Under the pieces are notes generated by a model, which was not told where the DNA came from, did no database searches, and saw only the letters and a program-made list of their open reading frames with translations. From assembly GCA_003599815.1 (NCBI GenBank), contig QZJZ01000005.1:33410-97409 (forward strand): a stretch of DNA of 64,000 nucleotides, in the 5' to 3' direction. Positions 1 to 64,000 of this stretch are shown here, piece after piece (position 1 is the first letter of the stretch; each line of letters opens with the position of its first letter). A program made the position numbers and the translations under genes. This DNA is from Candidatus Auribacter fodinae (GTDB lineage: Bacteria; Auribacterota; Auribacteria; Auribacterales; Auribacteraceae).

Positions 1-1254
1 TGCTCCCGCCTGTGTGTCGTAGGCGTCAACATTGATAAGCAGGATATCCAGCTTCGAGTCGATGAGTTGCTTCATCAGAAACTCACTGAGTTGGGTTCCG
101 TTGGTTTCAAGGCATACCCGTGCCGCACGGTTATCTTTGGCGTATCGTATAAAGTCGATCAGTTCAGAATGCAATGTCGGTTCGCCGTACCCTGACAACA
201 CGAACAGCGGCGTGTACGCGCCGAAATCGTCGATAATGCCCTGAAACACTGCTTTATCCATATCTTTCGCAGGGCGTTGTAAGACAGTTTGCGGGCATGA
301 ATCGCATTTCAGACTGCATCTGCTGGTCAGTTCGATTTCCACCATAGACGGGAAAAGATAATTTGATTTCAGATCTATTTCCCTCGCTCTATCGTCATAA
401 TTCTCCGCAGTGAGCGATTGCAGTTTCCGGCACAACTCTTTTATTACGGCGATATCTTTCTGATAATGAACAGGGTAGAAATTGTGCATATCGGAAGAGT
501 TGACATTGATACCGAAATTTTCCGCGGTTTCCCTGAGAATATCGTCCAGATGGGTTTTCCTGCTGTAATAATCGGTGATAAAACGGATTTTATCCTTTGC
601 GACAGATTCTGTATCGCTTTGCGGATTAATCGCCTTTAACTGCGCGACAGCGTCTTTTATACGGGCAGTCTCGCTTTTGATGTCATCATTGTTCTTGTAA
701 GTGCAGACCGTCAACTTGCTCTGGATGTCAGGGACAGGAACAAGGTATATGTCGGAGCCGTTGTGCATGTGGCTGGTATACATCACGCCTTTGGCATTGG
801 AATTTTTTATTATTTTATCAATAAAATCAGGTTCAAGAAGGGGCACATCATCAGCGGTAAGTACAACTGCCAATTCAAGTTTTGTTTGTATCGCGTATCT
901 CAGCAGGCATGCGGGCGAATAAAACCCGTACCGCGGTTTTATATAGATAAAATCATCGTTTATCATACGGTTCGAGTCGTTGAACGCATAGGGCTCGTCA
1001 TTACTTATCCTGATGAGGCTTATGGTAACCGGCGAATTGTTTTTCTGAACAGAACAGACACACTCCGCAATGGGGTTATCGGCAGGTTTGTCGGAGGTCA
1101 CCACGTTGATAATGCTCAGTGCAGTGGACTGCTGGAGCCTGAGCAGAATATTTTCCAGAATCGATTTTCCGTTCAGTTTTTCCAGAACCAGCGACGGCAA
1201 ATCCAGCTTATTTTTGACATAAACAGACGCATGGATAAACATATGGCTTATCAT
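1..1254 (-). CDS. Radical SAM protein with N-terminal nucleotidyltransferase-like domain. 3' end truncated by the window edge; the gene is absent from the ORF track because it has no in-window stop.
   Basis: Reverse-strand translation from ATG at 1254..1252 (RBS AGGAGA about 10 nt upstream) is open through position 1. It reads MISHMFIHASVYVKNKLDLPSLVLEKLNGKSIL...VEIELTSRCSLKCDSCPQTVLQRP...LSGYGEPTLH. CxxxCxxC (CSLKCDSC) is the canonical radical SAM 4Fe-4S motif. The N-terminal ~300 aa is loosely nucleotidyl/cytidylyltransferase-like (KNKL..L..L.GKS.L..I; ADDVPLLEPDFIDKII). Confidence 0.6.
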   Translation of the reverse strand, partial: MISHMFIHASVYVKNKLDLPSLVLEKLNGKSILENILLRLQQSTALSIINVVTSDKPADNPIAECVCSVQKNNSPVTISLIRISNDEPYAFNDSNRMINDDFIYIKPRYGFYSPACLLRYAIQTKLELAVVLTADDVPLLEPDFIDKIIKNSNAKGVMYTSHMHNGSDIYLVPVPDIQSKLTVCTYKNNDDIKSETARIKDAVAQLKAINPQSDTESVAKDKIRFITDYYSRKTHLDDILRETAENFGINVNSSDMHNFYPVHYQKDIAVIKELCRKLQSLTAENYDDRAREIDLKSNYLFPSMVEIELTSRCSLKCDSCPQTVLQRPAKDMDKAVFQGIIDDFGAYTPLFVLSGYGEPTLHSELIDFIRYAKDNRAARVCLETNGTQLSEFLMKQLIDSKLDILLINVDAYDTQAGA

Positions 1255-1527
1255 TCTACAACTATCTCCTATGCGTAAATGTAAATCCGTGAGAACCTAT
1301 TATACCTGTTTCAGCGGGTAATCGTAAACCTCATTTAATCACAAACCGGCATAAATTTATATGATATTATGCGACTTTTTTTGTTGCAGGGAATAGTACT
1401 TGCTTTTATCAGTATCAACCGGATGTGCGTAATGAAGTGTTTTTTTATTAGACATAGTGGTTTCCAGTTATTTCAGTTTGAAATTAAAATGTACCTGTTC
1501 TGAACTTGCAGTTAGGAGAAGTACCTG

Positions 1528-3387
1528 ATGTGTGGAATCGGCGTTTACATATCCAAAGATACGATCAGCGAGCAGAAACTTGCTGATAAGTTAAACACAA
1601 TGAACGCCAGTCAGGAGCATCGAGGCCCTGACTTTTCAGCAAGTTACTGTCACGGACACGTAGGATTATGCCATACGCGGTTATCCATTATCGACCTGTC
1701 CGCGCAGGCAAACCAGCCGTTTTATTCGCCGGAAAGAAAGTATGTGCTTTCCTACAACGGAGAACTGTACAATTTCAGAGAACTTCGTGAAAAACTCATA
1801 AGCCTCGGTCATGTTTTCACTACTCATTCCGATACGGAAGTTGTTCTCCACTCGTATATGGAATGGGGAACCGGTGCGTTCGTCAAATTCAACGGAATGT
1901 TCGGGCTTGCCATTTATGATTCCGTGGAGAACAAAGTGATTCTCGCCCGTGACCGGATGGGCATGAAGTTTATCCATTATTACGCTGATGAAAAACAGAT
2001 CGTGTTTGCGTCGGAAATAAAAGCCATACTGAATGTTGTGGGCATACCCGAGTACCGTACAGAAGCAGTAAACGATTTTCTCGTGCTTGGGCAGATAGAC
2101 AAAACCCGGAGCTTCTTTCAGGGTGTGCAAACGTTACTGCCGGGTAAGTTCTGTGTCGTGAACCTGTCGGATTACTCCGTTACGCCTGTCGGGTATTATA
2201 ACCTTCAGGCAAACATCGACCCTGACAGGTATATCTGCAACAAGAGCATATCCATGGAAGAACACGTAGATACGCTCGACAAACTGCTCCGCAAATCGAT
2301 AGAAAAGCATCTTATTGCCGATATCCCCGTAGGCACATTATGCAGCGGCGGGCTGGACTCTAGCCTCGTTACCGCAATAGCGAAACAGATCAACCCTGAC
2401 GTCAGAATATATCACGGCGGAGTGGAAGAAGGCGGAGGCGAAGAGGAATATGCTGTCCTTGCGGCAAAACATCTGAATGTGGATATCAACTTTATTTATA
2501 TGTCACGAGACAAGTACCTCAATGATCTCGTTGATACGGTGTACCAGATGGAAACGCCATGTTTTCATCAGAATGACATCTCGCTCTATCATATATGCAA
2601 ACTAGCACGCACACACGGGGTAAAAGTGCTGTTGTCCGGTGAAAGCAGTGACGAACTGTTCGCCGGGTATCCGTGGTATCCCAGATTGATGAAAAAAACC
2701 GCTTTTGCCGATCCGAACGGCACAGGCTGGACAAACGATTACCTGCCCACAGCAGGGTTGTTTTATCGTTTTCCCGATTATTACGAAACGCCGCGTCTCG
2801 CCAACGCGTATTCGCTGTTTGCGCATCAGGGCGAAAAACTGCTCAGGTGGAACTGGATACTCGATACGTTCGGGTTTCTGCAGGATATCAGCGAAAAGAC
2901 AGGCAACGCCATCCTGATCGACAACTTGCTCACCTTTTTGAATACATTGTTGTACACCGCTGACAGGATGGGCATGCTGTCGTCCATAGAAAACAGGTTC
3001 CCGTTCATAGAGAACGACATAGTCGATTTCACGCTCAACCTTCCGTTGGAATTTAAAGTCGATTTCCGCGCTGGGAAAAAGGTGTTAAAACTGGTTGCAG
3101 AACGGTATCTTCCGAAGGAAATAATCTATCGCAGGAAACAGGGGTTCCCGACACCGGTGGAATCGTACATATCGTTTAATGAAGCGTTTTTCAAAGACGG
3201 TTTTTTAGAACAGCATTTATCTCTGCCCGCGTCAATATTCGGTAAGACCGGAGTGGATAAACGATTGATGTACCGCCTTACCACAGCAGAAGTCTGGGGG
3301 CGCATATTTGTGCTGAAACAAAATCTCGACGAGATTAAAAATCATATTTCAGCGACGCTCAACAGGAAATATCAGTATATATCGTAA
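1528..3387 (+). CDS. asnB: Asparagine synthase (glutamine-hydrolysing), AsnB/WbpS-like amidotransferase
   Basis: N-terminal MCGI (Cys2 class-II glutamine amidotransferase) and the SGGLDSS PP-loop motif. 619 aa. RBS AGGAGA. Confidence 0.88.
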   Translation: MCGIGVYISKDTISEQKLADKLNTMNASQEHRGPDFSASYCHGHVGLCHTRLSIIDLSAQANQPFYSPERKYVLSYNGELYNFRELREKLISLGHVFTTHSDTEVVLHSYMEWGTGAFVKFNGMFGLAIYDSVENKVILARDRMGMKFIHYYADEKQIVFASEIKAILNVVGIPEYRTEAVNDFLVLGQIDKTRSFFQGVQTLLPGKFCVVNLSDYSVTPVGYYNLQANIDPDRYICNKSISMEEHVDTLDKLLRKSIEKHLIADIPVGTLCSGGLDSSLVTAIAKQINPDVRIYHGGVEEGGGEEEYAVLAAKHLNVDINFIYMSRDKYLNDLVDTVYQMETPCFHQNDISLYHICKLARTHGVKVLLSGESSDELFAGYPWYPRLMKKTAFADPNGTGWTNDYLPTAGLFYRFPDYYETPRLANAYSLFAHQGEKLLRWNWILDTFGFLQDISEKTGNAILIDNLLTFLNTLLYTADRMGMLSSIENRFPFIENDIVDFTLNLPLEFKVDFRAGKKVLKLVAERYLPKEIIYRRKQGFPTPVESYISFNEAFFKDGFLEQHLSLPASIFGKTGVDKRLMYRLTTAEVWGRIFVLKQNLDEIKNHISATLNRKYQYIS

Positions 3388-4259
3388 ACGATGGGGCTGT
3401 TGCTTTCTCTGACGCACACAAGCAGATGGTTTTTGTTTACTGAGAGAAAAACCGGCGTGTAATGCGTTTCGCTGAAATCGAAATCCTTGGTAAAGATAAG
3501 GTTCCCCTCAGCGTCATATTTTTTGATCGTATTTTCCAGCATTCCGGAACCGACAAAAAAGCAGTCCAGTTCTTTGCTGTATGCTATGGATTCCCCGGTC
3601 AATTCCGTTTGTTGAAACGCGCCGTTTCTGAAGGTAAAGATGTTGCATGTTTTTCTCAGATTTGCGGTTTGGAAAAAGTCGATGATGTACAGCGTATCAT
3701 TGAAATACGCCAGTTGAATCGGGTATATGAAATTTCCCTGATAAGACGATATGTTGCCGTTCGGGTTAAGGTAATGCAGGATGCCCGACATTGCTTCACA
3801 GAAGTATATTCCGCCTTTATCGTCGGTGATGACAGACATAATCGCTTTATCTTTGAAAAACGGAATTTCGTCTTCCATGGCGCCGATAAGCTTGAAATCC
3901 TGTGAGAAGAGTTTAGCGGAGAATAATACTATATTGACAGTAGTCAATCCACTTACAATGTACATTTCCCTGTATGAGGTAATGGTGGACAGTTCCCATG
4001 GGTAGTGAGAACTCATCGCATATTTGTTGAGTATATTAAAATTAGTATCGGCTGAAATGATCTCTTTTGCTTTTCGATCGGACGAACTATTGTTAAATAA
4101 TATCTTTTCATTCACGCACGAGATTGTTCTGAAGTTCAGCACTGAGACGTCTGAGAGTAATGCCGTAGCTTTTTTATTATATCTGAGATAATAATCTTTT
4201 TGGAATTTTTCAGCGGTCAAAGTAATTTTCTTACTATCATTATTATCCATTTTATCCAC
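3372..4259 (-). CDS. Hypothetical protein, no recognisable motif
   Basis: 295-aa ORF convergent with and overlapping the asnB 3' end by 16 nt. No signal peptide. Confidence 0.4.
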   Translation of the reverse strand: MDKMDNNDSKKITLTAEKFQKDYYLRYNKKATALLSDVSVLNFRTISCVNEKILFNNSSSDRKAKEIISADTNFNILNKYAMSSHYPWELSTITSYREMYIVSGLTTVNIVLFSAKLFSQDFKLIGAMEDEIPFFKDKAIMSVITDDKGGIYFCEAMSGILHYLNPNGNISSYQGNFIYPIQLAYFNDTLYIIDFFQTANLRKTCNIFTFRNGAFQQTELTGESIAYSKELDCFFVGSGMLENTIKKYDAEGNLIFTKDFDFSETHYTPVFLSVNKNHLLVCVRESNSPIVYDIY

Positions 4260-4521
4260 GATATCTGGCTGTTTGGTTTGGCAATATTATAAATATTATT
4301 CCTTTGATATCAAATTACAGCGGAAGAAGCGAGCAAATTTTAATAAAAGATGACGAGGTTAGTATAAAACATCATCATATCAGAGAATATTTCAACAGTT
4401 AAATTTCGTTTCAGAAGAACATGATCCTGATTAACATTGTGGCATAATAAATGCTTTAAATTCTTTGAGTACCTCTGTCTTGCATTTTTATCATATTTAA
4501 TCATAAATAAAGGAGCATGGA

Positions 4522-6366
4522 ATGAATCCGGTATTGCAGGAAATAAAACAAGACAAAGCAGTAAAATTAAAGGCATACAAGGACAAGTTCGAAATGAGTT
4601 TGAATGACTGGATGCAATATCATCATTCCGAAATAGTTATGGATCAATGTTTCTATATGGGAGTTAAAACGCTAAAGAATCCAATGGATCTTTGGGTTTA
4701 TCAGGAGATCATATACTCTGTAAAGCCCGACGTGATTCTTGAAATTGGTAGTATGCACGGAGGTAGTACTCTTTATTTTGCAAACCTTCTTGATTCAATA
4801 GGGCGTGGACAAGTAATTTCTGTGGATATACAGCGCGATTATTACCAGATTGAACATGAAAGGGTGATAGAAATTACTGGTGACAGCGCATCACCGGAAG
4901 TAGTGAATAAAGTATATGACCTATGCAAGGATAAAACTGTCTTTATCATTCACGATGGAGAACATTCAAAAGTACAGGTGCTTAAAGATCTGAGAGCCTA
5001 TGCAGATTTAGTTAGCCTGAACAGTTACTTTATTGTTGAGGATACCACAAGCGAATTTTTAACCAAAAATGAACTATACGAGGGTCCGTTTGAAGCGGTT
5101 GAGGAGTTTTTAAGGGAATCATCGGATTTTATTGTAGACAATACTCGTGAACGATATCTGCTTACATATGCTATGAACGGTTTTTTAAAACGGATTCAGG
5201 TTAATAATAAAACTGCTGAAACACCAGCGTGCGTTATGAATAAATCAGTTGTATCCGGTAACGATCTTGCGCCATATCTTGCGGTGAGATACAGAATGAT
5301 TGTCTTATCAAACTATGTTAAATCCAATATGAATAGGCTTGATTACGAGAGTCAGGAAATACTCTGCGATCTCGGTCTCAATATGTATACGTTATTCAAG
5401 GATGTGCTGGATTTATCCTTTGGATCCATATCCTTACAAGGAAATACAGCTATATATGGATCTGGCGCATTTTGTGAAGTACTGGTTTCTACTTTGAACA
5501 GGTATCAAGATATCTTCCTCACTGCGATTGTGGAAAAAAACGAGGCTAAGCACGGTTCAACAATGCTTGGGTTGCCTGTTATATCGATAAATGATTTGGA
5601 AAGATATGAAATACGAAATATTCTTATTGCCTCATTGGCACACGGTCGCGAAATAGCGAAGCGTCTTGAGTATCTACGAAAGGAAAAGAATATTAGGGTT
5701 ATCCAACTTCCTCTTCAGCTATTATCTATTATGAATCCTAACATTGAATATGCGGATGAATTATTGAATACTTATCCCATCATAGCATCGGAGATGATGA
5801 GCCAAGAGCAGTTGTGTGTCATTATAAGAATGTTGGGAAAGGTTCTGATCGACAATGTGGATGGAGATATTGTTGAATTAGGTTGTAATTCCGGTTCCAC
5901 ATCGTTATTTATTCGTCGGATGCTGGATCATTACCAGAGTGATAAGAAGTATCATGTGTATGATTCGTTTGAAGGTTTGCCGGATCATACAGATTATGAT
6001 GTTCCCCAAAGCGGAATTCAGCGTTTTAAAGGGGAATGTTATACTACCAGAGATATATTTATCCAGAAATTCAACGAGGCTGGTCTTGTTTTGCCCGAAA
6101 TTAATGAAGGCTGGTTTAAAGATATCCCTGATGAGAAGTATCCCGATAAAATATCTTTTGCATTTTTTGATGGTGATTTCTATTCATCAATTATAGATAG
6201 TTTTGAGAAAGTGTATCATAAGTTATCGAGTAATGCGATTGTATGCATCCACGATTATCGAAACAGGAATTTACCGGGAGCCCGTAAAGCATGTGATGAT
6301 TTTCTGCATGATAAACCAGAAACTGTCTTTGAAATTGATGGTATAGGGTACATGGTAAAGATCTGA
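4522..6366 (+). CDS. Two-domain SAM-dependent O-methyltransferase fusion: N-terminal CmcI / rhamnosyl-O-methyltransferase-like, C-terminal TylF / macrocin-O-MT-like
   Basis: N-terminal KNPMDLWVYQEIIYSVKPDVILEIGSMHGGSTLYFA resembles the CmcI (cephalosporin-hydroxylase) family. C-terminal FAFFDGDFYSSIIDSF and IHDY resemble the TylF family DxDxYES core. RBS AAAGGAG. Confidence 0.55.
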   Translation: MNPVLQEIKQDKAVKLKAYKDKFEMSLNDWMQYHHSEIVMDQCFYMGVKTLKNPMDLWVYQEIIYSVKPDVILEIGSMHGGSTLYFANLLDSIGRGQVISVDIQRDYYQIEHERVIEITGDSASPEVVNKVYDLCKDKTVFIIHDGEHSKVQVLKDLRAYADLVSLNSYFIVEDTTSEFLTKNELYEGPFEAVEEFLRESSDFIVDNTRERYLLTYAMNGFLKRIQVNNKTAETPACVMNKSVVSGNDLAPYLAVRYRMIVLSNYVKSNMNRLDYESQEILCDLGLNMYTLFKDVLDLSFGSISLQGNTAIYGSGAFCEVLVSTLNRYQDIFLTAIVEKNEAKHGSTMLGLPVISINDLERYEIRNILIASLAHGREIAKRLEYLRKEKNIRVIQLPLQLLSIMNPNIEYADELLNTYPIIASEMMSQEQLCVIIRMLGKVLIDNVDGDIVELGCNSGSTSLFIRRMLDHYQSDKKYHVYDSFEGLPDHTDYDVPQSGIQRFKGECYTTRDIFIQKFNEAGLVLPEINEGWFKDIPDEKYPDKISFAFFDGDFYSSIIDSFEKVYHKLSSNAIVCIHDYRNRNLPGARKACDDFLHDKPETVFEIDGIGYMVKI

Positions 6367-6502
6367 TCGACAAGTCATCAGGAATACTCAAATATTCTTA
6401 ACTCTTTGGTATCGTCTCATCACTTTTGTAAAGTTAGAAATCTCTTAGTATACTAGTTGGTCTGTAATGCTGAACATATAATGTACATAAAAGTGGCAAA
6501 TA

Positions 6503-8719
6503 ATGGATATAGCTGTTATTTTTTCATTGTATGAGGATTCGTATCTTTTCAAGAGGTTTTTCGCGTGGGCAGAAGAAGTCAGCAAAGATAACTGTTCTTT
6601 TCATTTTATCCACCATTCTCAAAAAACTTTAAACAATACTATAGATTTTCCTGGAAAATATATTCATCTTGTTGACTACAAGGATGTTGTGCTTTATCTT
6701 GAGGAGAATGAAATTGATATTGTGCATTCGTATATCGGAGATAAAGTAACCTTCTTGGCGCGGGCGGCTGGAGTAAAACGGATAATTCAGCATCCTATAT
6801 CCAGTTATACTGAACTGGGAGTGGATTCTTACCCGGCAGACTGTATTTGTTGTTCCGATGAAAGTATGATTGGCCAGCTGAAAAAACAGTGTCCGCAAAA
6901 ACATATAGTTTCCATCAAAGACAGCATTAATATCGAGCCGGATCATAAGCCTCAGGATCTGCGGGATAAACTAGGTTTTAAATCCGGTGAAATCGTAATC
7001 GGTTTTGTCGGGAAATTATGGCGTCAGAAATATTTCGATAAGTTCATTTCAATGTTTTTGGAGTTATGCAAAAAAAATAAGAAATTGAAACTAGTACTCG
7101 ACGGGAGGACTTATAATAAACAATTTGAAGACTACCTTAATAGTAGGGTTGAATCAATATATTTTCATGATGATCCTGATGAACTGATCGCTAACTCGGA
7201 TATTTTGGTAATCAAGTCGGAAACATATTTTAATCCATATGGCGAAATTATTACTGAAAATGATCAAGAATATAACTGGTGGTTAATGCATGCAATGGCA
7301 TATGCTATCCCATTTATAACGATTTATAATAAGACTCAGAAACAAAGAAAGGAACTTATTAACGACAAAGAAAACTGTTTTGTCGTTGGCTTGGATGATA
7401 TGGCAGCTTATCAGGCAGCGCTCGCAGAACTAATCGATAATAAAAGAATCCGTGATACGTTTGGGCAAAACGGTAGAAAGATTCTGACAGAGGGTTACGG
7501 TGTAAATCTTGTAGCACAGCAATATAAAAAGCTTTATAACTATCTCTTGTCCGAACAGTTTGTGTCTGATTATCCATCAGCATCAAAAGATGCGGAGACC
7601 CATTTTCTGGGTAATATGATCGAACTGAAATCTCTTAAACTTGATCACAGAAAAGTGCTTGTTGTCCGTTCGGGAAGTCAAGTAAAAACAGAGGAATTGA
7701 TTACAAATATGACGAGAGCGTTTCCATCCGTGGAGTTGTCTCTTTGTTGTCATAAACGGAATTTGTCTGAAATGCGAAAATACGCAAATATCCATGAAAT
7801 TATTACCTATCAAAAATCCGATAGTTTTGATCAGGCAAGAATGAAAGCAGCCATTAAAAAGATTAATCGAAAAAAATATGATTATGTCTTTTTTGTCTTT
7901 AATAGTATTTTCCAGGAAATGACCCATCAGAATCTGTTGGATATTATCGTACAGTTACGTCCTGAATCAGGTATTGTAATATCGACGGGGAAACTCAACT
8001 TCCTTTATCCTTTTGTGCGGAAAGATGATATTGAGAGAAACCATCTTATAAATAAATATAAAAAAGCGCTGGACCCTGAGCAAGAATATGTGATTACTTC
8101 TCCATGGGAAAAGAATATTGCACATCTGCCGAAATGGGATCGATTTAAAATCGAGAAATACAGGGAAGTTATTAACTCCAGCAAAAAAATTCTTTGTTGC
8201 GGAGACCCCACTAATCCTATGTTCGGATTGTTTGAGGATGAACTAAAGGGTAAAGAACTCATTTCTGTTGATATCGTTGAAAAATGCAATCGTGATATAA
8301 TTGCAGATATTTGTGATTTACACATGATTGAGGATAACTCTATAGACGGTATTATATGTTATGCTATTTTAGAACATGTATATAATCCTTTCAAAGCAGT
8401 TGATGAATTGCATAGAATTTTAAAATCTGGTGGAAAAATAATGATGTTTGTTCCATGGATGTGGCGCCATCACTCGAATAAAAAAACATGCTTTGATTTT
8501 TATCGCTTCTCATGCGAGGGTGCCCGGTATTTGTTAAAAGATTTTTCCTATGTGGAATTGTCTCCTATACAGGGTAAACTGGAAGCGGTTTTTGTCTACG
8601 TCCTTCAGTTTATAAAATACCGGTCATTACTACACAAGCCGCTAGTCAAACTTATAAGAAGATTTGACAAGTGTACAGAAGAGGATCCTTCCGGATTTAA
8701 TATTTTTGCTGTTAAATAG
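6503..8719 (+). CDS. Glycosyltransferase (GT1/GT4-like) fused to a C-terminal class-I SAM methyltransferase domain
   Basis: Middle region GFVGKLWRQKYFDKFISMF...LVLDG is GT4-like. C-terminal ILCCGDP...DGIICYAILEHVYNP...LKSGGKIMM is Methyltransf_11-like. 738 aa. Confidence 0.5.
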   Translation: MDIAVIFSLYEDSYLFKRFFAWAEEVSKDNCSFHFIHHSQKTLNNTIDFPGKYIHLVDYKDVVLYLEENEIDIVHSYIGDKVTFLARAAGVKRIIQHPISSYTELGVDSYPADCICCSDESMIGQLKKQCPQKHIVSIKDSINIEPDHKPQDLRDKLGFKSGEIVIGFVGKLWRQKYFDKFISMFLELCKKNKKLKLVLDGRTYNKQFEDYLNSRVESIYFHDDPDELIANSDILVIKSETYFNPYGEIITENDQEYNWWLMHAMAYAIPFITIYNKTQKQRKELINDKENCFVVGLDDMAAYQAALAELIDNKRIRDTFGQNGRKILTEGYGVNLVAQQYKKLYNYLLSEQFVSDYPSASKDAETHFLGNMIELKSLKLDHRKVLVVRSGSQVKTEELITNMTRAFPSVELSLCCHKRNLSEMRKYANIHEIITYQKSDSFDQARMKAAIKKINRKKYDYVFFVFNSIFQEMTHQNLLDIIVQLRPESGIVISTGKLNFLYPFVRKDDIERNHLINKYKKALDPEQEYVITSPWEKNIAHLPKWDRFKIEKYREVINSSKKILCCGDPTNPMFGLFEDELKGKELISVDIVEKCNRDIIADICDLHMIEDNSIDGIICYAILEHVYNPFKAVDELHRILKSGGKIMMFVPWMWRHHSNKKTCFDFYRFSCEGARYLLKDFSYVELSPIQGKLEAVFVYVLQFIKYRSLLHKPLVKLIRRFDKCTEEDPSGFNIFAVK

Positions 8720-8797
8720 GCACCATATCGCTGATGAAGTGTGGTATCAGCCTTCCTCCGCAATCCACTGCGAATAAAAATCTTTTCAGCCCGCGAT

Positions 8798-8826
8798 TTG
8801 CAAAGATGGTTTTTATCGGCTATAAT
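8798..8826 (+). promoter_or_regulatory. Sigma-70-type promoter: -35 TTGCAA, 17-bp spacer, -10 TATAAT
   Basis: TTGCAA 8798-8803 and TATAAT 8821-8826 sit about 42 nt upstream of the PEP-CTERM gene ATG. An RBS AAAGGAAA follows. The same TTGCAA-17-TATA[TA]A architecture recurs at 49422-49450. Confidence 0.5.
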
Positions 8827-8867
8827 TTATATAGAAAAAATAATCAACCCGATAAAGGAAAACCTCG

Positions 8868-9569
8868 ATGCGCAACGTCTTCTCGCTGTCGTGTATATGC
8901 GTACTGCTTATATATGCGGCAGGCGTCTCTGCCTATGAACTGACATGGGATTACCTTGCTCGCACCACATGGGGCGACGGCTTCCGCCCTGACGGCGACA
9001 GTTACGGCAACACCGCTGTCTGGGACTACAAGTATACGCCGTTAAATTCCACAAGTTACGCGCTGTATCAGGCGCTTTCCAACTGGTATGAACCCTATGG
9101 GATGTGGTCGTACCTTCCTGTTCCCGGTGTTGCGGCTGATAACAACTGGCTGGTCGTCGCGGTTAATACTGCTCATCCCGGCAACCTGAATGACCTCGCG
9201 ATACAGTTCATCGCTCCGATGGACGGTGTGTATGACGTCTCTGTCCAGCTGTACAATTGGAACGGAGAAAATCTCAACGGCGCTGACGGGCAGGATTTCT
9301 ACCTGCAGAAAATGTCGTCCATTCTTGACACCGAAACCAATCCGGTGCATGGCACATCGGTTTTATCCGCGCAGGACGTATCACTGCTGGCGGGGGAGTC
9401 GCTCTTTCTGCGTATCAATATGAAAGCGAATTCACATTATGACAGCATATCGGTTCAGCAGTTTGTCGTCACCGGAACGTTTCCTGACCCGGTAGTCGTG
9501 CCTGAACCTGCGTCTGTCCTCCTGATGTTAGCCGGGTTAAGCGTCCTTATCCGCCGCCTGCGGCGATAA
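8868..9569 (+). CDS. PEP-CTERM sorting-domain secreted protein
   Basis: N-terminal signal peptide. C-terminal VPEPASVLLMLAGLSVLIRRLRR (PEP motif, TM helix, basic tail). Paralog of the partial gene at 63307-63981 (YELTWDYLARTTWG vs YDITWDYLERTGWG). Confidence 0.75.
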   Translation: MRNVFSLSCICVLLIYAAGVSAYELTWDYLARTTWGDGFRPDGDSYGNTAVWDYKYTPLNSTSYALYQALSNWYEPYGMWSYLPVPGVAADNNWLVVAVNTAHPGNLNDLAIQFIAPMDGVYDVSVQLYNWNGENLNGADGQDFYLQKMSSILDTETNPVHGTSVLSAQDVSLLAGESLFLRINMKANSHYDSISVQQFVVTGTFPDPVVVPEPASVLLMLAGLSVLIRRLRR

Positions 9570-9770
9570 TCCGGAAACGATGAATAAGTCACAAAATAAT
9601 GTTATTGTTAAGCTTCGCAAAGTCTACGTCAATATCTTCAGCAGGAAAACGTTACACGTATAAGATCACTCCACGTCGACATTCCTCGTGATTGTAAAAG
9701 AGGGCGCAGAACCTTTTTTCAGAATTCCCAACATCCTGATGAGAAAAAAATGTGATGAACAATGTAATAT

Positions 9771-12700
9771 TTACAGCGATGTGTCGATAGCGGGCGATGC
9801 GGACCGCAGGCGAAGAATCTTTCTGCCTATCGTTGTGCCGGATAGCGTGAACGCCCCAAGCTGGTGCGAATCGGTATATTCGTTGAACGGCTGAGAGTTG
9901 ACAGTTAGCTCCTCAATCTGTTCAGCGGCAAGGTCGCTGAACAGGAAAAGAGCAAATGCCAGTGTTTTGATGCCTGATACGCTGACTACGCCAGCGAGCC
10001 CTGCTTCCTGAAGAAGTTCGGTATTGTTGGACGCGAGTTTCAGCTGGGGCGACGAAATGTCATAGGTGCGAATAATGTCCGCCATGATGTCTCTGTTCGG
10101 TGTCTGTGAGCTCATTGCAAACCAGTCGAAAGCCTCTTTGTCGACTACACGCCCCCCGTGGGATATGAGCGTATCGTACAGCGATTTGCCGAGCATGCCT
10201 GTTATTTGGCGCTGGGTGTAGTTTCTGGAAAAGAGGACAAACCGCAGTGTTTTATTCTTTTCTGTGTACGTATCCATGAGTGCAAACAGTGATATGAACA
10301 GGTATTTCCTCATGTTCATGTTTTCTTCAGGTGTATTGGGAAGCATGCCGGTGCTGTCGAGGTCGAGCATAAGCACATCCATATCTAATGAATCGGGAAC
10401 GGGAATTTCAGCGCCGTCGCCCGATGGTATTGATTTATGTATAATATACTGTAAAACAGCGAATTGCGATGGAGCCATGTTCAGCTTGTCCGCAACAGTA
10501 AATGACTGAATGAACCTTTCTGACGGAGTCAGGCTTGGAGAAACCAGAACGGCGAAAATCGCGTTTTTGTTTAACATCGCAGGGTCAGGCAGTACTGATA
10601 AGCCGCCTGACAGGTATTTGTTGAGCAGTGCGGCTGATGACGGTACATTAAAGCTGAAACTGAGGAACAGTGAGTTTACTTCCTGCTGGGTAAACTCCGG
10701 TTTGGTGTTTGCCATTGAGCTGAGCAGTCTGCCGGTCAGCTCAGCGGAAAGCCGTTCGATGCGTTTATGAGCAACAGACCTGCTGATCCCCAGCAGGTTG
10801 CCGATGTCTTCATGGATAACGCCGCGCTTATATTTTAAATAGAGCATAACCTGTTCGTCTTCAGGCAGTGACCGGAAAAAGCCGTCGAGCGTTTTATTTG
10901 CAGATACCGATAGCGGAGCGGTGAACACTCCCGGCTCGATTATATTTAACAAAAAGGTGAAATCTCTGACCGTCGCCAGCTCTGAAACCGTTTCTTTTTT
11001 AGAACTATACGCCGCTCCGGTATCTTCACGGAAAATCAGGGGGAACCGTTTCGATTTCCGGTACGCCATTTCGTTCATGGCCCGCGCGATAGAGGCGCTG
11101 TCGTGTGATTCGTCTTCCCATGCGATGTTTAACGCCATAAGGGCATTTGCCGATGCGGACTCCACATATTTTTTCGCGTTCGTGTCGTTGGTTGTGAGGA
11201 TGTTAGATATCCCTTTCCCACCAAAAGGCATATTCTCATGAAACTTTAGGAACAGGAAGAACTGGTCTTCAAGGGAAAGAGCGTAAAAAGCACGTTTGTA
11301 CACGCTGTTGTCAAACGGTAGTTCATGGAGTTCAGGGATCCGGGTCATGAATTCGAACGAGTCTAACCCCGCAATTTTATCAGAATATTCTGACATCAGC
11401 GACTGAGCTGTATACTGGGGGTAGAGGCGTTTACGGAGTTGATCGGTGAACAGCGACATGTATGGCGCAAGTTCAGCGCTCGTATGGAATAATGCCTCTA
11501 TCTCTTTTGCCGGCATCTGTTTTTTCAGGCGCAGGTAGAGTATTTTCCTGTCCTGAATGTTCAGGTTTTTTGTGAATATGTCGCGGAGAATTGACTGCGT
11601 CTGATCGTTGAGCGGGAACGTGTACATTCCTCCTTCAATAAGGTTGAGGAGGAATGTATAGTCGTCCAGCTCGCGCGTTTCTTCGTATATCCGTTTTTGT
11701 GAAACAGGTGTGCCGGATTCCATGGCGTCATCCTTGAAGAGCAGGATAAAGGGATCGGCGCCTCTGTATATCCGCCTGTTGACTGCGAGCATCATATCGT
11801 CTGTGGAGTCGAACTTTTCTGAGAGAATGACGTTGATCGTTTCCATCAAGCGTGATTCCGCGTTTTGTGTTTCTTTTTGCCATCCTGATGAGGCGATCCT
11901 GATAAGATTGAAGACCCCGTCTCCGCCGGATACGGGCCGTTTCTCATAATGTTTCATAAAGAGTATGACCTGATCCTGATAACTCAATAGTTTAAACGCC
12001 AATTCCAGCATGGTGTCGGTGAATTCTTTTTCCGCTACTGCCGGGACGGCGCGTAGAAAGCTGAAATCCGTGATGCCGGATATCTGTTCAGTGAAGTATT
12101 CAGACGTACTCTGCCGTTGTGATGTCCCATTTTCTATCCATTGCCGTACGAGCCGTGTTACTTTGCTTTGTAAGTAAGGTGTAGTGAGTATTTTGCCTGT
12201 TAAACTCCGAACTGATTTCAGTGTAGCGCCTTGTTTGTTCCTGAGATACATTTGTAACTGTTCTTCCGGCGTGAATTCATTGAAAAACAGGTCTTTGAGC
12301 ATCGATTGAAACTCGTCTGATAACGGAAATGTATACAGCCCGCCTTCAAGCGAATTGAGCATAAAAGTGAAGTCATCAAGGTCATTGATTTCCTGCTGGA
12401 TTGTATCCTTGCCGACAGGTTCCATATCTGTCCGCATATCGTCACGGAAAACGATGGGGAATACCGGTACGCCGGTATAAAAATGTTCATTGAGCCGGGC
12501 GGGTAATCGTGCCGGGTCAGGGTATTGCGCAAACAGGAAGAGCGCATCGACAAACCGTTGGCGTGCCGCTTCATTGAACGGCAGTTCCGCGTTGTCCGAC
12601 GTGAAAAGGGTGTCCCACACTCCTTTTCCGCCGCCGTTCGGCATATTGAGGTATACGCGCATATACAATATAATCTGATCGGCGAAACTCATCGATCTGA

Positions 12701-15700
12701 AAACGGGTTCCAGCATTTCAGGGTCCACTTCGTCCGGTTTTGGAGCGAGCGCCGCCAGCCAGTTGAAATCCGATAACTGCGTTATGCTGTCCCTGTACTG
12801 CTCGAAAACTGATACGGATTGTTCCCTGCCTGCCTGCCGTTGCTGTACAAGGCGGTTAATCTTTTGGGTGACAAACAGGATGGTTTTTTTCCATCCGGTG
12901 ACAGCGGATATCCGCGCGATCGGCATCTGGTAATGGTAATGCAGGTAGAGTATGACTTGCTCGTTATAGGTCAGTTCTTTAGTGAACACGTCGCCCAGCA
13001 TTGCCTGCTGTACAGCGTCGAGAGGGAACCTGTACAATCCTCCTTCTATCGCGTTCAGCAGGAATGAGAAATCGGTTATGCCCGCTATTTCATCCCTGAG
13101 AGCCTGCGGGTCAAGTGAATGTTCCTCAGCTGGGATATCCACCTTAAATACCATAGGCGGTTGGTCTATACCTGCGTATATCTTGCTGTGCAGGAGTGCG
13201 GAAAAGGCGCTGGGATTATCATCATACTCCTGTGTGTACAGGCTGATCGCCTGTTGCAGGTGTTCTTTTGCGGCATCGATGCGTGCGGTTAAAGTCTGGA
13301 AACGTCCGGCGATCTGCCGTTCTATGCCGTTGAGCCATCCTCGAAGTGGCAGTTTCTGGTAATAGCGCATGTACAGTATGATTTGATCGCTGAAACTGAG
13401 CGCCCTGAACGCCGCTTCGTTTTCTTCCGGGCTGTGTGCCCCTTCAGCGAGCAGGTTGTCAATAAACGAGAAGTCGGATAGGACTGCGATCTTTTCGGAG
13501 TACTCGTTCAGTCCGGGAAAATAGCCTGATGACGTTTCGCCCATCATGAAATCCAGCATTTGTTCCCTGAGGTCGCTGAACGCTTTGTTAATTTTACTCA
13601 GGTGTAAGGGGTGGATATCCTGTATCTCTTTGTATGTCATGCGTTTTGCGAAAAAGATATATGCCAGTTTCTGCATTTCGGCCGGCAGTTGATTGAAGAA
13701 AGACTTCAGTTGATCGTTATCAGGTAAGTACGGCGCTCCTGCGGGGAGCAGGTTCAGCAAAAATGTGTAATCATTTATTCCTTCAAGGCTGATTGACTCA
13801 AAATTTGTGACGGGAGCGCTGATTACGGAAACAGGTGCGGTCATTTTGAATGTGAACGGGTAAGTGCCGTTATATGCCTGTCTTTTGACCGTATCGGCGT
13901 ACTCGAACGGGTCATATTCCTTATCGGGCTGAAACAATACCATCGCTTTGTTGAACGTGCTGATCGCGATGCGCATTCGTTGCCGTATGCTAACCTCCGC
14001 AAAGGGAAGTATATTCGACAATGCGATCGGTTTTAGTCCCTGATCGTAGGCGCTGAACAGGAGAAATTTATCTTCAAACATGAGAGAATCGAACACCTGT
14101 TTAAGCTGTTCGTCTGTCAGGCCTTGCGGTATTTTTTCGGTGTAGTCCGGCAAAATGAATGCGCGCAGGAACCCGAAATCCTCATTCGCGCGCAGGCGTT
14201 CGAGCAGATCGAAATAATGAAATTTAAACACAATATTTTTGAGATACAGCGCGGCGTCCTCTTCAGTTACGCTCATTGCGCCAGCAAGTTGAGCGGCGGT
14301 GATTTTGCCGTTTTTAAAGAGCCCGAACACGTCCTGTTCCTGTTTGTCGAGAAACGGCAGATAGCGCTGAAAACGATCATAGTTCAGGAACACCTCATTT
14401 GCTTTGGCGAGTGTGTTTATGAGATGTGTTATTTCACCAGTTTCAATATGGAACGCTTCTTTTACAGCATTGATTCCATCGCGGTGCGTATCTGCGTTGC
14501 GGTACACCCGGAGCATATCGCGCTGTTCCGTCGAAAGGAGATTGGAGAGAATCCCGTCGAAAAAGGCTTGCTGGTGAGTGAGGTTTATGTCTTCTGTATC
14601 CTCGCGTTCCATACGCAGTTCCATATCTTCCAGCTCATCATTGGCGAGCGGGTCGAGATCGCGCATGACGATGTTTTCTTTTGACTTGCCCGAATCGTCG
14701 TATGTTCCGTCAAGATCGGTAAGGCGTGAACCGGTATAATGCAGGTTTGATTTCAGAGTATCATCAGCGTAAAAGCGCGCTATGCCGATTCGAACTTCTT
14801 CTTCCACAAACGCAGGGAACGAGCCGAACTCAGAGAGTATGCGGTCGAGCTCCTCTTCAGTACGCTGTGTGTGAATGCTGGTGAGCAGGGCAAGATAGCC
14901 TTCCTGATCAATGTCTCCGGTAGTTATATAGCGTGCGCGCCATGCCCGTGAAAGGCTGTGGCGTGACCGTGCAGTTTCCAAAGCCAGAGCGTGGTACTGG
15001 TTGACCAGTTGTTCTATGGCTTCGGTATCGCCGTTGCCCGCGGCGATCCATGTTTGTTTTTCTTTTTGTGCCTGTGTTTGTTCCGGTGTAACTCTCTGCT
15101 GAGGAACACGCACCGGAGCGGTTGATACTGCCGGTGAAATGCGCACGGCAAGCTCCTTATCGTCAGCGCTTCGCAGGACATGAACGTTACGCACTTTTGA
15201 CAGTTCCATTTGCAGTACAGCTATGGAGCCGCGGTCATCTCCTATGTTTTCATACAGTATGCGAATTACTGATGATAAAGCGTGATGTATATCTTTCAGG
15301 TCAAGTGAGAAGTCGATTGATATATGGTTGAGCCGGGGGTTGAAATGGTCTGTCAGCAATCGTAAATCTGTTGGTAATCCTTTCGGACGCAAAGCAATCG
15401 GCGCATTGTTCTTGTGCGCATTGACCAGCAGATAGGTGGTATAGCGGGGTACAAGGCTGTTCGCGAGGCTGTACGTCCCGTGTATGTCACGGCTAGCAAG
15501 CCCGGTTTCAGCAAGGCTGTCAAGCAGGGCTGATATGTCCTGCGATGTCAGGTCGAGCTGGTACATATCGTATTCGAGTTCAGGGAGTAATCCTTCCACT
15601 GAATACGGATGGGTTGACAGCAGTCCAAGTATCGACATTTGTATCTGGTTGATTTTTCGGATGTACTGCGAGTAGCCTCGGTAATTGATAAATTCCTGAA

Positions 15701-17630
15701 CTGAGCCGTCAATTAGGCGCACGACTTCCAGAACCGTGCCTGTAGACGCGCTGTCCGAGTCGAAATTATCGGCTGATGTAGTGTAATCGACGAAAACGGT
15801 TTCTTTGATTTTCGAGTGCGGGTCGGTGATTACCAGCTCTGCTATGATCCTGTTTCCCACAAAGCTCACGGAATCAACGGATATCAATGTATCATACTCA
15901 GCTGTTCTCAGCGCGGTGTTTATGGCGGAACGTATGGTTTCCTGAATATGGTCGCGCAAAGCGAGCCTGAGCGACAGGGGGTACTTCTGCAATTCGTTCT
16001 GTATGTAACTGTTTAAGAGCGTAGAGGTGAACAGGAGTTTCATCTTTTGCGACAGGGCTGTCTTGACCGCCGGATCAGCCAGCGATTCCGTTGCCAGCCA
16101 TGATGCGATTTTCAGACTGCTGACCTGAGGAGCCATAACCTGTTCCAGAGGGGTCATGTAGTTGGACAACAGAGAAAAATACGGGATCGGTTTTTCGTTA
16201 TGCGCGGCATTCGGGGTAATCACCACATACGATATATTTTTCTCTGCCAGCATTTTTGTTATTCCGTCGGAATGATACCCTCCCGCTATCAGAACAGCGG
16301 CGTCCTGTTTGTTTTGTTCCATCACTCTGAAGGTGTTGCGCACCAGATCGTTTTCCCGCGCGCTTGCGGATGAGTAAAAGAGCTCGTAGTTTTCGAGTTC
16401 CGCAATAATAATTGGTAGATCTATATTCAGATCGGGCATCAGCGCTGATATTGATTTCAGGATTGACTCATGGTTCACTGTTTTGAGGGCTGCTATTTCT
16501 TCCTGCGATATGGTAATAGCCGCAAGATGTTGTATAAGAGTGATATATCGTGCTATATCGTAAATTTGCCGTTCTTTCTCGTTAGATATCAGGGCGGCAT
16601 ACACTTTTGAGCGAAGCTCTTCTTCTTCACGCAGAATTGCGGTGTTGTCGAATGAATCGTATGCCTGAAGGTACGCGCAGAACTTGTTGAAATGCGCGTA
16701 TACGGAGGTATCCATGCTGTTTTCGTTCATCAAACCAGAAAGGATCGTGTGGTATTCGAGAGGCGCGATGGTGTTTGTTTTGAAGCGTAGTTCTTGTTTG
16801 AAAAGATGTTCGCTCTGTTCGGGATCAAGGCGCTCAATAAGTTTGTTAAGTATTTCTGCACGTTCTGTATCTGCCTTTTGAAAATCGAGTTCCGATTCCA
16901 TTTGTGACAATGACATCAGTATAGAGAAGTTCGTCAGGTTCGCATATTCCACGAGGTTTTCATCAGCGGCGCGTGCGAGTTTGCGGCAGTAATCGAGAAA
17001 AATGTCCTGATTCGCAAGAAACTGGCTGACCAGTGAGTCGAACTGCTTTAGTTTCTTTGAATAGATGTTGTCTTTCAGCTCCTCGAGACGGATACTGACC
17101 GCACTGAGCAGGTTTTCCAGCTGGCTGTGCCCCTGTTCAGCACGTTGGTATGAAATGATGTTGGCGTTATACAATGCAGGGGTCTCGATGCCATGTAAAG
17201 AAAATAACTGCTCATTTTCGTTGCCGGAGTTGCGGATAATTGAAATGTATTCAGATCCGTCGATTTTGCCGTTCCTGAGAAAATAATCAGACACGGTTTC
17301 CTTCGTTTTCGTGTTTGGAAAACGGGAAAATTCACTGGTGTCTATTAGTCCGGCGGCGCCTTCCACGCAGACCAGATTGATGTTGTATTGCGTGTTGAGG
17401 TGTTCCAGTATGCGGGCGAGATTTTTTTGCGCGCCGTAGTTGGTATGGTTATCCTGAATATGAATAATGAGTTTGTTATCCGCCTGATGCTGTCCGTTTA
17501 CCGACCCGTACTGGTGCGGTATTTTTATATCGCCGGCAGATACCCGTGCGTTATTTTGATCCGCCAGAACCGGGGCACAAAAAATAAATTCCGCCACGAT
17601 CAGGCAGAGAATAAAAGGCCGTCTGAGCAT
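9771..17630 (-). CDS. Giant (2619 aa) secreted protein: TraB/GumN-like N-terminal domain plus at least five tandem ~234-aa A/B repeat pairs with sigma-70 region-4-like HTH segments
   Basis: Signal peptide MLRRPFILCLIVAEFIFCAPVLADQ. AAVLIAGGYHSDGITKMLAEKNISYVVI matches the TraB/GumN C-terminal GxxH motif. Type-A repeats (D[FY]TFLLN.IEGG.Y.FPL ... LPEDEQVMLYLKYKRGVIHEDIGNLLGISRSVAHKRIERL) start at aa ~1285, 1517, 1750, 1987 and 2221. Type-B repeats (DFSFL...DQIILYMR.Y...P.GGGKG) alternate at aa ~1384, 1619, 1852 and 2089. Confidence 0.8.
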   Translation of the reverse strand: MLRRPFILCLIVAEFIFCAPVLADQNNARVSAGDIKIPHQYGSVNGQHQADNKLIIHIQDNHTNYGAQKNLARILEHLNTQYNINLVCVEGAAGLIDTSEFSRFPNTKTKETVSDYFLRNGKIDGSEYISIIRNSGNENEQLFSLHGIETPALYNANIISYQRAEQGHSQLENLLSAVSIRLEELKDNIYSKKLKQFDSLVSQFLANQDIFLDYCRKLARAADENLVEYANLTNFSILMSLSQMESELDFQKADTERAEILNKLIERLDPEQSEHLFKQELRFKTNTIAPLEYHTILSGLMNENSMDTSVYAHFNKFCAYLQAYDSFDNTAILREEEELRSKVYAALISNEKERQIYDIARYITLIQHLAAITISQEEIAALKTVNHESILKSISALMPDLNIDLPIIIAELENYELFYSSASARENDLVRNTFRVMEQNKQDAAVLIAGGYHSDGITKMLAEKNISYVVITPNAAHNEKPIPYFSLLSNYMTPLEQVMAPQVSSLKIASWLATESLADPAVKTALSQKMKLLFTSTLLNSYIQNELQKYPLSLRLALRDHIQETIRSAINTALRTAEYDTLISVDSVSFVGNRIIAELVITDPHSKIKETVFVDYTTSADNFDSDSASTGTVLEVVRLIDGSVQEFINYRGYSQYIRKINQIQMSILGLLSTHPYSVEGLLPELEYDMYQLDLTSQDISALLDSLAETGLASRDIHGTYSLANSLVPRYTTYLLVNAHKNNAPIALRPKGLPTDLRLLTDHFNPRLNHISIDFSLDLKDIHHALSSVIRILYENIGDDRGSIAVLQMELSKVRNVHVLRSADDKELAVRISPAVSTAPVRVPQQRVTPEQTQAQKEKQTWIAAGNGDTEAIEQLVNQYHALALETARSRHSLSRAWRARYITTGDIDQEGYLALLTSIHTQRTEEELDRILSEFGSFPAFVEEEVRIGIARFYADDTLKSNLHYTGSRLTDLDGTYDDSGKSKENIVMRDLDPLANDELEDMELRMEREDTEDINLTHQQAFFDGILSNLLSTEQRDMLRVYRNADTHRDGINAVKEAFHIETGEITHLINTLAKANEVFLNYDRFQRYLPFLDKQEQDVFGLFKNGKITAAQLAGAMSVTEEDAALYLKNIVFKFHYFDLLERLRANEDFGFLRAFILPDYTEKIPQGLTDEQLKQVFDSLMFEDKFLLFSAYDQGLKPIALSNILPFAEVSIRQRMRIAISTFNKAMVLFQPDKEYDPFEYADTVKRQAYNGTYPFTFKMTAPVSVISAPVTNFESISLEGINDYTFLLNLLPAGAPYLPDNDQLKSFFNQLPAEMQKLAYIFFAKRMTYKEIQDIHPLHLSKINKAFSDLREQMLDFMMGETSSGYFPGLNEYSEKIAVLSDFSFIDNLLAEGAHSPEENEAAFRALSFSDQIILYMRYYQKLPLRGWLNGIERQIAGRFQTLTARIDAAKEHLQQAISLYTQEYDDNPSAFSALLHSKIYAGIDQPPMVFKVDIPAEEHSLDPQALRDEIAGITDFSFLLNAIEGGLYRFPLDAVQQAMLGDVFTKELTYNEQVILYLHYHYQMPIARISAVTGWKKTILFVTQKINRLVQQRQAGREQSVSVFEQYRDSITQLSDFNWLAALAPKPDEVDPEMLEPVFRSMSFADQIILYMRVYLNMPNGGGKGVWDTLFTSDNAELPFNEAARQRFVDALFLFAQYPDPARLPARLNEHFYTGVPVFPIVFRDDMRTDMEPVGKDTIQQEINDLDDFTFMLNSLEGGLYTFPLSDEFQSMLKDLFFNEFTPEEQLQMYLRNKQGATLKSVRSLTGKILTTPYLQSKVTRLVRQWIENGTSQRQSTSEYFTEQISGITDFSFLRAVPAVAEKEFTDTMLELAFKLLSYQDQVILFMKHYEKRPVSGGDGVFNLIRIASSGWQKETQNAESRLMETINVILSEKFDSTDDMMLAVNRRIYRGADPFILLFKDDAMESGTPVSQKRIYEETRELDDYTFLLNLIEGGMYTFPLNDQTQSILRDIFTKNLNIQDRKILYLRLKKQMPAKEIEALFHTSAELAPYMSLFTDQLRKRLYPQYTAQSLMSEYSDKIAGLDSFEFMTRIPELHELPFDNSVYKRAFYALSLEDQFFLFLKFHENMPFGGKGISNILTTNDTNAKKYVESASANALMALNIAWEDESHDSASIARAMNEMAYRKSKRFPLIFREDTGAAYSSKKETVSELATVRDFTFLLNIIEPGVFTAPLSVSANKTLDGFFRSLPEDEQVMLYLKYKRGVIHEDIGNLLGISRSVAHKRIERLSAELTGRLLSSMANTKPEFTQQEVNSLFLSFSFNVPSSAALLNKYLSGGLSVLPDPAMLNKNAIFAVLVSPSLTPSERFIQSFTVADKLNMAPSQFAVLQYIIHKSIPSGDGAEIPVPDSLDMDVLMLDLDSTGMLPNTPEENMNMRKYLFISLFALMDTYTEKNKTLRFVLFSRNYTQRQITGMLGKSLYDTLISHGGRVVDKEAFDWFAMSSQTPNRDIMADIIRTYDISSPQLKLASNNTELLQEAGLAGVVSVSGIKTLAFALFLFSDLAAEQIEELTVNSQPFNEYTDSHQLGAFTLSGTTIGRKILRLRSASPAIDTSL
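10730..14480 (-). repeat. Tandem protein-coding repeat array inside the giant gene, about 700-bp period (A+B units) with at least five copies
   Basis: Amino-acid periodicity 1517->1750->1987->2221 (233-237 aa). Copies have diverged and are not identical at the DNA level. Confidence 0.6.
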
Positions 17631-17849
17631 GTATCACCTTGCTTAAAGTTAATATTCCGAAAATGTTACCTCTATTATACCACACTAAACTCAAAAAAGA
17701 CAGGTTACAAAGAAAATCGGGTGCATTGTTGCTTATTTCAGCTAACCAATACAGCTTGATTGCCGAAAAAATGTGTTGAATAAAATACCCGAATACTGTT
17801 TATTGTATGATAGTATGATAATTATAAAACAAACCGGGAGGCATCAGGC

Positions 17850-18482
17850 ATGACCACTTTTGCATATAAAATATCCGGCATGAACCGTAAACGCAAATTC
17901 GACGAGTTTCTTTCCATTTGCGCTCCAGCGGCGTCAACCACTATTCTGGACGTCGGTTTCTCCGATGAGGAATACTCCGCAACGGACAATTATCTGGAAA
18001 AGAACTACGCGCATCCTGAGAACATCACCGCTCTGGGCATAAACAAGCCGGTGAAGTTTCCCCAACGCTACCCGATGGTTAAAGTTGTGCAGTACGACGG
18101 AAAAACGTTTCCGTTCAAGGATAATGCCTTCGATATTGTCTGGTCGAACGCGGTGATCGAACATGTCGGCCCGGAACCGAGGCAGGTTCAGTTCCTGAAA
18201 GAGATCAACCGGGTGGCAAAGCAGAAGGTGTTCATCACTACACCCAACAAACTGTTTCCTGTGGAAGTGCATACCCGCACGCCGTTTTTACACTGGCTCC
18301 CGAAAAAGGCGTTTGACCGCTACCTGCATCTCATTGGAAAACAATGGGCCGCCGGTGATTATATGTACCTGATAACCATCAGCCGCATGAAACGGATGCT
18401 CGCTGAGGCGGGGATCACGGATTACACGATCATCAAAAATCGGCTCTGCGGTTTGGTGCTTGATTATGTGGTTACGTGGTAA
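17850..18482 (+). CDS. Class-I SAM-dependent methyltransferase
   Basis: ILDVGFSD (motif I) and FDIVWSNAVIEHV. RBS GGGAGG. Divergent from the giant gene. Confidence 0.7.
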   Translation: MTTFAYKISGMNRKRKFDEFLSICAPAASTTILDVGFSDEEYSATDNYLEKNYAHPENITALGINKPVKFPQRYPMVKVVQYDGKTFPFKDNAFDIVWSNAVIEHVGPEPRQVQFLKEINRVAKQKVFITTPNKLFPVEVHTRTPFLHWLPKKAFDRYLHLIGKQWAAGDYMYLITISRMKRMLAEAGITDYTIIKNRLCGLVLDYVVTW

Positions 18483-18484
18483 GG

Positions 18485-21160
18485 TCAGACGCCGATAACT
18501 CTGGCTACTTCTTCCGATAACTGGTTTATCATGTAAGGTTTCTGAACGTATCCGCTGGCGCCGTTGTTGAGTATTTCCTGCGCTTTGCCGTCTTTGCCGT
18601 ATCCGGTGGATAGGATAGCCTTTACGCCCGGATTGATTTTTTTCATCGCGTCGAAACAGTCCTTGCCGTTTATTTCCGGCATAACCATGTCAAGGAGTAC
18701 GAGGTCGATTTCATCAGCGTGCTCTTGGTAATACTCCAGCGCTTCTTTTGCGTTGGAAAAGCTGACGACTGTATAGCCGATATACTGGAGCATCTCGCAG
18801 GCAACTTCACGCACGAACTTTTCGTCGTCGACGATAAGTATTGTGCCTGATCCCGATACGATACCTTCAGACGTGTTAGCCCGAGCTGTTTCCTTCGCCG
18901 CCGGGGCGACAGGGAAATAGAGTTTGAATACGGATCCTTCGCCGGGTTCGCTGTACACAGATATCGAACCGCCGTGGTTTCGTACGATACCGTATACCAT
19001 AGCCAGTCCCATGCCCGTGCCTTCACCTTGTTTTTTTGTGGTGAAGAACGGCTCGAAAATGCGTTGCTGGATTTCTTTGCTCATGCCGCATCCGGTATCT
19101 GATACGGATAGTACGAGAAAGTCGCCTTTTATCGCGCCGGGATGGCGTTTGCAGTATTCGCTGGTCAGGGTAACGTTTTCGGTTGAAAACACCAGTTCTC
19201 CGCCGTCCGGCATGGCGTGCTGTGCGTTGAGCGACAGATTGATGAGGATTTGCTGAATCTGGCCCGGGTCACCAAGTATTGCCGGCCGGGTTGCTCGAAG
19301 GTCGCTGGACATGACGACTTTTTTATCGACGGTGCGCGCCATAAGTGTCACCGCTTCCTTGATACTCTCGTTCATATCCACGGTTACGATCTGGAATTTG
19401 CCTTTGCGGGCGAATCCGAGAAGCTGTTGAGTCAGGTCGCGGGCCCGTTTCGCGGCATTCTCGATGGTCTGAGCGGAGCGGTAAACGGTTTCTTCCGGTT
19501 TTGTGGTCATGGTGATAAGGTTGGCGTATCCGAGTATTCCGGTCAGAATATTGTTGAAGTCGTGAGCGACGCCGCCGGCAAGCTGTCCGATGGCTTCCAG
19601 CTTTTGCGCCTGTGTGAGCTGTTCTTCAAGCGCTTTGAGCCGCGCAATGTCGGTAATTACATTTGCGAGGTATAGAGGTTCGTTCTGGTTGTTATAGATA
19701 ATGAAGCTGTTCTGAATGGTGGGTATGACTCTGCCGCTGATCGATTTGATATTCACTTCGCCAGTCCATTGCCCCTGTTCCAGTGTAACGGGTATGATTT
19801 CGTTTTCAAGAAGAGCGAGTTCGTTTTCATCGTAGAAACAGCGGATATTTTTGCCCATGAGTTCAGCGGTAACCACCGCGTCAAGCATTTCAACCATCGC
19901 GGGATTGCAGTAGGTGATAGTGCCGTTCAGTTCAGCCATCCTGAATCCGACAGTGGACAGTTCAGCGAACTTTTTGAATATGGCGAGCTGTTCTTCGGTT
20001 TTTGCCCGTTCGGTGATTTCCTGTTGCAGGTGTATATTGCTTGCATTCAGCTCCTGTGTCCGCTCGGCGACCAGTTCTTCAAGGTTATCCCTGTGCTGTT
20101 TCAGGCTGTTCTGTGATTCAGTGAGGTCTTCCAGCAGAGTGTTGAACGATCGTGCGAGTGTCTTGAACTCCTGATATTTTATGCGCGATTCATTGATTGA
20201 CGAGCATGAAGGATCCTGAGCGATAGCAGACGCCTGATCCGCCATAGCCCGCAGTGGTTCGCTCATTCGTGTAGCTATCAATGAGGCGACCAGCAGGCTC
20301 AGGATAATTACCACTGTGCCCAGCCCGGCGAATACCAACGTAAGGTGCCTTCGTTTCGCGTAGAGCGGTTCATTTGACGCGGCGTATACTACCCCGGGAA
20401 AATTACGTACCGGAATGAATACGGAATTGCGATTTGCCAGATGTGAATCTAACTCGTTGTCGTCAATACTGTTGAAATTTTTAAGCATTCGCCGGCTGAA
20501 AACGCTCTTGAGATGCGTATTTGTTTTGAGGTCGCGAATGGTATCGTTGTTTTTGTGAAGCAGTGACGCGTCATGTTTTTCTTCAAATTTTTGCCAGAAC
20601 TCCTGATCCTCCGCGATAACATATACGGCGAATGCCATGCCGAGGATGGAATCTTTCTGCATGATGGGTATGGAGTACAGGCTGATATACTTACCGTGGC
20701 ACTGGTGAAACTCTTTTTTAGACAAATTGTTATTGGATAGATTTTTTAAACACTTTGAAACGTTGCTTAAATGTTCCGGTATTTCCGGGATAAAGCGGTT
20801 GAAAGACGGTTCGTGGACAAAAAAGTAGATTCCATTGTGAGGATGGTACTGTTTTTCCAGTTGCTCTTCAACTTGCTGTTTCATGCCGAGCAGGAGGCTT
20901 ACCTTGATGGAGTTGTCAAACGCGAGGTTGCGAAGCTGGGTGTCGATCAGGTTGGTCTTTGTTTGGAGAACAATACTGATGTCGGATTCGTCAAGATGCA
21001 GTTTTTTATGGAAATCGCTGGATATGCTCTGGCTCAGTATTCCGTACAGAATGCCGAATATGAGGGCGAGAGTGATAGCGACGAACGTCACCATTACGCC
21101 TATCAGGTATGATGAGAATTTCTGGTTATGAGTGTTGTTAGGCATATCCGTATTCCGCAA
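18485..21160 (-). CDS. Hybrid sensor histidine kinase / response regulator with periplasmic sensor domain, HAMP, PAS, HisKA, HATPase and REC
   Basis: Two TM segments flank a ~230-aa periplasmic region. H-box GVAHDFNNILTGILGY, then N/G boxes. C-terminal ILIVDDEKFV...DLVLLDMVMP is a receiver domain. Confidence 0.9.
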   Translation of the reverse strand: MRNTDMPNNTHNQKFSSYLIGVMVTFVAITLALIFGILYGILSQSISSDFHKKLHLDESDISIVLQTKTNLIDTQLRNLAFDNSIKVSLLLGMKQQVEEQLEKQYHPHNGIYFFVHEPSFNRFIPEIPEHLSNVSKCLKNLSNNNLSKKEFHQCHGKYISLYSIPIMQKDSILGMAFAVYVIAEDQEFWQKFEEKHDASLLHKNNDTIRDLKTNTHLKSVFSRRMLKNFNSIDDNELDSHLANRNSVFIPVRNFPGVVYAASNEPLYAKRRHLTLVFAGLGTVVIILSLLVASLIATRMSEPLRAMADQASAIAQDPSCSSINESRIKYQEFKTLARSFNTLLEDLTESQNSLKQHRDNLEELVAERTQELNASNIHLQQEITERAKTEEQLAIFKKFAELSTVGFRMAELNGTITYCNPAMVEMLDAVVTAELMGKNIRCFYDENELALLENEIIPVTLEQGQWTGEVNIKSISGRVIPTIQNSFIIYNNQNEPLYLANVITDIARLKALEEQLTQAQKLEAIGQLAGGVAHDFNNILTGILGYANLITMTTKPEETVYRSAQTIENAAKRARDLTQQLLGFARKGKFQIVTVDMNESIKEAVTLMARTVDKKVVMSSDLRATRPAILGDPGQIQQILINLSLNAQHAMPDGGELVFSTENVTLTSEYCKRHPGAIKGDFLVLSVSDTGCGMSKEIQQRIFEPFFTTKKQGEGTGMGLAMVYGIVRNHGGSISVYSEPGEGSVFKLYFPVAPAAKETARANTSEGIVSGSGTILIVDDEKFVREVACEMLQYIGYTVVSFSNAKEALEYYQEHADEIDLVLLDMVMPEINGKDCFDAMKKINPGVKAILSTGYGKDGKAQEILNNGASGYVQKPYMINQLSEEVARVIGV

Positions 21161-22213
21161 TTATTGCGCTATTTCATCCGCGGCAAGAAGAATTGCCTGC
21201 GGGATGGTTATGTTGAGCGTTTTCGCGCGTGTTATGTTAAATGCCAGAGCGTACCGTTCAGCGTCTTCGATGGGGATGGATCCTGCCGAAGTGCCGCTCA
21301 GTATTTTTGCCGCCATGTTTCCTGCCTGTTCACCCATGGCGAAAAAGTCCACAGCCGCGCCTCCGAACAGGCCGAGCCGGGTAAACGCATAATTCAGAGC
21401 CATTTCCGGTTTTGTGGAATGTTTTGTGGTCCATTCAAATATCTGGGGTGCGGTATAGGTGTTCCCATCATTGTCTTTAAGCAACAGAGCAACAGGGTAT
21501 ATCACGCCTACGCTCGGGTCACTGTTGGCGCGGAATATTTCTTCCTGATACTCTTCGAATGATCTGACGATGACCATATCGTAATCGGATGTTACGGCTT
21601 CAGATGTCAGTTCAATCTCAATCTGTTTGGTTATTGCTTTGCCGGTAGGAGATTCGTCTACCAGAATCTTAACTGTTTTCAGTCCCGGAAGTATGCGGGA
21701 ATGGACTCGAATAGCGTCAGCGACGTGCAGTTTTTCATAGATACCTGTAATATTATGCCCGGGAACGGTGCGTGATTCAATACATGGTTTTTGCGCATGA
21801 TAATCCTCAGGCTGGGCGTTCATCCCGCAGAAAACCACGGCAATATCCGTGTCTGCAAGTTCCATGCCTACCGTCCTGAACGCGTTATCGTCGAGGGTTA
21901 CCAGCACATCCGGTTTGAAGGCGGCAATCAGTTCTATTGCCCTGTCCGCCTGCTGTTGTATCAGATCAGGTGTGTTGTTGGTAGTTTTCGTGTCCATGTA
22001 ATACGTTTGCAGTTCGAGGTTTTGCCCTTCGACAAAGCCTGCGCTCGCCAGCGCCTTGACAATGCCGTCGTGCTGGGGTTGACCGCATACGTGATTCTCT
22101 TCATAACTGTGGAGTATAAATATCTTATGCGATTCATCAGAAAAAGCCGCAACTGGAATAAGCAGTACAGATACAAGCGCGATGAGCGGTATGGTACGGA
22201 AACAGTTCTGCAT
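21161..22213 (-). CDS. Periplasmic substrate-binding protein, ABC-type 'uncharacterised transport system' SBP (PF04392-like)
   Basis: Signal peptide. The gene abuts the hybrid kinase start with no gap: stop at 21161, kinase start at 21160. Confidence 0.55.
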   Translation of the reverse strand: MQNCFRTIPLIALVSVLLIPVAAFSDESHKIFILHSYEENHVCGQPQHDGIVKALASAGFVEGQNLELQTYYMDTKTTNNTPDLIQQQADRAIELIAAFKPDVLVTLDDNAFRTVGMELADTDIAVVFCGMNAQPEDYHAQKPCIESRTVPGHNITGIYEKLHVADAIRVHSRILPGLKTVKILVDESPTGKAITKQIEIELTSEAVTSDYDMVIVRSFEEYQEEIFRANSDPSVGVIYPVALLLKDNDGNTYTAPQIFEWTTKHSTKPEMALNYAFTRLGLFGGAAVDFFAMGEQAGNMAAKILSGTSAGSIPIEDAERYALAFNITRAKTLNITIPQAILLAADEIAQ

Positions 22214-22660
22214 ACTTTACCTTTACATTGATTGGTATGAGGTTTAATACAAATGGTTACTATGATAAATATCGGCTTGAAATGGGGAATTTTTACTGAA
22301 AAAATCAAGCGGTTCTTTCAAAAGAGTGCCTGTTGTAACGATATTTAATGAGACCGTAAAAGTATATGGCGCGCCGTGTTTGCTTCAGGACTGGAGATCT
22401 ATTCATCAGCCGGAATAGATATTGCTCTGCAAGTGAGAGGAAAACAGGCTTGAATTTGATGAAAAATACTTTATTAAGTAGAGTTTCGATAAAAAATGGT
22501 TGTGTATGCAATATCTGGAATATGTCAAATTGATTTTTTACGGTTTTATGCTTGTTTCTGACCTGACTAAGGAGTACAAACCATTATTTTATTGACGATC
22601 CATCCCGGCATCAATAGAATAAACATTATTTTTTTCTTATTTATTCATTGGAGACACATT

Positions 22661-23530
22661 ATGCAAAGAACTGGAATGCCCAGAAGAAAAACATCTAACG
22701 TATCAATGCTGACAGTGGAACGTTACGAGAAAACACGCCAGATGCCGCAGTATGAGGAACTGGAAAAATATTCGCAGTCGTTTGTTGAGAACACCCGTGA
22801 GATAATGGCTGATTATGAGTGGAGCAAAGACCCATTTCATGCGTGGAGCAGGGGATTTGAATACACCTATGTATGGAACGAGATCAGCCGCCGGGCGCGG
22901 CAGAGATCCGCATACATAGCCGACCTTGGCGGCGGGGTTACGTTTTTCCCTTTTTTCCTCAATTCCAAAGGGCATAATGTTGACGTATACGACCTGAACA
23001 CTCATTACCTGAAAAAATATCACCAGATATCAGGCTTGCTGAAAGAAACCGTCCGGTTTTATCCGCGTTCGCTCGATTTTATGGATAAAACACGCCTATA
23101 TGATTACCTCGCATGCATCTCCGTGATCGAACACATCCCGATCAGCCAGTACCCTGACATAGTCCGCGGCATTTTTAATATGCTGAGGCCGGGAGGCGCG
23201 TTTTTCTTCACTCTTGACCTCTACCAGCACAAAGGTACGAATGGGGTAGAAGCCTTTCTTGACGAGCTGAACCATGTGTTCGGGTCACATATGTCGATCG
23301 AGTTTGTCCATTACGACGCGAATGAGCACGTCACGCCCCGGTATGTCAGTGACAAATACGGTTGCGCAGACCGGTTTTCGCTGAGCCTGAGAAAAATGCT
23401 CTTTTTCCTGAAAAACGGCCGTATGCCTGAGAAATACCCGAAAATCAACATCGTATACGGGTTCGTGGAGAAAAAGCCGAACCGAAGGCGTCAGCGACGG
23501 CGTCCGCCCCGGTCCCAGCAGGCTGAATGA
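22661..23530 (+). CDS. Class-I SAM-dependent methyltransferase with basic C-terminal tail
   Basis: DLGGGVTFFPFFL (motif I) and ISVIEHIP...LRPGGAFFF. RBS GGAGA 7 nt before ATG 22661. C-terminus NRRRQRRRPPRSQQAE. Confidence 0.6.
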   Translation: MQRTGMPRRKTSNVSMLTVERYEKTRQMPQYEELEKYSQSFVENTREIMADYEWSKDPFHAWSRGFEYTYVWNEISRRARQRSAYIADLGGGVTFFPFFLNSKGHNVDVYDLNTHYLKKYHQISGLLKETVRFYPRSLDFMDKTRLYDYLACISVIEHIPISQYPDIVRGIFNMLRPGGAFFFTLDLYQHKGTNGVEAFLDELNHVFGSHMSIEFVHYDANEHVTPRYVSDKYGCADRFSLSLRKMLFFLKNGRMPEKYPKINIVYGFVEKKPNRRRQRRRPPRSQQAE

Positions 23531-23645
23531 AACGGGTTTACAGTACTCGCAATCTGTTTTTTCAAAGCCGTGAATGTTGCGCCGCACCCGAATTCTGGGG
23601 CGCTGTAGCGGCTGATAACCATAACTGTTCAGCGCTAAGCTTCTT

Positions 23646-24950
23646 ATGGGATTGACTACCGGAGAGAAACATTTATTAAAAAAACGGCTGATAAACGATT
23701 CACTGTTTATGTATATAAGCAATGTTATCAGCCTCGGCAGTAAGTTCATACTGACTGTCCTGCTTGCCCGTTACATTGGGCCTGAAGAGTTTGGTGTCTT
23801 ACAGCTTGCCATTACCGCCGTATCGTTCATATCACTATTTCTCGACCTGAAAACCGATGACGCGGTCATCAAATTCGTATCGGAATACATCACGTCCGGC
23901 GACCGTCCCCGCGTCAAGGCTATTGCTGTGATCAGTTATGTGTCTAATGCCGTATTAGGTGTTGTCTGCATGGTTGTTATATATTTCCTCGCGCCAGTTG
24001 CGGCTGAACGGGTACTGCACCGGGGCGATTCAACCGATCTGATACTGATTTATACATTTGGTACAGTAGTTTCGTATATAGGCCGTACATCAGCCGCTAT
24101 TATCCAGGGAACCAAACGGTTCAAGCTGATTACCGCGCTGTCCATACCGTCTTCTGTCCTGAAATGTGCTATGCCGTGTGTTCTTATCCCGTTCGGAATG
24201 AAAGCGATAATGTGGGGCTACGCCATTCCTATGGCGGTGTATGCCGCCGCAAGTACCGCGATTGTATTCTGGATATTGCGGGGGACGTTTGCCAAGCGCG
24301 CAGGTTGGAACCTGATTAAAGAGGAAACGCGCAAAGGTGCGTATTATGTGTTTCACAGTTCGTTGTCCTCTACTTTTAAATCGTTTATCGTGTATATAGA
24401 CGTGCTGATACTCGGTTTTTTTCGCGGGCCTGAGGAAGTTGCCTACTATAAATTCGCGCTGGCGTTCACCTCGGTATTCGGGTTTATCAGCAGTCCCATA
24501 AACGCGGTGATTTACCCGAACCTCAACTCGCTATGGCTGAAAAATGACATCGATATGTTCCGAAAAATTATTGTGAAAGTCATGCGTTACAAGATGCTTA
24601 TCATTGTTCCCGCCGCGATAGCCGCTTCTGTGTTGTCTCCGGTTATCATCAGGCTGACCGTTAAGGAAGAATTCATGCCGTCTGCGTTCGCGATACTGGT
24701 TGTTATCTGGGCTGTGCTTCTGACCAACGTTTTTTCATGGATAAAACCGGTGCTGATTATCTGGCAGAAACCGCATATATCCACGGTCGGCAATTTCGTG
24801 ATTATGGCGGCAATGTCCGCGTTATCGTTTATTCTTGTGCCTGCCTATGGCTTTAAGGGGTCGGCGGTCACGTATCTTCTTTCCTATTCATTCGGCATCG
24901 GGCTGATGCTTTTTTATGTGTACAGGTACTACCGCCGATTCTATTCCTGA
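23646..24950 (+). CDS. wzx: Wzx-type polysaccharide flippase (MOP/PST family)
   Basis: 434 aa, about 12 TM segments. N-terminal LKKRLINDSLFMYISNVISLGSKFI is typical of Polysacc_synt. Confidence 0.75.
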   Translation: MGLTTGEKHLLKKRLINDSLFMYISNVISLGSKFILTVLLARYIGPEEFGVLQLAITAVSFISLFLDLKTDDAVIKFVSEYITSGDRPRVKAIAVISYVSNAVLGVVCMVVIYFLAPVAAERVLHRGDSTDLILIYTFGTVVSYIGRTSAAIIQGTKRFKLITALSIPSSVLKCAMPCVLIPFGMKAIMWGYAIPMAVYAAASTAIVFWILRGTFAKRAGWNLIKEETRKGAYYVFHSSLSSTFKSFIVYIDVLILGFFRGPEEVAYYKFALAFTSVFGFISSPINAVIYPNLNSLWLKNDIDMFRKIIVKVMRYKMLIIVPAAIAASVLSPVIIRLTVKEEFMPSAFAILVVIWAVLLTNVFSWIKPVLIIWQKPHISTVGNFVIMAAMSALSFILVPAYGFKGSAVTYLLSYSFGIGLMLFYVYRYYRRFYS

Positions 24951-25017
24951 GCAGATGCAAAAAAGGCTCAATCATCACTGAATGAGCCTCATTTGCGGTT
25001 ATATACAAGGTAGAATA

Positions 25018-25884
25018 TCAACCGAATCGCCCGGTAACGTAATCCGATGTTTCCTGGCAGTGAGGCGCCTGAAAGATGGTACCTGTCGGTCCGTATTCGA
25101 TGAGCCGTCCAAGATACATGAACGCCGTGTAATCGCTGGTGCGTGCCGCCTGCTGCATATTATGAGTTACCATGAGGATGGTGTACTCGCCTCGCATGGC
25201 GTCTATCAAATCTTCTATTTTGTTGGTAGCGATCGGGTCAAGAGCGGAACAGGGCTCGTCCATGAGGAGCACTTCCGGTTCCGCGGCTATGGCGCGGGCG
25301 ATGCATAATCGCTGCTGTTGTCCGCCGGAGATGGCAAGCGCGCTGTCGTTCAGGCGGTCTTTGACCTCTTCCCAGAGAGCCGCGCCTCTAAGGCTTTTTT
25401 CGCATACTTCAGCCAGCACATTTTTATTGCGTTCTCCGTCAATACGGAGCGGATACACGACATTTTCAAATATGGTCATGGGAAACGGGTTAGGTTTCTG
25501 AAACACCATGCCCATCCGTTTGCGCAGTTCGATGACGTCGACTGCGGGGTCGTAGATAGGGTCGTCGTTCAGGTACATATTTCCTTCAATCCGCACGATG
25601 CTGAGCAGGTCGTTAATACGGTTGACGGAGCGGAGCAGAGTGGATTTCCCACACCCTGAAGGGCCGATGAGCGACGTTACCTTTCCTTTTGGTATTTTAA
25701 TGTTTATATCGAAAAGAGCTTGTTTCGCGCCGTAGAAAAGATTGAACTCCTTCACATCGAGGGTGATATCCTCGTTGTTTATCTCGGCGTGGGTCTCTGT
25801 AACGATCCGTTCGCCTTTAGCTATCGACTCAAAAAAGTTGCCTTTTCTGAGCCCTGGTTTGTTCTTCATGATTGCCTCTGTCAT
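25018..25884 (-). CDS. pstB: Phosphate ABC transporter ATP-binding protein PstB
   Basis: Walker [10 protein letters not shown], signature SGGQQQRL, Walker B LLMDEP, and PstB-type C-terminus. Confidence 0.9.
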
Positions 25885-25903
25885 TATGGTATACTCTCTC
25901 CAC

Positions 25904-27670
25904 TTAAAACTTTGCTGATACAAACTTTTTGCGCAGTTTTCTACGTAACTTGACCGCGAGCATATTCAGTATAAAAACGATGGTTATAAGCAGTAATGTA
26001 GTGGTAAACACCATTGGTTTTGCCGCCTCGCTGTTCTGGCTCTGGAATCCCAGGTCATATATATGAAACCCCAGATGCATAAAGCTTCGTTCAAGATGAA
26101 CAAACGGGAACATTCCGTCTACTGGAAGTTCCGGCGCGAGTTTTACCGCTCCGACAAGCATCAGCGGCGCCACTTCGCCCGCTCCGCGCGCCATGGCAAG
26201 GATCATGCCGGTCATGATGCCGGGCATAGCTCTTGGCAGAACAATCCGCCAGATGGTCTGCCATTTGCCTGCGCCGCATGCGTATGACCCTTCGCGCATA
26301 GAGTTCGGTACTGCGGATAACGCTTCTTCGGTCGCCACAATTACCACAGGCAGTGTCATCAGCGCCAGTGTCATCGATGCCCACAGGATGCCTCCTTTAC
26401 CAAAAGTAGGGTTAGGCAGGCGTGCGGCAAAAAAGATATCATCAATCGATGCGCCGACCATATAACAGAAAAAACCGAGCCCGAACACACCGAACACAAT
26501 GCTCGGCACTCCGGCAAGGTTGTTGATAGAAATACGAATCGTGCTGACTACAAGCCCACCTTTGGCGTATTCGCGTAAATATAACGCCGCCATAACACCG
26601 AACGGCACGACAGCCAACGACATGATAACAGTCATGACCACCGTTCCGAATATGGCGGGAAAGACACCGCCTTCGCTGTTTGCCTCGCGGGGCTCATCAA
26701 AAAGGAACTCGTGCCATCGCGAAAGATATATGTTCATGCGGTCGAAAAAAGTCAGTGAGTTGGCCGGGTACATGCGGACAATATCTGCCAGTGGAATGAT
26801 TTTTTCTTTATTGTCAGCGGTTGTGAACCTGATCTTATATTTATCATTTTCTTCTTTCAGTGAGTTTATTTCTGTGCGTATATCCTCGTACGCGCTTTGT
26901 GATCTGGCATGAAAGGATTTAAAGTGATCGTTCTGTGTGTTCCACTGCTCGGATTCGATACCGAATTTCAGTTCCTTTTCGCGCAGTTTCAGGCGCTCTT
27001 TTTCCTCATAAAAATTTATTTTGCCGATTTCATGGGTTTCCAGTTTGCGCTGTGTACGCCATCTCTTGCGGACTTCTTTGTGGTGTTTGTTGAATGTTTC
27101 CCAGATCTGGTTGTCGTCCTGAGCGATAACTTCGCCGTTATAAAGAAATGCTGAGGGGAATCCGTAAAACCGTCCCCATGATGTACGTTCAACAACACAT
27201 GCCTGCTCTGGCGTGGTATGCTCTCGGACATCATACTCATTTACCCAATTATAATGTTCGCCGGAAAGGTCGAAATTGCCGGTACGCACCAGCATTCGTT
27301 TGGCGATGCCGTTGTGCTTCTCAAAGTAGGCGACTGCGTCGGAATTGACTTTTTCCTGGTGCTGGTGCAGTTCTGATTTTGCCGGGTTGAAATGTTCTAC
27401 GCGGGTAATTTCGCCCATATATGGTTTGTTGTCGTATGTGACAAACAAATCTACCGGTTTTGGCCAAAGTGTATTGATACCGTTGATAACAATCAGCGTC
27501 ATCAGCCCGGCGATCATCATTAAAGATACCACAAGCCCGCCGCCGGTAAGCCATATCATCGGTTCTCCCTGCGCGAAGAGCGATGCTTTTGCTCGTTGAC
27601 GGCTTGACCGTTTAAAGGAATTTTTCTTTTTTGATTCTGTTGATTTCTGGACAGCGGCATCTGTTTTCAT
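25904..27670 (-). CDS. pstA: Phosphate ABC transporter permease PstA, long form (588 aa)
   Basis: C-terminal permease core with the EAA-like loop ([16 protein letters not shown]). N-terminal ~300-aa extension. Confidence 0.85.
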
Positions 27671-30315
27671 AATTCGACTGCTTTTTTCCTGAATCGTATT
27701 CGTACCAGTTCTGCTATTGTATTTAAAATAAACGTGATTATAAACAGTGTCAGCGCGGCGAGAAACAAGGTGCGGTAATGGGTACTGTTACGCACCGCTT
27801 CAGGAAGTTCCACTGCGATATTCGCTGACAGCGTGCGGAATCCGTTAAATATGTTCCATTCCATGACAGGGGTATTTCCTGCCGCCATGAGCACGATCAT
27901 CGTTTCCCCGACAGCCCTTCCCAAGCCGATCATGATGGCTGAAAAAAGCCCGCTCATCGCAGTGGGGATTATAATGCGGACTGCTGTCTGCCATTTGGTC
28001 GCTCCCGCGGCAAGCGATGCTGAACGGAGATGATCGGGCACTGCATTCAGCGCGTCTTCGGCGATAGTGTATATGATCGGGATGATGGCGAACCCCATAA
28101 TAAACCCTACTACCAGTGCGTTGCGCTGTTCGTACGTATCAAAAATATGGCCGCGCGGGTCGAATCCGGTCGCGGTGAGGATATGGGCTCCGAGATAAGA
28201 TCCGAGCAGTGTAACCAGTATGGCGGTTAAAAATTTGGCGATATCGAGAACGGCGCATTGCTGATGCGTGTAGCCCGCGGATACACGGCGGAGCGCCGGG
28301 TTCAGTATAACCGTAAATATCCATGCGCAACATACTGCGGCAAGAGGGATCAGCAGAAAAAACCAGCCGCCGCTTCCGTTTCCAACCTGTCCGTCAAGCC
28401 AGAGAATGATATTGTCCGCAAAACAGATTCGTTCGATAACGGGCGCGAGGAGATACGCGAACATAAATCCCGCAGGGACAGAGAGAAACATTACCGAAAA
28501 CTTATATTTTTGAACACGCAGTCCGAAGCGGTACGGCATCAACTGCCATAAATACGCGCCGAGCAGAAAACTTATCGGAATAGTAATAAAGATGGTCAGG
28601 AACAAAGCCAGATTATCCGCTACTACCGGAGCGAACACCAGAGCCGCGAGGAAACCGAGCACCACGCTCGGTAAACTCGCCATGAGCTCAACCATTGGTT
28701 TTATATGGCTTTTTAGTTTCGGGTTCAGGAACTCGCTGGTGAATATCGCCGCGAGCAGAGCGATCGGCACACCGAAAATCAGTGAGAAAATGGTTGCTTT
28801 TAACGTGCCGAACACGAGGGGGATTAACCCGTATTTCGGTTCGAAATCGTCTGTTGATGAAGAAGACTGCCACACGTGCATCGGTTCGGGGGATCCTTCG
28901 TACCAGACCGGCGTGAACAGTGACGACAGGGTTATCTCAGGATAGCGGGGGTCAAATTTCCATAAACTGAGCCCGTTGGCAGTCATGACCAGCAGAGCGT
29001 CATCTTTTGGTGCGAAAACCACATCATACACTTCTCCGCTGTCCGATGACGGCTTTATAGAACCTAATTTTTTTTCACTGGTTACATGAAAAAGTTCAAC
29101 GGTACCGTCATTATGCCCAACCCCGATAATGCGTGAGCGCTGTGACGTGCTTATAGCGGAAACTTCTTTGTTCTCAGATTTGAATCTATGCGCCGCAACA
29201 AGATTTGTTACGGTTTTATCAATGCTTTTCTCCTCATCTATAATAGGAAACAAGATTTGTACGGTTCCTGATGAGTCGCCTGCCAGCAGTGATGTACCGC
29301 CGAGCAGGTACCTGCATGCGGTTATTTTTGACGAGCCGTCAGGTACAAGATTTTTTTCCTCTGCGACGACGATATTTTTGAAATCGCGAGTGTCGTACCT
29401 GAGGAGCAGTCCGTCAGTCCATACAAGCTGAAGCGAATCGCCGAGTCCTGACAGCAGGAGGAATTTCGGCGCGGGCTGGTTATCTCTCTGTGTATAGTCT
29501 ATATTAGATCCTGATCTTTTATATGATACTTTACCTGTCAGGATATTTTTTCGTTTGGAAATATTGTTTATTCGTAAAGTATTGTCTTCATAAAGAGCAG
29601 TATAGAACAACCCGCGCGATGAATTTACATGGTGCAGTAACAGGACGGGAGAGGATGATTCTGTAGTAAACGGGTCATCGAAGTCCGTCTTCATTGTCCT
29701 CATCCTGTACTGGTCTTTGGATATGCGCTGTATCATGCCTGATTCGTATGGTACAGCGTCGCCTTCTTTGATGGACTGAACCGATTCGGGAAGGTCATGG
29801 ATATCGATAAAAGTTGTCTTGAACCCGAGTTCACCGATGGAGATGGAACCGTCTGAAAAACCTAAAAAAAGGGAATTGTCTTCAAATGAATATGATGAAG
29901 CGGAAATGGATTTATCGGGAAACAGTGTTTTTGTGTCTATTATGGAACCGTTATCGAGCCGGTAACAGAGGACGGAGCCGTTTTTGTATATATTGAGTGC
30001 GAGCAATTGATATTCGTCCAGAACTATATGAAGGGGTTTAGCCTGTAATTCCTGCACCTGAGGAATAGTTTGTGTGCCGGATATATCCGCCTGTTTCAGT
30101 AAAGGGAACACTACCCACAACAGGAACACGCATACGGTCGACACGGCAATGATGGTGCCGATTCCGCCGATAGTAATAACGTGTTTGGAAATAACATCAG
30201 CCGCCTTGACAGATAGGCTGGTTTTCTTTTTTCGTGTCCTGCCGGTGAATTGTTTTTGCATAATCGGTTTTAATGTTCCATATTTCCGGTTGAGTTCTGG
30301 TCTTATCCTGCGCAA
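27667..30315 (-). CDS. pstC: Phosphate ABC transporter permease PstC, long form (882 aa) with ~480-aa N-terminal periplasmic domain
   Basis: C-terminal PstC core (GLIPLVFGTLKATIFSLIFGVPIALLAAIF). N-terminal domain follows a signal-anchor and is rich in WD/beta-propeller-like strands. Confidence 0.85.
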   Translation of the reverse strand: MRRIRPELNRKYGTLKPIMQKQFTGRTRKKKTSLSVKAADVISKHVITIGGIGTIIAVSTVCVFLLWVVFPLLKQADISGTQTIPQVQELQAKPLHIVLDEYQLLALNIYKNGSVLCYRLDNGSIIDTKTLFPDKSISASSYSFEDNSLFLGFSDGSISIGELGFKTTFIDIHDLPESVQSIKEGDAVPYESGMIQRISKDQYRMRTMKTDFDDPFTTESSSPVLLLHHVNSSRGLFYTALYEDNTLRINNISKRKNILTGKVSYKRSGSNIDYTQRDNQPAPKFLLLSGLGDSLQLVWTDGLLLRYDTRDFKNIVVAEEKNLVPDGSSKITACRYLLGGTSLLAGDSSGTVQILFPIIDEEKSIDKTVTNLVAAHRFKSENKEVSAISTSQRSRIIGVGHNDGTVELFHVTSEKKLGSIKPSSDSGEVYDVVFAPKDDALLVMTANGLSLWKFDPRYPEITLSSLFTPVWYEGSPEPMHVWQSSSSTDDFEPKYGLIPLVFGTLKATIFSLIFGVPIALLAAIFTSEFLNPKLKSHIKPMVELMASLPSVVLGFLAALVFAPVVADNLALFLTIFITIPISFLLGAYLWQLMPYRFGLRVQKYKFSVMFLSVPAGFMFAYLLAPVIERICFADNIILWLDGQVGNGSGGWFFLLIPLAAVCCAWIFTVILNPALRRVSAGYTHQQCAVLDIAKFLTAILVTLLGSYLGAHILTATGFDPRGHIFDTYEQRNALVVGFIMGFAIIPIIYTIAEDALNAVPDHLRSASLAAGATKWQTAVRIIIPTAMSGLFSAIMIGLGRAVGETMIVLMAAGNTPVMEWNIFNGFRTLSANIAVELPEAVRNSTHYRTLFLAALTLFIITFILNTIAELVRIRFRKKAVEL

Positions 30316-30415
30316 TATTTTGCGCTAAAAACTGAAAATTCTCTGTGGTTTCACAGGGGCAGAACCGTATCACAATCCTGCCCCTGCGAGAAACCATTAT
30401 CAGAGCTAAATTATA

Positions 30416-31402
30416 TTAGAATTCAGGAGTGATGCCAACTGATTCCAAAGCCTGCCTCGCCATATCGGCCGGTACCGGAAAGTAACCGTCTTTTACTACG
30501 TCAGACTGGCCCTGCTGGCTGAATATATATTTGATGAATTCCCTGCGCAAAGGATCAATTTCCGAACCCGGTTTGTAGTTCACATAAATGTAGAGGAACC
30601 GGGAAAGCGGATAGTCGCCGCTGTATGCGTATTCTGGAGTAGCCGGAATCATTTCGGAATTTTCATCAAGAGCAAGGGCGATCGCTTTAACGTCAGCGGT
30701 TTTGTAACCGATACCGCTGTAACCGATACCGCCAAGGTCGGAAGCAACACCCTGAACCACGGCTGAACTGCCCGGCTGTTCCTTAACTGAATCCTTGTAG
30801 TCGCCTTTGCCGAGGGTGTGTTCTTTAAAATAACCGTATGTACCTGAAGCGGCGTTACGTCCGTACATGCTGATCGGCAGGTTGGCGAACTGCTCAGCAA
30901 GTCCGAGCTGTCCCCAGTTGGTGATATCCTGAGCATATCCGAGTTTGCGTGACTTGGAGAAAATCGCGTCAACCTGCGGCATGGTCATTCCGTCGATCGG
31001 GTTATCTTTGTTGACATACACAGCAAGCATGTCGATGCTTGTCGGCAGTGATGTCGGTTTGTACCCGAACTTCTGTTCGAATTCGTCGATTTCCTTGTCT
31101 TTCATTTTGCGGCTCATAGGCCCGAGGTTTGATGTTCCCTCGATCAACGCCGGAGGCGCGGTGGATGAACCTTTGCCTTCAATTTCGATCTGGACATTCG
31201 GATAGATTTTCTTGAAACCTTCCGACCACAATGTCATAAGATTGTTCAGCGTGTCGGATCCGACACTCTTCAACGTACCTGACACACCGCTTACCGGTTT
31301 GTATTCAGGTAATTCTGGGTCAACCTTAACTTGCGCGGTTGCCATGGTGGCGGCAACAGTCATTGCCATTCCGAAACTCAGTACTGCATACAATTTTTTC
31401 AT
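30416..31402 (-). CDS. pstS: Phosphate-binding protein PstS
   Basis: Signal peptide and TLKSVGSDTLNNLMTLWSEGF...GSSTAP PBP family motifs. First gene of the pstSCAB operon. Confidence 0.9.
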   Translation of the reverse strand: MKKLYAVLSFGMAMTVAATMATAQVKVDPELPEYKPVSGVSGTLKSVGSDTLNNLMTLWSEGFKKIYPNVQIEIEGKGSSTAPPALIEGTSNLGPMSRKMKDKEIDEFEQKFGYKPTSLPTSIDMLAVYVNKDNPIDGMTMPQVDAIFSKSRKLGYAQDITNWGQLGLAEQFANLPISMYGRNAASGTYGYFKEHTLGKGDYKDSVKEQPGSSAVVQGVASDLGGIGYSGIGYKTADVKAIALALDENSEMIPATPEYAYSGDYPLSRFLYIYVNYKPGSEIDPLRREFIKYIFSQQGQSDVVKDGYFPVPADMARQALESVGITPEF

Positions 31403-31929
31403 GTTTCCTCCTTATTCACCATTTTCGGCTTGTTTGACACAACTGCGTTTTGTAAGTGTCTGGGCGTAGAATACGTCTTAATTACGGGAGATTTATTACG
31501 GAATTGTTAGGAAACTGTTAAATCGACAGGCGCTTTTTTTGAAAGATCAGGTTTGTTCTGAATCTGATTTATTTAAAAATATACTAGAACCGCTTATTTT
31601 TTAAAGCTATTTCTCCCGCGCAGTGCCGATTGTTCGGACATCAGGAATAGTCCTTTTATTCGATCGTTATCGTTTGCCCTGATAACAGGTGTCGGATGTA
31701 TCCGGCGGTGCGCGAAGCTGTTTGGTTATTGTACAACGCGGGGAATTAGACAACTTTAACCTTTAAAGGCGAAGGAATTGTGTTTACGGAGACGTATGGG
31801 CATTAGCTGTTATTATCAGGCAGGTAATGGATGAAGAATCGCTTTTTTTGAAAGTATCCTTGCCTTAAGAATTTCATTATGGCATTTTATTTGCTTTGTT
31901 CTTCCATGAACCGTTAATCACAATATGTT

Positions 31930-32721
31930 ATGGAGAACGCAATGCATTCAACATTGGTTGTCCGTGGCGACGATCGCAGTTTGTATCGAACCGCGGACGG
32001 GTACCTGTTCTGGTTAGATGAAAATAAGCCTCTTGACCGGAGCATAATACAGACAGGAATATATGACCTGTCTGGTACCCGTGTAATTGCCAGCCTTGTT
32101 AAGCAGGGAGACATTGTGATCGATATAGGCGCGAACATCGGGTATTACACGGTTCTGATGCAAAGTTTGGCGGGAGAGACGGGCAGAGTGCTTGCTTTCG
32201 AGCCGGCCGCCTGCATCAGCGATGTGCTTCGCCGGAACGTATCGACGAATAAGATGGGGAACTGTGATGTGTTTCAGGTGGGGTTGTCGGATCATAGCGG
32301 GTCAGGGACACTGTATATCAGCGCAGAGTGCGTTTCACTGCACCGGGTAATGGATACGGTACCGGCAAGCAGTGAAACGGTCAGCTTGATCAGCCTTGAC
32401 GAGTTTGTGCATACCTTTGGCGCGCCTGAAAAGATAGATTTTATCAAAATGGATGTAGATGGGCACGAGCCTTATGTCCTCAACGGCGCATGGCAGACAC
32501 TGGAACGGTTTGACCCGGTTTTAATGATAAATATCAGCCATGAGTATTATCTTGCGGCTGGAATGACGGCGTGGGATTTTTATTATCTGCTAAAAGATAA
32601 AGGTTATTTCATTTATTACGATGATAATCTTGATGAAATAATGACAAAACACCAGTTTCTGGTGAAATGCGCTAATTTCGACAGAAACGTCAACATTATT
32701 ATATCGCGCCATAAACTTTAA
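31930..32721 (+). CDS. FkbM-family methyltransferase
   Basis: IDIGANIGYYT...FEP...IDFIKMDVDGHE matches the FkbM signature. The more likely start is ATG 31942 (RBS GGAGA). Confidence 0.75.
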   Translation: MENAMHSTLVVRGDDRSLYRTADGYLFWLDENKPLDRSIIQTGIYDLSGTRVIASLVKQGDIVIDIGANIGYYTVLMQSLAGETGRVLAFEPAACISDVLRRNVSTNKMGNCDVFQVGLSDHSGSGTLYISAECVSLHRVMDTVPASSETVSLISLDEFVHTFGAPEKIDFIKMDVDGHEPYVLNGAWQTLERFDPVLMINISHEYYLAAGMTAWDFYYLLKDKGYFIYYDDNLDEIMTKHQFLVKCANFDRNVNIIISRHKL

Positions 32722-32823
32722 TCGGATTAATGAGTCTAAATTAATGGCTCAATGTCTATAAATGAAAGAGATATGCAGAAATAGCCATACAGTTTGAGGT
32801 TTAACAGAGCAAAGGGAGTTATT

Positions 32824-32994
32824 ATGGAGTACCATTCGTACTTTGACAAGCCGAACAAAAAAGTGAAGGAAAAGAAGGCACAGGCGTTTAAACGCGGTGA
32901 GTCTGATCAGGATCATGACAATGATTTAGAACGGATCGACAATTTCACCATGCGGCATTTTCGCGGTTCATCGGAAGATGCTGAACATGAATAA
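32824..32994 (+). CDS. Small acidic hypothetical protein (~56 aa)
   Basis: ORF with GGGAG RBS before ATG 32824. No similarity recognised. Confidence 0.2.
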   Translation: MEYHSYFDKPNKKVKEKKAQAFKRGESDQDHDNDLERIDNFTMRHFRGSSEDAEHE

Positions 32995-33243
32995 AAAACG
33001 CTTTGTTTTCTCATTGTTGGAATCGTACCGCAAAAATTCTTCTTCGGGCCAGCCTTAGAGGCTTGCGTCTATCAGGCGGCTGCCGCCCTGCAGGGGAGAG
33101 CGCCGTTTCGGATATAATTTACTGATCTGATAACATTGTATCAAGCATAACATAAAATTTCGCATAGAAGCAGGCATGCTTGCTGGATCCATGAGGGAGA
33201 GATGCCTCATCTTTTCGGGTGTGTTTTTGCCCTGTCTTGGCGG

Positions 33244-35979
33244 TTATTTTGTTTTTGCCGGTAACGTAAAATAAAAGGTGCACCCCAGATTAGGCCCGTC
33301 GGATTCTACCCATACAGTCCTTCCGTGCAGTTCGATAATGCGTTTGACTATGGACAGCCCTATTCCTGATCCTTCTGAGGCTGGGTCGAGTTTATCGAAC
33401 AGCCCGAATATTTTTTCGTGGTATTCCGGGTTGAGCCCGATACCGTTATCGCGAACGTAAAACACATTTTCTCCGTTGAGCTCGGTTACCCCGATGCGGA
33501 TTTCAGGCTGTTTGAGGTGAGCAGTAAACTTAGCGGCGTTTTCAATCAGGTTGGTCATGACTTCAACGATGCGTTTGCGGTCGACATAAACAATGGGGAA
33601 CGGTGTTTCCATAATAACCGTTGCGCCAGTGTTGTGAAGCCTGCCTGAAACTAATTCCAAAGCCTCATGGAGAATATCTTTAAAATCGACATTTTCCGGC
33701 TCATTAACCACCCTGCCGATGCGAGAAAGTTCGAGCAGTTCGTCAAGGAGCTGGCGCATTTTTGTTGTGGCGTTCAGTATGCGGGATGTGTGGTGGGTTA
33801 GTTCCTTACTGTTTTTAACCAGGTCGGTTCGAACTGCGAGCTGTGTGAACCCTTCGATAGTGATGAGCGGGCTTTTCAGGTCGTGTGAGACAGTGTAGGC
33901 GTACTGTTCCAGTTCGGCGTTTTGCATTTCAAGGCGGGCGATCAGTTTTTCCCTTTCATGTTTTGCTTTCTTCTGCTCAGTTATATTCACCACAGAAAAG
34001 ATAATGCCAGCGGATTTATCCTCATTATCGACGCAAGCAAGGCAGAGGAGAGTGTCTATTAAACTTCCGTCTTTATGGCGCAGTTGCGCTTCGGTTGATC
34101 CTACGCCCTGCACAAAAACCTGTTGCGTAATGCAATCGCCGACTTTGTTATATGTTGCGTCATCTTTATAGAGCATGCGTGTTGATTTACCAAGCATTTC
34201 TTCAGGCGTGTAACCGATCATGTTGCTGAACCCTGTATTAATCCATTGAATAATACGGTTAATTGCCTTGCCCAGCCCGATGGGCGTGGCGTGGAGCACT
34301 GAACTGAGGATGCGCTCGCTTTTTTGCAGGGCGAGTTGTTCCTTTTTGCGTTCGCTTATATCCCTGACCAGCCCCTGAAGAATAATGGTGTTGTCCACGC
34401 TGAGCATGCCGAGCGACACTTCCGCGTCAAAGATGGTTCCATCGCCGCGTGTGTGCTGCCATTCAAATATCTGGGGTTCGCCATTGAGCACTTTTGAGAC
34501 GATGGCAAATCCCTTTTCAAAAGTATTTTGTCCGTCGGGCTGTGTTTCCGGCGATAATTTGAGCGGTGAGGAGCCGATAATCTGGTCGCGGGTACGCCCA
34601 AATATTTCCAGAGTTTTGTTGTTGCAGTCAATTATTGTAAGATCTTCGTTATGCAGAAATATGCAGTCACTGGCAGATTCAAAAAGCAAGCGGTATTTCG
34701 CCTCGCTCTGGCGAAGCGCTGATTCCGTTTTCTTCCGATCAGTGACGTCCCTTATCACTGCCTGAAGCATAGTTTCATTCCCTATTTTAATCGTACTGAG
34801 AGATACCTCCGTATTAATTAAACTGCCGTCTCCTCTGACATGCTGCCATTCAAAAAATTGAGGAACGCCATCACTAATATGCTGATGAATGATAGATACT
34901 TTTTCGTCCGATCGCTGCCCGTCGGGCTGGTATTCGGGTGAAAGCTGGATGGGGTTTGAACCAATAATCTGTTCGCGTGTCCGCCCGTAAATATCCAGTG
35001 TTTTTGTGTTGCAATCGATTATGCTAATATCTTCATTGAGCAGTAATATCCCGTCGTTAGCAGATTCAAAAAGTAATCGATATTTCGCCTCGCTCTGGCG
35101 AAGCGCGGATTCAGTTTGTTTGCGTCCTGTGATGTCACGGTCGACACCGCGGTACCCGATAAAATCGCCGTTTTGTGCGATGATAGGTACTCCGCTGGTC
35201 TCAATGACAACAAGCGACCCGTCTTTACAGCGGTTAATGTTTTCCATTTCAGAAAAAGCCCGGTGGTTCCGTGCTAGTTCGCTGAACTCGCCCGCAATGC
35301 GTTCTGCTTCATACTCAGGCATAAAATCAAACGGCTTTTTGCCGATCATTTCTTCCGGTTCGTACCCGAGCACCATTTTGCTGACAGGAGAAACATAGGT
35401 ATAATACCCGTTTGCATCAACTTCCCAGATCATTTCGTTCAGCGTTTCGACCAGTGCCCTGAATTTCTCCTCACTTTCCCTCAGTTTATATTCAAGCTGT
35501 ATATGCTGGCTGATATCGCGGGCGATAAAAATAGCGGTTTCCCTGTTTTCCAGTTTGCGGAACCCGATATGAATCTCTGCGTGGATGCAGTCGGAATCAG
35601 GAGAGCAAAGCGTTGTGATAAACTCCGCAAAACTCTGGTCTTCCGACCGGGATTCGGAGTAATGTTTAAATATGATGCTCCAGCATTCCTGTCCCGCAAC
35701 ATCTTTGAGAAACAGAGAGTTTGGAGCATAATCCGTGATGTTCCAGAAGTCTCTGGATGCCTGATTCATATCTATGATATCGCCTGCCGGCATGTCGATG
35801 AGAATATAGAGATCCTGACTGTTGTCCAGCATGGTGCGGAACAGTTCTATTTCTGTAAGATGAAACTTCAGTTTTGGATAATAACTTTTCCTGAATGACC
35901 GTTCTCCCAGCCCGAGGAGCTTTTTGAGGTCTTCAGGGTTCGGGTTATATGGCGAATGCTTTTCCATACAGTGCTTCAA
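33244..35979 (-). CDS. Cytoplasmic multi-PAS sensor histidine kinase, no receiver domain
   Basis: At least four PAS units, including two near-identical tandem units. H-box VSHDLKSPLITIEGF and a C-terminal HATPase. Confidence 0.85.
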   Translation of the reverse strand: MKHCMEKHSPYNPNPEDLKKLLGLGERSFRKSYYPKLKFHLTEIELFRTMLDNSQDLYILIDMPAGDIIDMNQASRDFWNITDYAPNSLFLKDVAGQECWSIIFKHYSESRSEDQSFAEFITTLCSPDSDCIHAEIHIGFRKLENRETAIFIARDISQHIQLEYKLRESEEKFRALVETLNEMIWEVDANGYYTYVSPVSKMVLGYEPEEMIGKKPFDFMPEYEAERIAGEFSELARNHRAFSEMENINRCKDGSLVVIETSGVPIIAQNGDFIGYRGVDRDITGRKQTESALRQSEAKYRLLFESANDGILLLNEDISIIDCNTKTLDIYGRTREQIIGSNPIQLSPEYQPDGQRSDEKVSIIHQHISDGVPQFFEWQHVRGDGSLINTEVSLSTIKIGNETMLQAVIRDVTDRKKTESALRQSEAKYRLLFESASDCIFLHNEDLTIIDCNNKTLEIFGRTRDQIIGSSPLKLSPETQPDGQNTFEKGFAIVSKVLNGEPQIFEWQHTRGDGTIFDAEVSLGMLSVDNTIILQGLVRDISERKKEQLALQKSERILSSVLHATPIGLGKAINRIIQWINTGFSNMIGYTPEEMLGKSTRMLYKDDATYNKVGDCITQQVFVQGVGSTEAQLRHKDGSLIDTLLCLACVDNEDKSAGIIFSVVNITEQKKAKHEREKLIARLEMQNAELEQYAYTVSHDLKSPLITIEGFTQLAVRTDLVKNSKELTHHTSRILNATTKMRQLLDELLELSRIGRVVNEPENVDFKDILHEALELVSGRLHNTGATVIMETPFPIVYVDRKRIVEVMTNLIENAAKFTAHLKQPEIRIGVTELNGENVFYVRDNGIGLNPEYHEKIFGLFDKLDPASEGSGIGLSIVKRIIELHGRTVWVESDGPNLGCTFYFTLPAKTK

Positions 35980-37108
35980 TGTCCTCTTTTGAAGGCATGA
36001 CAGGGTTTGTCAGTATGCAGGGATCCTTCAGCGTTTTCTCCGCGAGGGCAGGTATCTCTTCAGGCGTGATAATACCCGCATCGAAATTCGGTTTGATACC
36101 AAGATTCTGCATAAAACAAAGTATCATTTCACACACATCTTTCCGTGAAGGATGCGAACTTTCGCATCCCAGCGCCTTGCCAATTGTTTCATAACGTAAC
36201 GGCGCGCTATCATAATTATACTCTATCACATACCGCAGGAGAATTGCATTACATTCTCCATGAGGCAGATCTTTTGTTCCGCCGAGTACGTGTGCCATAG
36301 CGTGGACAAGCCCGAGGCTGGCATTGGAGAACGCGAGCCCCGCATGGAGGCTGGCGAGCATCATTTGTTCGCGAAGAAGCGGGTCTGAGAGGTTGTGAAC
36401 GACACGCGGCAGGGTTTTGACTATGATTTCTATTGCTCTGATCGCGTGCAGGTCTGTTATCGGCGAACTGAATTTTGAGGCGTACGCCTCGATGGCGTGA
36501 ACCAGCGCGTCGCTACCGGTATGCGAGGTCAACGCTTTGTCCATGGTGTATGTCACTTCCGGGTCGATTAATGATATATCGGGCACAACCGCTTTACTTA
36601 TGATAGCGAACTTCCGTTTTTCCTGAACATCCGTAATTATGGCGAATTGCGAGACGTCGGCAGATGTTCCCGCTGTGGACGGTATACAGATAATGGGCGG
36701 AATCGGAGTGTAAATCTGATCAATCCCTTCATAATCTTTGATATTTCCCCCGTTGGCGGCAACAATCCCAATACCTTTGGCGCAATCAATAACACTGCCT
36801 CCGCCGACTGCTATTATGATATCGCATTTTTCAGAAACGTATATTTCCGCTCCGTGCATAACCTCTTCGCACTTTGGATTCGGTGTCAGATCCTTGAAAA
36901 GAACGCCTGCGGCGCCTGCCTGCTCTGTGATACGAATTATGGACGGGGACCATCCGGCATTTATAAGCCCGTCATCCGTAACGATAAAAACTTTTCTGCC
37001 GCAGAAGTTGCGGACATACTGGTCGATGAACAGGCGGGCCTTGTTGCCGAAAATGAACTCAGGGGCGATGAATTTACGGAGTCTTGAAACATACGATGTG
37101 TTGTTCAT
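35945..37108 (-). CDS. Iron-containing (group III) alcohol dehydrogenase
   Basis: GGGSVIDCAKGIG and HAMAHVLGG Fe-ADH motifs. RBS AGGAGG before ATG 37108. Confidence 0.85.
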   Translation of the reverse strand: MNNTSYVSRLRKFIAPEFIFGNKARLFIDQYVRNFCGRKVFIVTDDGLINAGWSPSIIRITEQAGAAGVLFKDLTPNPKCEEVMHGAEIYVSEKCDIIIAVGGGSVIDCAKGIGIVAANGGNIKDYEGIDQIYTPIPPIICIPSTAGTSADVSQFAIITDVQEKRKFAIISKAVVPDISLIDPEVTYTMDKALTSHTGSDALVHAIEAYASKFSSPITDLHAIRAIEIIVKTLPRVVHNLSDPLLREQMMLASLHAGLAFSNASLGLVHAMAHVLGGTKDLPHGECNAILLRYVIEYNYDSAPLRYETIGKALGCESSHPSRKDVCEMILCFMQNLGIKPNFDAGIITPEEIPALAEKTLKDPCILTNPVMPSKEDIEALYGKAFAI

Positions 37109-37471
37109 GATGTACCTCCTGAGCGTCAATGCTGATGTTGTTTATATAACAATAGTACTGTTTTGTCTCCCTAATAGAAAGATTAAAGTTTGCGAGAATA
37201 GTTAAATATAATGCACGTATATTGTATGTTTAATATAATCTCTTGTATTGTAGTATGATGTGATTTTGATCCCATGTTACCCTTTTGCGAATGTTATGAA
37301 ATAATTGCTATTTCGCCTGAAGGTAATTGCCGTATATATAAGAGATATGCTTTCCGGCAAAGTATGATAAAAAACAGCGCGCCGCCGGTGCGCAATAGTC
37401 TGGACAGTATTGCGCCGTGTATGTAGAATATAAATCATTCGGACAGGTGTCATTTTTTCAGAAGGGGAAAT

Positions 37472-38350
37472 ATGAGCGTTGTTAATTCATCGAACCGTGA
37501 ACCTGAGGTTATTTATTCTATCAGGGGCGCGCAATTCAGGGGAATACGGGGAAGGCTTTTGACCACACGTCTTATGGCTCGCGAACTGATCTCCTCTCGA
37601 GAACTTATTTTCAGGCTCTACGCACGGGATTTCAGTACGAAGTACCGCCAGTCGGCGCTGGGTGTTTTATGGGCGCTGTTAGTGCCTCTGGCGACTGTTG
37701 CCATATTCGCAGGAATGAATTCCGCCGGAGTGTTTACAATAGAGGAGATGTCTGTGCCGTATGTGGTGTATGCTCTGCTCGGCATAAGCATATTTAATCT
37801 TTTTAACGGGGTGTTGATAGCGAGTACGCCGTCAGTGGTGTTCGCTCAGAATATGGTCAGCAAGATTAATTTTCCAAAAACCGCGTTGGTCTTTTCCGCA
37901 TCGATACACGGGCTGGTTGACTTTGCCGTGCGCGGTGTGCTTTTGTGCGGCGTTTTCCTGCTTTTAAAACAGTCTCCGCATCCGGCAGGATCTGTGCTGG
38001 GTGTAGTTGCGTTACTTCCGCTGTATCTTTTTTCTGTCGGGGTGGCTTTTTTTTCAACTATGCTTAATGCGATACTCCGCGACATAACCAATGTGGTCAA
38101 TTTCGGGTGCATGGGGATCATGATGCTTTCACCGGTTCTGTATCCTATTTCAGGCGATAGCCTTGTCGCTCGCTTTAATGTATGGAATCCTTTCAATTAT
38201 TTTATCAATGTGCCGCGCGACCTGATATTGTTCGGATCCAGTAAACAGATGGTTGGGTATGGCATATGGTCGATGATATCACTGGCGGTTTTTTATGTGG
38301 GCTGGCGGTTTTTCTTTATAGCACAAAACAGGATTGTCGAACGGATATAA
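37472..38350 (+). CDS. wzm: ABC-2 type polysaccharide/O-antigen export permease (Wzm/KpsM/TagG)
   Basis: ELIFRLYARDFSTKYRQSALGVLWALLVPL is the ABC-2 signature. Six TM segments. Confidence 0.85.
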   Translation: MSVVNSSNREPEVIYSIRGAQFRGIRGRLLTTRLMARELISSRELIFRLYARDFSTKYRQSALGVLWALLVPLATVAIFAGMNSAGVFTIEEMSVPYVVYALLGISIFNLFNGVLIASTPSVVFAQNMVSKINFPKTALVFSASIHGLVDFAVRGVLLCGVFLLLKQSPHPAGSVLGVVALLPLYLFSVGVAFFSTMLNAILRDITNVVNFGCMGIMMLSPVLYPISGDSLVARFNVWNPFNYFINVPRDLILFGSSKQMVGYGIWSMISLAVFYVGWRFFFIAQNRIVERI

Positions 38351-39650
38351 TATGGATATCGCTATTCGGGTAGACTCAGTATCGAAGAAGTTCTGCATGC
38401 GTACACATCATATTATGTTGTACGGAACCATAGATTTATGGCGCAGTTTCTGTGGATACCAGAAAGACAATTCCAGTTTGCGTTCCGGCGAATTCTGGGC
38501 TTTGGACGATATCAGCTTTGAGGTGAAGCAAGGCGAAGCGGTAGGGCTGATCGGCCCGAACGGCGCCGGCAAGTCAACCATGCTCAAATTGCTGAACGGC
38601 ATTTATTTGCCTGATTCGGGGCGAATAGAGATGTATGGCAGGGTCGGCGCTCTTATTGAGGTCGGAGCAGGGTTTCATCCGATGCTGACAGGCAGGGAAA
38701 ACATATACCTGAACGGCGGCATACTGGGTATGAGCAAAGCTGAAATACGTCGTCATTTCGATGAAATTGTCGATTTCTCCGGTATCGAACCGTTTCTTGA
38801 CACGCCTGTCCGGCATTATTCGAGCGGTATGTATGTGCGGCTCGGTTTTTCCATCGCTGTCCATTCAAATCCTGAAATACTGCTGGTGGATGAAGTGCTT
38901 GCCGTGGGCGATGCCGTGTTCAGGCGCAAATGCCTGCAATACATGAAGAACCTGCATAAAAAAGGTGTTACGTTCATTATTGTCAGCCACAATATGATGA
39001 CCATAGAAGGCATAACCGCCCAATGCCTGTATTTTGATAAAGGCAAACTCGCGGGCGACGGCGCGCCGGGCGATGTGATCAGTTTATACGAGATGTCGCT
39101 GGCTCAGAAGGAAGCAGACTCCGGCAACAGGATAAAACCGGATCATGAGCAGTATCCCGATTCGCTTGATTTGGTTGAATACTGGGATTACGGCACAGCG
39201 GAAGTGCATGTACGCGCAGTGCGGTTATATGATATGAACGGTGAGAAAAAGGGACGGTTTGACTCCGATGAGGGAATATGTGTTGAGGCTGTGCTGGACA
39301 GTGCAATAGAAGGTAACGTTTTGTTCTGGCTAACGTTAGCCAATTCTGACAATGTTGCCTGCATGGGAAGCCTGAATATACCGTATACCATGAAAAAAGG
39401 TGTTCAGAACGTGCGGTTTACCTTCAATCCGCTTCGGTTGTCGACAGGGGCATATAAAATCGTGTTTGTCATCAATGATGAGACCGGAACGAATCCATAC
39501 AGTAACGGGCATTACGGTTTTTTTGAAGTGCTGAAAAAGTCTGCCGTAGTGAATCCCGGTTTTGTTGCGCCGATATGCTGGGTTGAACCCGAAGTGGAAT
39601 CATCCGTTATTATACGGGATAATTCCAGCGGCGGAACAAAAGGCGTATAG
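38334..39650 (+). CDS. wzt: ABC polysaccharide exporter ATPase (Wzt/KpsT/TagH) with C-terminal substrate-binding extension
   Basis: Walker A GPNGAGKST, signature SSGMYVRL, Walker B LLVDEV. An extra ~180-aa C-terminal domain is present. The start overlaps the wzm stop. Confidence 0.85.
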   Translation: MSNGYNMDIAIRVDSVSKKFCMRTHHIMLYGTIDLWRSFCGYQKDNSSLRSGEFWALDDISFEVKQGEAVGLIGPNGAGKSTMLKLLNGIYLPDSGRIEMYGRVGALIEVGAGFHPMLTGRENIYLNGGILGMSKAEIRRHFDEIVDFSGIEPFLDTPVRHYSSGMYVRLGFSIAVHSNPEILLVDEVLAVGDAVFRRKCLQYMKNLHKKGVTFIIVSHNMMTIEGITAQCLYFDKGKLAGDGAPGDVISLYEMSLAQKEADSGNRIKPDHEQYPDSLDLVEYWDYGTAEVHVRAVRLYDMNGEKKGRFDSDEGICVEAVLDSAIEGNVLFWLTLANSDNVACMGSLNIPYTMKKGVQNVRFTFNPLRLSTGAYKIVFVINDETGTNPYSNGHYGFFEVLKKSAVVNPGFVAPICWVEPEVESSVIIRDNSSGGTKGV

Positions 39651-39768
39651 ATTTTATGTCATGCCGTAAGAACGGGTTAATATAGTTTGGGATTTGTAGG
39701 AAAGTTTTAACGTTTTATAAAGGTGTCTAATTAAGGTGCTTCAGCGGCGTGGTGAGCTCAAAATGAAT

Positions 39769-39828
39769 AGAGCGAGATTGCCGTAGCCTCTGAGGGCTTT
39801 GCTCTGACATTCTTTTGTGTTTTTTTTG
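39769..39828 (+). terminator. Putative intrinsic terminator after wzt
   Basis: AGAGC...GCTCT stem with inner CCTC-t-GAGG, followed by TTCTTTTGTGTTTTTTTT. Confidence 0.3.
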
Positions 39829-39931
39829 TTGCCCCCAGTGTTAAGAAGACAGGGGAAATTGAGAAATGCTATTTGATTTTGCACCTTGGTAATTTGCTAT
39901 GCTGTAAGTAATCTATCCATATGGAGTTGCT

Positions 39932-41026
39932 ATGCAGGGCAAATCGCATCGGCTGGACGTTTTGTTTGTTCCTGACTGGACACTGTATAACGCGTATCAG
40001 AACCTGCTTGCTGAATCGCTGATCTCGGCGGGAAATGATGTGCGGTTTGGTGCGTTCGCACGCCGGTGGTCTGTCCTGCGTAAAGTGCATGCTACCCGCC
40101 TGCCGGACGTCCTGCATGTTCATTGGCCTGATCCGTACATATTCGGGCAGGAAGTGCTGAGCGGCCGTAAGGAACTGATTATGAACGGTATCAGTTTCCT
40201 GATCGAAATACTGTGGCTGAAAATGCGCGGGGTAAAAGTGGTGTGGACGGTTCATGACCTGTGCAGTCATGATTCCCGGTATTGTGATTACGAACGGTTC
40301 TTTTTGAAGATGCTTGTGCGGGTAAGTGACCGTATCGTAGTGCATAGTAATCACGCTAAAAAGCTGGTGATTGAACGGTATTCCATATCTTCATCACAGG
40401 CGAAAAAGATGAGCGTTATTCCGCTCGGGCACTATATGCACCGGTATAAGAATACTGTCAGCAGGGAACAGGCGCGTGCGCGGCTGGACATTCCCCCGGA
40501 TGAGACGGTATTTTTATATTTCGGCTTGGTGCGGTGTTATAAAGGTGTGGAAGACCTGCTTGACGCGTTTCAGGAACTGAACCCTGCAAAAAGCATTTTG
40601 CTGATTGTAGGGCTGGCATTGGAAGAATCATACAGGGATTTTCTGAAGCAGAAGTACGGTGCTGACCCGCGAATCAGATTTGTACTGGAATTCGTGCCTG
40701 ATGACGACATCCAGCTTTATTTTAATGCGTCTGATTGTGTTGTTCTGCCGTACAGGCGAATTCTGACGTCCAGCACGCTGATGCTGGTTTTGTCTTTTGC
40801 CCGTCCGGTGGTTGTTCCTGCGTTTGAATGTATTGCGGAGGTATTGAATGGGGAGGGGAACATTATGTATAACCCTGATTCGCAGAATGCGCTTCGCACT
40901 GCTCTGCGGGAAGCTTTGAAAATGGACTACAAAGAGGTTGGGAACATGAATCTTGCTTTGGCGCAGTCTGAGCCGTACCAGTGGTCAACTATAGCCGATC
41001 AATATACGTCCGTATACCGAACATAA
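39932..41026 (+). CDS. Glycosyltransferase family 1 (GT4-type)
   Basis: FLYFGLVRCYKGVEDLL...LLIVG...DCVVLPYR is a GT1 C-terminal domain. Confidence 0.8.
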   Translation: MQGKSHRLDVLFVPDWTLYNAYQNLLAESLISAGNDVRFGAFARRWSVLRKVHATRLPDVLHVHWPDPYIFGQEVLSGRKELIMNGISFLIEILWLKMRGVKVVWTVHDLCSHDSRYCDYERFFLKMLVRVSDRIVVHSNHAKKLVIERYSISSSQAKKMSVIPLGHYMHRYKNTVSREQARARLDIPPDETVFLYFGLVRCYKGVEDLLDAFQELNPAKSILLIVGLALEESYRDFLKQKYGADPRIRFVLEFVPDDDIQLYFNASDCVVLPYRRILTSSTLMLVLSFARPVVVPAFECIAEVLNGEGNIMYNPDSQNALRTALREALKMDYKEVGNMNLALAQSEPYQWSTIADQYTSVYRT

Positions 41027-41035
41027 GGATAGAAT

Positions 41036-42016
41036 ATGTCGAAACCGAATATCAGTGTTGTCGTCCCTGCATATAATGCTGAGAAAACCATAGGGTTGTG
41101 TCTGGACAGCATTCTGCGGCAGAATTATCCGCAGGATAAAATGGAAGTCCTCGTTGTGGATAACAACTCCATGGATTCCACAGCTGAGATTATCAAATCA
41201 TATCCGGTTACGTATCTTTTTGAAGACAAAATACAGTCACCGTCAGGGGCTCGGAATAAAGGTATTGTCAACGCGCGGCATGGACTTATCGCGTTTATCG
41301 ACAGTGACTGCATCGCAGATGAACATTGGCTTGCGAATGGAATTACCTCGCTGGATGATGAATCTGTAGGTGCGGTAGGCGGTAAAATACTGGCATATAA
41401 ACCTGAAACATACATTGAAGAGTATCAGGACCGATCCGGTGTTCTGTGGCATGTGGTAAGCGATGAAGCGCACGCGAGGCGCGAGGCACGACTTGTTACT
41501 GCCAACGCTTTTTTCAGAAAAGATGTATTTGATACCCTCGGCTTATTCGACCTGCGGTACAAAGGGGCTGGCGAGGATACGGATATCTGTTACGCAATGT
41601 TGCGGCATACAAACTATAAATTGACGTATAACGAACATGCGCTCGTATGGCATAAGCACCGCACGAACCTCAGACAGTTTTGTAAGCAATACGTACGATA
41701 TGGCTATAACAATATGTTTTTGGATCAGAAATTCTATCCCGAAATAGTCAATGAGATGCACGAAAGCGCTGACAATCATGGAGTACTGCGCACCTTTTAC
41801 TGGCGTTTTTTGTACAGGGAAACATGCAGGGAGTGTTGTGCTGTATTCCCTGCGCTGGGTAGGTACCTTACATCGTTTAAACGGGCGGATAAAACTGCGT
41901 TGTTCGATTCTGTTTTATTCGCGTTAAGTAAAATTGCGTTTGTGCGCGGCGAAATAAGAGCTTTCAAAGAGATCCGCGCGGTACGGGAAAAGCTGACAGA
42001 GGACATCCGCCCATGA
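41036..42016 (+). CDS. Glycosyltransferase family 2
   Basis: ISVVVPAYNAEKTI...VLVVDNNSMDST...FIDSDC shows the GT2 DxD and associated motifs. Confidence 0.85.
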   Translation: MSKPNISVVVPAYNAEKTIGLCLDSILRQNYPQDKMEVLVVDNNSMDSTAEIIKSYPVTYLFEDKIQSPSGARNKGIVNARHGLIAFIDSDCIADEHWLANGITSLDDESVGAVGGKILAYKPETYIEEYQDRSGVLWHVVSDEAHARREARLVTANAFFRKDVFDTLGLFDLRYKGAGEDTDICYAMLRHTNYKLTYNEHALVWHKHRTNLRQFCKQYVRYGYNNMFLDQKFYPEIVNEMHESADNHGVLRTFYWRFLYRETCRECCAVFPALGRYLTSFKRADKTALFDSVLFALSKIAFVRGEIRAFKEIRAVREKLTEDIRP

Positions 42017-42975
42017 CAATGCCGTTTGTCAGTGTCGTCGTCCCCGCCTACAACGCCGCCGCCACCATAGGGCAGTGCATAGAAAGCCTTATCAGCCAGA
42101 CATATCCAAAAGAAAAACTGGAAATACTCATTATTGACAATAATTCGTCCGATGAAACTGCTGATATTATCCGTTCGTACCCGGTAACGTATTTAAGCGA
42201 ATCGAACCAGTCGCGGTCAGCCGCGCGGAACAAGGGAATCAGGCATGCCCGGGGCGATATAATCGCGTTTACGGACAGTGACTGCGCGGCACAGCACGAC
42301 TGGCTGGAAAAAGGCGTTCAGCCGTTCGAGGATGAATGGATCGGCGGTGTCGGCGGGCCGATTCTCGCTTATAACCCGTCAACATGGATCGAACGCGCAC
42401 AGGATATCCTGCGCATATTTAATCAGGAAGAAACCATTTCTCCTGAGCGGGTGGAGGCAGGAACTGCTGTCATAGCCACTCCGAACGCGCTGTACCGCAA
42501 AGACGCCCTTCTTGCCGCGGGGTTGTTTGACGAGCGCCTGAAGGGAGCTGAAGATTATGACCTGAGCTACAAAATCCAGCGCATAACAGATTACAGTTTC
42601 GCCTATCAGCCTGACGCGATCACCTATCACCGGCACGCTCAGACCTTTGAAAAAGTGGTAACTCAATATTTTCGTTACGGTTATGCCTACATGGAATGCG
42701 AAGAGCAGAAAGAGTGCCTTGTGAAGCTTGATGAGAGTATCCGCGCCCACGGCTTGGCGCGGGTGGTTTACTGGAAAATCCTGCAGTACCGTATTCCGGC
42801 AAACCTGAAGAGATGTGTGTCGTACGGTTTGAAATATCTGTTCTCCCTCAGGCAGGATACGAAACAGTATCTTGAGTTATCATTTTTGGATTGCGTTCAG
42901 CAGGCGGCGTTTCTGGCTGGAGAAATGCAGTCGTATATGGTTAATCGGGTTCGGCTCAGGGAAAACAAGAATTAA
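42013..42975 (+). CDS. Glycosyltransferase family 2, tandem paralog
   Basis: VSVVVPAYNAAATI...ILIIDNNSSDET...FTDSDC. The start overlaps the previous stop (ATGA). Confidence 0.85.
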   Translation: MTMPFVSVVVPAYNAAATIGQCIESLISQTYPKEKLEILIIDNNSSDETADIIRSYPVTYLSESNQSRSAARNKGIRHARGDIIAFTDSDCAAQHDWLEKGVQPFEDEWIGGVGGPILAYNPSTWIERAQDILRIFNQEETISPERVEAGTAVIATPNALYRKDALLAAGLFDERLKGAEDYDLSYKIQRITDYSFAYQPDAITYHRHAQTFEKVVTQYFRYGYAYMECEEQKECLVKLDESIRAHGLARVVYWKILQYRIPANLKRCVSYGLKYLFSLRQDTKQYLELSFLDCVQQAAFLAGEMQSYMVNRVRLRENKN

Positions 42976-45018
42976 TCAGTTATTTATGACGTTGTGGATC
43001 GTGGCGCTCAGGTCGTGTATGTCGAACGGTTTTACCACCATACCGCTGAATCCGTACGCTGTGTGGTCTGCCATGACCGGGTCGTTTGAGTAACCGCTGG
43101 ATACGATTGCCCGTGCCTGCGGGTATTCCCGTTTCAGGCGGGTTATGGTTTCCTTGCCTCCCATGCCGCCGGGTATAGTGAGATCCATGATAACCAGATC
43201 GAACGGTTGGGAATTGTCCCATGCGTTTTTGAATACCTCAAGAGCTTCCTTGCCGTCGCGCGTGGCGGTAACTTTATAACCTAAAGTTGTTAAAGCTGAT
43301 TCGAGCAGTTCGCGAACCATATCCTCATCATCCATTACCAGTATTTTTCCGGTGCCGTAATAGGTTTTTTTCTCCGCAGGCAGCGATTCGGGCTGATGTG
43401 CACAGGGTCTGGCGGCGCAGGGCAGATGGATAGTGAATATGGTGCCCGTACCAAGTTCGGATTTGACTGACATCGCCCCGCCGTGTTTTTTTACGATGGA
43501 GTATGTCGTGGACAATCCAAGTCCTGACCCGAACTCTTTTGTGGTAAAATACGGGTCGAATATTTTCGACAGGTTCTCGGGGTTGATGCCGATACCCGTG
43601 TCCTGAATGGAAATGTGCACATAGCTTCCCGGCTGGAGTCCGGAAGGATCATTATTGCTGATAGTTTCGTTCTTCAGGGTAACATAGATTATGCCGCCGT
43701 CCGGCATAGCCTGCATGGCGTTGAGGATGAGGTTATGTATCACCTGATTTATCTGTCCTTTATCTGCATTGACGGGCGATATGTTTTGTTCAATATCAAA
43801 CTCGCATTTTATGGCGGATCCTTTGAGCACGAACGTTGCGGAATCCCTGACTATTTCCTCCAGAGACACGGATTCCTTGATGGGGTTTCCTCCTTTGGCA
43901 AATGTCAGGAACTGGGAACTGAGTTTTTTTGCGTTGAGCGACGCTTTTTTAGCTCCCTGCAATATTTCGCGCATTTCTTCACTGGAGAGGTTCGCGTTGA
44001 GCGCAAGGTCTATGTTGCCCAGAATGGCGGTCAGCAGGTTGTTGAAGTCGTGCGCAATGCCTCCGGCGAGTACTCCTATTGATTCCAGCTGGCGGGCGCG
44101 CATCAGTTCTTCTTTCATCTTTTTATGTTCACGGATATCCATGAACGATTCAACGAGGTATCGCTCATGATTGATTTCTATCGGGATAACATTTTTCAAT
44201 ATTGGAATACTGTATCCGTCCGCGTGCTTTATCTCACGTTCCGCCGTATTTACTCGTTTCCCTTCGTCAAAAATGGGGCATCGGTGTGTAACATCCTCGC
44301 ACATAAGGACACTGCATTTCTGCCCGATAATATCGTCCCGTTTTTTGCTGACGAGTTCCAGTGCGGCGGAATTAATTTCCACTATTTCTTTGTTTCCGTT
44401 GACCAGAATAATGCCGACAGGCGATGAGTGGAGCAGTGTCTGAAACCATTTATTGCTCAGGTTTAGAGCGTCGATAGCGTTTTTGCGCTGTATAATAACC
44501 CCTGCCAGTCCGAGAAATGTATCTACCATATCTTTCATCTTGAGCGGTTTTCCTGAAGGACGGCGTATTATGGCGAACCCGGTTATATCTGTTTCTTTTT
44601 TCAGTGTCAGAGTATAGTACAGGCACTCGTTATTACTCTGAAAAGAGCAGTACCAGCATGAATTTGGCAATACGCTGATAAGGCTGTCTTTCACATCCAT
44701 TATTTTAGTTATAGTTTGTTCGGAGTAAAGTGCAAGCACTTTTTCGGGCAAGGGTATGCCGCGCAATTGCTGGTTTTTTGACGGAGGTGCGCCTGTGCTT
44801 CCTTCCACTGACACCGCTTCAAGGGAAATAGCGCGGGCGGCTTTATCGAACGAGAAAAGGAGGGCCGCATCAGCGTCACATATCAGGCGCAGGTTGCCGC
44901 ACAGGATGGAGTATACCTGCTCATCAGGCGAGCTGTTCACCTGAATGACGGTATCGTATAGAACGCGGAACGCCCGGTTCCTGCGCTCAAGTATTTCCTG
45001 TGATAATATTTTATTCAT
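42976..45018 (-). CDS. Hybrid sensor histidine kinase / response regulator (GAF/PAS, HisKA, HATPase, REC), cytoplasmic
   Basis: H-box GGIAHDFNNLLTAILGN and a C-terminal KILVMDDEDMVREL...DLVIMDLTIPGGMGG receiver. Confidence 0.85.
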   Translation of the reverse strand: MNKILSQEILERRNRAFRVLYDTVIQVNSSPDEQVYSILCGNLRLICDADAALLFSFDKAARAISLEAVSVEGSTGAPPSKNQQLRGIPLPEKVLALYSEQTITKIMDVKDSLISVLPNSCWYCSFQSNNECLYYTLTLKKETDITGFAIIRRPSGKPLKMKDMVDTFLGLAGVIIQRKNAIDALNLSNKWFQTLLHSSPVGIILVNGNKEIVEINSAALELVSKKRDDIIGQKCSVLMCEDVTHRCPIFDEGKRVNTAEREIKHADGYSIPILKNVIPIEINHERYLVESFMDIREHKKMKEELMRARQLESIGVLAGGIAHDFNNLLTAILGNIDLALNANLSSEEMREILQGAKKASLNAKKLSSQFLTFAKGGNPIKESVSLEEIVRDSATFVLKGSAIKCEFDIEQNISPVNADKGQINQVIHNLILNAMQAMPDGGIIYVTLKNETISNNDPSGLQPGSYVHISIQDTGIGINPENLSKIFDPYFTTKEFGSGLGLSTTYSIVKKHGGAMSVKSELGTGTIFTIHLPCAARPCAHQPESLPAEKKTYYGTGKILVMDDEDMVRELLESALTTLGYKVTATRDGKEALEVFKNAWDNSQPFDLVIMDLTIPGGMGGKETITRLKREYPQARAIVSSGYSNDPVMADHTAYGFSGMVVKPFDIHDLSATIHNVINN

Positions 45019-45033
45019 TGCCTCTGGTTCTCT

Positions 45034-45576
45034 TTATTTCTTTTTCGGCCTGCTGAGCATAACCAGCCAGAACAGAGCCAGTATTACCACACTGCCTACC
45101 ACGTAGGGCTGGGGCACAGCCAGCAGTTCGGGCAACAGTATGTTCTGAACCTGATATCCCTGTTTCAGTATCGGGTCGATGACATACACTATAAGAGCCA
45201 TGCCCGGGATAAACGAGAGAAAGACCACAAAAAACAGCAGGTTCCCTTCTCCCATCTGGCGCAGTGTGCCGAGAATGCACCCGCCGTTCAGAAGAATTCC
45301 CGCTCCGAAGATCATACCTGAAATAATGTTATAAAAACCGTACCCGCGCAGTTGCCCGATCGGTTTAAGGCCAAGTTCCGGCGCGATGAATTTCGAAAGA
45401 TAAAATCCGAGCGTTGATATGATAAATATCACCAGAAAAATGCGCAGAATGCGTTTTCCTTTGCCCATATAAATTTCACCAAGCCCGTGCGCGAAACAGA
45501 TACCGGCTTTCTGGACAAAGAAACCGAATCCGATGCCGAACAGGAACCCGTATAGTAAAAGCAATTTAAAGTCCAT
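45034..45576 (-). CDS. YeeE/YedE-family sulfur-compound transporter half, second
   Basis: Four TM segments and a GGCILG motif. Pairs with the upstream half. Confidence 0.6.
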   Translation of the reverse strand: MDFKLLLLYGFLFGIGFGFFVQKAGICFAHGLGEIYMGKGKRILRIFLVIFIISTLGFYLSKFIAPELGLKPIGQLRGYGFYNIISGMIFGAGILLNGGCILGTLRQMGEGNLLFFVVFLSFIPGMALIVYVIDPILKQGYQVQNILLPELLAVPQPYVVGSVVILALFWLVMLSRPKKK

Positions 45577-45589
45577 GATAGTGATCTCC

Positions 45590-46027
45590 TTATGACTGAG
45601 ACTTTATTGTCAGGCGGTACACGATAAACCCGCCAGCGAACATGCCGGCTATTGACAGCATGGACGATATTGATAACATCGGCAATCCTATAACGAATGA
45701 TGTTGTACAGGTACCCGGGGCAAGGGTAACGCCGATTCCGATAAGGAACCCGCCAAGTATAGCGCGCGGCAGTACTTTTGCTGCCGGCATGCGCAGGGTG
45801 AATTCACGATTTGTGGCGGAACTTACCAACGCGCCGACAATAACGCCCATATTCACTATAAACGAGAAGAGAAATGTTTTGTTCGGCCCAAGTTTCCCCA
45901 CCATCGGGAGAAAACTGCTTCCGCCTATCCAGAATTTATGTATGACGAAGTACATGATGACATTCAGAACCGCGAATGCCCCCGCATACATCAGTGTCGG
46001 GTTAAAGAATCCTTTTTTTTCTGCCAT
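45590..46027 (-). CDS. YeeE/YedE-family sulfur-compound transporter half, first
   Basis: TM protein with PGTCTTSF. Sits directly downstream of tusA. Confidence 0.6.
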   Translation of the reverse strand: MAEKKGFFNPTLMYAGAFAVLNVIMYFVIHKFWIGGSSFLPMVGKLGPNKTFLFSFIVNMGVIVGALVSSATNREFTLRMPAAKVLPRAILGGFLIGIGVTLAPGTCTTSFVIGLPMLSISSMLSIAGMFAGGFIVYRLTIKSQS

Positions 46028-46032
46028 GTTGA

Positions 46033-46257
46033 TTATCCTTCTGTGTTTGTTATTATTACTTCCCAGTAATCATTGTTCTTTTTTATGTTGATATCCAGAT
46101 ACTCGAATTCTTCAAGTTCTTCAGGAATTGACCTGATAGCGAGAGGGTCGTCAACAAGGAACACCTTGCATTCTCCGGATTCCATGACCTCTACACGCTG
46201 GACAACCTCAATAATGGGGAACGGGCAGAATTTGCCCCGAAGGTCTGTGCTTTCCAT
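46033..46257 (-). CDS. tusA: TusA-like sulfurtransferase
   Basis: 74 aa with the CPFP (CPxP) active-site motif near the N-terminus. Confidence 0.7.
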   Translation of the reverse strand: MESTDLRGKFCPFPIIEVVQRVEVMESGECKVFLVDDPLAIRSIPEELEEFEYLDINIKKNNDYWEVIITNTEG

Positions 46258-46723
46258 TTTGTACCTCTTTACGCAAATTAGGTTGTTTAAAATCAGATAT
46301 TTAATATATCGAACATTGTCGTTTAAAATTTACATAAAAATGGCATTTGCCTTGATGAGGTGTATATAAATCGCACTGCTGAGGCCGTTATCTCTGATGT
46401 TGGGTAACCTTCAGAAATGCAAAGAGATATTTATAGCGGACTCAATTCAGCGAATGCGATAAAATTACCGGACAGATTGACACATAATAAAACACCAACG
46501 CATGAGCGTACTGCACATAGCATAACAGTGGTTGCCGCCGAGCATGACACTGTCCATGCATCTACTTGTACTTTTTATGCCTAATTTATGCGAAAGCCAG
46601 CCATTAAATTGATTTTTATACAACGTTCTGTTGTTAAATTCTAACTATGACAATAATATACTAAAGTGTTTATGGTTTTGTGTCGCTCAATGGTGTAACG
46701 CATCATCGAAAGGAGATATACGT

Positions 46724-47266
46724 ATGGATTGCCCTAAATGTGTCGGAACACTGGAAAAACAGGAACTTGTCGGTATAGCTATTGATGAATGTTGCATGTG
46801 CGAAGGCATCTGATTTGACGCAGGCGAACTTGAAGATGTGATAAAGCGCGATTCCGAAAATTTCGAGTACATAGATGTTGGACGTGAACAGTTTGACGGC
46901 AAGGAGTTCTCTGACCTTGCCGGGCAATTGAACGAAAAACTGGGAAAATGCCCCCGGTGCGGTGACTGTACAGTATTGCTTAAAAGTGAGTATAAGAATG
47001 ATAAATGCCCTGTTATTATTGATATATGCCCTCATGGGCACGGAGTATGGCTTGACGGCGGAGAAATCCTTCAGCTTCGTAAGCGGGGGTTGGTTAATGC
47101 GTGTGACAAAGCGGAATTTTATATGGATTTCATTGGTTATATATTTTCCAAAGACGGGTTTAACGATGCTGTAAGAGGCACAGCCCGCATAATACGCAAT
47201 CTCATCGAGAAGCTCAAATACAACGACGGCCTCACCAAAGAAACCGCCATGGAAAAAGAAGAGTAA
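46724..47266 (+). pseudogene. Double zf-TFIIB-type zinc-ribbon protein interrupted by an in-frame TGA (46811-46813) at the conserved Trp of the first zinc ribbon
   Basis: RBS AAAGGAG before ATG 46724. MDCPKCVGTLEKQELVGIAIDECCMCEGI-TGA-FDAGELEDV continues in frame to 47266. It then contains an intact second ribbon CPRCGDC...CPHGHGVWLDGGEIL, in which W occupies the position of the TGA. Confidence 0.5.
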
Positions 47267-47376
47267 AAAAAGTCTTTAGAGTACGAATGAATGTTTTTTA
47301 CTGAGGATAAAAGAAAAGCAGGGCCAACGAATTCGGCCCTGCTTTTTGTATATATAAAACCCAGAGGAGGAGAGGA

Positions 47377-47931
47377 CTATTCCATATCGCCCGGTTCCGG
47401 CGCTTCAGGCGCGTCCGGTTCTTCGTCAGGAGGTGCCATGTGGCGTCGCCGTTCGTGTCTCATCTTGCGTAATTCCTTGCGCGCTTCATGTTTTACATCC
47501 ATCTTATATTTCAGGGCGGCGTACTGTTCCGGAGTGAGGACTTTTTTCATCTCAAGCACGCTGTTAATGCGGTCTGTGATCAATTGTTTCTGCACGGATG
47601 CGAGTTCGTCAGCCAGCGTATTAAGCGCAGTCTGATCTGATTCCGGTTTATCAAGTTCGTTTTTGATTTGTTTATGGAGTTCGCGTTTTTTCTCGTAAAG
47701 CGCCTGTTTCTGTTCCTGTCCCTGTTTGCGCATTTCGGCGAGCCGTGCTGTTTGTTCGTCGCTCAGATCGAGTTCACGCATAATTTCTTCGATGTCGTCT
47801 TTCATTTTACCGTGCCGTTTTCCGTATCCGCCCGGCCCTTTCTCGTCGCAGAAATCCTGTGCCGGGGCAAATTCTGCCGCTGATAATAACAGGGCTGATA
47901 TCATCCATATTGATAAGGTTCGCAGTTTCAT
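47377..47931 (-). CDS. Periplasmic Spy/CpxP-family (LTXXQ) protein
   Basis: Signal peptide. LSDEQTARLAEM and LTPEQYAAL are LTXXQ motifs. Coiled-coil, with a P/E-rich C-terminus. Confidence 0.7.
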   Translation of the reverse strand: MKLRTLSIWMISALLLSAAEFAPAQDFCDEKGPGGYGKRHGKMKDDIEEIMRELDLSDEQTARLAEMRKQGQEQKQALYEKKRELHKQIKNELDKPESDQTALNTLADELASVQKQLITDRINSVLEMKKVLTPEQYAALKYKMDVKHEARKELRKMRHERRRHMAPPDEEPDAPEAPEPGDME

Positions 47932-48016
47932 GTTTGTGTCTCCTTAATACTATAATTAATCTTTCAGTGTGGCGCCATTCACTAGTAATAACAAATCCCG
48001 CATCGCAAAAGTTCCG

Positions 48017-48517
48017 TTACATGAAAAAAACTTCAATGACAGAATCAAACTCGTCATCCGCTTCTGTTTCTGATTCGGACTGCTGTACGCCATTATCGGA
48101 AAATAGATAACTGGTTTGCTCGCTGATGTAATCGCCTGCTTCTTTGCTGTATTCAGGTGACGATGTCATCATAAAAAATACAAGAGATGCCGCTATGGCT
48201 GAAGCTATCGCTGTGTATGCCGGACGAGGTATATGCGTAATGAATGCCAGCCTGCCCAGCAAGCCGGTTGGTGTCTGCTGTTTATTTTCCTGCTCGATAC
48301 GATCCCTGATCGAGTTCCAGAGGCTTTCCGGCGGTTCGGCTTGCGGCAGTTTGTGTTCTGCTAAAGGCTCTACGGCGTATCGTTGAAAATCAGCGGCAAA
48401 TTCGCGGCATACTGCGCATTGTTTGAGGTGTGACTTAACCTGTTTCCTGATGTCCTCGGATGCGTGCCCGTCATGGTAATCTGTTAATATAAGATCTTGT
48501 ATGTCATTACATTTCAT
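48017..48517 (-). CDS. Anti-sigma factor (zf-HC2 type) with one TM segment
   Basis: HLKQCAVCREF is a zinc-finger anti-sigma motif. One central TM helix. Overlaps the sigma gene stop. Confidence 0.6.
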   Translation of the reverse strand: MKCNDIQDLILTDYHDGHASEDIRKQVKSHLKQCAVCREFAADFQRYAVEPLAEHKLPQAEPPESLWNSIRDRIEQENKQQTPTGLLGRLAFITHIPRPAYTAIASAIAASLVFFMMTSSPEYSKEAGDYISEQTSYLFSDNGVQQSESETEADDEFDSVIEVFFM

Positions 48518-49076
48518 GGCTCAAACCCTCATGTAATTGTTTTCCGGCAGTCATCATCTGCTCGCGCGCCCGTTTGAGGCGTGAGCGAACGGTGTTGATG
48601 TTTATGTCAAGAATCGAGGCGATTTCGTCGTACTGGAACCCGTGTATTTCTCTGAGCACGATACATTCTTTCTGGTGCGGGGAGAGTGAGTCCAGTATTT
48701 TTCCGAGTACCGTCTGGTGATGCTCCAGCTCGATTACGTTGTCGAGTTCAGGAGCGATGCGCATTGTGTCGAGTGGTACTGAATTATCCTCGCGCTGTTG
48801 TATCCGTGCTCTTTTTTTGACGAAATTGATCGATTCGTTGTTAATTATCCGGTACAGCCATGCTTTAAACGATGTGCCCGGCTGGTAGGCGCTGAGGTTC
48901 CTGTAAACTTTAAGGAACACGTTTTGCGATGCCTCTTCTGCATCGTGAGCGGATCGGGTAATACCGAGCGCAACGTTATACACAAATCCTGCGGTTGCCC
49001 TGTAAATAGCCTCAAACGAGGCGATGTCGCCCTGCGCGGCTTGTGTTATGGTCGATTCGTCGATCATTAGTTCCAT
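48507..49076 (-). CDS. ECF (sigma-24/RpoE-like) RNA polymerase sigma factor
   Basis: Region 2 (FLKVYRNLSAYQ...WLYRIINNESINF) and region 4 (LSPHQKECIVLREIHGFQYDEIASILDININTVRSRLKRAREQM). Confidence 0.85.
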   Translation of the reverse strand: MELMIDESTITQAAQGDIASFEAIYRATAGFVYNVALGITRSAHDAEEASQNVFLKVYRNLSAYQPGTSFKAWLYRIINNESINFVKKRARIQQREDNSVPLDTMRIAPELDNVIELEHHQTVLGKILDSLSPHQKECIVLREIHGFQYDEIASILDININTVRSRLKRAREQMMTAGKQLHEGLSHEM

Positions 49077-49140
49077 AGTGTTTTTCCTGTGCGGCTTTTC
49101 CGTGTTGTTTCATACAATAAAACAAGAATATACAGCAAAA

Positions 49141-49148
49141 AGTTCCCT
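49141..49148 (-). promoter_or_regulatory. GGAACTT-like -35 element of a possible autoregulated ECF promoter
   Basis: The reverse strand reads GGGAACTT about 70 nt upstream of the sigma gene ATG. The -10 element is unclear. Confidence 0.3.
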
Positions 49149-49280
49149 GAAGTGTATTTTTTTGTTATAATATATGGCGATGAACAATTTTGAAGACAGT
49201 GAATAAGTTAATTTGTTTATAAAATAATTTATTAACTTAATAACTTATATATAAAAATATAGATTAAATAGTTTATTGAT

Positions 49281-49333
49281 TTAATTAGGGACACATCCCA
49301 ATTTTTTAATAATTGGGATGTGTCCCTAATTAA
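49281..49333. repeat. Perfect 23-bp inverted repeat with a 7-nt loop (53-bp palindrome)
   Basis: TTAATTAGGGACACATCCCAATT-ttttaat-AATTGGGATGTGTCCCTAATTAA. Located in the AT-rich divergent region between the ECF sigma gene and the PEP-CTERM gene. Confidence 0.9.
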
Positions 49334-49421
49334 AATACACTCTCCGTCGCTTGCATTAAAAAATGCTGTTCCGATTTCCTGCTAAAACGATAATGCATCT
49401 AAAGCAATCCTTAATAAATAA

Positions 49422-49450
49422 TTTGCAAAAATCAGCTGTACATGGTATAT
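49422..49450 (+). promoter_or_regulatory. Sigma-70-type promoter: TTGCAA, 17-bp spacer, TATATA
   Basis: TTGCAA 49422-49427 and TATATA 49445-49450, about 50 nt upstream of ATG 49502. Same architecture as the promoter at 8798-8826. Confidence 0.45.
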
Positions 49451-49501
49451 AACTTTATATATCGCAAATAATTAAACGTTAAGTATATAAAGGATAAAAT
49501 C

Positions 49502-50188
49502 ATGAAACAGCGCGGATTTATGTTAATCGCTATGTGCCTGCTGGGTATCTACTGTTCGACTGCCGATGCAGAGTCAGTCATTTTACAGCCTGAAGCGGCG
49601 GATGGTAAAAACAGTTATGTGCATTCCAATGTCGCCTCATACCCCATGGGACCCGGGCCAACGATCTATTCTTCAAGAGGTTATGCCGGTTATACCTCAT
49701 ATTCTTTGATCGAATTTGATTTATCCTCAATAGTAATCCCGACAACCGCCACTATAGAATCCGCGGTCATGGGAGTGTATGTCAGCGAAAAGTACGGAAG
49801 TGTATCCAGCGGAGTCAATGCGTACAGAATCACGTCAGCATGGACAGAATCAGGTGTTACATGGAACAATCAGCCTTCAGTGGATACCTCAGTCGCGATT
49901 CTGAATTCCGGCGGATTAGTATCGTCTGTCGGCTGGGTAGAATGGGATATAAAAAGTTTTGTGGAAGGATGGCTTGATACCCCGTCAACCAACTTCGGTG
50001 TTGAGTTAAGAAATATTGTGTCTGGATCGCAATTCGCGTATCATTCGTCAAATCAATCCAACTATCCGGCATACCGCCCGACACTGACAATAACGTATAC
50101 TGAGCAAGTCGTTGTACCTGAACCGCTGTCCATGATACTGCTGGGGTGCGGGCTGACTGCTTTGTATTGTAGAAGAAGCAAAAAATAA
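49502..50188 (+). CDS. PEP-CTERM sorting-domain protein with DNRLRE-like beta-sandwich domain
   Basis: Signal peptide. YSLIEFDLSS...YRITSAWTESGVTWNNQP matches the DNRLRE/CBM96-like pattern. C-terminal VPEPLSMILLGCGLTALYCRRSKK. Confidence 0.75.
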   Translation: MKQRGFMLIAMCLLGIYCSTADAESVILQPEAADGKNSYVHSNVASYPMGPGPTIYSSRGYAGYTSYSLIEFDLSSIVIPTTATIESAVMGVYVSEKYGSVSSGVNAYRITSAWTESGVTWNNQPSVDTSVAILNSGGLVSSVGWVEWDIKSFVEGWLDTPSTNFGVELRNIVSGSQFAYHSSNQSNYPAYRPTLTITYTEQVVVPEPLSMILLGCGLTALYCRRSKK

Positions 50189-50422
50189 CCCGATAATTCT
50201 TCAATCGTATTCCTTGATGGGCCGCTTTTTTAAAGGTGGTTCCAGCCGAAGCTGTCAATTGCGAACGAACGCAGGTTGTTCAGCGCTTTCATACGATGTC
50301 CGCGCATTGATCTTTTCGGCGCTTCGTTCTATGCTGAACTTGCGATAATCATTGACACGTCTTACACACTGGTTGATAATTTATCTTTTTCATGAGCGTA
50401 AAATTATCATAAAGGGAAAGCT

Positions 50423-51748
50423 ATGAAATTGCATCATACCTATGACTGCTTAAAACGTATGAATCCGGTACGCTTAGTAGCGTTGGGTTATATGTCATAT
50501 ATTTTTGTAGGGTTTGCTCTGTTATGCCTGCCGTTTATGCACCGGAACGCTGTCTGTGCTCTTGATAACCTTTTCATTGCCGCCTCCGCAGTATCAACGA
50601 CCGGGTTAACAACGGTTGCTGTAAATGAGGCTTATAATTTCTGGGGACAGTTGGTTATCCTTATTTTAATTCAATTAGGAGGTATAGGATATATGACCTT
50701 CAGTTCTTTTGTGATTTTATCCAGCAAAAAATATCTGGACGACAGGAAAAAAGATGTTGCCCATGTCGTGTTTAGTATACCAAGAAATTTTAAGATCGAA
50801 AAATTCATTTTAAGTGTTATTCTGTTTTCTATTGTAGTTGAGGCTGTTGGGGCGATAGGCTTATTTTTTGTATTCCTGCGTGAAGGTATACAACATCCTC
50901 TCTGGAATGCGATATTTCACAGTATCTCAGCGTTTTGTACGGCAGGTTTCAGTCTTTTTCCAAACAGTTTCGAGGGAATGTCCGCTAACTTCGGGCTTAA
51001 TGCAATTATTTCCGTATTGAGTATACTGGGCGCCATGGGGTTTATTGTATGTGTGGACGTGTGGCGCCTTATACGCGGGAAAGAGAAACATGTGACATTA
51101 ACTACGAAAGTCATTATTTCCATGACGCTCTGGTTGTTATGTATAGGCGGGGTTTTGATGTTTCTGACAGAATCCTATGGCGAGGGCGTTACTCCGGCGA
51201 ATAAACTGTTGTTCTCATTTTTTCAATCGATGACAGCGCTCACCACAGTGGGGTTCAACACGGTTACTGTCAGCACGTTGTCAAAATCGGCAATAATGCT
51301 GATCTGCATATTGATGATTATCGGCGCATCGCCTTCAGGTACGGGCGGCGGGTTGAAAACGACTACATTTTCAGCTATCTGGGGGTTGATGAAAAGTACT
51401 ATTAAAGGTGATAATGATGTCCGTATTTTCGGCGGGAAAGTGCCTGACGACCGGGTAAAGACCGCTGTGGCGACGCTCAGTTTATATATCTCGATGCTTC
51501 TTTTTGGAACGTATCTGCTTACACTGACAGAAAACGGGCAATTTCTGGATATTTTTTTCGAGTCGGCATCCGCTTTGGGAACTGTCGGGCTCAGCATGGG
51601 GCTTACTGCAGCGTTGACCTCGTTAGGAAAGATTGTAATAATCCTGATGATGTACATTGGGCGTGTCGGCCCGTTGACCTTCGGTATGGCTTTATATGTG
51701 AAACCGGAACTAATTTTTGACGACGCCAAAACCGATCTTGCCGTTTGA
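50423..51748 (+). CDS. TrkH/KtrB-family K+ transporter
   Basis: Repeated GxG selectivity-like loops (GTGGGLKTTTF) and 441 aa typical of the TrkH fold. Confidence 0.85.
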   Translation: MKLHHTYDCLKRMNPVRLVALGYMSYIFVGFALLCLPFMHRNAVCALDNLFIAASAVSTTGLTTVAVNEAYNFWGQLVILILIQLGGIGYMTFSSFVILSSKKYLDDRKKDVAHVVFSIPRNFKIEKFILSVILFSIVVEAVGAIGLFFVFLREGIQHPLWNAIFHSISAFCTAGFSLFPNSFEGMSANFGLNAIISVLSILGAMGFIVCVDVWRLIRGKEKHVTLTTKVIISMTLWLLCIGGVLMFLTESYGEGVTPANKLLFSFFQSMTALTTVGFNTVTVSTLSKSAIMLICILMIIGASPSGTGGGLKTTTFSAIWGLMKSTIKGDNDVRIFGGKVPDDRVKTAVATLSLYISMLLFGTYLLTLTENGQFLDIFFESASALGTVGLSMGLTAALTSLGKIVIILMMYIGRVGPLTFGMALYVKPELIFDDAKTDLAV

Positions 51749-51786
51749 TTTCATAAGGAGAGCGCTGGTATCTTTCCTGTCCCTGC

Positions 51787-53124
51787 TCAGATAATTTCTT
51801 CTTCCGGTTCGGTTGCAAAATCCTGAAGAACCTGATCCTCCACCTGATCAAAACGGATGTTCCATTTAGAAATTATATATTTTACCAAAGTCGGCACAGG
51901 TATGGTGGTGAGTATTGAAAGGCATACGATAGAGTTGAAAAATTCAGGTCTTATCATTTTGAGATGCAGAGCCACATTAGCCGCCGCGAGAGTCGCGGAC
52001 AGTTGCGGTACGGTCATCAATCCTGCACAAATACCTTTTGCGTTATTGAATCCTGATAGCCGCATGGCAACCCAACCCGATACTATTTTACTTGCGGTGA
52101 GCCCTACAAATGTCAGGACGACCATGGCGATATTTTCCCACGCGTTGAATAAAATTTTTAAATCCGTATTCATACCTATGGTCAGGAAAAGGAATGGAAC
52201 CAGAAAACCGTATCCCATTCCTTCGATTTTCCGGTGGAGGATCCGGTCGTTGTCATGAAATCCGGGCGCACGGACAATTGCCATACCAGCGACAAAAGCG
52301 CCAACAATGACACTAACGCCAATGAATTCGCCCACCAGAACAACTGCGAGTACGCCCACCAGAAAGAATGTCAGCCTCGAATCGTCGCTGTGATGTATCC
52401 GGGAAAAAACTTTCTGGGCAATAACGGGAATCAGCCACATGGATAACACGATGTAACCAACAATCGCTATAATAAATAACACAAAAAACCATGAACCCAG
52501 TGCAGACGGGTCAATATGGTCAAAAATGGAAACGCTTCCGGGAATGCTTAGCGATGTTGAATGACGGCTCATTTGAATACAAACTGCCAGTAACACAAGG
52601 CTGGCGAGATCCGTTATGACAGTCGATGCCAGCACGGCAATGCCGAAACGCGTCCGGGTTACTTTCAATTCCCTGATTACGGGAAAAACAATGCCGACAG
52701 AATGAGACGCGAACAAAGAAGCGTACACCAGTTTGCCGATCGTATGCCCGGGCTCAAAGAAAGCATAAACAAAATAACCTGCAAGTGCAGGTATCGCAAA
52801 GGTTAAAACACTCAGCCATGCAACGGCCTTCCGTTCAAGGCGCAGGACAGAGAGATGAACTTCCATGCCTGCCAGCACCATAAGAAATATAAGCCCCAGA
52901 AGGCCAAGTACGTTTAAAACAAGATAAATATCGGCGGTCGGGTATCCTCGTCCCAGAAAATAATTGAGCTTTCGGATAACATCAAGCATATTCGGGCCAA
53001 TAACTATCCCAACCATCATCATTGAAACAACGGAAGGGATGTGAAACCGCCGCAACAGCGCCGGTACTATGGCGGTCAGCGCCATGAGAAACATAAACAT
53101 AATCAAAAAGGTCAAACCGCTCAT
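51787..53124 (-). CDS. CPA2-family cation:proton antiporter (Na+/H+ exchanger-type) lacking a C-terminal RCK domain
   Basis: 445 aa, about 12 TM segments. N-terminal FHIPSVVSMMMVGIVIGPNML is typical of the Na_H_Exchanger fold. Confidence 0.75.
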   Translation of the reverse strand: MSGLTFLIMFMFLMALTAIVPALLRRFHIPSVVSMMMVGIVIGPNMLDVIRKLNYFLGRGYPTADIYLVLNVLGLLGLIFLMVLAGMEVHLSVLRLERKAVAWLSVLTFAIPALAGYFVYAFFEPGHTIGKLVYASLFASHSVGIVFPVIRELKVTRTRFGIAVLASTVITDLASLVLLAVCIQMSRHSTSLSIPGSVSIFDHIDPSALGSWFFVLFIIAIVGYIVLSMWLIPVIAQKVFSRIHHSDDSRLTFFLVGVLAVVLVGEFIGVSVIVGAFVAGMAIVRAPGFHDNDRILHRKIEGMGYGFLVPFLFLTIGMNTDLKILFNAWENIAMVVLTFVGLTASKIVSGWVAMRLSGFNNAKGICAGLMTVPQLSATLAAANVALHLKMIRPEFFNSIVCLSILTTIPVPTLVKYIISKWNIRFDQVEDQVLQDFATEPEEEII

Positions 53125-53339
53125 CGAAAACTCCAGCTTAAAGTGGTAAAAAGACTTGTAAATAGTTGTTTATTAAAATATTCCGCTGTTAAAAGGTAAT
53201 TGTCGGAATTATAACGAATGACTGAGTATCGCCCAGCTTGTTTCGCCGGAATAATCAAAAACCGTGAGTGTCATTATATGACAACCTCCGTAAACCGCAT
53301 ATTAAAAAAATATTAAAAGACTCATAATATTGTGTGATA

Positions 53340-53867
53340 CTAAAAAACAATAGCGCCTATAACGCCGCATGCAAGAATGACTATCACAGGATGCAATTTG
53401 CCCTCGAAAACAGCAAGAACCAGAAACGCGGCGGCCGCGATTGCCAGATCCAACCAGCCCTTAATCGCCGCCTTACCGTACGACCACACTGCGAAGAGGA
53501 TTAAGCCCAGGACGCCTATCTTGATGCCTTGCATGAAATCGCGCAAATTCCACTTGTTCTTGAATCGTTCTATGCATGGAACCAACAACGCGAGAATTAC
53601 GATGGACGGCACTATTACCGCTACTGTTGCGAGAATCGCACCGGGTATGCCGCTCAGGCGAAATCCGGTAAACGTAGCCGCGTTCACCGCGATAGGCCCG
53701 GGAGTCATCTGCGAAACGACTAATATCCGCGCCATTTCGCTGAATTCCAGCCAGTGCCTGCTGTCAACGAGCTCGTGCTGAATAAGGGGAATGGTCACCA
53801 TGCCGCCTCCATAAGCGCCAAGCCCGATCAGCATAAAACTGATAACCAGTTTAAGCAGTAGGGGCAT
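53340..53867 (-). CDS. chrA: Chromate transporter, short ChrA half
   Basis: IGLGAYGGGMVTIPLIQHELV...SQMTPGPIAVNAATF matches the CHR family motifs. Probable start at MPLLLK. Confidence 0.7.
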   Translation of the reverse strand: MPLLLKLVISFMLIGLGAYGGGMVTIPLIQHELVDSRHWLEFSEMARILVVSQMTPGPIAVNAATFTGFRLSGIPGAILATVAVIVPSIVILALLVPCIERFKNKWNLRDFMQGIKIGVLGLILFAVWSYGKAAIKGWLDLAIAAAAFLVLAVFEGKLHPVIVILACGVIGAIVF

Positions 53868-54459
53868 TGCCGCCAGCTCCTTCCGGTTTCTTTTTCGGTA
53901 ACAACCAGTAACCGAGCACACCTGCCGTGATTATCCCAAAGATAGGGTGTATTCCAAATACGCAGGCAGGTATCATTCCTGCCGCGCATACGGCACACTG
54001 TTTCCAGTTCCGCAACAGTGTCCTGCCGAAAATAAAGCCCGTAAAAGCCAGCTGGCTGACGATGGCGATTGCACAGCCCCGGAAAAAAGCGGTCACTTTC
54101 GGATTGCTGATAAACGGCAGAAACACCCCGGCTACAATCAGGATAACGAAAAAAGAGGGGAGAATTGTACCGAGCACCGCCATGACTGCCCCTATGTGAC
54201 TGCGCATGCGCCTGCCCAGAAGATATGCGATGTTTACGGCAATAGCCCCGGGCACGACGGTAGCCAGCGACATCAGAGACATAAAATCGGCATCCTTTAC
54301 CCATCGGCGTTTGATGGCCAGCTCATGCCGCATAACCAGTGACATAGCCATCCCTCCGCCCAGAGTGAACAGTCCGATTCGAAAAAACGTCCAGAAGATG
54401 CTGATGAGCGAAACTGGCATCGAGTCGTTTTCTTCATTCTGGCGGATTGAATGGCTCAT
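53851..54459 (-). CDS. chrA: Chromate transporter, short ChrA half
   Basis: FRIGLFTLGGGMAMSLVMRHEL...LATVVPGAIAVNIAY. Start uncertain among Met1, Met38 and Met51; Met38 was chosen. Confidence 0.65.
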   Translation of the reverse strand: MSHSIRQNEENDSMPVSLISIFWTFFRIGLFTLGGGMAMSLVMRHELAIKRRWVKDADFMSLMSLATVVPGAIAVNIAYLLGRRMRSHIGAVMAVLGTILPSFFVILIVAGVFLPFISNPKVTAFFRGCAIAIVSQLAFTGFIFGRTLLRNWKQCAVCAAGMIPACVFGIHPIFGIITAGVLGYWLLPKKKPEGAGGNAPTA

Positions 54460-54839
54460 GTTGTGTATGTATCTCCATCGAATTGGTGTCGGATTGTTTC
54501 GGATACTATAGTATGAAGCACTCTGCCCGTCAAGGCATAACCGTTTTCGCAAGGGCGATGGAATCGTCATGCATGGGGCGGCGTGAAATAGTAATATCGC
54601 ACAATATCGAAATACTTTTTTTAATATGCAGGTATAGTCAGGCTGAAGACAGTAATGTTAATGTCATTGGAATAAATTGTTGTATTTATATTAATTCTGT
54701 ATTAAAATCTTTGAATGTGTAATAAATATTTAATTATCGGCATTATAAATATAATTGTACCGTTTTTTATAACTTCTAAATTATTATAAATGTAACTATT
54801 GATGTAAAGCCAAAACTTTATGCCGGAAGGAGATACAGC

Positions 54840-55569
54840 AATGCAAAAGAGGTTGTTACGTATGGTTCCCGTGATGTGTATGATTTTGTTCGTGTCCGGA
54901 GTGAGTATTGCTAACGCGGGTGTACTCCCTGACCGGGCGACACTGGAAAGTATTCTTGGAGCTAACGCCGTAACCGAAGATTTCGAGACATTGGCGGTAC
55001 CTTCCAACACTGCTTATGGCATCGCTAATGTCGATACCCTTGATTCGTCAACGATTCTCACAATCAATACCATGCTTTTCGGACCGGGCCTGGTTATCCC
55101 CGGTGTGTCGTTTACCGAGCTGGACAACCTGAATTGGAACGGTGAAAATATCTGGGGCCAGACATCAAGAGCAATTTTAGGGTTTAATTATGACGGGATA
55201 CCCGGACACAGCATAGTAATCGATTTTCATAACCCGACGCCTGCCTGCGGGCTTGACCTGTCTATTCTTTCTGTTACCCCCTTTCATCCTGATGTTTTCA
55301 ATGTGGCAGTCTATGGCGCGGATGATTCGTCGCTATTGTACACGTCAGGGGATATAAACATTGACTTTTTCACGCGGATTTTCTGGGGATACACCGATGA
55401 TGCAGGTATCGGGAAAATAGCGGTATCGTCGACCACGCAGGATTGGTCTGCGATTGTGGATAATGTCACGTTCGACGGAAGCGCTGTTCCTGAGCCGGTC
55501 AGCAGTGCACTCTTCGTGTTTGGCGCAGGCTTTTTAGTGTCGTATTATCGTAAGAAGAGAAGCAAATAG
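54840..55569 (+). CDS. PEP-CTERM sorting-domain protein
   Basis: RBS GGAAGGAGA before ATG 54840 (MQKRLL...). Signal peptide. C-terminal VPEPVSSALFVFGAGFLVSYYRKKRSK. Confidence 0.7.
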
Positions 55570-55760
55570 TAAAAGAGTTTTGTCCTGCTATTTCAACACC
55601 ACTTCGATCAGAACCAGCAGTCCCAGAACTATGAGCGATAATATCCCGATCACAACATACCCTGTGCGGATATTATCTTTCACCGGACAAATGCATTGCT
55701 TGTTTTCGCATTTTTTTGATTTTTGCACCACATAAACGTAGATGCCTGAAAAAAAGAAGG

Positions 55761-56475
55761 TTATTTCAACCCAACGCTTTTTTTAACCAATACGGCAACC
55801 GCACTGCCAAGCAGGAACACCGATAGGGGTTCGGGCACAGCATTCATTTCGTCATCAGTATACATTTCGATTTCATTTATTACGTAGTAATCAGGTATAT
55901 CATGCGATGGGTTGTAGGACGGTTGGTAATCAATTGCGAAGACATAATCATTGATATAAATATCAACATAGTCTGTAAAATGCGGATTAGCGTCAATTTC
56001 AATAGCGGCTTTTTCCACAAAGGTTGAACCATCATCGGAAATAAAAAGTTTGCTTTCAGACCACCGATCTTTATAAATTCCACTATTTATATCGACAACA
56101 TTGTATGTCCGAATTTTAGTGATATAAACCGAATGAGGAAATATAACCCGCAAGGGAGCGATATTTGTTCCGGGCTGAGAACCGTCATTGTTTCCTGCAG
56201 GAAGCCAATAATTGTCATAGGTACCGGAAGCAAGCTGATTATCAATTATATGCTGCATGAAATAACGCGTATCTCCGCTATAAGGAGGTTTTGTAGATAT
56301 CCAATATACATCGCCTGCGATGCCTGATGCTGTAGTGATCATTGAACTGTCATTGTAACTGCCGCCAGAAACAAGCAGAAAATTTATTTTTGTCTCATCT
56401 GCAATTGAGGATGCACCGCATAACAAAAATCCGCATAGTGATATGAAAAATAATGTAAGCCTCAGTTCACGCATC
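55761..56475 (-). CDS. PEP-CTERM-like sorting-domain protein with lysine-rich tail
   Basis: RBS AAGGAGA before ATG 56475 (MRELRL...). Signal peptide. C-terminal VPEPLSVFLLGSAVAVLVKKSVGLK. Confidence 0.65.
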
Positions 56476-56658
56476 GCTATCTCCTTGTCTAAATTTAGAT
56501 TTTTTCGCATCATATATAGAGATATACCACATAAATTGAGGTTTTACCAACCGAGCCAAGATTTTATTCTAAAAAAAGTAATTCGAGCAATATTTTGATT
56601 TTGAGGTAGTAAACTATATCCAATAGCAGGATACACGCAGACTTAGCGTTTTACACTT

Positions 56659-57354
56659 TTATTGCCCTTGCTGGATGATCCATTCGAGTATGATGTGCGT
56701 CCATATGAAATAGCCGCCTATTACGATGAACAGTATGCCCGTAATCTTTCGGGTATACGCTTCTACCATCCTGACTTTATTGAACCAGTGCGAAATTGAT
56801 GTCATTCCCAGGGCGATGCCCAGAGCGAATAGCATAACAGGCAATCCCGTTCCGATACCATACAAGAAGGGAAAAACCATACCGAATTTATTATTCAGTG
56901 CAAGAGGTATCAGACTGCCAAAAAACAATGCGGCTGAAACCGGGCAGAATGAAAGAGCGAATAGTATCCCTAAAAGCCCTGATCCGAACAAACCCGATTC
57001 AGCTATTGAATGTTGTTTGTGATGCGAAAGCGTGAAACCGGACAGATTGATTTTAATGACGTTGCTCAGAACCAGCCCGGCAATCACAAGCACTGGTCCA
57101 AGAAGTTTGTTCATATAGGTTTGAAGAAACATCGCCACTACCGGAATTTTAATCAACGATGTGACAATCAAAGTGCCTATGAGCGCATACGTGATCATTC
57201 TTCCGACGGTATATGCAATACCGGACAACAGGACAGCCCTCGGATGAATTATTTTTTTTGACAGAAAAGTTATCGCCGCTATATTTGTCGCTAAAGGGCA
57301 CGGGCTTATGGATGTGAGGATACCGAGCCATATTGCGGATAAAAGAGCTAACAT
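56659..57354 (-). CDS. DsbD/CcdA-family transmembrane thiol-disulfide electron transporter-like protein
   Basis: Six TM segments with TM-embedded cysteines (ISPCPL; LSFCPVSAALFFG). Confidence 0.45.
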   Translation of the reverse strand: MLALLSAIWLGILTSISPCPLATNIAAITFLSKKIIHPRAVLLSGIAYTVGRMITYALIGTLIVTSLIKIPVVAMFLQTYMNKLLGPVLVIAGLVLSNVIKINLSGFTLSHHKQHSIAESGLFGSGLLGILFALSFCPVSAALFFGSLIPLALNNKFGMVFPFLYGIGTGLPVMLFALGIALGMTSISHWFNKVRMVEAYTRKITGILFIVIGGYFIWTHIILEWIIQQGQ

Positions 57355-57370
57355 TATGTATCTCCCACGG

Positions 57371-57790
57371 TTATTGGAGTTCTTTTAAAAACGACTCAGT
57401 TTCCGTTTTCACATAATCCGTAAATTTACCTTTGTTGCCCAAGTACTGCCATACTTTCTCCAGATTTTTGCTTTTTATTTCCTTGCCGTCTTTTACAAGG
57501 GATAACACGACTGCTTTTGTATATAGCTGGTAGTCTTTGATATAATGTTCATTGCCGTTCTCTTCAACGTTTATAACCTTATATTGCAGGTTTCCAGAGT
57601 TAATTGCGTCAGCAAACGTACCATTCATTGTTTCTCCGGTATACTCTTCGATTTTATGGCAGGACGCGCATCGAAAAGTAGTATGGAAATAATACGCATC
57701 AACACGGTTGCCCTGATCGGCAAATGTGTTACAGTTCATAAAAAATAAAAGTAAAGGGACAAAAACAATTTGTCTAATCATATTAAACAC
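57371..57790 (-). CDS. Secreted thioredoxin-like CxxC protein, possibly ArsF-family (ars-operon associated)
   Basis: Signal peptide and a single CASC motif. The small-protein family call is from memory only. Confidence 0.4.
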   Translation of the reverse strand: MFNMIRQIVFVPLLLFFMNCNTFADQGNRVDAYYFHTTFRCASCHKIEEYTGETMNGTFADAINSGNLQYKVINVEENGNEHYIKDYQLYTKAVVLSLVKDGKEIKSKNLEKVWQYLGNKGKFTDYVKTETESFLKELQ

Positions 57791-58145
57791 CTATTTCCTT
57801 AATCAATTGTTCAATGTCGATATCATTCAAAATTACTTCGCCTTTTTGAAATCCATAATCTTTGAGATTAATATACTCAACATGCAATTCAATCGACAGA
57901 TGGTCCATTGTTTTTTTTGCGCATGCTACAGGACATCCGTCTATAGCAATAATTCTGTCAGCGCATTTTGCTGATTCAATCATGCCGGATATATGACCGC
58001 CAAATCCTGCAAGGCAAAAAGGTTTTGCTTTGCCTGTACGTGCAATTTGCCGCGCAAGTTTATCTGCAAGTTCACCAACGTCTGCTCCTCCAGAGCACGC
58101 CACAACAAGTGACCCAATTCCACCACATGAGCATTTTTCACTCAT
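57783..58145 (-). CDS. DGC-domain putative zinc-binding protein
   Basis: AIDGCPVACA (DGC motif) together with N-terminal CSCGG and VACSGG cysteines. Confidence 0.6.
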   Translation of the reverse strand: MSEKCSCGGIGSLVVACSGGADVGELADKLARQIARTGKAKPFCLAGFGGHISGMIESAKCADRIIAIDGCPVACAKKTMDHLSIELHVEYINLKDYGFQKGEVILNDIDIEQLIKEIGV

Positions 58146-58156
58146 ATAAAAACTCC

Positions 58157-58387
58157 TTAATTTAAGAAAGCCTGTATCTGTTCAGGTGACAATACTTTCC
58201 CCGCTGATTTCACAACCCCGTCTATGACAAGCGCGGGTGTCATCATTACCCCGTATTCAGTTATTTTCATAATATCCTCAACCTTAACGACTTCAGCTTG
58301 TATGCCTGATGTTGCCACCGCTTCCTTGGCGCTCTCATACAATTTTTTGCACTTCGGACAGCCTGTCCCCAGTATTTCTATTTTCAT
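58157..58387 (-). CDS. Small thioredoxin-family protein (redox-active disulfide protein 2 / MTH895-ArsE-like)
   Basis: MKIEILGTGCPKCKKL. RBS AGGAGG before ATG 58387. 76 aa. Confidence 0.7.
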   Translation of the reverse strand: MKIEILGTGCPKCKKLYESAKEAVATSGIQAEVVKVEDIMKITEYGVMMTPALVIDGVVKSAGKVLSPEQIQAFLN

Positions 58388-58412
58388 AACACATTCCTCC
58401 TGTTTTTCTAAA

Positions 58413-59888
58413 TTACTGAACGAACGTTCCAAAAATTATTCCACTGATCGTTGCCATAGCGATTACCAGCGATACAAACACAACCGTTTTCTGAGTGCCC
58501 ATAACACTGCGGATTACCAGCATATTCGGAAGGCTGAGCGCAGGCCCTGCAAGAAGCAATGCCAGCGCAGGCCCCTTGCCCATTCCCGCGCCGAGAAGGC
58601 CCTGCAAAATAGGTACTTCTGTAAGAGTCGCAAAGTACATGAACGCTCCGGCAACCGACGCGAACAGGTTAGCCCACAGGGAATTGCCGCCAACAGCTTT
58701 CGCTACCCATTCGGACGGAATGAGCCCTTCATGACCCGGCCTGCCCAGCAATGCTCCGGCAATGACAACACCGAAAAACAAAAGCGGTAAAATTTGTTTG
58801 GCGAACGTCCATGTTGAGCTGAACCACTCTTCAGATTCACCTTTTGTTGTGCTTGTTGCCCACGAAAGTGCAATTACTCCGGCAGTGAACGGTATCATTA
58901 TCATCATGCCTTCCATCGGTAAAGCAATAGCAAGAATACCTGCCGGAACCGCTCCCGCCAGAATTTTCCAGATCGGTATGGCGAACCATATTATCAATAT
59001 CATCGCCAGCGCAACGCTAAACACAGCTGTTATTATCCATTTATTACTCCAGATGGTTGTCCAGAGCCCCGGAACGGGCTGTTTGCTCGCAATATCACCG
59101 GATGGTATCTCTAGTTGAGTTCCCGCCTGATCGCCATCTGTCAGCTTGACAGTATAGAATCCTGTATCTCCGGTTCCGTGTTCCGGCGACGTCACCACAG
59201 CCGCCCTAAGAGTATTCCCCTCGGTTGTTTCAAAATAAAAATCGTTTGGAGCTCCCCAGTTAGCGAATACCAGCACTCCGATCATCACAGCGAAGAACAC
59301 GGCGTTCTGCCAGAGCGGGCGGGCAACTTCAGGTTCAGGCATATGCATCTGTCCGTTCGCTTTTTCCAGTTCTTCCTTTCGATATATAAGATGCATAATC
59401 AGTCCGATGATGACGCTGAATCCAACAGCTCCAACGGCACGGGCAATACCCAGCTCAATACCGAGTATTCTGGCGGTCAGAATGATCGCGAGGATGTTGA
59501 TTGCCGGGCCGGAATATAAAAACGCAGTGGCAGGGCCAAGCCCGGCTCCTCTGCGGTATATACCTGAGAACAAAGGCAGTATCGTACAGGAACAGACGGC
59601 AAGAACGGTACCCGAAACCGCCGCTACTCCATAAGCCAGTATTTTATTTGCCTTTGCACCGAGGTATTTCATTACCGCCGCATGACTTACAAATACCGAT
59701 ATTGCCCCTGCGATAAAAAACGCGGGTACAAGGCATAACAGGACATGTTCCTGTGCGTACCACTTAACAAGGTACAAAGATTCCATTACCGCGTTGTCAA
59801 AACGAGCCCATCCTAATGGAAGATAAAAACATGCCAGAAAAACGATCCCTATTGTCGCCAGTTTTTTCCATTCTTCTTTCCACTCCAC
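58413..59888 (-). CDS. ArsP-family (DUF318) permease, long form with ~100-aa inserted soluble loop
   Basis: VLAVCSCTILPLF matches the conserved ArsP TM CxC motif. 491 aa versus ~350 typical. A hydrophilic insert sits around ETTEGNTLRAAVVTSPEHGTGDTGFYTVKLTDGDQAGTQL. Confidence 0.6.
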   Translation of the reverse strand: MEWKEEWKKLATIGIVFLACFYLPLGWARFDNAVMESLYLVKWYAQEHVLLCLVPAFFIAGAISVFVSHAAVMKYLGAKANKILAYGVAAVSGTVLAVCSCTILPLFSGIYRRGAGLGPATAFLYSGPAINILAIILTARILGIELGIARAVGAVGFSVIIGLIMHLIYRKEELEKANGQMHMPEPEVARPLWQNAVFFAVMIGVLVFANWGAPNDFYFETTEGNTLRAAVVTSPEHGTGDTGFYTVKLTDGDQAGTQLEIPSGDIASKQPVPGLWTTIWSNKWIITAVFSVALAMILIIWFAIPIWKILAGAVPAGILAIALPMEGMMIMIPFTAGVIALSWATSTTKGESEEWFSSTWTFAKQILPLLFFGVVIAGALLGRPGHEGLIPSEWVAKAVGGNSLWANLFASVAGAFMYFATLTEVPILQGLLGAGMGKGPALALLLAGPALSLPNMLVIRSVMGTQKTVVFVSLVIAMATISGIIFGTFVQ

Positions 59889-59993
59889 GTCTTTGCTCCT
59901 TGTTGGTGTTTCGATGTTTCCGGTACGACAGTGATTAATCGAACTGTTCGTATTTAATTAGCTGTTTTGCTATTTGGATTTTGCAAAAAAATT

Positions 59994-60332
59994 TTAGCCG
60001 CAGATCCTTGTCCTGTCTGCTTTGCCTGCCTCGGTTTTATCTTTCATGATAATAGCGTCATCATTAAGCCATTCCCGAATATTGCTCAATAGGATTCTTC
60101 CATATGCGGTATCTGCGGTTATTACATAATAATTAGTCCAGAAACCATCCTGTTCAGAGTTGATTAATCCCGCGGATTTGAGTTTGTTCAGGTGTCGAGA
60201 CACGCTTGGCTGAGTAATCCCGATCACCTGCGCAAGTTCACAAACACACATTTTTCTATCTTGCAGGAGTTTAACGATTCTCAACCTGTTTTTGTCCGCC
60301 AGCGCTTTCAGGCATTTTTCCAGTTCTTTCAT
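59994..60332 (-). CDS. arsR: ArsR/SmtB-family metalloregulator
   Basis: Winged HTH with CVCELAQVIGITQPSVSRHL, the ArsR-type C-V-C metalloid site. Confidence 0.85.
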   Translation of the reverse strand: MKELEKCLKALADKNRLRIVKLLQDRKMCVCELAQVIGITQPSVSRHLNKLKSAGLINSEQDGFWTNYYVITADTAYGRILLSNIREWLNDDAIIMKDKTEAGKADRTRICG

Positions 60333-60350
60333 TCATCCCTCTTTTTTAAA

Positions 60351-60364
60351 TAGCATTTTTGCTA
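60351..60364. promoter_or_regulatory. Candidate ArsR operator: TAGCA-tttt-TGCTA inverted repeat
   Basis: Perfect 5-bp arms about 19 nt upstream of the arsR ATG. Confidence 0.3.
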
Positions 60365-60522
60365 TATAGTCTCTTATATAAGACGTCAAAGTCAACAAAA
60401 AGTTTAAGAAATTGATGTTATGATGGATCAGTTGAGATTAGGGAAAATAGGTTTTATTTGTTAGATATGAGGCTGTTATCAAGTCGCGCTGAAAATTTTA
60501 TTCTGGAAACGAGGGAGAAGTT

Positions 60523-61023
60523 TCAGGTGGCAGTATTCTTATCTGTAAACCGATCGTCGGCGCAGTGATGAGTCACGCCCTGTGTTTTGTCGGCAAGCCA
60601 TCCGTCTTTTGTTGTTGCGTACCAGTCAAATGTACGGGCATAGGGTTTGATATCAAGTAACGGGGTTCCGTCGACAATATCTATGTTTTTTATATGGAGC
60701 ACATTTTTCTCAATTCGCATCAATTCTACCACAGAAATTCCGATGCCGTTCGGACGCTTCGGCGCTCTGGTCGCGAATACGCCATGCGAGGCGGCATCCA
60801 GAAACGGTTTGACAGTTAATGAATAGCCCTTTGATAAATGGAAATAATAAATCAGATATATATGCGAAAACCTGTCGAGTGAAGCGAGCCCTTCCATATA
60901 TTCAGGATATACTTCTACTGTTCCCAACGCACCTTGAGATAACGACGGCTGAATCGGTACGCCAACGGTTCCTCTGAACAGCGAATGAATGATTCCAATA
61001 GGTGAGAAAGCTATCGTATCCAT
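60523..61023 (-). CDS. TsaA/TrmO-family SAM-dependent methyltransferase (YaeB-like)
   Basis: PIGIIHSLF...GVPIQP...VEVYPEYMEGL...FSHIYLIYYFH matches TrmO N-terminal domain motifs. Confidence 0.7.
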   Translation of the reverse strand: MDTIAFSPIGIIHSLFRGTVGVPIQPSLSQGALGTVEVYPEYMEGLASLDRFSHIYLIYYFHLSKGYSLTVKPFLDAASHGVFATRAPKRPNGIGISVVELMRIEKNVLHIKNIDIVDGTPLLDIKPYARTFDWYATTKDGWLADKTQGVTHHCADDRFTDKNTAT

Positions 61024-61032
61024 AAAAATGCC

Positions 61033-61353
61033 TCAAAAGGTGACAACCCTGTCGCTTTCCTTTACGATATCATACATGTCTTTCATAGTAGAGATCGGGC
61101 ACATTTCGGAGTTTTCCTGTTCCCTGCTTTTGATGCATGTTCCGCAGGCATAAACTTTACCGCCGGCGTTCATAAACTTTTCAGCTTGCTCAACAGTATT
61201 GAATTTAGTGGTGCTGATTTTCTGGTATTCAACGCCTTTGCCCATAAAAAATACTTTAACCGCATCGCCTTGTCCAAGCGCGAAATTCCCGTAACGCAAC
61301 GCATTCCAGCATGTCTCCGCATCGTTGTTGGCAATGATAATCCCTAGTTTCAT
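61033..61353 (-). CDS. DsrE/DsrF-like family protein
   Basis: 106 aa: MKLGIIIANND...VKVFFMGKGV...VYACGTCIK. Confidence 0.55.
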   Translation of the reverse strand: MKLGIIIANNDAETCWNALRYGNFALGQGDAVKVFFMGKGVEYQKISTTKFNTVEQAEKFMNAGGKVYACGTCIKSREQENSEMCPISTMKDMYDIVKESDRVVTF

Positions 61354-61925
61354 TTGCTATCTCCTTTTTTTAAAACAATTCCGTAGTGATACGGTTTTAA
61401 ATCATGCAGTTCCTGTTTAACAAACCCTGCTTTTTTCGCCCATTGAATGCACATTTCCGGTGTCGGCCTTATATTCATGGAAGGGCCTCGCGGCGTCGCA
61501 GGGTCGTGATTCCAGTGAATTATGCCAAGCTTTCCGTTGTGCCTGAGTATCCGAAACGATTCATTGAGCATAATTTCAGGGCGTTCAATATGAAGAATAT
61601 TAAAGAGCATGACATAATCAACACTGTCATTCGATAACCCTGTGCCTTCCAACATGAAATCGCGGAGCAGTGTTTTTATATTATGCAGTCCGCGCACTGC
61701 GGCTTCATTGGCGGCCTGCTCAATCATTTCTTTTTCAATGTCTATGGCGTATACCGTTCCTCGAATTAGTTGTGCCGCAGGTATTGTAAACGTACCGTAC
61801 CCGCATCCGAATTCTACAACGTCCTGTACACGGTTGTCTATACCCATTGTTTTCAGTAACGCTTTCGGATCGAAGAAGGTTTCCCACATTTCTTTCTGCG
61901 GCATACCGCTTTCTCTGCCTTTCAC
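61350..61925 (-). CDS. Class-I SAM-dependent methyltransferase
   Basis: VVEFGCGYGTFT (motif I) and VMLFNILH. Overlaps the upstream gene by 4 nt. Confidence 0.7.
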   Translation of the reverse strand: MKGRESGMPQKEMWETFFDPKALLKTMGIDNRVQDVVEFGCGYGTFTIPAAQLIRGTVYAIDIEKEMIEQAANEAAVRGLHNIKTLLRDFMLEGTGLSNDSVDYVMLFNILHIERPEIMLNESFRILRHNGKLGIIHWNHDPATPRGPSMNIRPTPEMCIQWAKKAGFVKQELHDLKPYHYGIVLKKGDSK

Positions 61926-61973
61926 GCCTGATCTCCCTCTTAAGAAGTTCTTTGCGAGAATGTTCTCATTATG

Positions 61974-63197
61974 CTAAAACAGCTGAAGGACGTATCCAAG
62001 CAGAGATCCTCCGACGACGAGCCAGATGGCGCTGATCTTGCTGTATCGTATCGCGATAGCGGCGCTCAAACCCGCTATAAGAGCTGTTTTCCAATTTGTT
62101 ACCGCCGCAATCGACAGTTGCATCACGACTGCCGCCATAATGCCGACTGCGCTGATATTTACGGCATCCAGAAATTTTGAAGCCCATTGCGACTGCCGTA
62201 ATTTCGGGATAAGCGGATTAAGAAGGACAACGAACAAAAATGACGGCAAGAAAATGCCGACCGTAGCGGCAACAGCTCCCTGAATTCCGTTAATCTGATA
62301 CCCGATGAAGGTCGATGTGGATAAAACAGGCCCCGGCGTGAACTGCCCAACCGCGACGGCATCGAGCAATTGAGCCTGCGTCAGCCAGCCCAGCCGCTCA
62401 ACAAGCTCTCCTTCGAGATAGGCTATCAGCACATAACCGCTTCCAAAAAGGATGCATCCTATTTTCAGAAATGACAAAAATAACTGTGACACGGAAAAAG
62501 CCGCGCCAGCCGCAGAAGCTGTAATAACTGCCAGCGGTGAAAGCTGTGTTAAAGGAAGAGGGAAAAGGCTGAAGTTTCCTTTTTTGGAAGGTGATACTCT
62601 CAGATTCAGCCACACCATACCGATCAGCCCGCCACCGAGAATAGCGGTAAACTCATTTATTCCGAACAGGACGCAAGCCATTACAGCAGAGCCGATAATC
62701 CCCAGTTCCCATCCCTTCAGCGCTTTTTGGCCGAGTTTTAGGACTGCGCCGATGATAACCGCTATAACTGCGGGTCGGATACCGTAGAAAAACGGTTCAA
62801 CCGCAGGTAAATGTCCATATTTAACGTACGCGTACGCCAGAATGCCTGTTAATGTTACCGCCGGAAAAATAAAACAGGCTCCCGCAATAATCAGCCCCAA
62901 AAAACCTGCACGGTGAAACCCGCAATGGATTGCCATTTCCGTTGAATTGGGACCGGGGATCAGGTTTGTCGCGCCGACAAGGTCAAGGAAATGTTCCCGT
63001 GTCATCCATTGCCGTTTCGCGACAACTTCATCTTCCATCATGGCAATATGAGCGGCAGGACCGCCGAACGCGATAAATCCGAGCTTTAGAAAAAGAAGCG
63101 CGACCTCTTTTAATGTATCCAGTTTAAAATTTGACATATGCTGAACTCCTTTAGGATACGGCGAATTGGTGAATGCGTATATAGTACGACCAAACAA
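61974..63197 (-). CDS. chrA: Full-length chromate transporter ChrA (two CHR repeats)
   Basis: 407 aa. IAFGGPAAHIAMMEDEVV...LIPGPNSTEMA in the first half and a repeated motif in the second half. Confidence 0.8.
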   Translation of the reverse strand: MFGRTIYAFTNSPYPKGVQHMSNFKLDTLKEVALLFLKLGFIAFGGPAAHIAMMEDEVVAKRQWMTREHFLDLVGATNLIPGPNSTEMAIHCGFHRAGFLGLIIAGACFIFPAVTLTGILAYAYVKYGHLPAVEPFFYGIRPAVIAVIIGAVLKLGQKALKGWELGIIGSAVMACVLFGINEFTAILGGGLIGMVWLNLRVSPSKKGNFSLFPLPLTQLSPLAVITASAAGAAFSVSQLFLSFLKIGCILFGSGYVLIAYLEGELVERLGWLTQAQLLDAVAVGQFTPGPVLSTSTFIGYQINGIQGAVAATVGIFLPSFLFVVLLNPLIPKLRQSQWASKFLDAVNISAVGIMAAVVMQLSIAAVTNWKTALIAGLSAAIAIRYSKISAIWLVVGGSLLGYVLQLF

Positions 63198-63306
63198 ATA
63201 TGATGCGAGTTCTATTATCGTGATATATGGAGATACAGCAAGCAGATAATCCCGTCTCTAATGAGACAGAACAAGAGGAGCATACGCATTTCATTAAGAG
63301 CGGGGA

Positions 63307-63981
63307 TTATATCCTGCTTCGTTTTCTGAACAATAGCCCCGTTATGGCGGCAATAATCAGCCCGGCGGACGCGGGTTCAGGTACCGCAGGCGGCTCAACC
63401 GGCGGTTCAGGATCAGTAAAATGACCGGTAATGATAAAATTCTGTATTGTAACTATATCGTATCCTTCGTAATCATTAGCATTAACGCGCAGGTATACCA
63501 CATCGCCTTCATTGAGCGACACGTTTGTTTTGGTCAATGTTGATGTTGCCTGTTTCGCGTTGTATTTGCTGACAAGAACCGTAGAAAATTTCTGCAGATA
63601 AAAATACTGCCCGTTGCCGTACTGCGCGGCTTCAGGTGTTGTGTTTGAGTTCCATAAGGTAACTGAAAAGTCGTATACGCCGGTTTCCGGGGCGTAGAAC
63701 GCGATTGTGGGATCGCTTGCCAGCCCGGGGTGCAGGTAGCTGTAATCGATCATGAACCAACCGTCGTTTCCTGAGCCCGGATAGGTGGTTCCGGTAATCC
63801 ATCGGGTTGAGGATGCATACCAGTTCAGACTGCCGGAATATGTTGTATGGGTCGTGGATCCTTCCGGCGCTTTGAAATAGTCCCATACGCCTATATTACC
63901 ATGCTCGTCATTATCCGATTTCGCGCCGACACCCCATCCGGTGCGTTCAAGGTAGTCCCATGTGATATCATAGGCATGCAC
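63307..63981 (-). CDS. PEP-CTERM sorting-domain protein, N-terminus cut by the window edge; paralog of 8868-9569
   Basis: The reverse frame is open to the window end. C-terminal PEPPVEPPAVPEPASAGLIIAAITGLLFRKRSRI. Shares the WDY...TWG, FYLQK and Q.F..TG.F.DP blocks with the gene at 8868. Confidence 0.7.
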   Translation of the reverse strand: MHAYDITWDYLERTGWGVGAKSDNDEHGNIGVWDYFKAPEGSTTHTTYSGSLNWYASSTRWITGTTYPGSGNDGWFMIDYSYLHPGLASDPTIAFYAPETGVYDFSVTLWNSNTTPEAAQYGNGQYFYLQKFSTVLVSKYNAKQATSTLTKTNVSLNEGDVVYLRVNANDYEGYDIVTIQNFIITGHFTDPEPPVEPPAVPEPASAGLIIAAITGLLFRKRSRI

Positions 63982-64000
63982 AGTACCACAAAAAACGAGT

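What the first reader, a model, noticed from the sequence alone, without database searches (positions are those of the whole stretch)
56659..61925. arsR-controlled island resembling an organoarsenical-detoxification (ArsE/F/G-like) set with a long-form ArsP permease
Downstream of arsR on the same strand lie, in order:
- an ArsP-type permease (conserved TM CxC motif) that is unusually long at 491 aa, with a ~100-aa hydrophilic insert;
- an MTH895-like thioredoxin (GCPKC);
- a DGC-domain zinc-binding protein;
- a secreted CxxC protein;
- a DsbD/CcdA-like membrane electron transporter.

Upstream of arsR lie TrmO-like, DsrE-like and SAM methyltransferase genes and a ChrA. The set looks like a redox relay plus efflux for aromatic or methylated arsenicals rather than a classic arsRBC system. 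No ArsB, Acr3, ArsC or ArsM is present.
Basis: partly seen in the sequence, partly recalled or inferred. Interest (0 to 1): 0.5.

Follow-up and report, generated by a model that had tools for sequence, protein, structure and literature searches.

The report
Known-type accessory arsenic resistance operon
This is a six-gene operon in the subsurface bacterium Candidatus Auribacter fodinae that pairs an arsenic-type repressor and an ArsP-family export permease with a three-protein thiol-redox chain (ArsE, ArsF and ArsG look-alikes); it is an ordinary, widespread add-on to arsenic-resistance operons, and here it lacks the usual arsenate reductase and arsenite pump.

Summary
On the minus strand lie arsR, a 491-aa PF03773 (ArsP_1) permease with an invariant CSC motif, an MTH895/ArsE thioredoxin (CPKC), a DGC-domain protein, a secreted RCxxC protein and a DsbD-like membrane protein. 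The last five are 25 bp or less apart.

NCBIfam places the small proteins above curated cut-offs as ArsE-family, ArsF-family and ArsG (equivalog). A near-identical twin genome is already annotated this way.

The cassette is common. More than 595 relatives turned up among GTDB species genomes. ArsR and ArsE flank the permease in 71 of 81 loci, and Acr3, ArsC or ArsM lie nearby in 10 to 20 loci. The two closest relatives carry arsR-arsC-permease-arsE-(DGC)-arsF-arsG-ahpD-acr3, so the window holds a trimmed version.

The permease's hydrophilic stretch is 72 aa, not about 100. Only 55 aa of it (residues 217-271) are specific to the Planctomycetota/Auribacterota forms.

ArsF models as a signal-peptide thioredoxin fold. 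ArsG matches only CcdA in the PDB and keeps both membrane cysteines. A secreted-thioredoxin plus CcdA pair replaces ArsF-ArsG at the same position in 21 loci. This favours a transmembrane thiol relay plus efflux.

ChrA, the methyltransferase and DsrE are unrelated neighbours. Verdict: new member of a known kind, low interest.

The parts
60347..60368 (-). Candidate ArsR operator. Dyad ATAGC-N6-GCTAT overlapping the putative -10 element, 14-35 bp upstream of the arsR start codon.
   Evidence: Found as an inverted repeat. The surrounding promoter region is conserved in relatives L084 and L085. In L084 the dyad reads ATAAC-N6-GTTAT, a symmetric change on both arms. Function as an operator is inferred, not shown.
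59994..60332 (-). arsR: ArsR/SmtB repressor, 112 aa, with a two-cysteine CVC site (Cys29, Cys31) ahead of the recognition helix.
   Evidence: PF01022 at 68 bits; NF033788 at 86.5 bits against a cut-off of 55. CVC is present in 41 of 50 ArsR genes directly upstream of the permease in related loci. The position of R773 Cys37 is never Cys.
59951..59974 (-). Operator-like copy (19 of 24 bases identical to the arsR operator stretch) just after the arsR stop codon, in the 105-bp spacer before the permease.
   Evidence: Sequence read; the 19/24 count was made by eye from those sequences, not computed. Relatives L084 and L085 carry arsC at this position. The significance is inferred.
58413..59888 (-). 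PF03773 (ArsP_1, TC 2.A.119) permease, 491 aa. About 13 hydrophobic segments in a 1+4+4+4 layout, with an invariant C99-S-C101.
   Evidence: PF03773 at 246.6 bits. Only sub-threshold NCBIfam hits: SO_0444 at 99 bits against 300, SaoE at 94 against 325. More than 120 homologue clusters at 73-88% identity, all 485-494 aa. Invariant columns; hydropathy.
59076..59240 (-). Clade-specific 55-aa insertion in the permease (residues 217-271), predicted as five beta strands between two membrane helices.
   Evidence: Gapped in more than 50% of 77 family members. Strands predicted at 216-271 with pLDDT 70-80 in an otherwise poor model. No Pfam match. The side of the membrane is not resolved.
58157..58387 (-). 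arsE-like: 76-aa cytoplasmic MTH895-type thioredoxin with a CPKC motif.
   Evidence: TIGR00412 at 109 bits against 62; PF13192 at 99 bits. PDB 1ILO at E = 8e-15. Present beside the permease in 71 of 81 loci.
57783..58145 (-). DGC-domain cysteine-rich (putative zinc-binding) protein, 120 aa. Accessory; role unknown.
   Evidence: PF08859 at 90.5 bits. Present in 22 of 81 loci, typically just downstream of ArsE and upstream of the ArsF-ArsG or thioredoxin-CcdA pair. Conserved ACSG and DGC motifs.
57371..57790 (-). arsF-like: exported thioredoxin-fold protein with an invariant R40-C41-x-x-C44. The likely start is the ATG at 57781 (136 aa).
   Evidence: NF040494 at 108 bits against 60. AlphaFold2 model at pLDDT 86; the listed top 50 PDB matches are almost all thioredoxins. 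All 58 homologues have an N-terminal hydrophobic segment. Invariant columns.
56659..57354 (-). arsG-like: six-helix DsbD/CcdA-superfamily membrane protein, 231 aa, with invariant Cys19 (SPCP) and Cys137 (FCP).
   Evidence: NF040495 equivalog at 269.8 bits against 200; PF13386 at 52 bits. The family profile hits only CcdA (5VKV) in the PDB, full length, E = 0.0018. Invariant columns.
60523..61023 (-). TrmO/TsaA-like SAM-binding protein, 166 aa. A possible accessory, transcribed in the upstream unit. Membership is uncertain.
   Evidence: TIGR00104 at 132 bits against 93. Homologues at 44-48% identity sit directly between permease and thioredoxin in L004, L011, L046 and L051; in L070 it lies just upstream of the thioredoxin, about 1 kb downstream of the permease, with Acr3 listed between. 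Absent from the two closest relatives.

Best explanation
This is an ArsR-repressed accessory arsenic-defence operon, arsR-permease-arsE-DGC-arsF-arsG. It combines efflux with a transmembrane thiol-disulfide relay.

Shown by sequence and homology:
- The gene families.
- The tight operon spacing.
- The conserved cysteines.
- The linkage of this cassette to Acr3, ArsC and ArsM in relatives.

Inferred mechanism:
1. ArsR binds a dyad that overlaps its own promoter. It is released when a trivalent arsenical bridges its two cysteines (CVC). Two thiolates are enough for R-As(III) species as well as for As(III).
2. The PF03773 permease exports a trivalent (organo)arsenical from the cytoplasm, using its membrane-embedded CSC pair.
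3. The small cytoplasmic thioredoxin ArsE, the permease's near-constant partner, keeps that pair reduced.
4. ArsE also feeds electrons to ArsG, a CcdA-like protein, which passes them through its two membrane cysteines.
5. The acceptor is ArsF, an exported thioredoxin-fold CxxC protein. ArsF reduces a periplasmic target: oxidised or arsenical-damaged envelope thiols, or an arsenical substrate.
6. The DGC protein is a cysteine-rich cytoplasmic helper, either a metal(loid) binder or a redox partner.

In this genome the operon lacks the arsC, ahpD-like and acr3 genes that its nearest relatives carry.
For: - Family assignments are above curated cut-offs.
- Spacers are 25 bp or less from the permease to arsG, and 105 bp from arsR to the permease.
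- ArsR and ArsE flank the permease in 71 of 81 loci. Acr3 (TIGR00832, 384 bits) is present in 19-20 loci. ArsC-like is present in 14-15 (150.5 bits, below the 174.3 cut-off). ArsM (NF008823, 351 bits) is present in 9-10. Nearly all are on the same strand.
- The closest relatives (85-88% identical permease) have ArsR-ArsC-permease-ArsE-(DGC)-ArsF-ArsG-AhpD-Acr3.
- A Prevotella plasmid has ArsF-ArsG-thioredoxin-permease-ArsC-Acr3.
- ArsF has a thioredoxin fold, with CxxC at the N-terminal end of helix 42-58. A signal-like N-terminus is present in 58 of 58 homologues.
- ArsG resembles CcdA, with both cysteines invariant.
- At the same operon position, a secreted thioredoxin plus CcdA pair occurs in 21 loci and ArsF plus ArsG in 12. 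Overlap is limited to single extra components in four loci (L024, L026, L056, L070).
- The CVC site is conserved in the ArsR genes.
- The promoter dyad is conserved and changes symmetrically in a relative.
- ArsP-family efflux of organoarsenicals is described in PMC7176098 and PMC6205960.
Against: - Nothing here is experimental.
- As I recall it, and as the NCBIfam names reflect, the only experimental work on homologues is Chen, Zhang and Rosen 2019. That paper could not be read here. It assigns ArsE and ArsF a nitroreductase role and ArsG an efflux role, not an electron-transfer role.
- ArsG's second cysteine motif is FCP, not the TPC of CcdA, and is offset by two columns in the alignment.
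- The DsbD_2/LysE superfamily also contains true transporters.
- The window itself has no ArsC, Acr3 or ArsM, so the arsenic link rests on relatives.
- The nearest curated NCBIfam families for the permease are Cu/Zn (SO_0444) and SaoE exporters, far below threshold.
- Permease topology and the side of the insert are unresolved.
- The periplasmic target of ArsF is unknown.
Confidence: 0.55

Rival explanations
1. The system works as named after the Shewanella putrefaciens ArsEFG system. ArsE and ArsF together reduce the nitro group of trivalent roxarsone or nitarsone. ArsG is the efflux permease for the resulting amino-aromatic arsenicals. The PF03773 permease exports methylarsenite and trivalent roxarsone, like C. 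jejuni ArsP.
For: The NCBIfam models derived from that system are passed: ArsF subfamily at 108 bits against 60, and the ArsG equivalog at 269.8 against 200. The twin genome is annotated in this way. ArsP-family efflux of roxarsone and nitarsone is documented (PMC7176098, PMC6205960). The two-cysteine ArsR site fits organoarsenical sensing.
Against: ArsF is an exported thioredoxin fold with no flavin or nitroreductase fold. ArsE has no signal sequence, so the two are predicted to sit in different compartments. ArsG keeps both CcdA-type cysteines. ArsF-ArsG is replaced at the same operon position by a canonical thioredoxin-CcdA pair. The host is a deep-subsurface organism (my recollection of where this genome came from; not shown by any search), and the cassette is spread over many anaerobic phyla. 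Synthetic nitro-aromatic arsenicals are an unlikely selective agent there. The primary paper could not be read here.
Confidence: 0.25
2. The operon responds to, and exports, a different thiophilic metal (Cd, Zn, Cu, Pb or Hg) rather than arsenicals.
For: The best curated matches for the permease are the SO_0444 Cu/Zn efflux family and SaoE. The DGC protein is annotated as zinc-binding. CVC sites also occur in Cd/Pb/Zn sensors of the ArsR/SmtB family (my knowledge). Seven related loci carry a thioredoxin fused to a weak MerB-like domain. The window itself has no ArsC, Acr3 or ArsM.
Against: Those matches are three-fold below their cut-offs. The same cassette, at 85-88% permease identity, sits between arsC and acr3 in the nearest relatives. 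It sits beside Acr3, ArsC or ArsM in 10-20 of 81 loci. No metal P-type ATPase or CDF gene emerged among the recurrent neighbours.
Confidence: 0.08
3. The cassette is a general envelope thiol or sulfur-stress module, or a decaying remnant. Having lost arsC and acr3, it no longer serves arsenic defence. It is instead tied to the neighbouring DsrE, methyltransferase and ChrA genes.
For: ArsC, the AhpD-like gene and Acr3 of the relatives are missing here. A DsrE-like gene and ChrA lie upstream. ArsR shows weak similarity to the sulfite or persulfide sensors BigR and TsoR (40-50 bits).
Against: All six genes are intact, with conserved catalytic cysteines. DsrE, the methyltransferase and ChrA are found next to the cassette in no other locus. 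The BigR and TsoR scores are far below their cut-offs. The ArsR has the CVC site rather than the BigR-type cysteine pair.
Confidence: 0.07

Closest known systems
ArsEFG of Shewanella putrefaciens 200 (Chen, Zhang and Rosen 2019, Environ Sci Technol 53:6182; known to me only from citations, the NCBIfam names and memory)
   Same: A thioredoxin-like ArsE, a small ArsF and a DsbD-like ArsG encoded together under an ArsR. All three window proteins pass the NCBIfam models built for that system.
   Different: An added DGC protein and a 491-aa PF03773 permease, in a different phylum. The structural predictions made here (exported thioredoxin-fold ArsF, CcdA-like ArsG) point to a thiol relay rather than a nitroreductase plus pump. 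Direct sequence comparison with the Shewanella proteins could not be made.
ArsP of Campylobacter jejuni (TC 2.A.119.1.1), exporter of trivalent organoarsenicals
   Same: The same Pfam family, PF03773. The same conserved cysteine pair in a membrane helix; the role of the pair in transport is from my memory of Chen et al. 2015. ArsR-linked.
   Different: About 13 hydrophobic segments and 491 aa, against roughly 300 aa and 8 TMS for the short ArsP type (PMC2963123, PMC7176098). A separate subfamily with four extra central helices, an extra N-terminal helix and a 55-aa clade-specific insert. Substrate untested.
[quoted passage not shown]
   Same: The same logic and partly the same proteins. ArsE is redox-active disulfide protein 2. 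A DsbD-family membrane protein is paired with a secreted thioredoxin, next to an ArsP homologue. That paper also noted long ArsP forms with a central hydrophilic insertion.
   Different: Here the CcdA plus thioredoxin pair is replaced by the ArsG plus ArsF pair. ArsC is absent from the locus.
CcdA-ResA/CcsX and DsbD reducing pathways of the cell envelope
   Same: A membrane protein with two conserved cysteines (the only PDB relative is CcdA 5VKV), a cytoplasmic thioredoxin-like donor and an exported thioredoxin-fold CxxC acceptor.
   Different: Only a distant relative of CcdA: E = 0.0018 against the structure, and 51 bits between a CcdA representative and the ArsG model. The second motif is CP rather than PC. 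It is under ArsR control. The acceptor's target is unknown.
Bacteroidota plasmid clusters (Fulvitalea axinellae pFA1; Prevotella nigrescens F0103 plasmid)
   Same: ArsR/HTH, thioredoxin, ArsF, ArsG and a PF03773 permease in one unit. In Prevotella this is followed by ArsC and Acr3. ArsG is 35-40% identical and ArsE 41-57% identical.
   Different: The permeases are the short type (322 and 349 aa) and only 28-33% identical over 100-130 aa. No DGC gene. Different gene order.

Membership tests
ArsR/SmtB arsenic-responsive repressor (R773 ArsR type) | Winged-helix HTH_5 domain of the ArsR/SmtB family | tested here: met
   PF01022 at 68 bits; NF033788 at 86.5 bits against a cut-off of 55.
ArsR/SmtB arsenic-responsive repressor (R773 ArsR type) | CVC cysteine pair just before the DNA-recognition helix (R773 Cys32 and Cys34) | tested here: met
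   KMCVCELAQ at residues 27-35. Both cysteines are conserved in at least 95% of 19 close homologues, and CVC occurs in 41 of 50 permease-adjacent ArsR genes. The third R773 cysteine (Cys37) is Ala here and is never Cys in the set. It is dispensable for induction, by my recollection of Shi et al. 1996.
ArsR/SmtB arsenic-responsive repressor (R773 ArsR type) | Release from its operator by As(III) or organoarsenicals | not testable with these tools
   Only a conserved dyad overlapping the promoter was found.
ArsP organoarsenical exporter family (PF03773, TC 2.A.119) | PF03773 domain covering both 4-helix repeats | tested here: met
   246.6 bits; protein residues 40-487 match model positions 7-293.
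ArsP organoarsenical exporter family (PF03773, TC 2.A.119) | Conserved membrane cysteine pair (CxC) | tested here: met
   C99-S100-C101 invariant in 40 homologues. Also CSC in the Bacteroidota short permeases.
ArsP organoarsenical exporter family (PF03773, TC 2.A.119) | Close relationship to the characterised C. jejuni ArsP (about 300-aa, 8-TMS type) | not tested
The architecture differs (491 aa, about 13 segments). Only 28-33% identity to short permeases linked to ArsEFG.
ArsP organoarsenical exporter family (PF03773, TC 2.A.119) | Transport of MAs(III) or Rox(III) but not As(III) | not testable with these tools
   Needs resistance and vesicle transport assays.
SO_0444 Cu/Zn efflux and SaoE efflux subfamilies of PF03773 | Score above the NCBIfam equivalog cut-off | tested here: not met
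   99.4 bits against 300, and 94.1 against 325.
MTH895/ArsE thioredoxin-like proteins | TIGR00412 match above cut-off, about 76 aa, CxxC near the N-terminus | tested here: met
   109 bits against 62. CPKC at residues 10-13 of the 76-aa form. PDB 1ILO at E = 8e-15.
ArsF ('nitrophenyl compound nitroreductase subunit') | NF040494 match above cut-off | tested here: met
   108 bits against 60. R40, C41, C44 and E48 invariant in 58 sequences.
ArsF ('nitrophenyl compound nitroreductase subunit') | Nitroreductase-type fold or cofactor site | tested here: not met
   The model (pLDDT 86) is a thioredoxin fold. The listed top 50 PDB matches are almost all thioredoxins or thioredoxin-based designs; rank 48 is the peroxiredoxin Bcp1. 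Catalytic activity itself is not testable here.
ArsG ('aromatic aminobenzylarsenical efflux permease') | NF040495 equivalog match above cut-off | tested here: met
   269.8 bits against 200, with model positions 5-224 of 225 matched.
ArsG ('aromatic aminobenzylarsenical efflux permease') | Efflux of amino-aromatic trivalent arsenicals | not testable with these tools
   Needs transport assays.
CcdA/DsbD transmembrane thiol-disulfide transporters | Six-helix core with one conserved cysteine in each half | tested here: met
   PF13386 at 52 bits. The profile hits CcdA 5VKV over its full length at E = 0.0018. C19 and C137 are invariant in 16 sequences.
CcdA/DsbD transmembrane thiol-disulfide transporters | Canonical PC motifs at both cysteines | tested here: inconclusive
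   The first motif, SPCP, aligns with SPC of CcdA. The second is FCP, offset by two columns from TPC.
CcdA/DsbD transmembrane thiol-disulfide transporters | Cytoplasmic thioredoxin donor and exported thioredoxin-fold acceptor encoded alongside | tested here: met
   ArsE (no signal sequence) and ArsF (signal-like N-terminus, thioredoxin fold) are in the same operon. They are positionally interchangeable with thioredoxin plus CcdA in 21 loci. Electron transfer itself is untested.
Classic ars operon (arsRBC / arsR-arsC-acr3) | Arsenite pump (ArsB or Acr3) and arsenate reductase (ArsC) in the locus | tested here: not met
   No Acr3 or LMW-PTP ArsC in the 64-kb window by tblastn, with a working positive control. 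Both are present in the relatives' operons. ArsB and glutaredoxin-type ArsC were not searched for separately.

The most novel reading that the evidence does not exclude
ArsG and ArsF are not an efflux pump and a nitroreductase subunit. They are a diverged CcdA-type membrane electron conduit and its exported thioredoxin acceptor, fed by ArsE. Arsenic-resistance operons across many anaerobic phyla would then carry a dedicated, arsenic-induced pathway that sends reducing power to the cell envelope. In that reading, the 55-aa beta insert of the Planctomycetota/Auribacterota permeases could be a contact or hand-off site for that pathway.
Probability: 0.4. Interest if true: 0.5.

Novelty: new member of a known kind. 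Interest (0 to 1): 0.25.

Why it matters
As it stands, this is one more example of a widespread accessory module of arsenic-resistance operons. Automatic annotation already names it in a twin genome.

Its modest value has two parts.
- It extends the module to Candidatus Auribacterota.
- The comparative data gathered here bear on a question open since 2010: what the CcdA, thioredoxin and ArsEFG genes do in ars operons. Three observations give a direct, testable alternative to the published 'nitroreductase plus efflux permease' assignment. ArsF is predicted as an exported thioredoxin fold. ArsG keeps both CcdA-type cysteines. The ArsF-ArsG pair and a thioredoxin-CcdA pair replace each other at the same operon position.

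Tried and rejected
- The primary papers could not be read: ArsEFG (pmid 31059239), ArsP (PMC4681449, PMC4023722) and NfnB (PMC7606800) are not held. Statements about them rest on citations, NCBIfam names and my memory.
- Sequence searches of the PDB gave no credible relative for the permease, ArsF, ArsG or DGC as single sequences: none for the permease and ArsF, only weak chance-level hits for ArsG and DGC. Only a profile of ArsG reached CcdA.
- The AlphaFold2 model of the permease, built from a shallow 40-sequence alignment, was poor (pLDDT 54). It was not used for fold search. Only the local strand prediction for the insert is quoted.
- The side of the membrane on which the insert lies could not be settled. 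My hand count of Lys and Arg in alternate loops (not a tool result) came out roughly balanced: 10-14 on one side, 12 on the other.
- The insert has no Pfam match.
- The sigma-70 consensus scan found no more sites than shuffled sequence, 13 against a mean of 13.2, so promoter calls rest on conservation only.
- Base composition per gene shows no clear foreign island.
- The idea that the 191-aa methyltransferase is an ArsM was rejected: NF008823 at 30.5 bits against 263, and the protein is too short.
- The idea that ChrA, the methyltransferase and DsrE belong to the island was rejected. They are absent from all 80 other loci and from the two closest relatives.

Full report
**What is there**

All genes of the finding lie on the minus strand. 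In order of transcription they are as follows.

| Gene | Coordinates | Length |
|---|---|---|
| ChrA | 61974-63197 | 407 aa |
| Class I SAM methyltransferase | 61350-61925 | 191 aa |
| DsrE-like protein | 61033-61353 | 106 aa |
| TrmO/TsaA-like protein | 60523-61023 | 166 aa |
| ArsR | 59994-60332 | 112 aa |
| PF03773 permease | 58413-59888 | 491 aa |
| Small thioredoxin | 58157-58387 | 76 aa |
| DGC-domain protein | 57783-58145 | 120 aa |
| Secreted CxxC protein | 57371-57781/57790 | 136 or 139 aa |
| DsbD-like membrane protein | 56659-57354 | 231 aa |

Spacers from the permease to the last gene run from -8 to 25 bp. The arsR-to-permease spacer is 105 bp, and TrmO-to-arsR is 190 bp. There are therefore two transcription units: chrA-MTase-dsrE-trmO, and arsR-permease-arsE-DGC-arsF-arsG.

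The sequence is from Candidatus Auribacter fodinae (GCA_020061005.1; GenBank proteins RJP62084-62091). A 98-100% identical twin genome is already annotated by NCBI with 'ArsF family protein', 'ArsG family transporter', 'permease', 'thioredoxin family protein' and 'putative zinc-binding protein'.

Results from Pfam and NCBIfam:

- Permease: PF03773 ArsP_1 at 246.6 bits.
- Thioredoxin: TIGR00412 'MTH895/ArsE family' at 109 bits, cut-off 62.
- DGC protein: PF08859 at 90.5 bits.
- CxxC protein: NF040494 'nitrophenyl compound nitroreductase subunit ArsF family' at 108 bits, cut-off 60.
- Membrane protein: NF040495 'ArsG family transporter' (equivalog) at 269.8 bits, cut-off 200, plus PF13386 DsbD_2.
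- ArsR: NF033788 at 86.5 bits, cut-off 55.

The permease matches no curated NCBIfam transporter above threshold. SO_0444 Cu/Zn scores 99 bits against 300, and SaoE scores 94 against 325.

The methyltransferase is not an ArsM (30.5 bits against 263).

No Acr3, LMW-PTP ArsC or ArsM is detectable anywhere in the window, and the positive control worked.

**How common the cassette is, and what travels with it**

The permease has more than 120 homologue clusters at 73-88% identity. All are 485-494 aa, and those that carry an organism name are Planctomycetota, chiefly Phycisphaerae such as Sedimentisphaera and Anaerohalosphaeraceae.

A scan of one genome per species found 595 or more relatives. I kept the best 80 loci.

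| Neighbour | Loci, out of 81 (the 80 plus the window's own) |
|---|---|
| ArsR | 71 |
| ArsE-type thioredoxin | 71 |
| DGC | 22 |
| ArsF | 22 |
| ArsG | 15 |
| TrmO-like | 7 |
| ChrA, methyltransferase, DsrE | 1 (the window's own locus) |

These counts come from tblastn with the window's proteins.

De novo clustering of neighbours within 6 kb, followed by NCBIfam naming of the representatives, added more:

- Acr3 in 20 loci (384 bits).
- Thioredoxin-type ArsC-like in 14 loci (150.5 bits, below the 174.3 cut-off).
- ArsM in 9 loci (351 bits).
- A canonical CcdA/DsbD-like protein together with a secreted thioredoxin in 21 loci.

Nearly all of these lie on the permease strand.

The two nearest relatives have permeases 88% and 85% identical to the window's. 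They encode ArsR-ArsC(LMW-PTP)-permease-ArsE-(DGC)-ArsF-ArsG-AhpD/CMD-Acr3.

Two Bacteroidota plasmids carry ArsR/HTH, thioredoxin, ArsF, ArsG and a short PF03773 permease. In Prevotella this unit is followed by ArsC and Acr3.

The arsenic link of the cassette is therefore strong, but it comes from relatives. The window's copy is a trimmed version without arsC, the ahpD-like gene and acr3.

**The 'long-form' permease**

- Most family members in the 80 loci are 431-450 aa.
- The 488-491-aa form differs by one 55-aa insertion, residues 217-271.
- The whole hydrophilic stretch is 72 aa, residues 213-284, with 4 Lys/Arg and 9 Asp/Glu.
- The rest of the extra length, compared with 300-350-aa ArsP proteins, is an extra N-terminal helix and four central helices. 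This gives a 1+4+4+4 layout.
- The 4+N+4 pattern is described for the ArsP family in PMC7176098. A roughly 400-aa ArsP type with a central hydrophilic insertion was noted in PMC2963123.
- The insert has no Pfam match and is poorly conserved.
- It is predicted as five beta strands at pLDDT 70-80, in an otherwise unreliable model with mean pLDDT 54.
- I could not decide which side of the membrane it faces.
- C99-S-C101 is invariant.
- The window's permease is only 28-33% identical, over 100-130 aa, to the short permeases that accompany ArsEFG in Bacteroidota. It is a different subfamily, and its substrate cannot be read from homology.

**The redox proteins**

ArsE:
- It matches MTH895 (PDB 1ILO) at E = 8e-15.
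- It has no signal sequence.

ArsF:
- Sequence searches found no solved relative.
- A 58-sequence alignment gave a confident model, with pLDDT 86 overall and above 90 for the mature part.
- The listed top 50 PDB matches are almost all thioredoxins or thioredoxin-based designs. Rank 48 is the peroxiredoxin Bcp1, which also has a thioredoxin-type fold.
- The invariant C41-x-x-C44 sits at the start of helix 42-58, as in thioredoxins.
- All 58 homologues have a basic and then hydrophobic N-terminus.

ArsG:
- Its profile hits only Thermus CcdA (5VKV) in the PDB, over the full length, at E = 0.0018.
- Cys19 (SPCP) and Cys137 (FCP) are invariant.
- The second motif is CP rather than the PC of CcdA, and is offset by two columns in the alignment.

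Across loci, the position after permease-ArsE-(DGC) is filled in one of two ways:
- by ArsF-ArsG in 12 loci;
- by a secreted thioredoxin plus CcdA in 21 loci.

Overlap is limited to single extra components in four loci (L024, L026, L056, L070). This replacement argues that the two pairs do the same job.

**Regulation**

ArsR carries CVC (Cys29 and Cys31) at the position of the R773 ArsR arsenite site.
- 41 of 50 ArsR genes directly upstream of the permease have CVC.
- None has a cysteine at the R773 Cys37 position.

The region upstream of arsR is conserved in the window, L084 and L085.
- It contains a dyad, ATAGC-N6-GCTAT (60347-60368), overlapping the likely -10 element.
- In L084 the dyad reads ATAAC-N6-GTTAT, a change on both arms.
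- A 19/24 copy of this stretch, counted by eye, follows the arsR stop codon at about 59951-59974. Relatives carry arsC at that position.

Control by ArsR is thus plausible, but it is inferred.

**Most likely mechanism** (confidence about 0.55)

1. ArsR is released by a trivalent arsenical.
2. The permease exports a trivalent (organo)arsenical through its CSC pair.
3. ArsE keeps that pair reduced and also donates electrons to ArsG.
4. ArsG passes the electrons to periplasmic ArsF.
5. ArsF reduces a still unknown envelope target.
6. DGC is an accessory cysteine-rich helper.

*Shown:* the families, the conserved cysteines, the operon structure and the synteny. *Inferred:* every functional step.

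**Rivals**

- The published ArsEFG assignment, in which ArsE and ArsF are a nitroreductase and ArsG is an efflux permease: 0.25. I could not read that paper. The predicted compartments and folds fit it poorly, but the DsbD_2/LysE superfamily does contain transporters.
- A different thiophilic metal: 0.08.
- A general thiol or sulfur-stress module, or a remnant: 0.07.

**Comparison and novelty**

Every element was known before:
- ArsP-family permeases with central inserts or extra helices (PMC2963123, PMC7176098).
- ArsEFG (2019; NCBIfam models).

Automatic annotation already names these proteins.

The locus is a new member of a known kind. The clade-specific 55-aa insert and the recurrent TrmO-like and DGC accessories are minor variations. 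Interest is low, at 0.25. The most interesting by-product is the argument that ArsF and ArsG form a CcdA-type relay. That argument is general and not specific to this window.

Noticed in passing
window 60523-61023 (-); L004:9502, L011:4312, L046:9180, L051:9347, L070:9074: A short TrmO/TsaA-like SAM-binding protein (166 aa, TIGR00104 at 132 bits) recurs with the cassette. In L004, L011, L046 and L051 a 44-48% identical homologue sits directly between the permease and the ArsE thioredoxin. In L070 it lies just upstream of the thioredoxin, about 1 kb past the permease. It has no known role in arsenic biology, and it is absent from the two closest relatives.
   Followed up: partly
window 61974-63197 (-), 53851-54570 (-), 53340-53921 (-): Three chromate-transporter (PF02417) genes lie within 10 kb. 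One is a full-length ChrA just upstream of the methyltransferase. The other two are a pair of adjacent half-size ChrA genes.
   Followed up: no
window 49502-50188 (+), 54820-55569 (+), 55761-56513 (-), 63307-63981 (-): Four secreted proteins end in a PEP-CTERM-like tail (VPEP, a hydrophobic helix, then a basic end). They flank the island on both sides.
   Followed up: no
window 59951-59974 and 60347-60368 (-); L084 and L085 upstream of arsR: The arsR promoter and dyad region is conserved in three genomes, with a symmetric change of the dyad in L084. A 19/24 copy (counted by eye) of the operator-like stretch lies right after the arsR stop codon, at the place where relatives carry arsC. This suggests loss of arsC, or a second regulated promoter for the permease.
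   Followed up: partly
L009:6604-7923 and six other related loci (cluster C13): A membrane-anchored thioredoxin is fused to a cysteine-rich C-terminal region with weak similarity to organomercurial lyase MerB (30 bits against a cut-off of 200). It is encoded next to the permease cassette.
   Followed up: no
L084:12248-12529; L085:11929-12192: An AhpD/CMD-family protein with a CxxC motif (GCTPC) is encoded between arsG and acr3 in the closest relatives. It is a further thiol-redox component of the fuller operon and is missing in the window.
   Followed up: no
window 58413-59888 versus 57371-57790: The operon looks mosaic. The permease is 73-88% identical to Planctomycetota proteins. The best hits for ArsF beyond the first few (65-75% identical, unnamed or Auribacterota) are Omnitrophota at about 50-65%. 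Base composition per gene gives no clear signal of recent transfer.
   Followed up: partly
L084:11549-12245 and 12514-13694: In the 88%-identical relative, arsG (155 and 58 aa) and acr3 (127 and 249 aa) are each called as two pieces. The cause is either frameshift errors in a long-read assembly or real decay.
   Followed up: no
window 61033-61925 (-): A DsrE-like protein (weak YedF-like match, 25 bits) and a 191-aa class I methyltransferase overlap by 4 bp. They precede the TrmO-like gene by 9 bp, downstream of ChrA. This small unit was seen next to the cassette in no other locus, and its function is unknown.
   Followed up: partly
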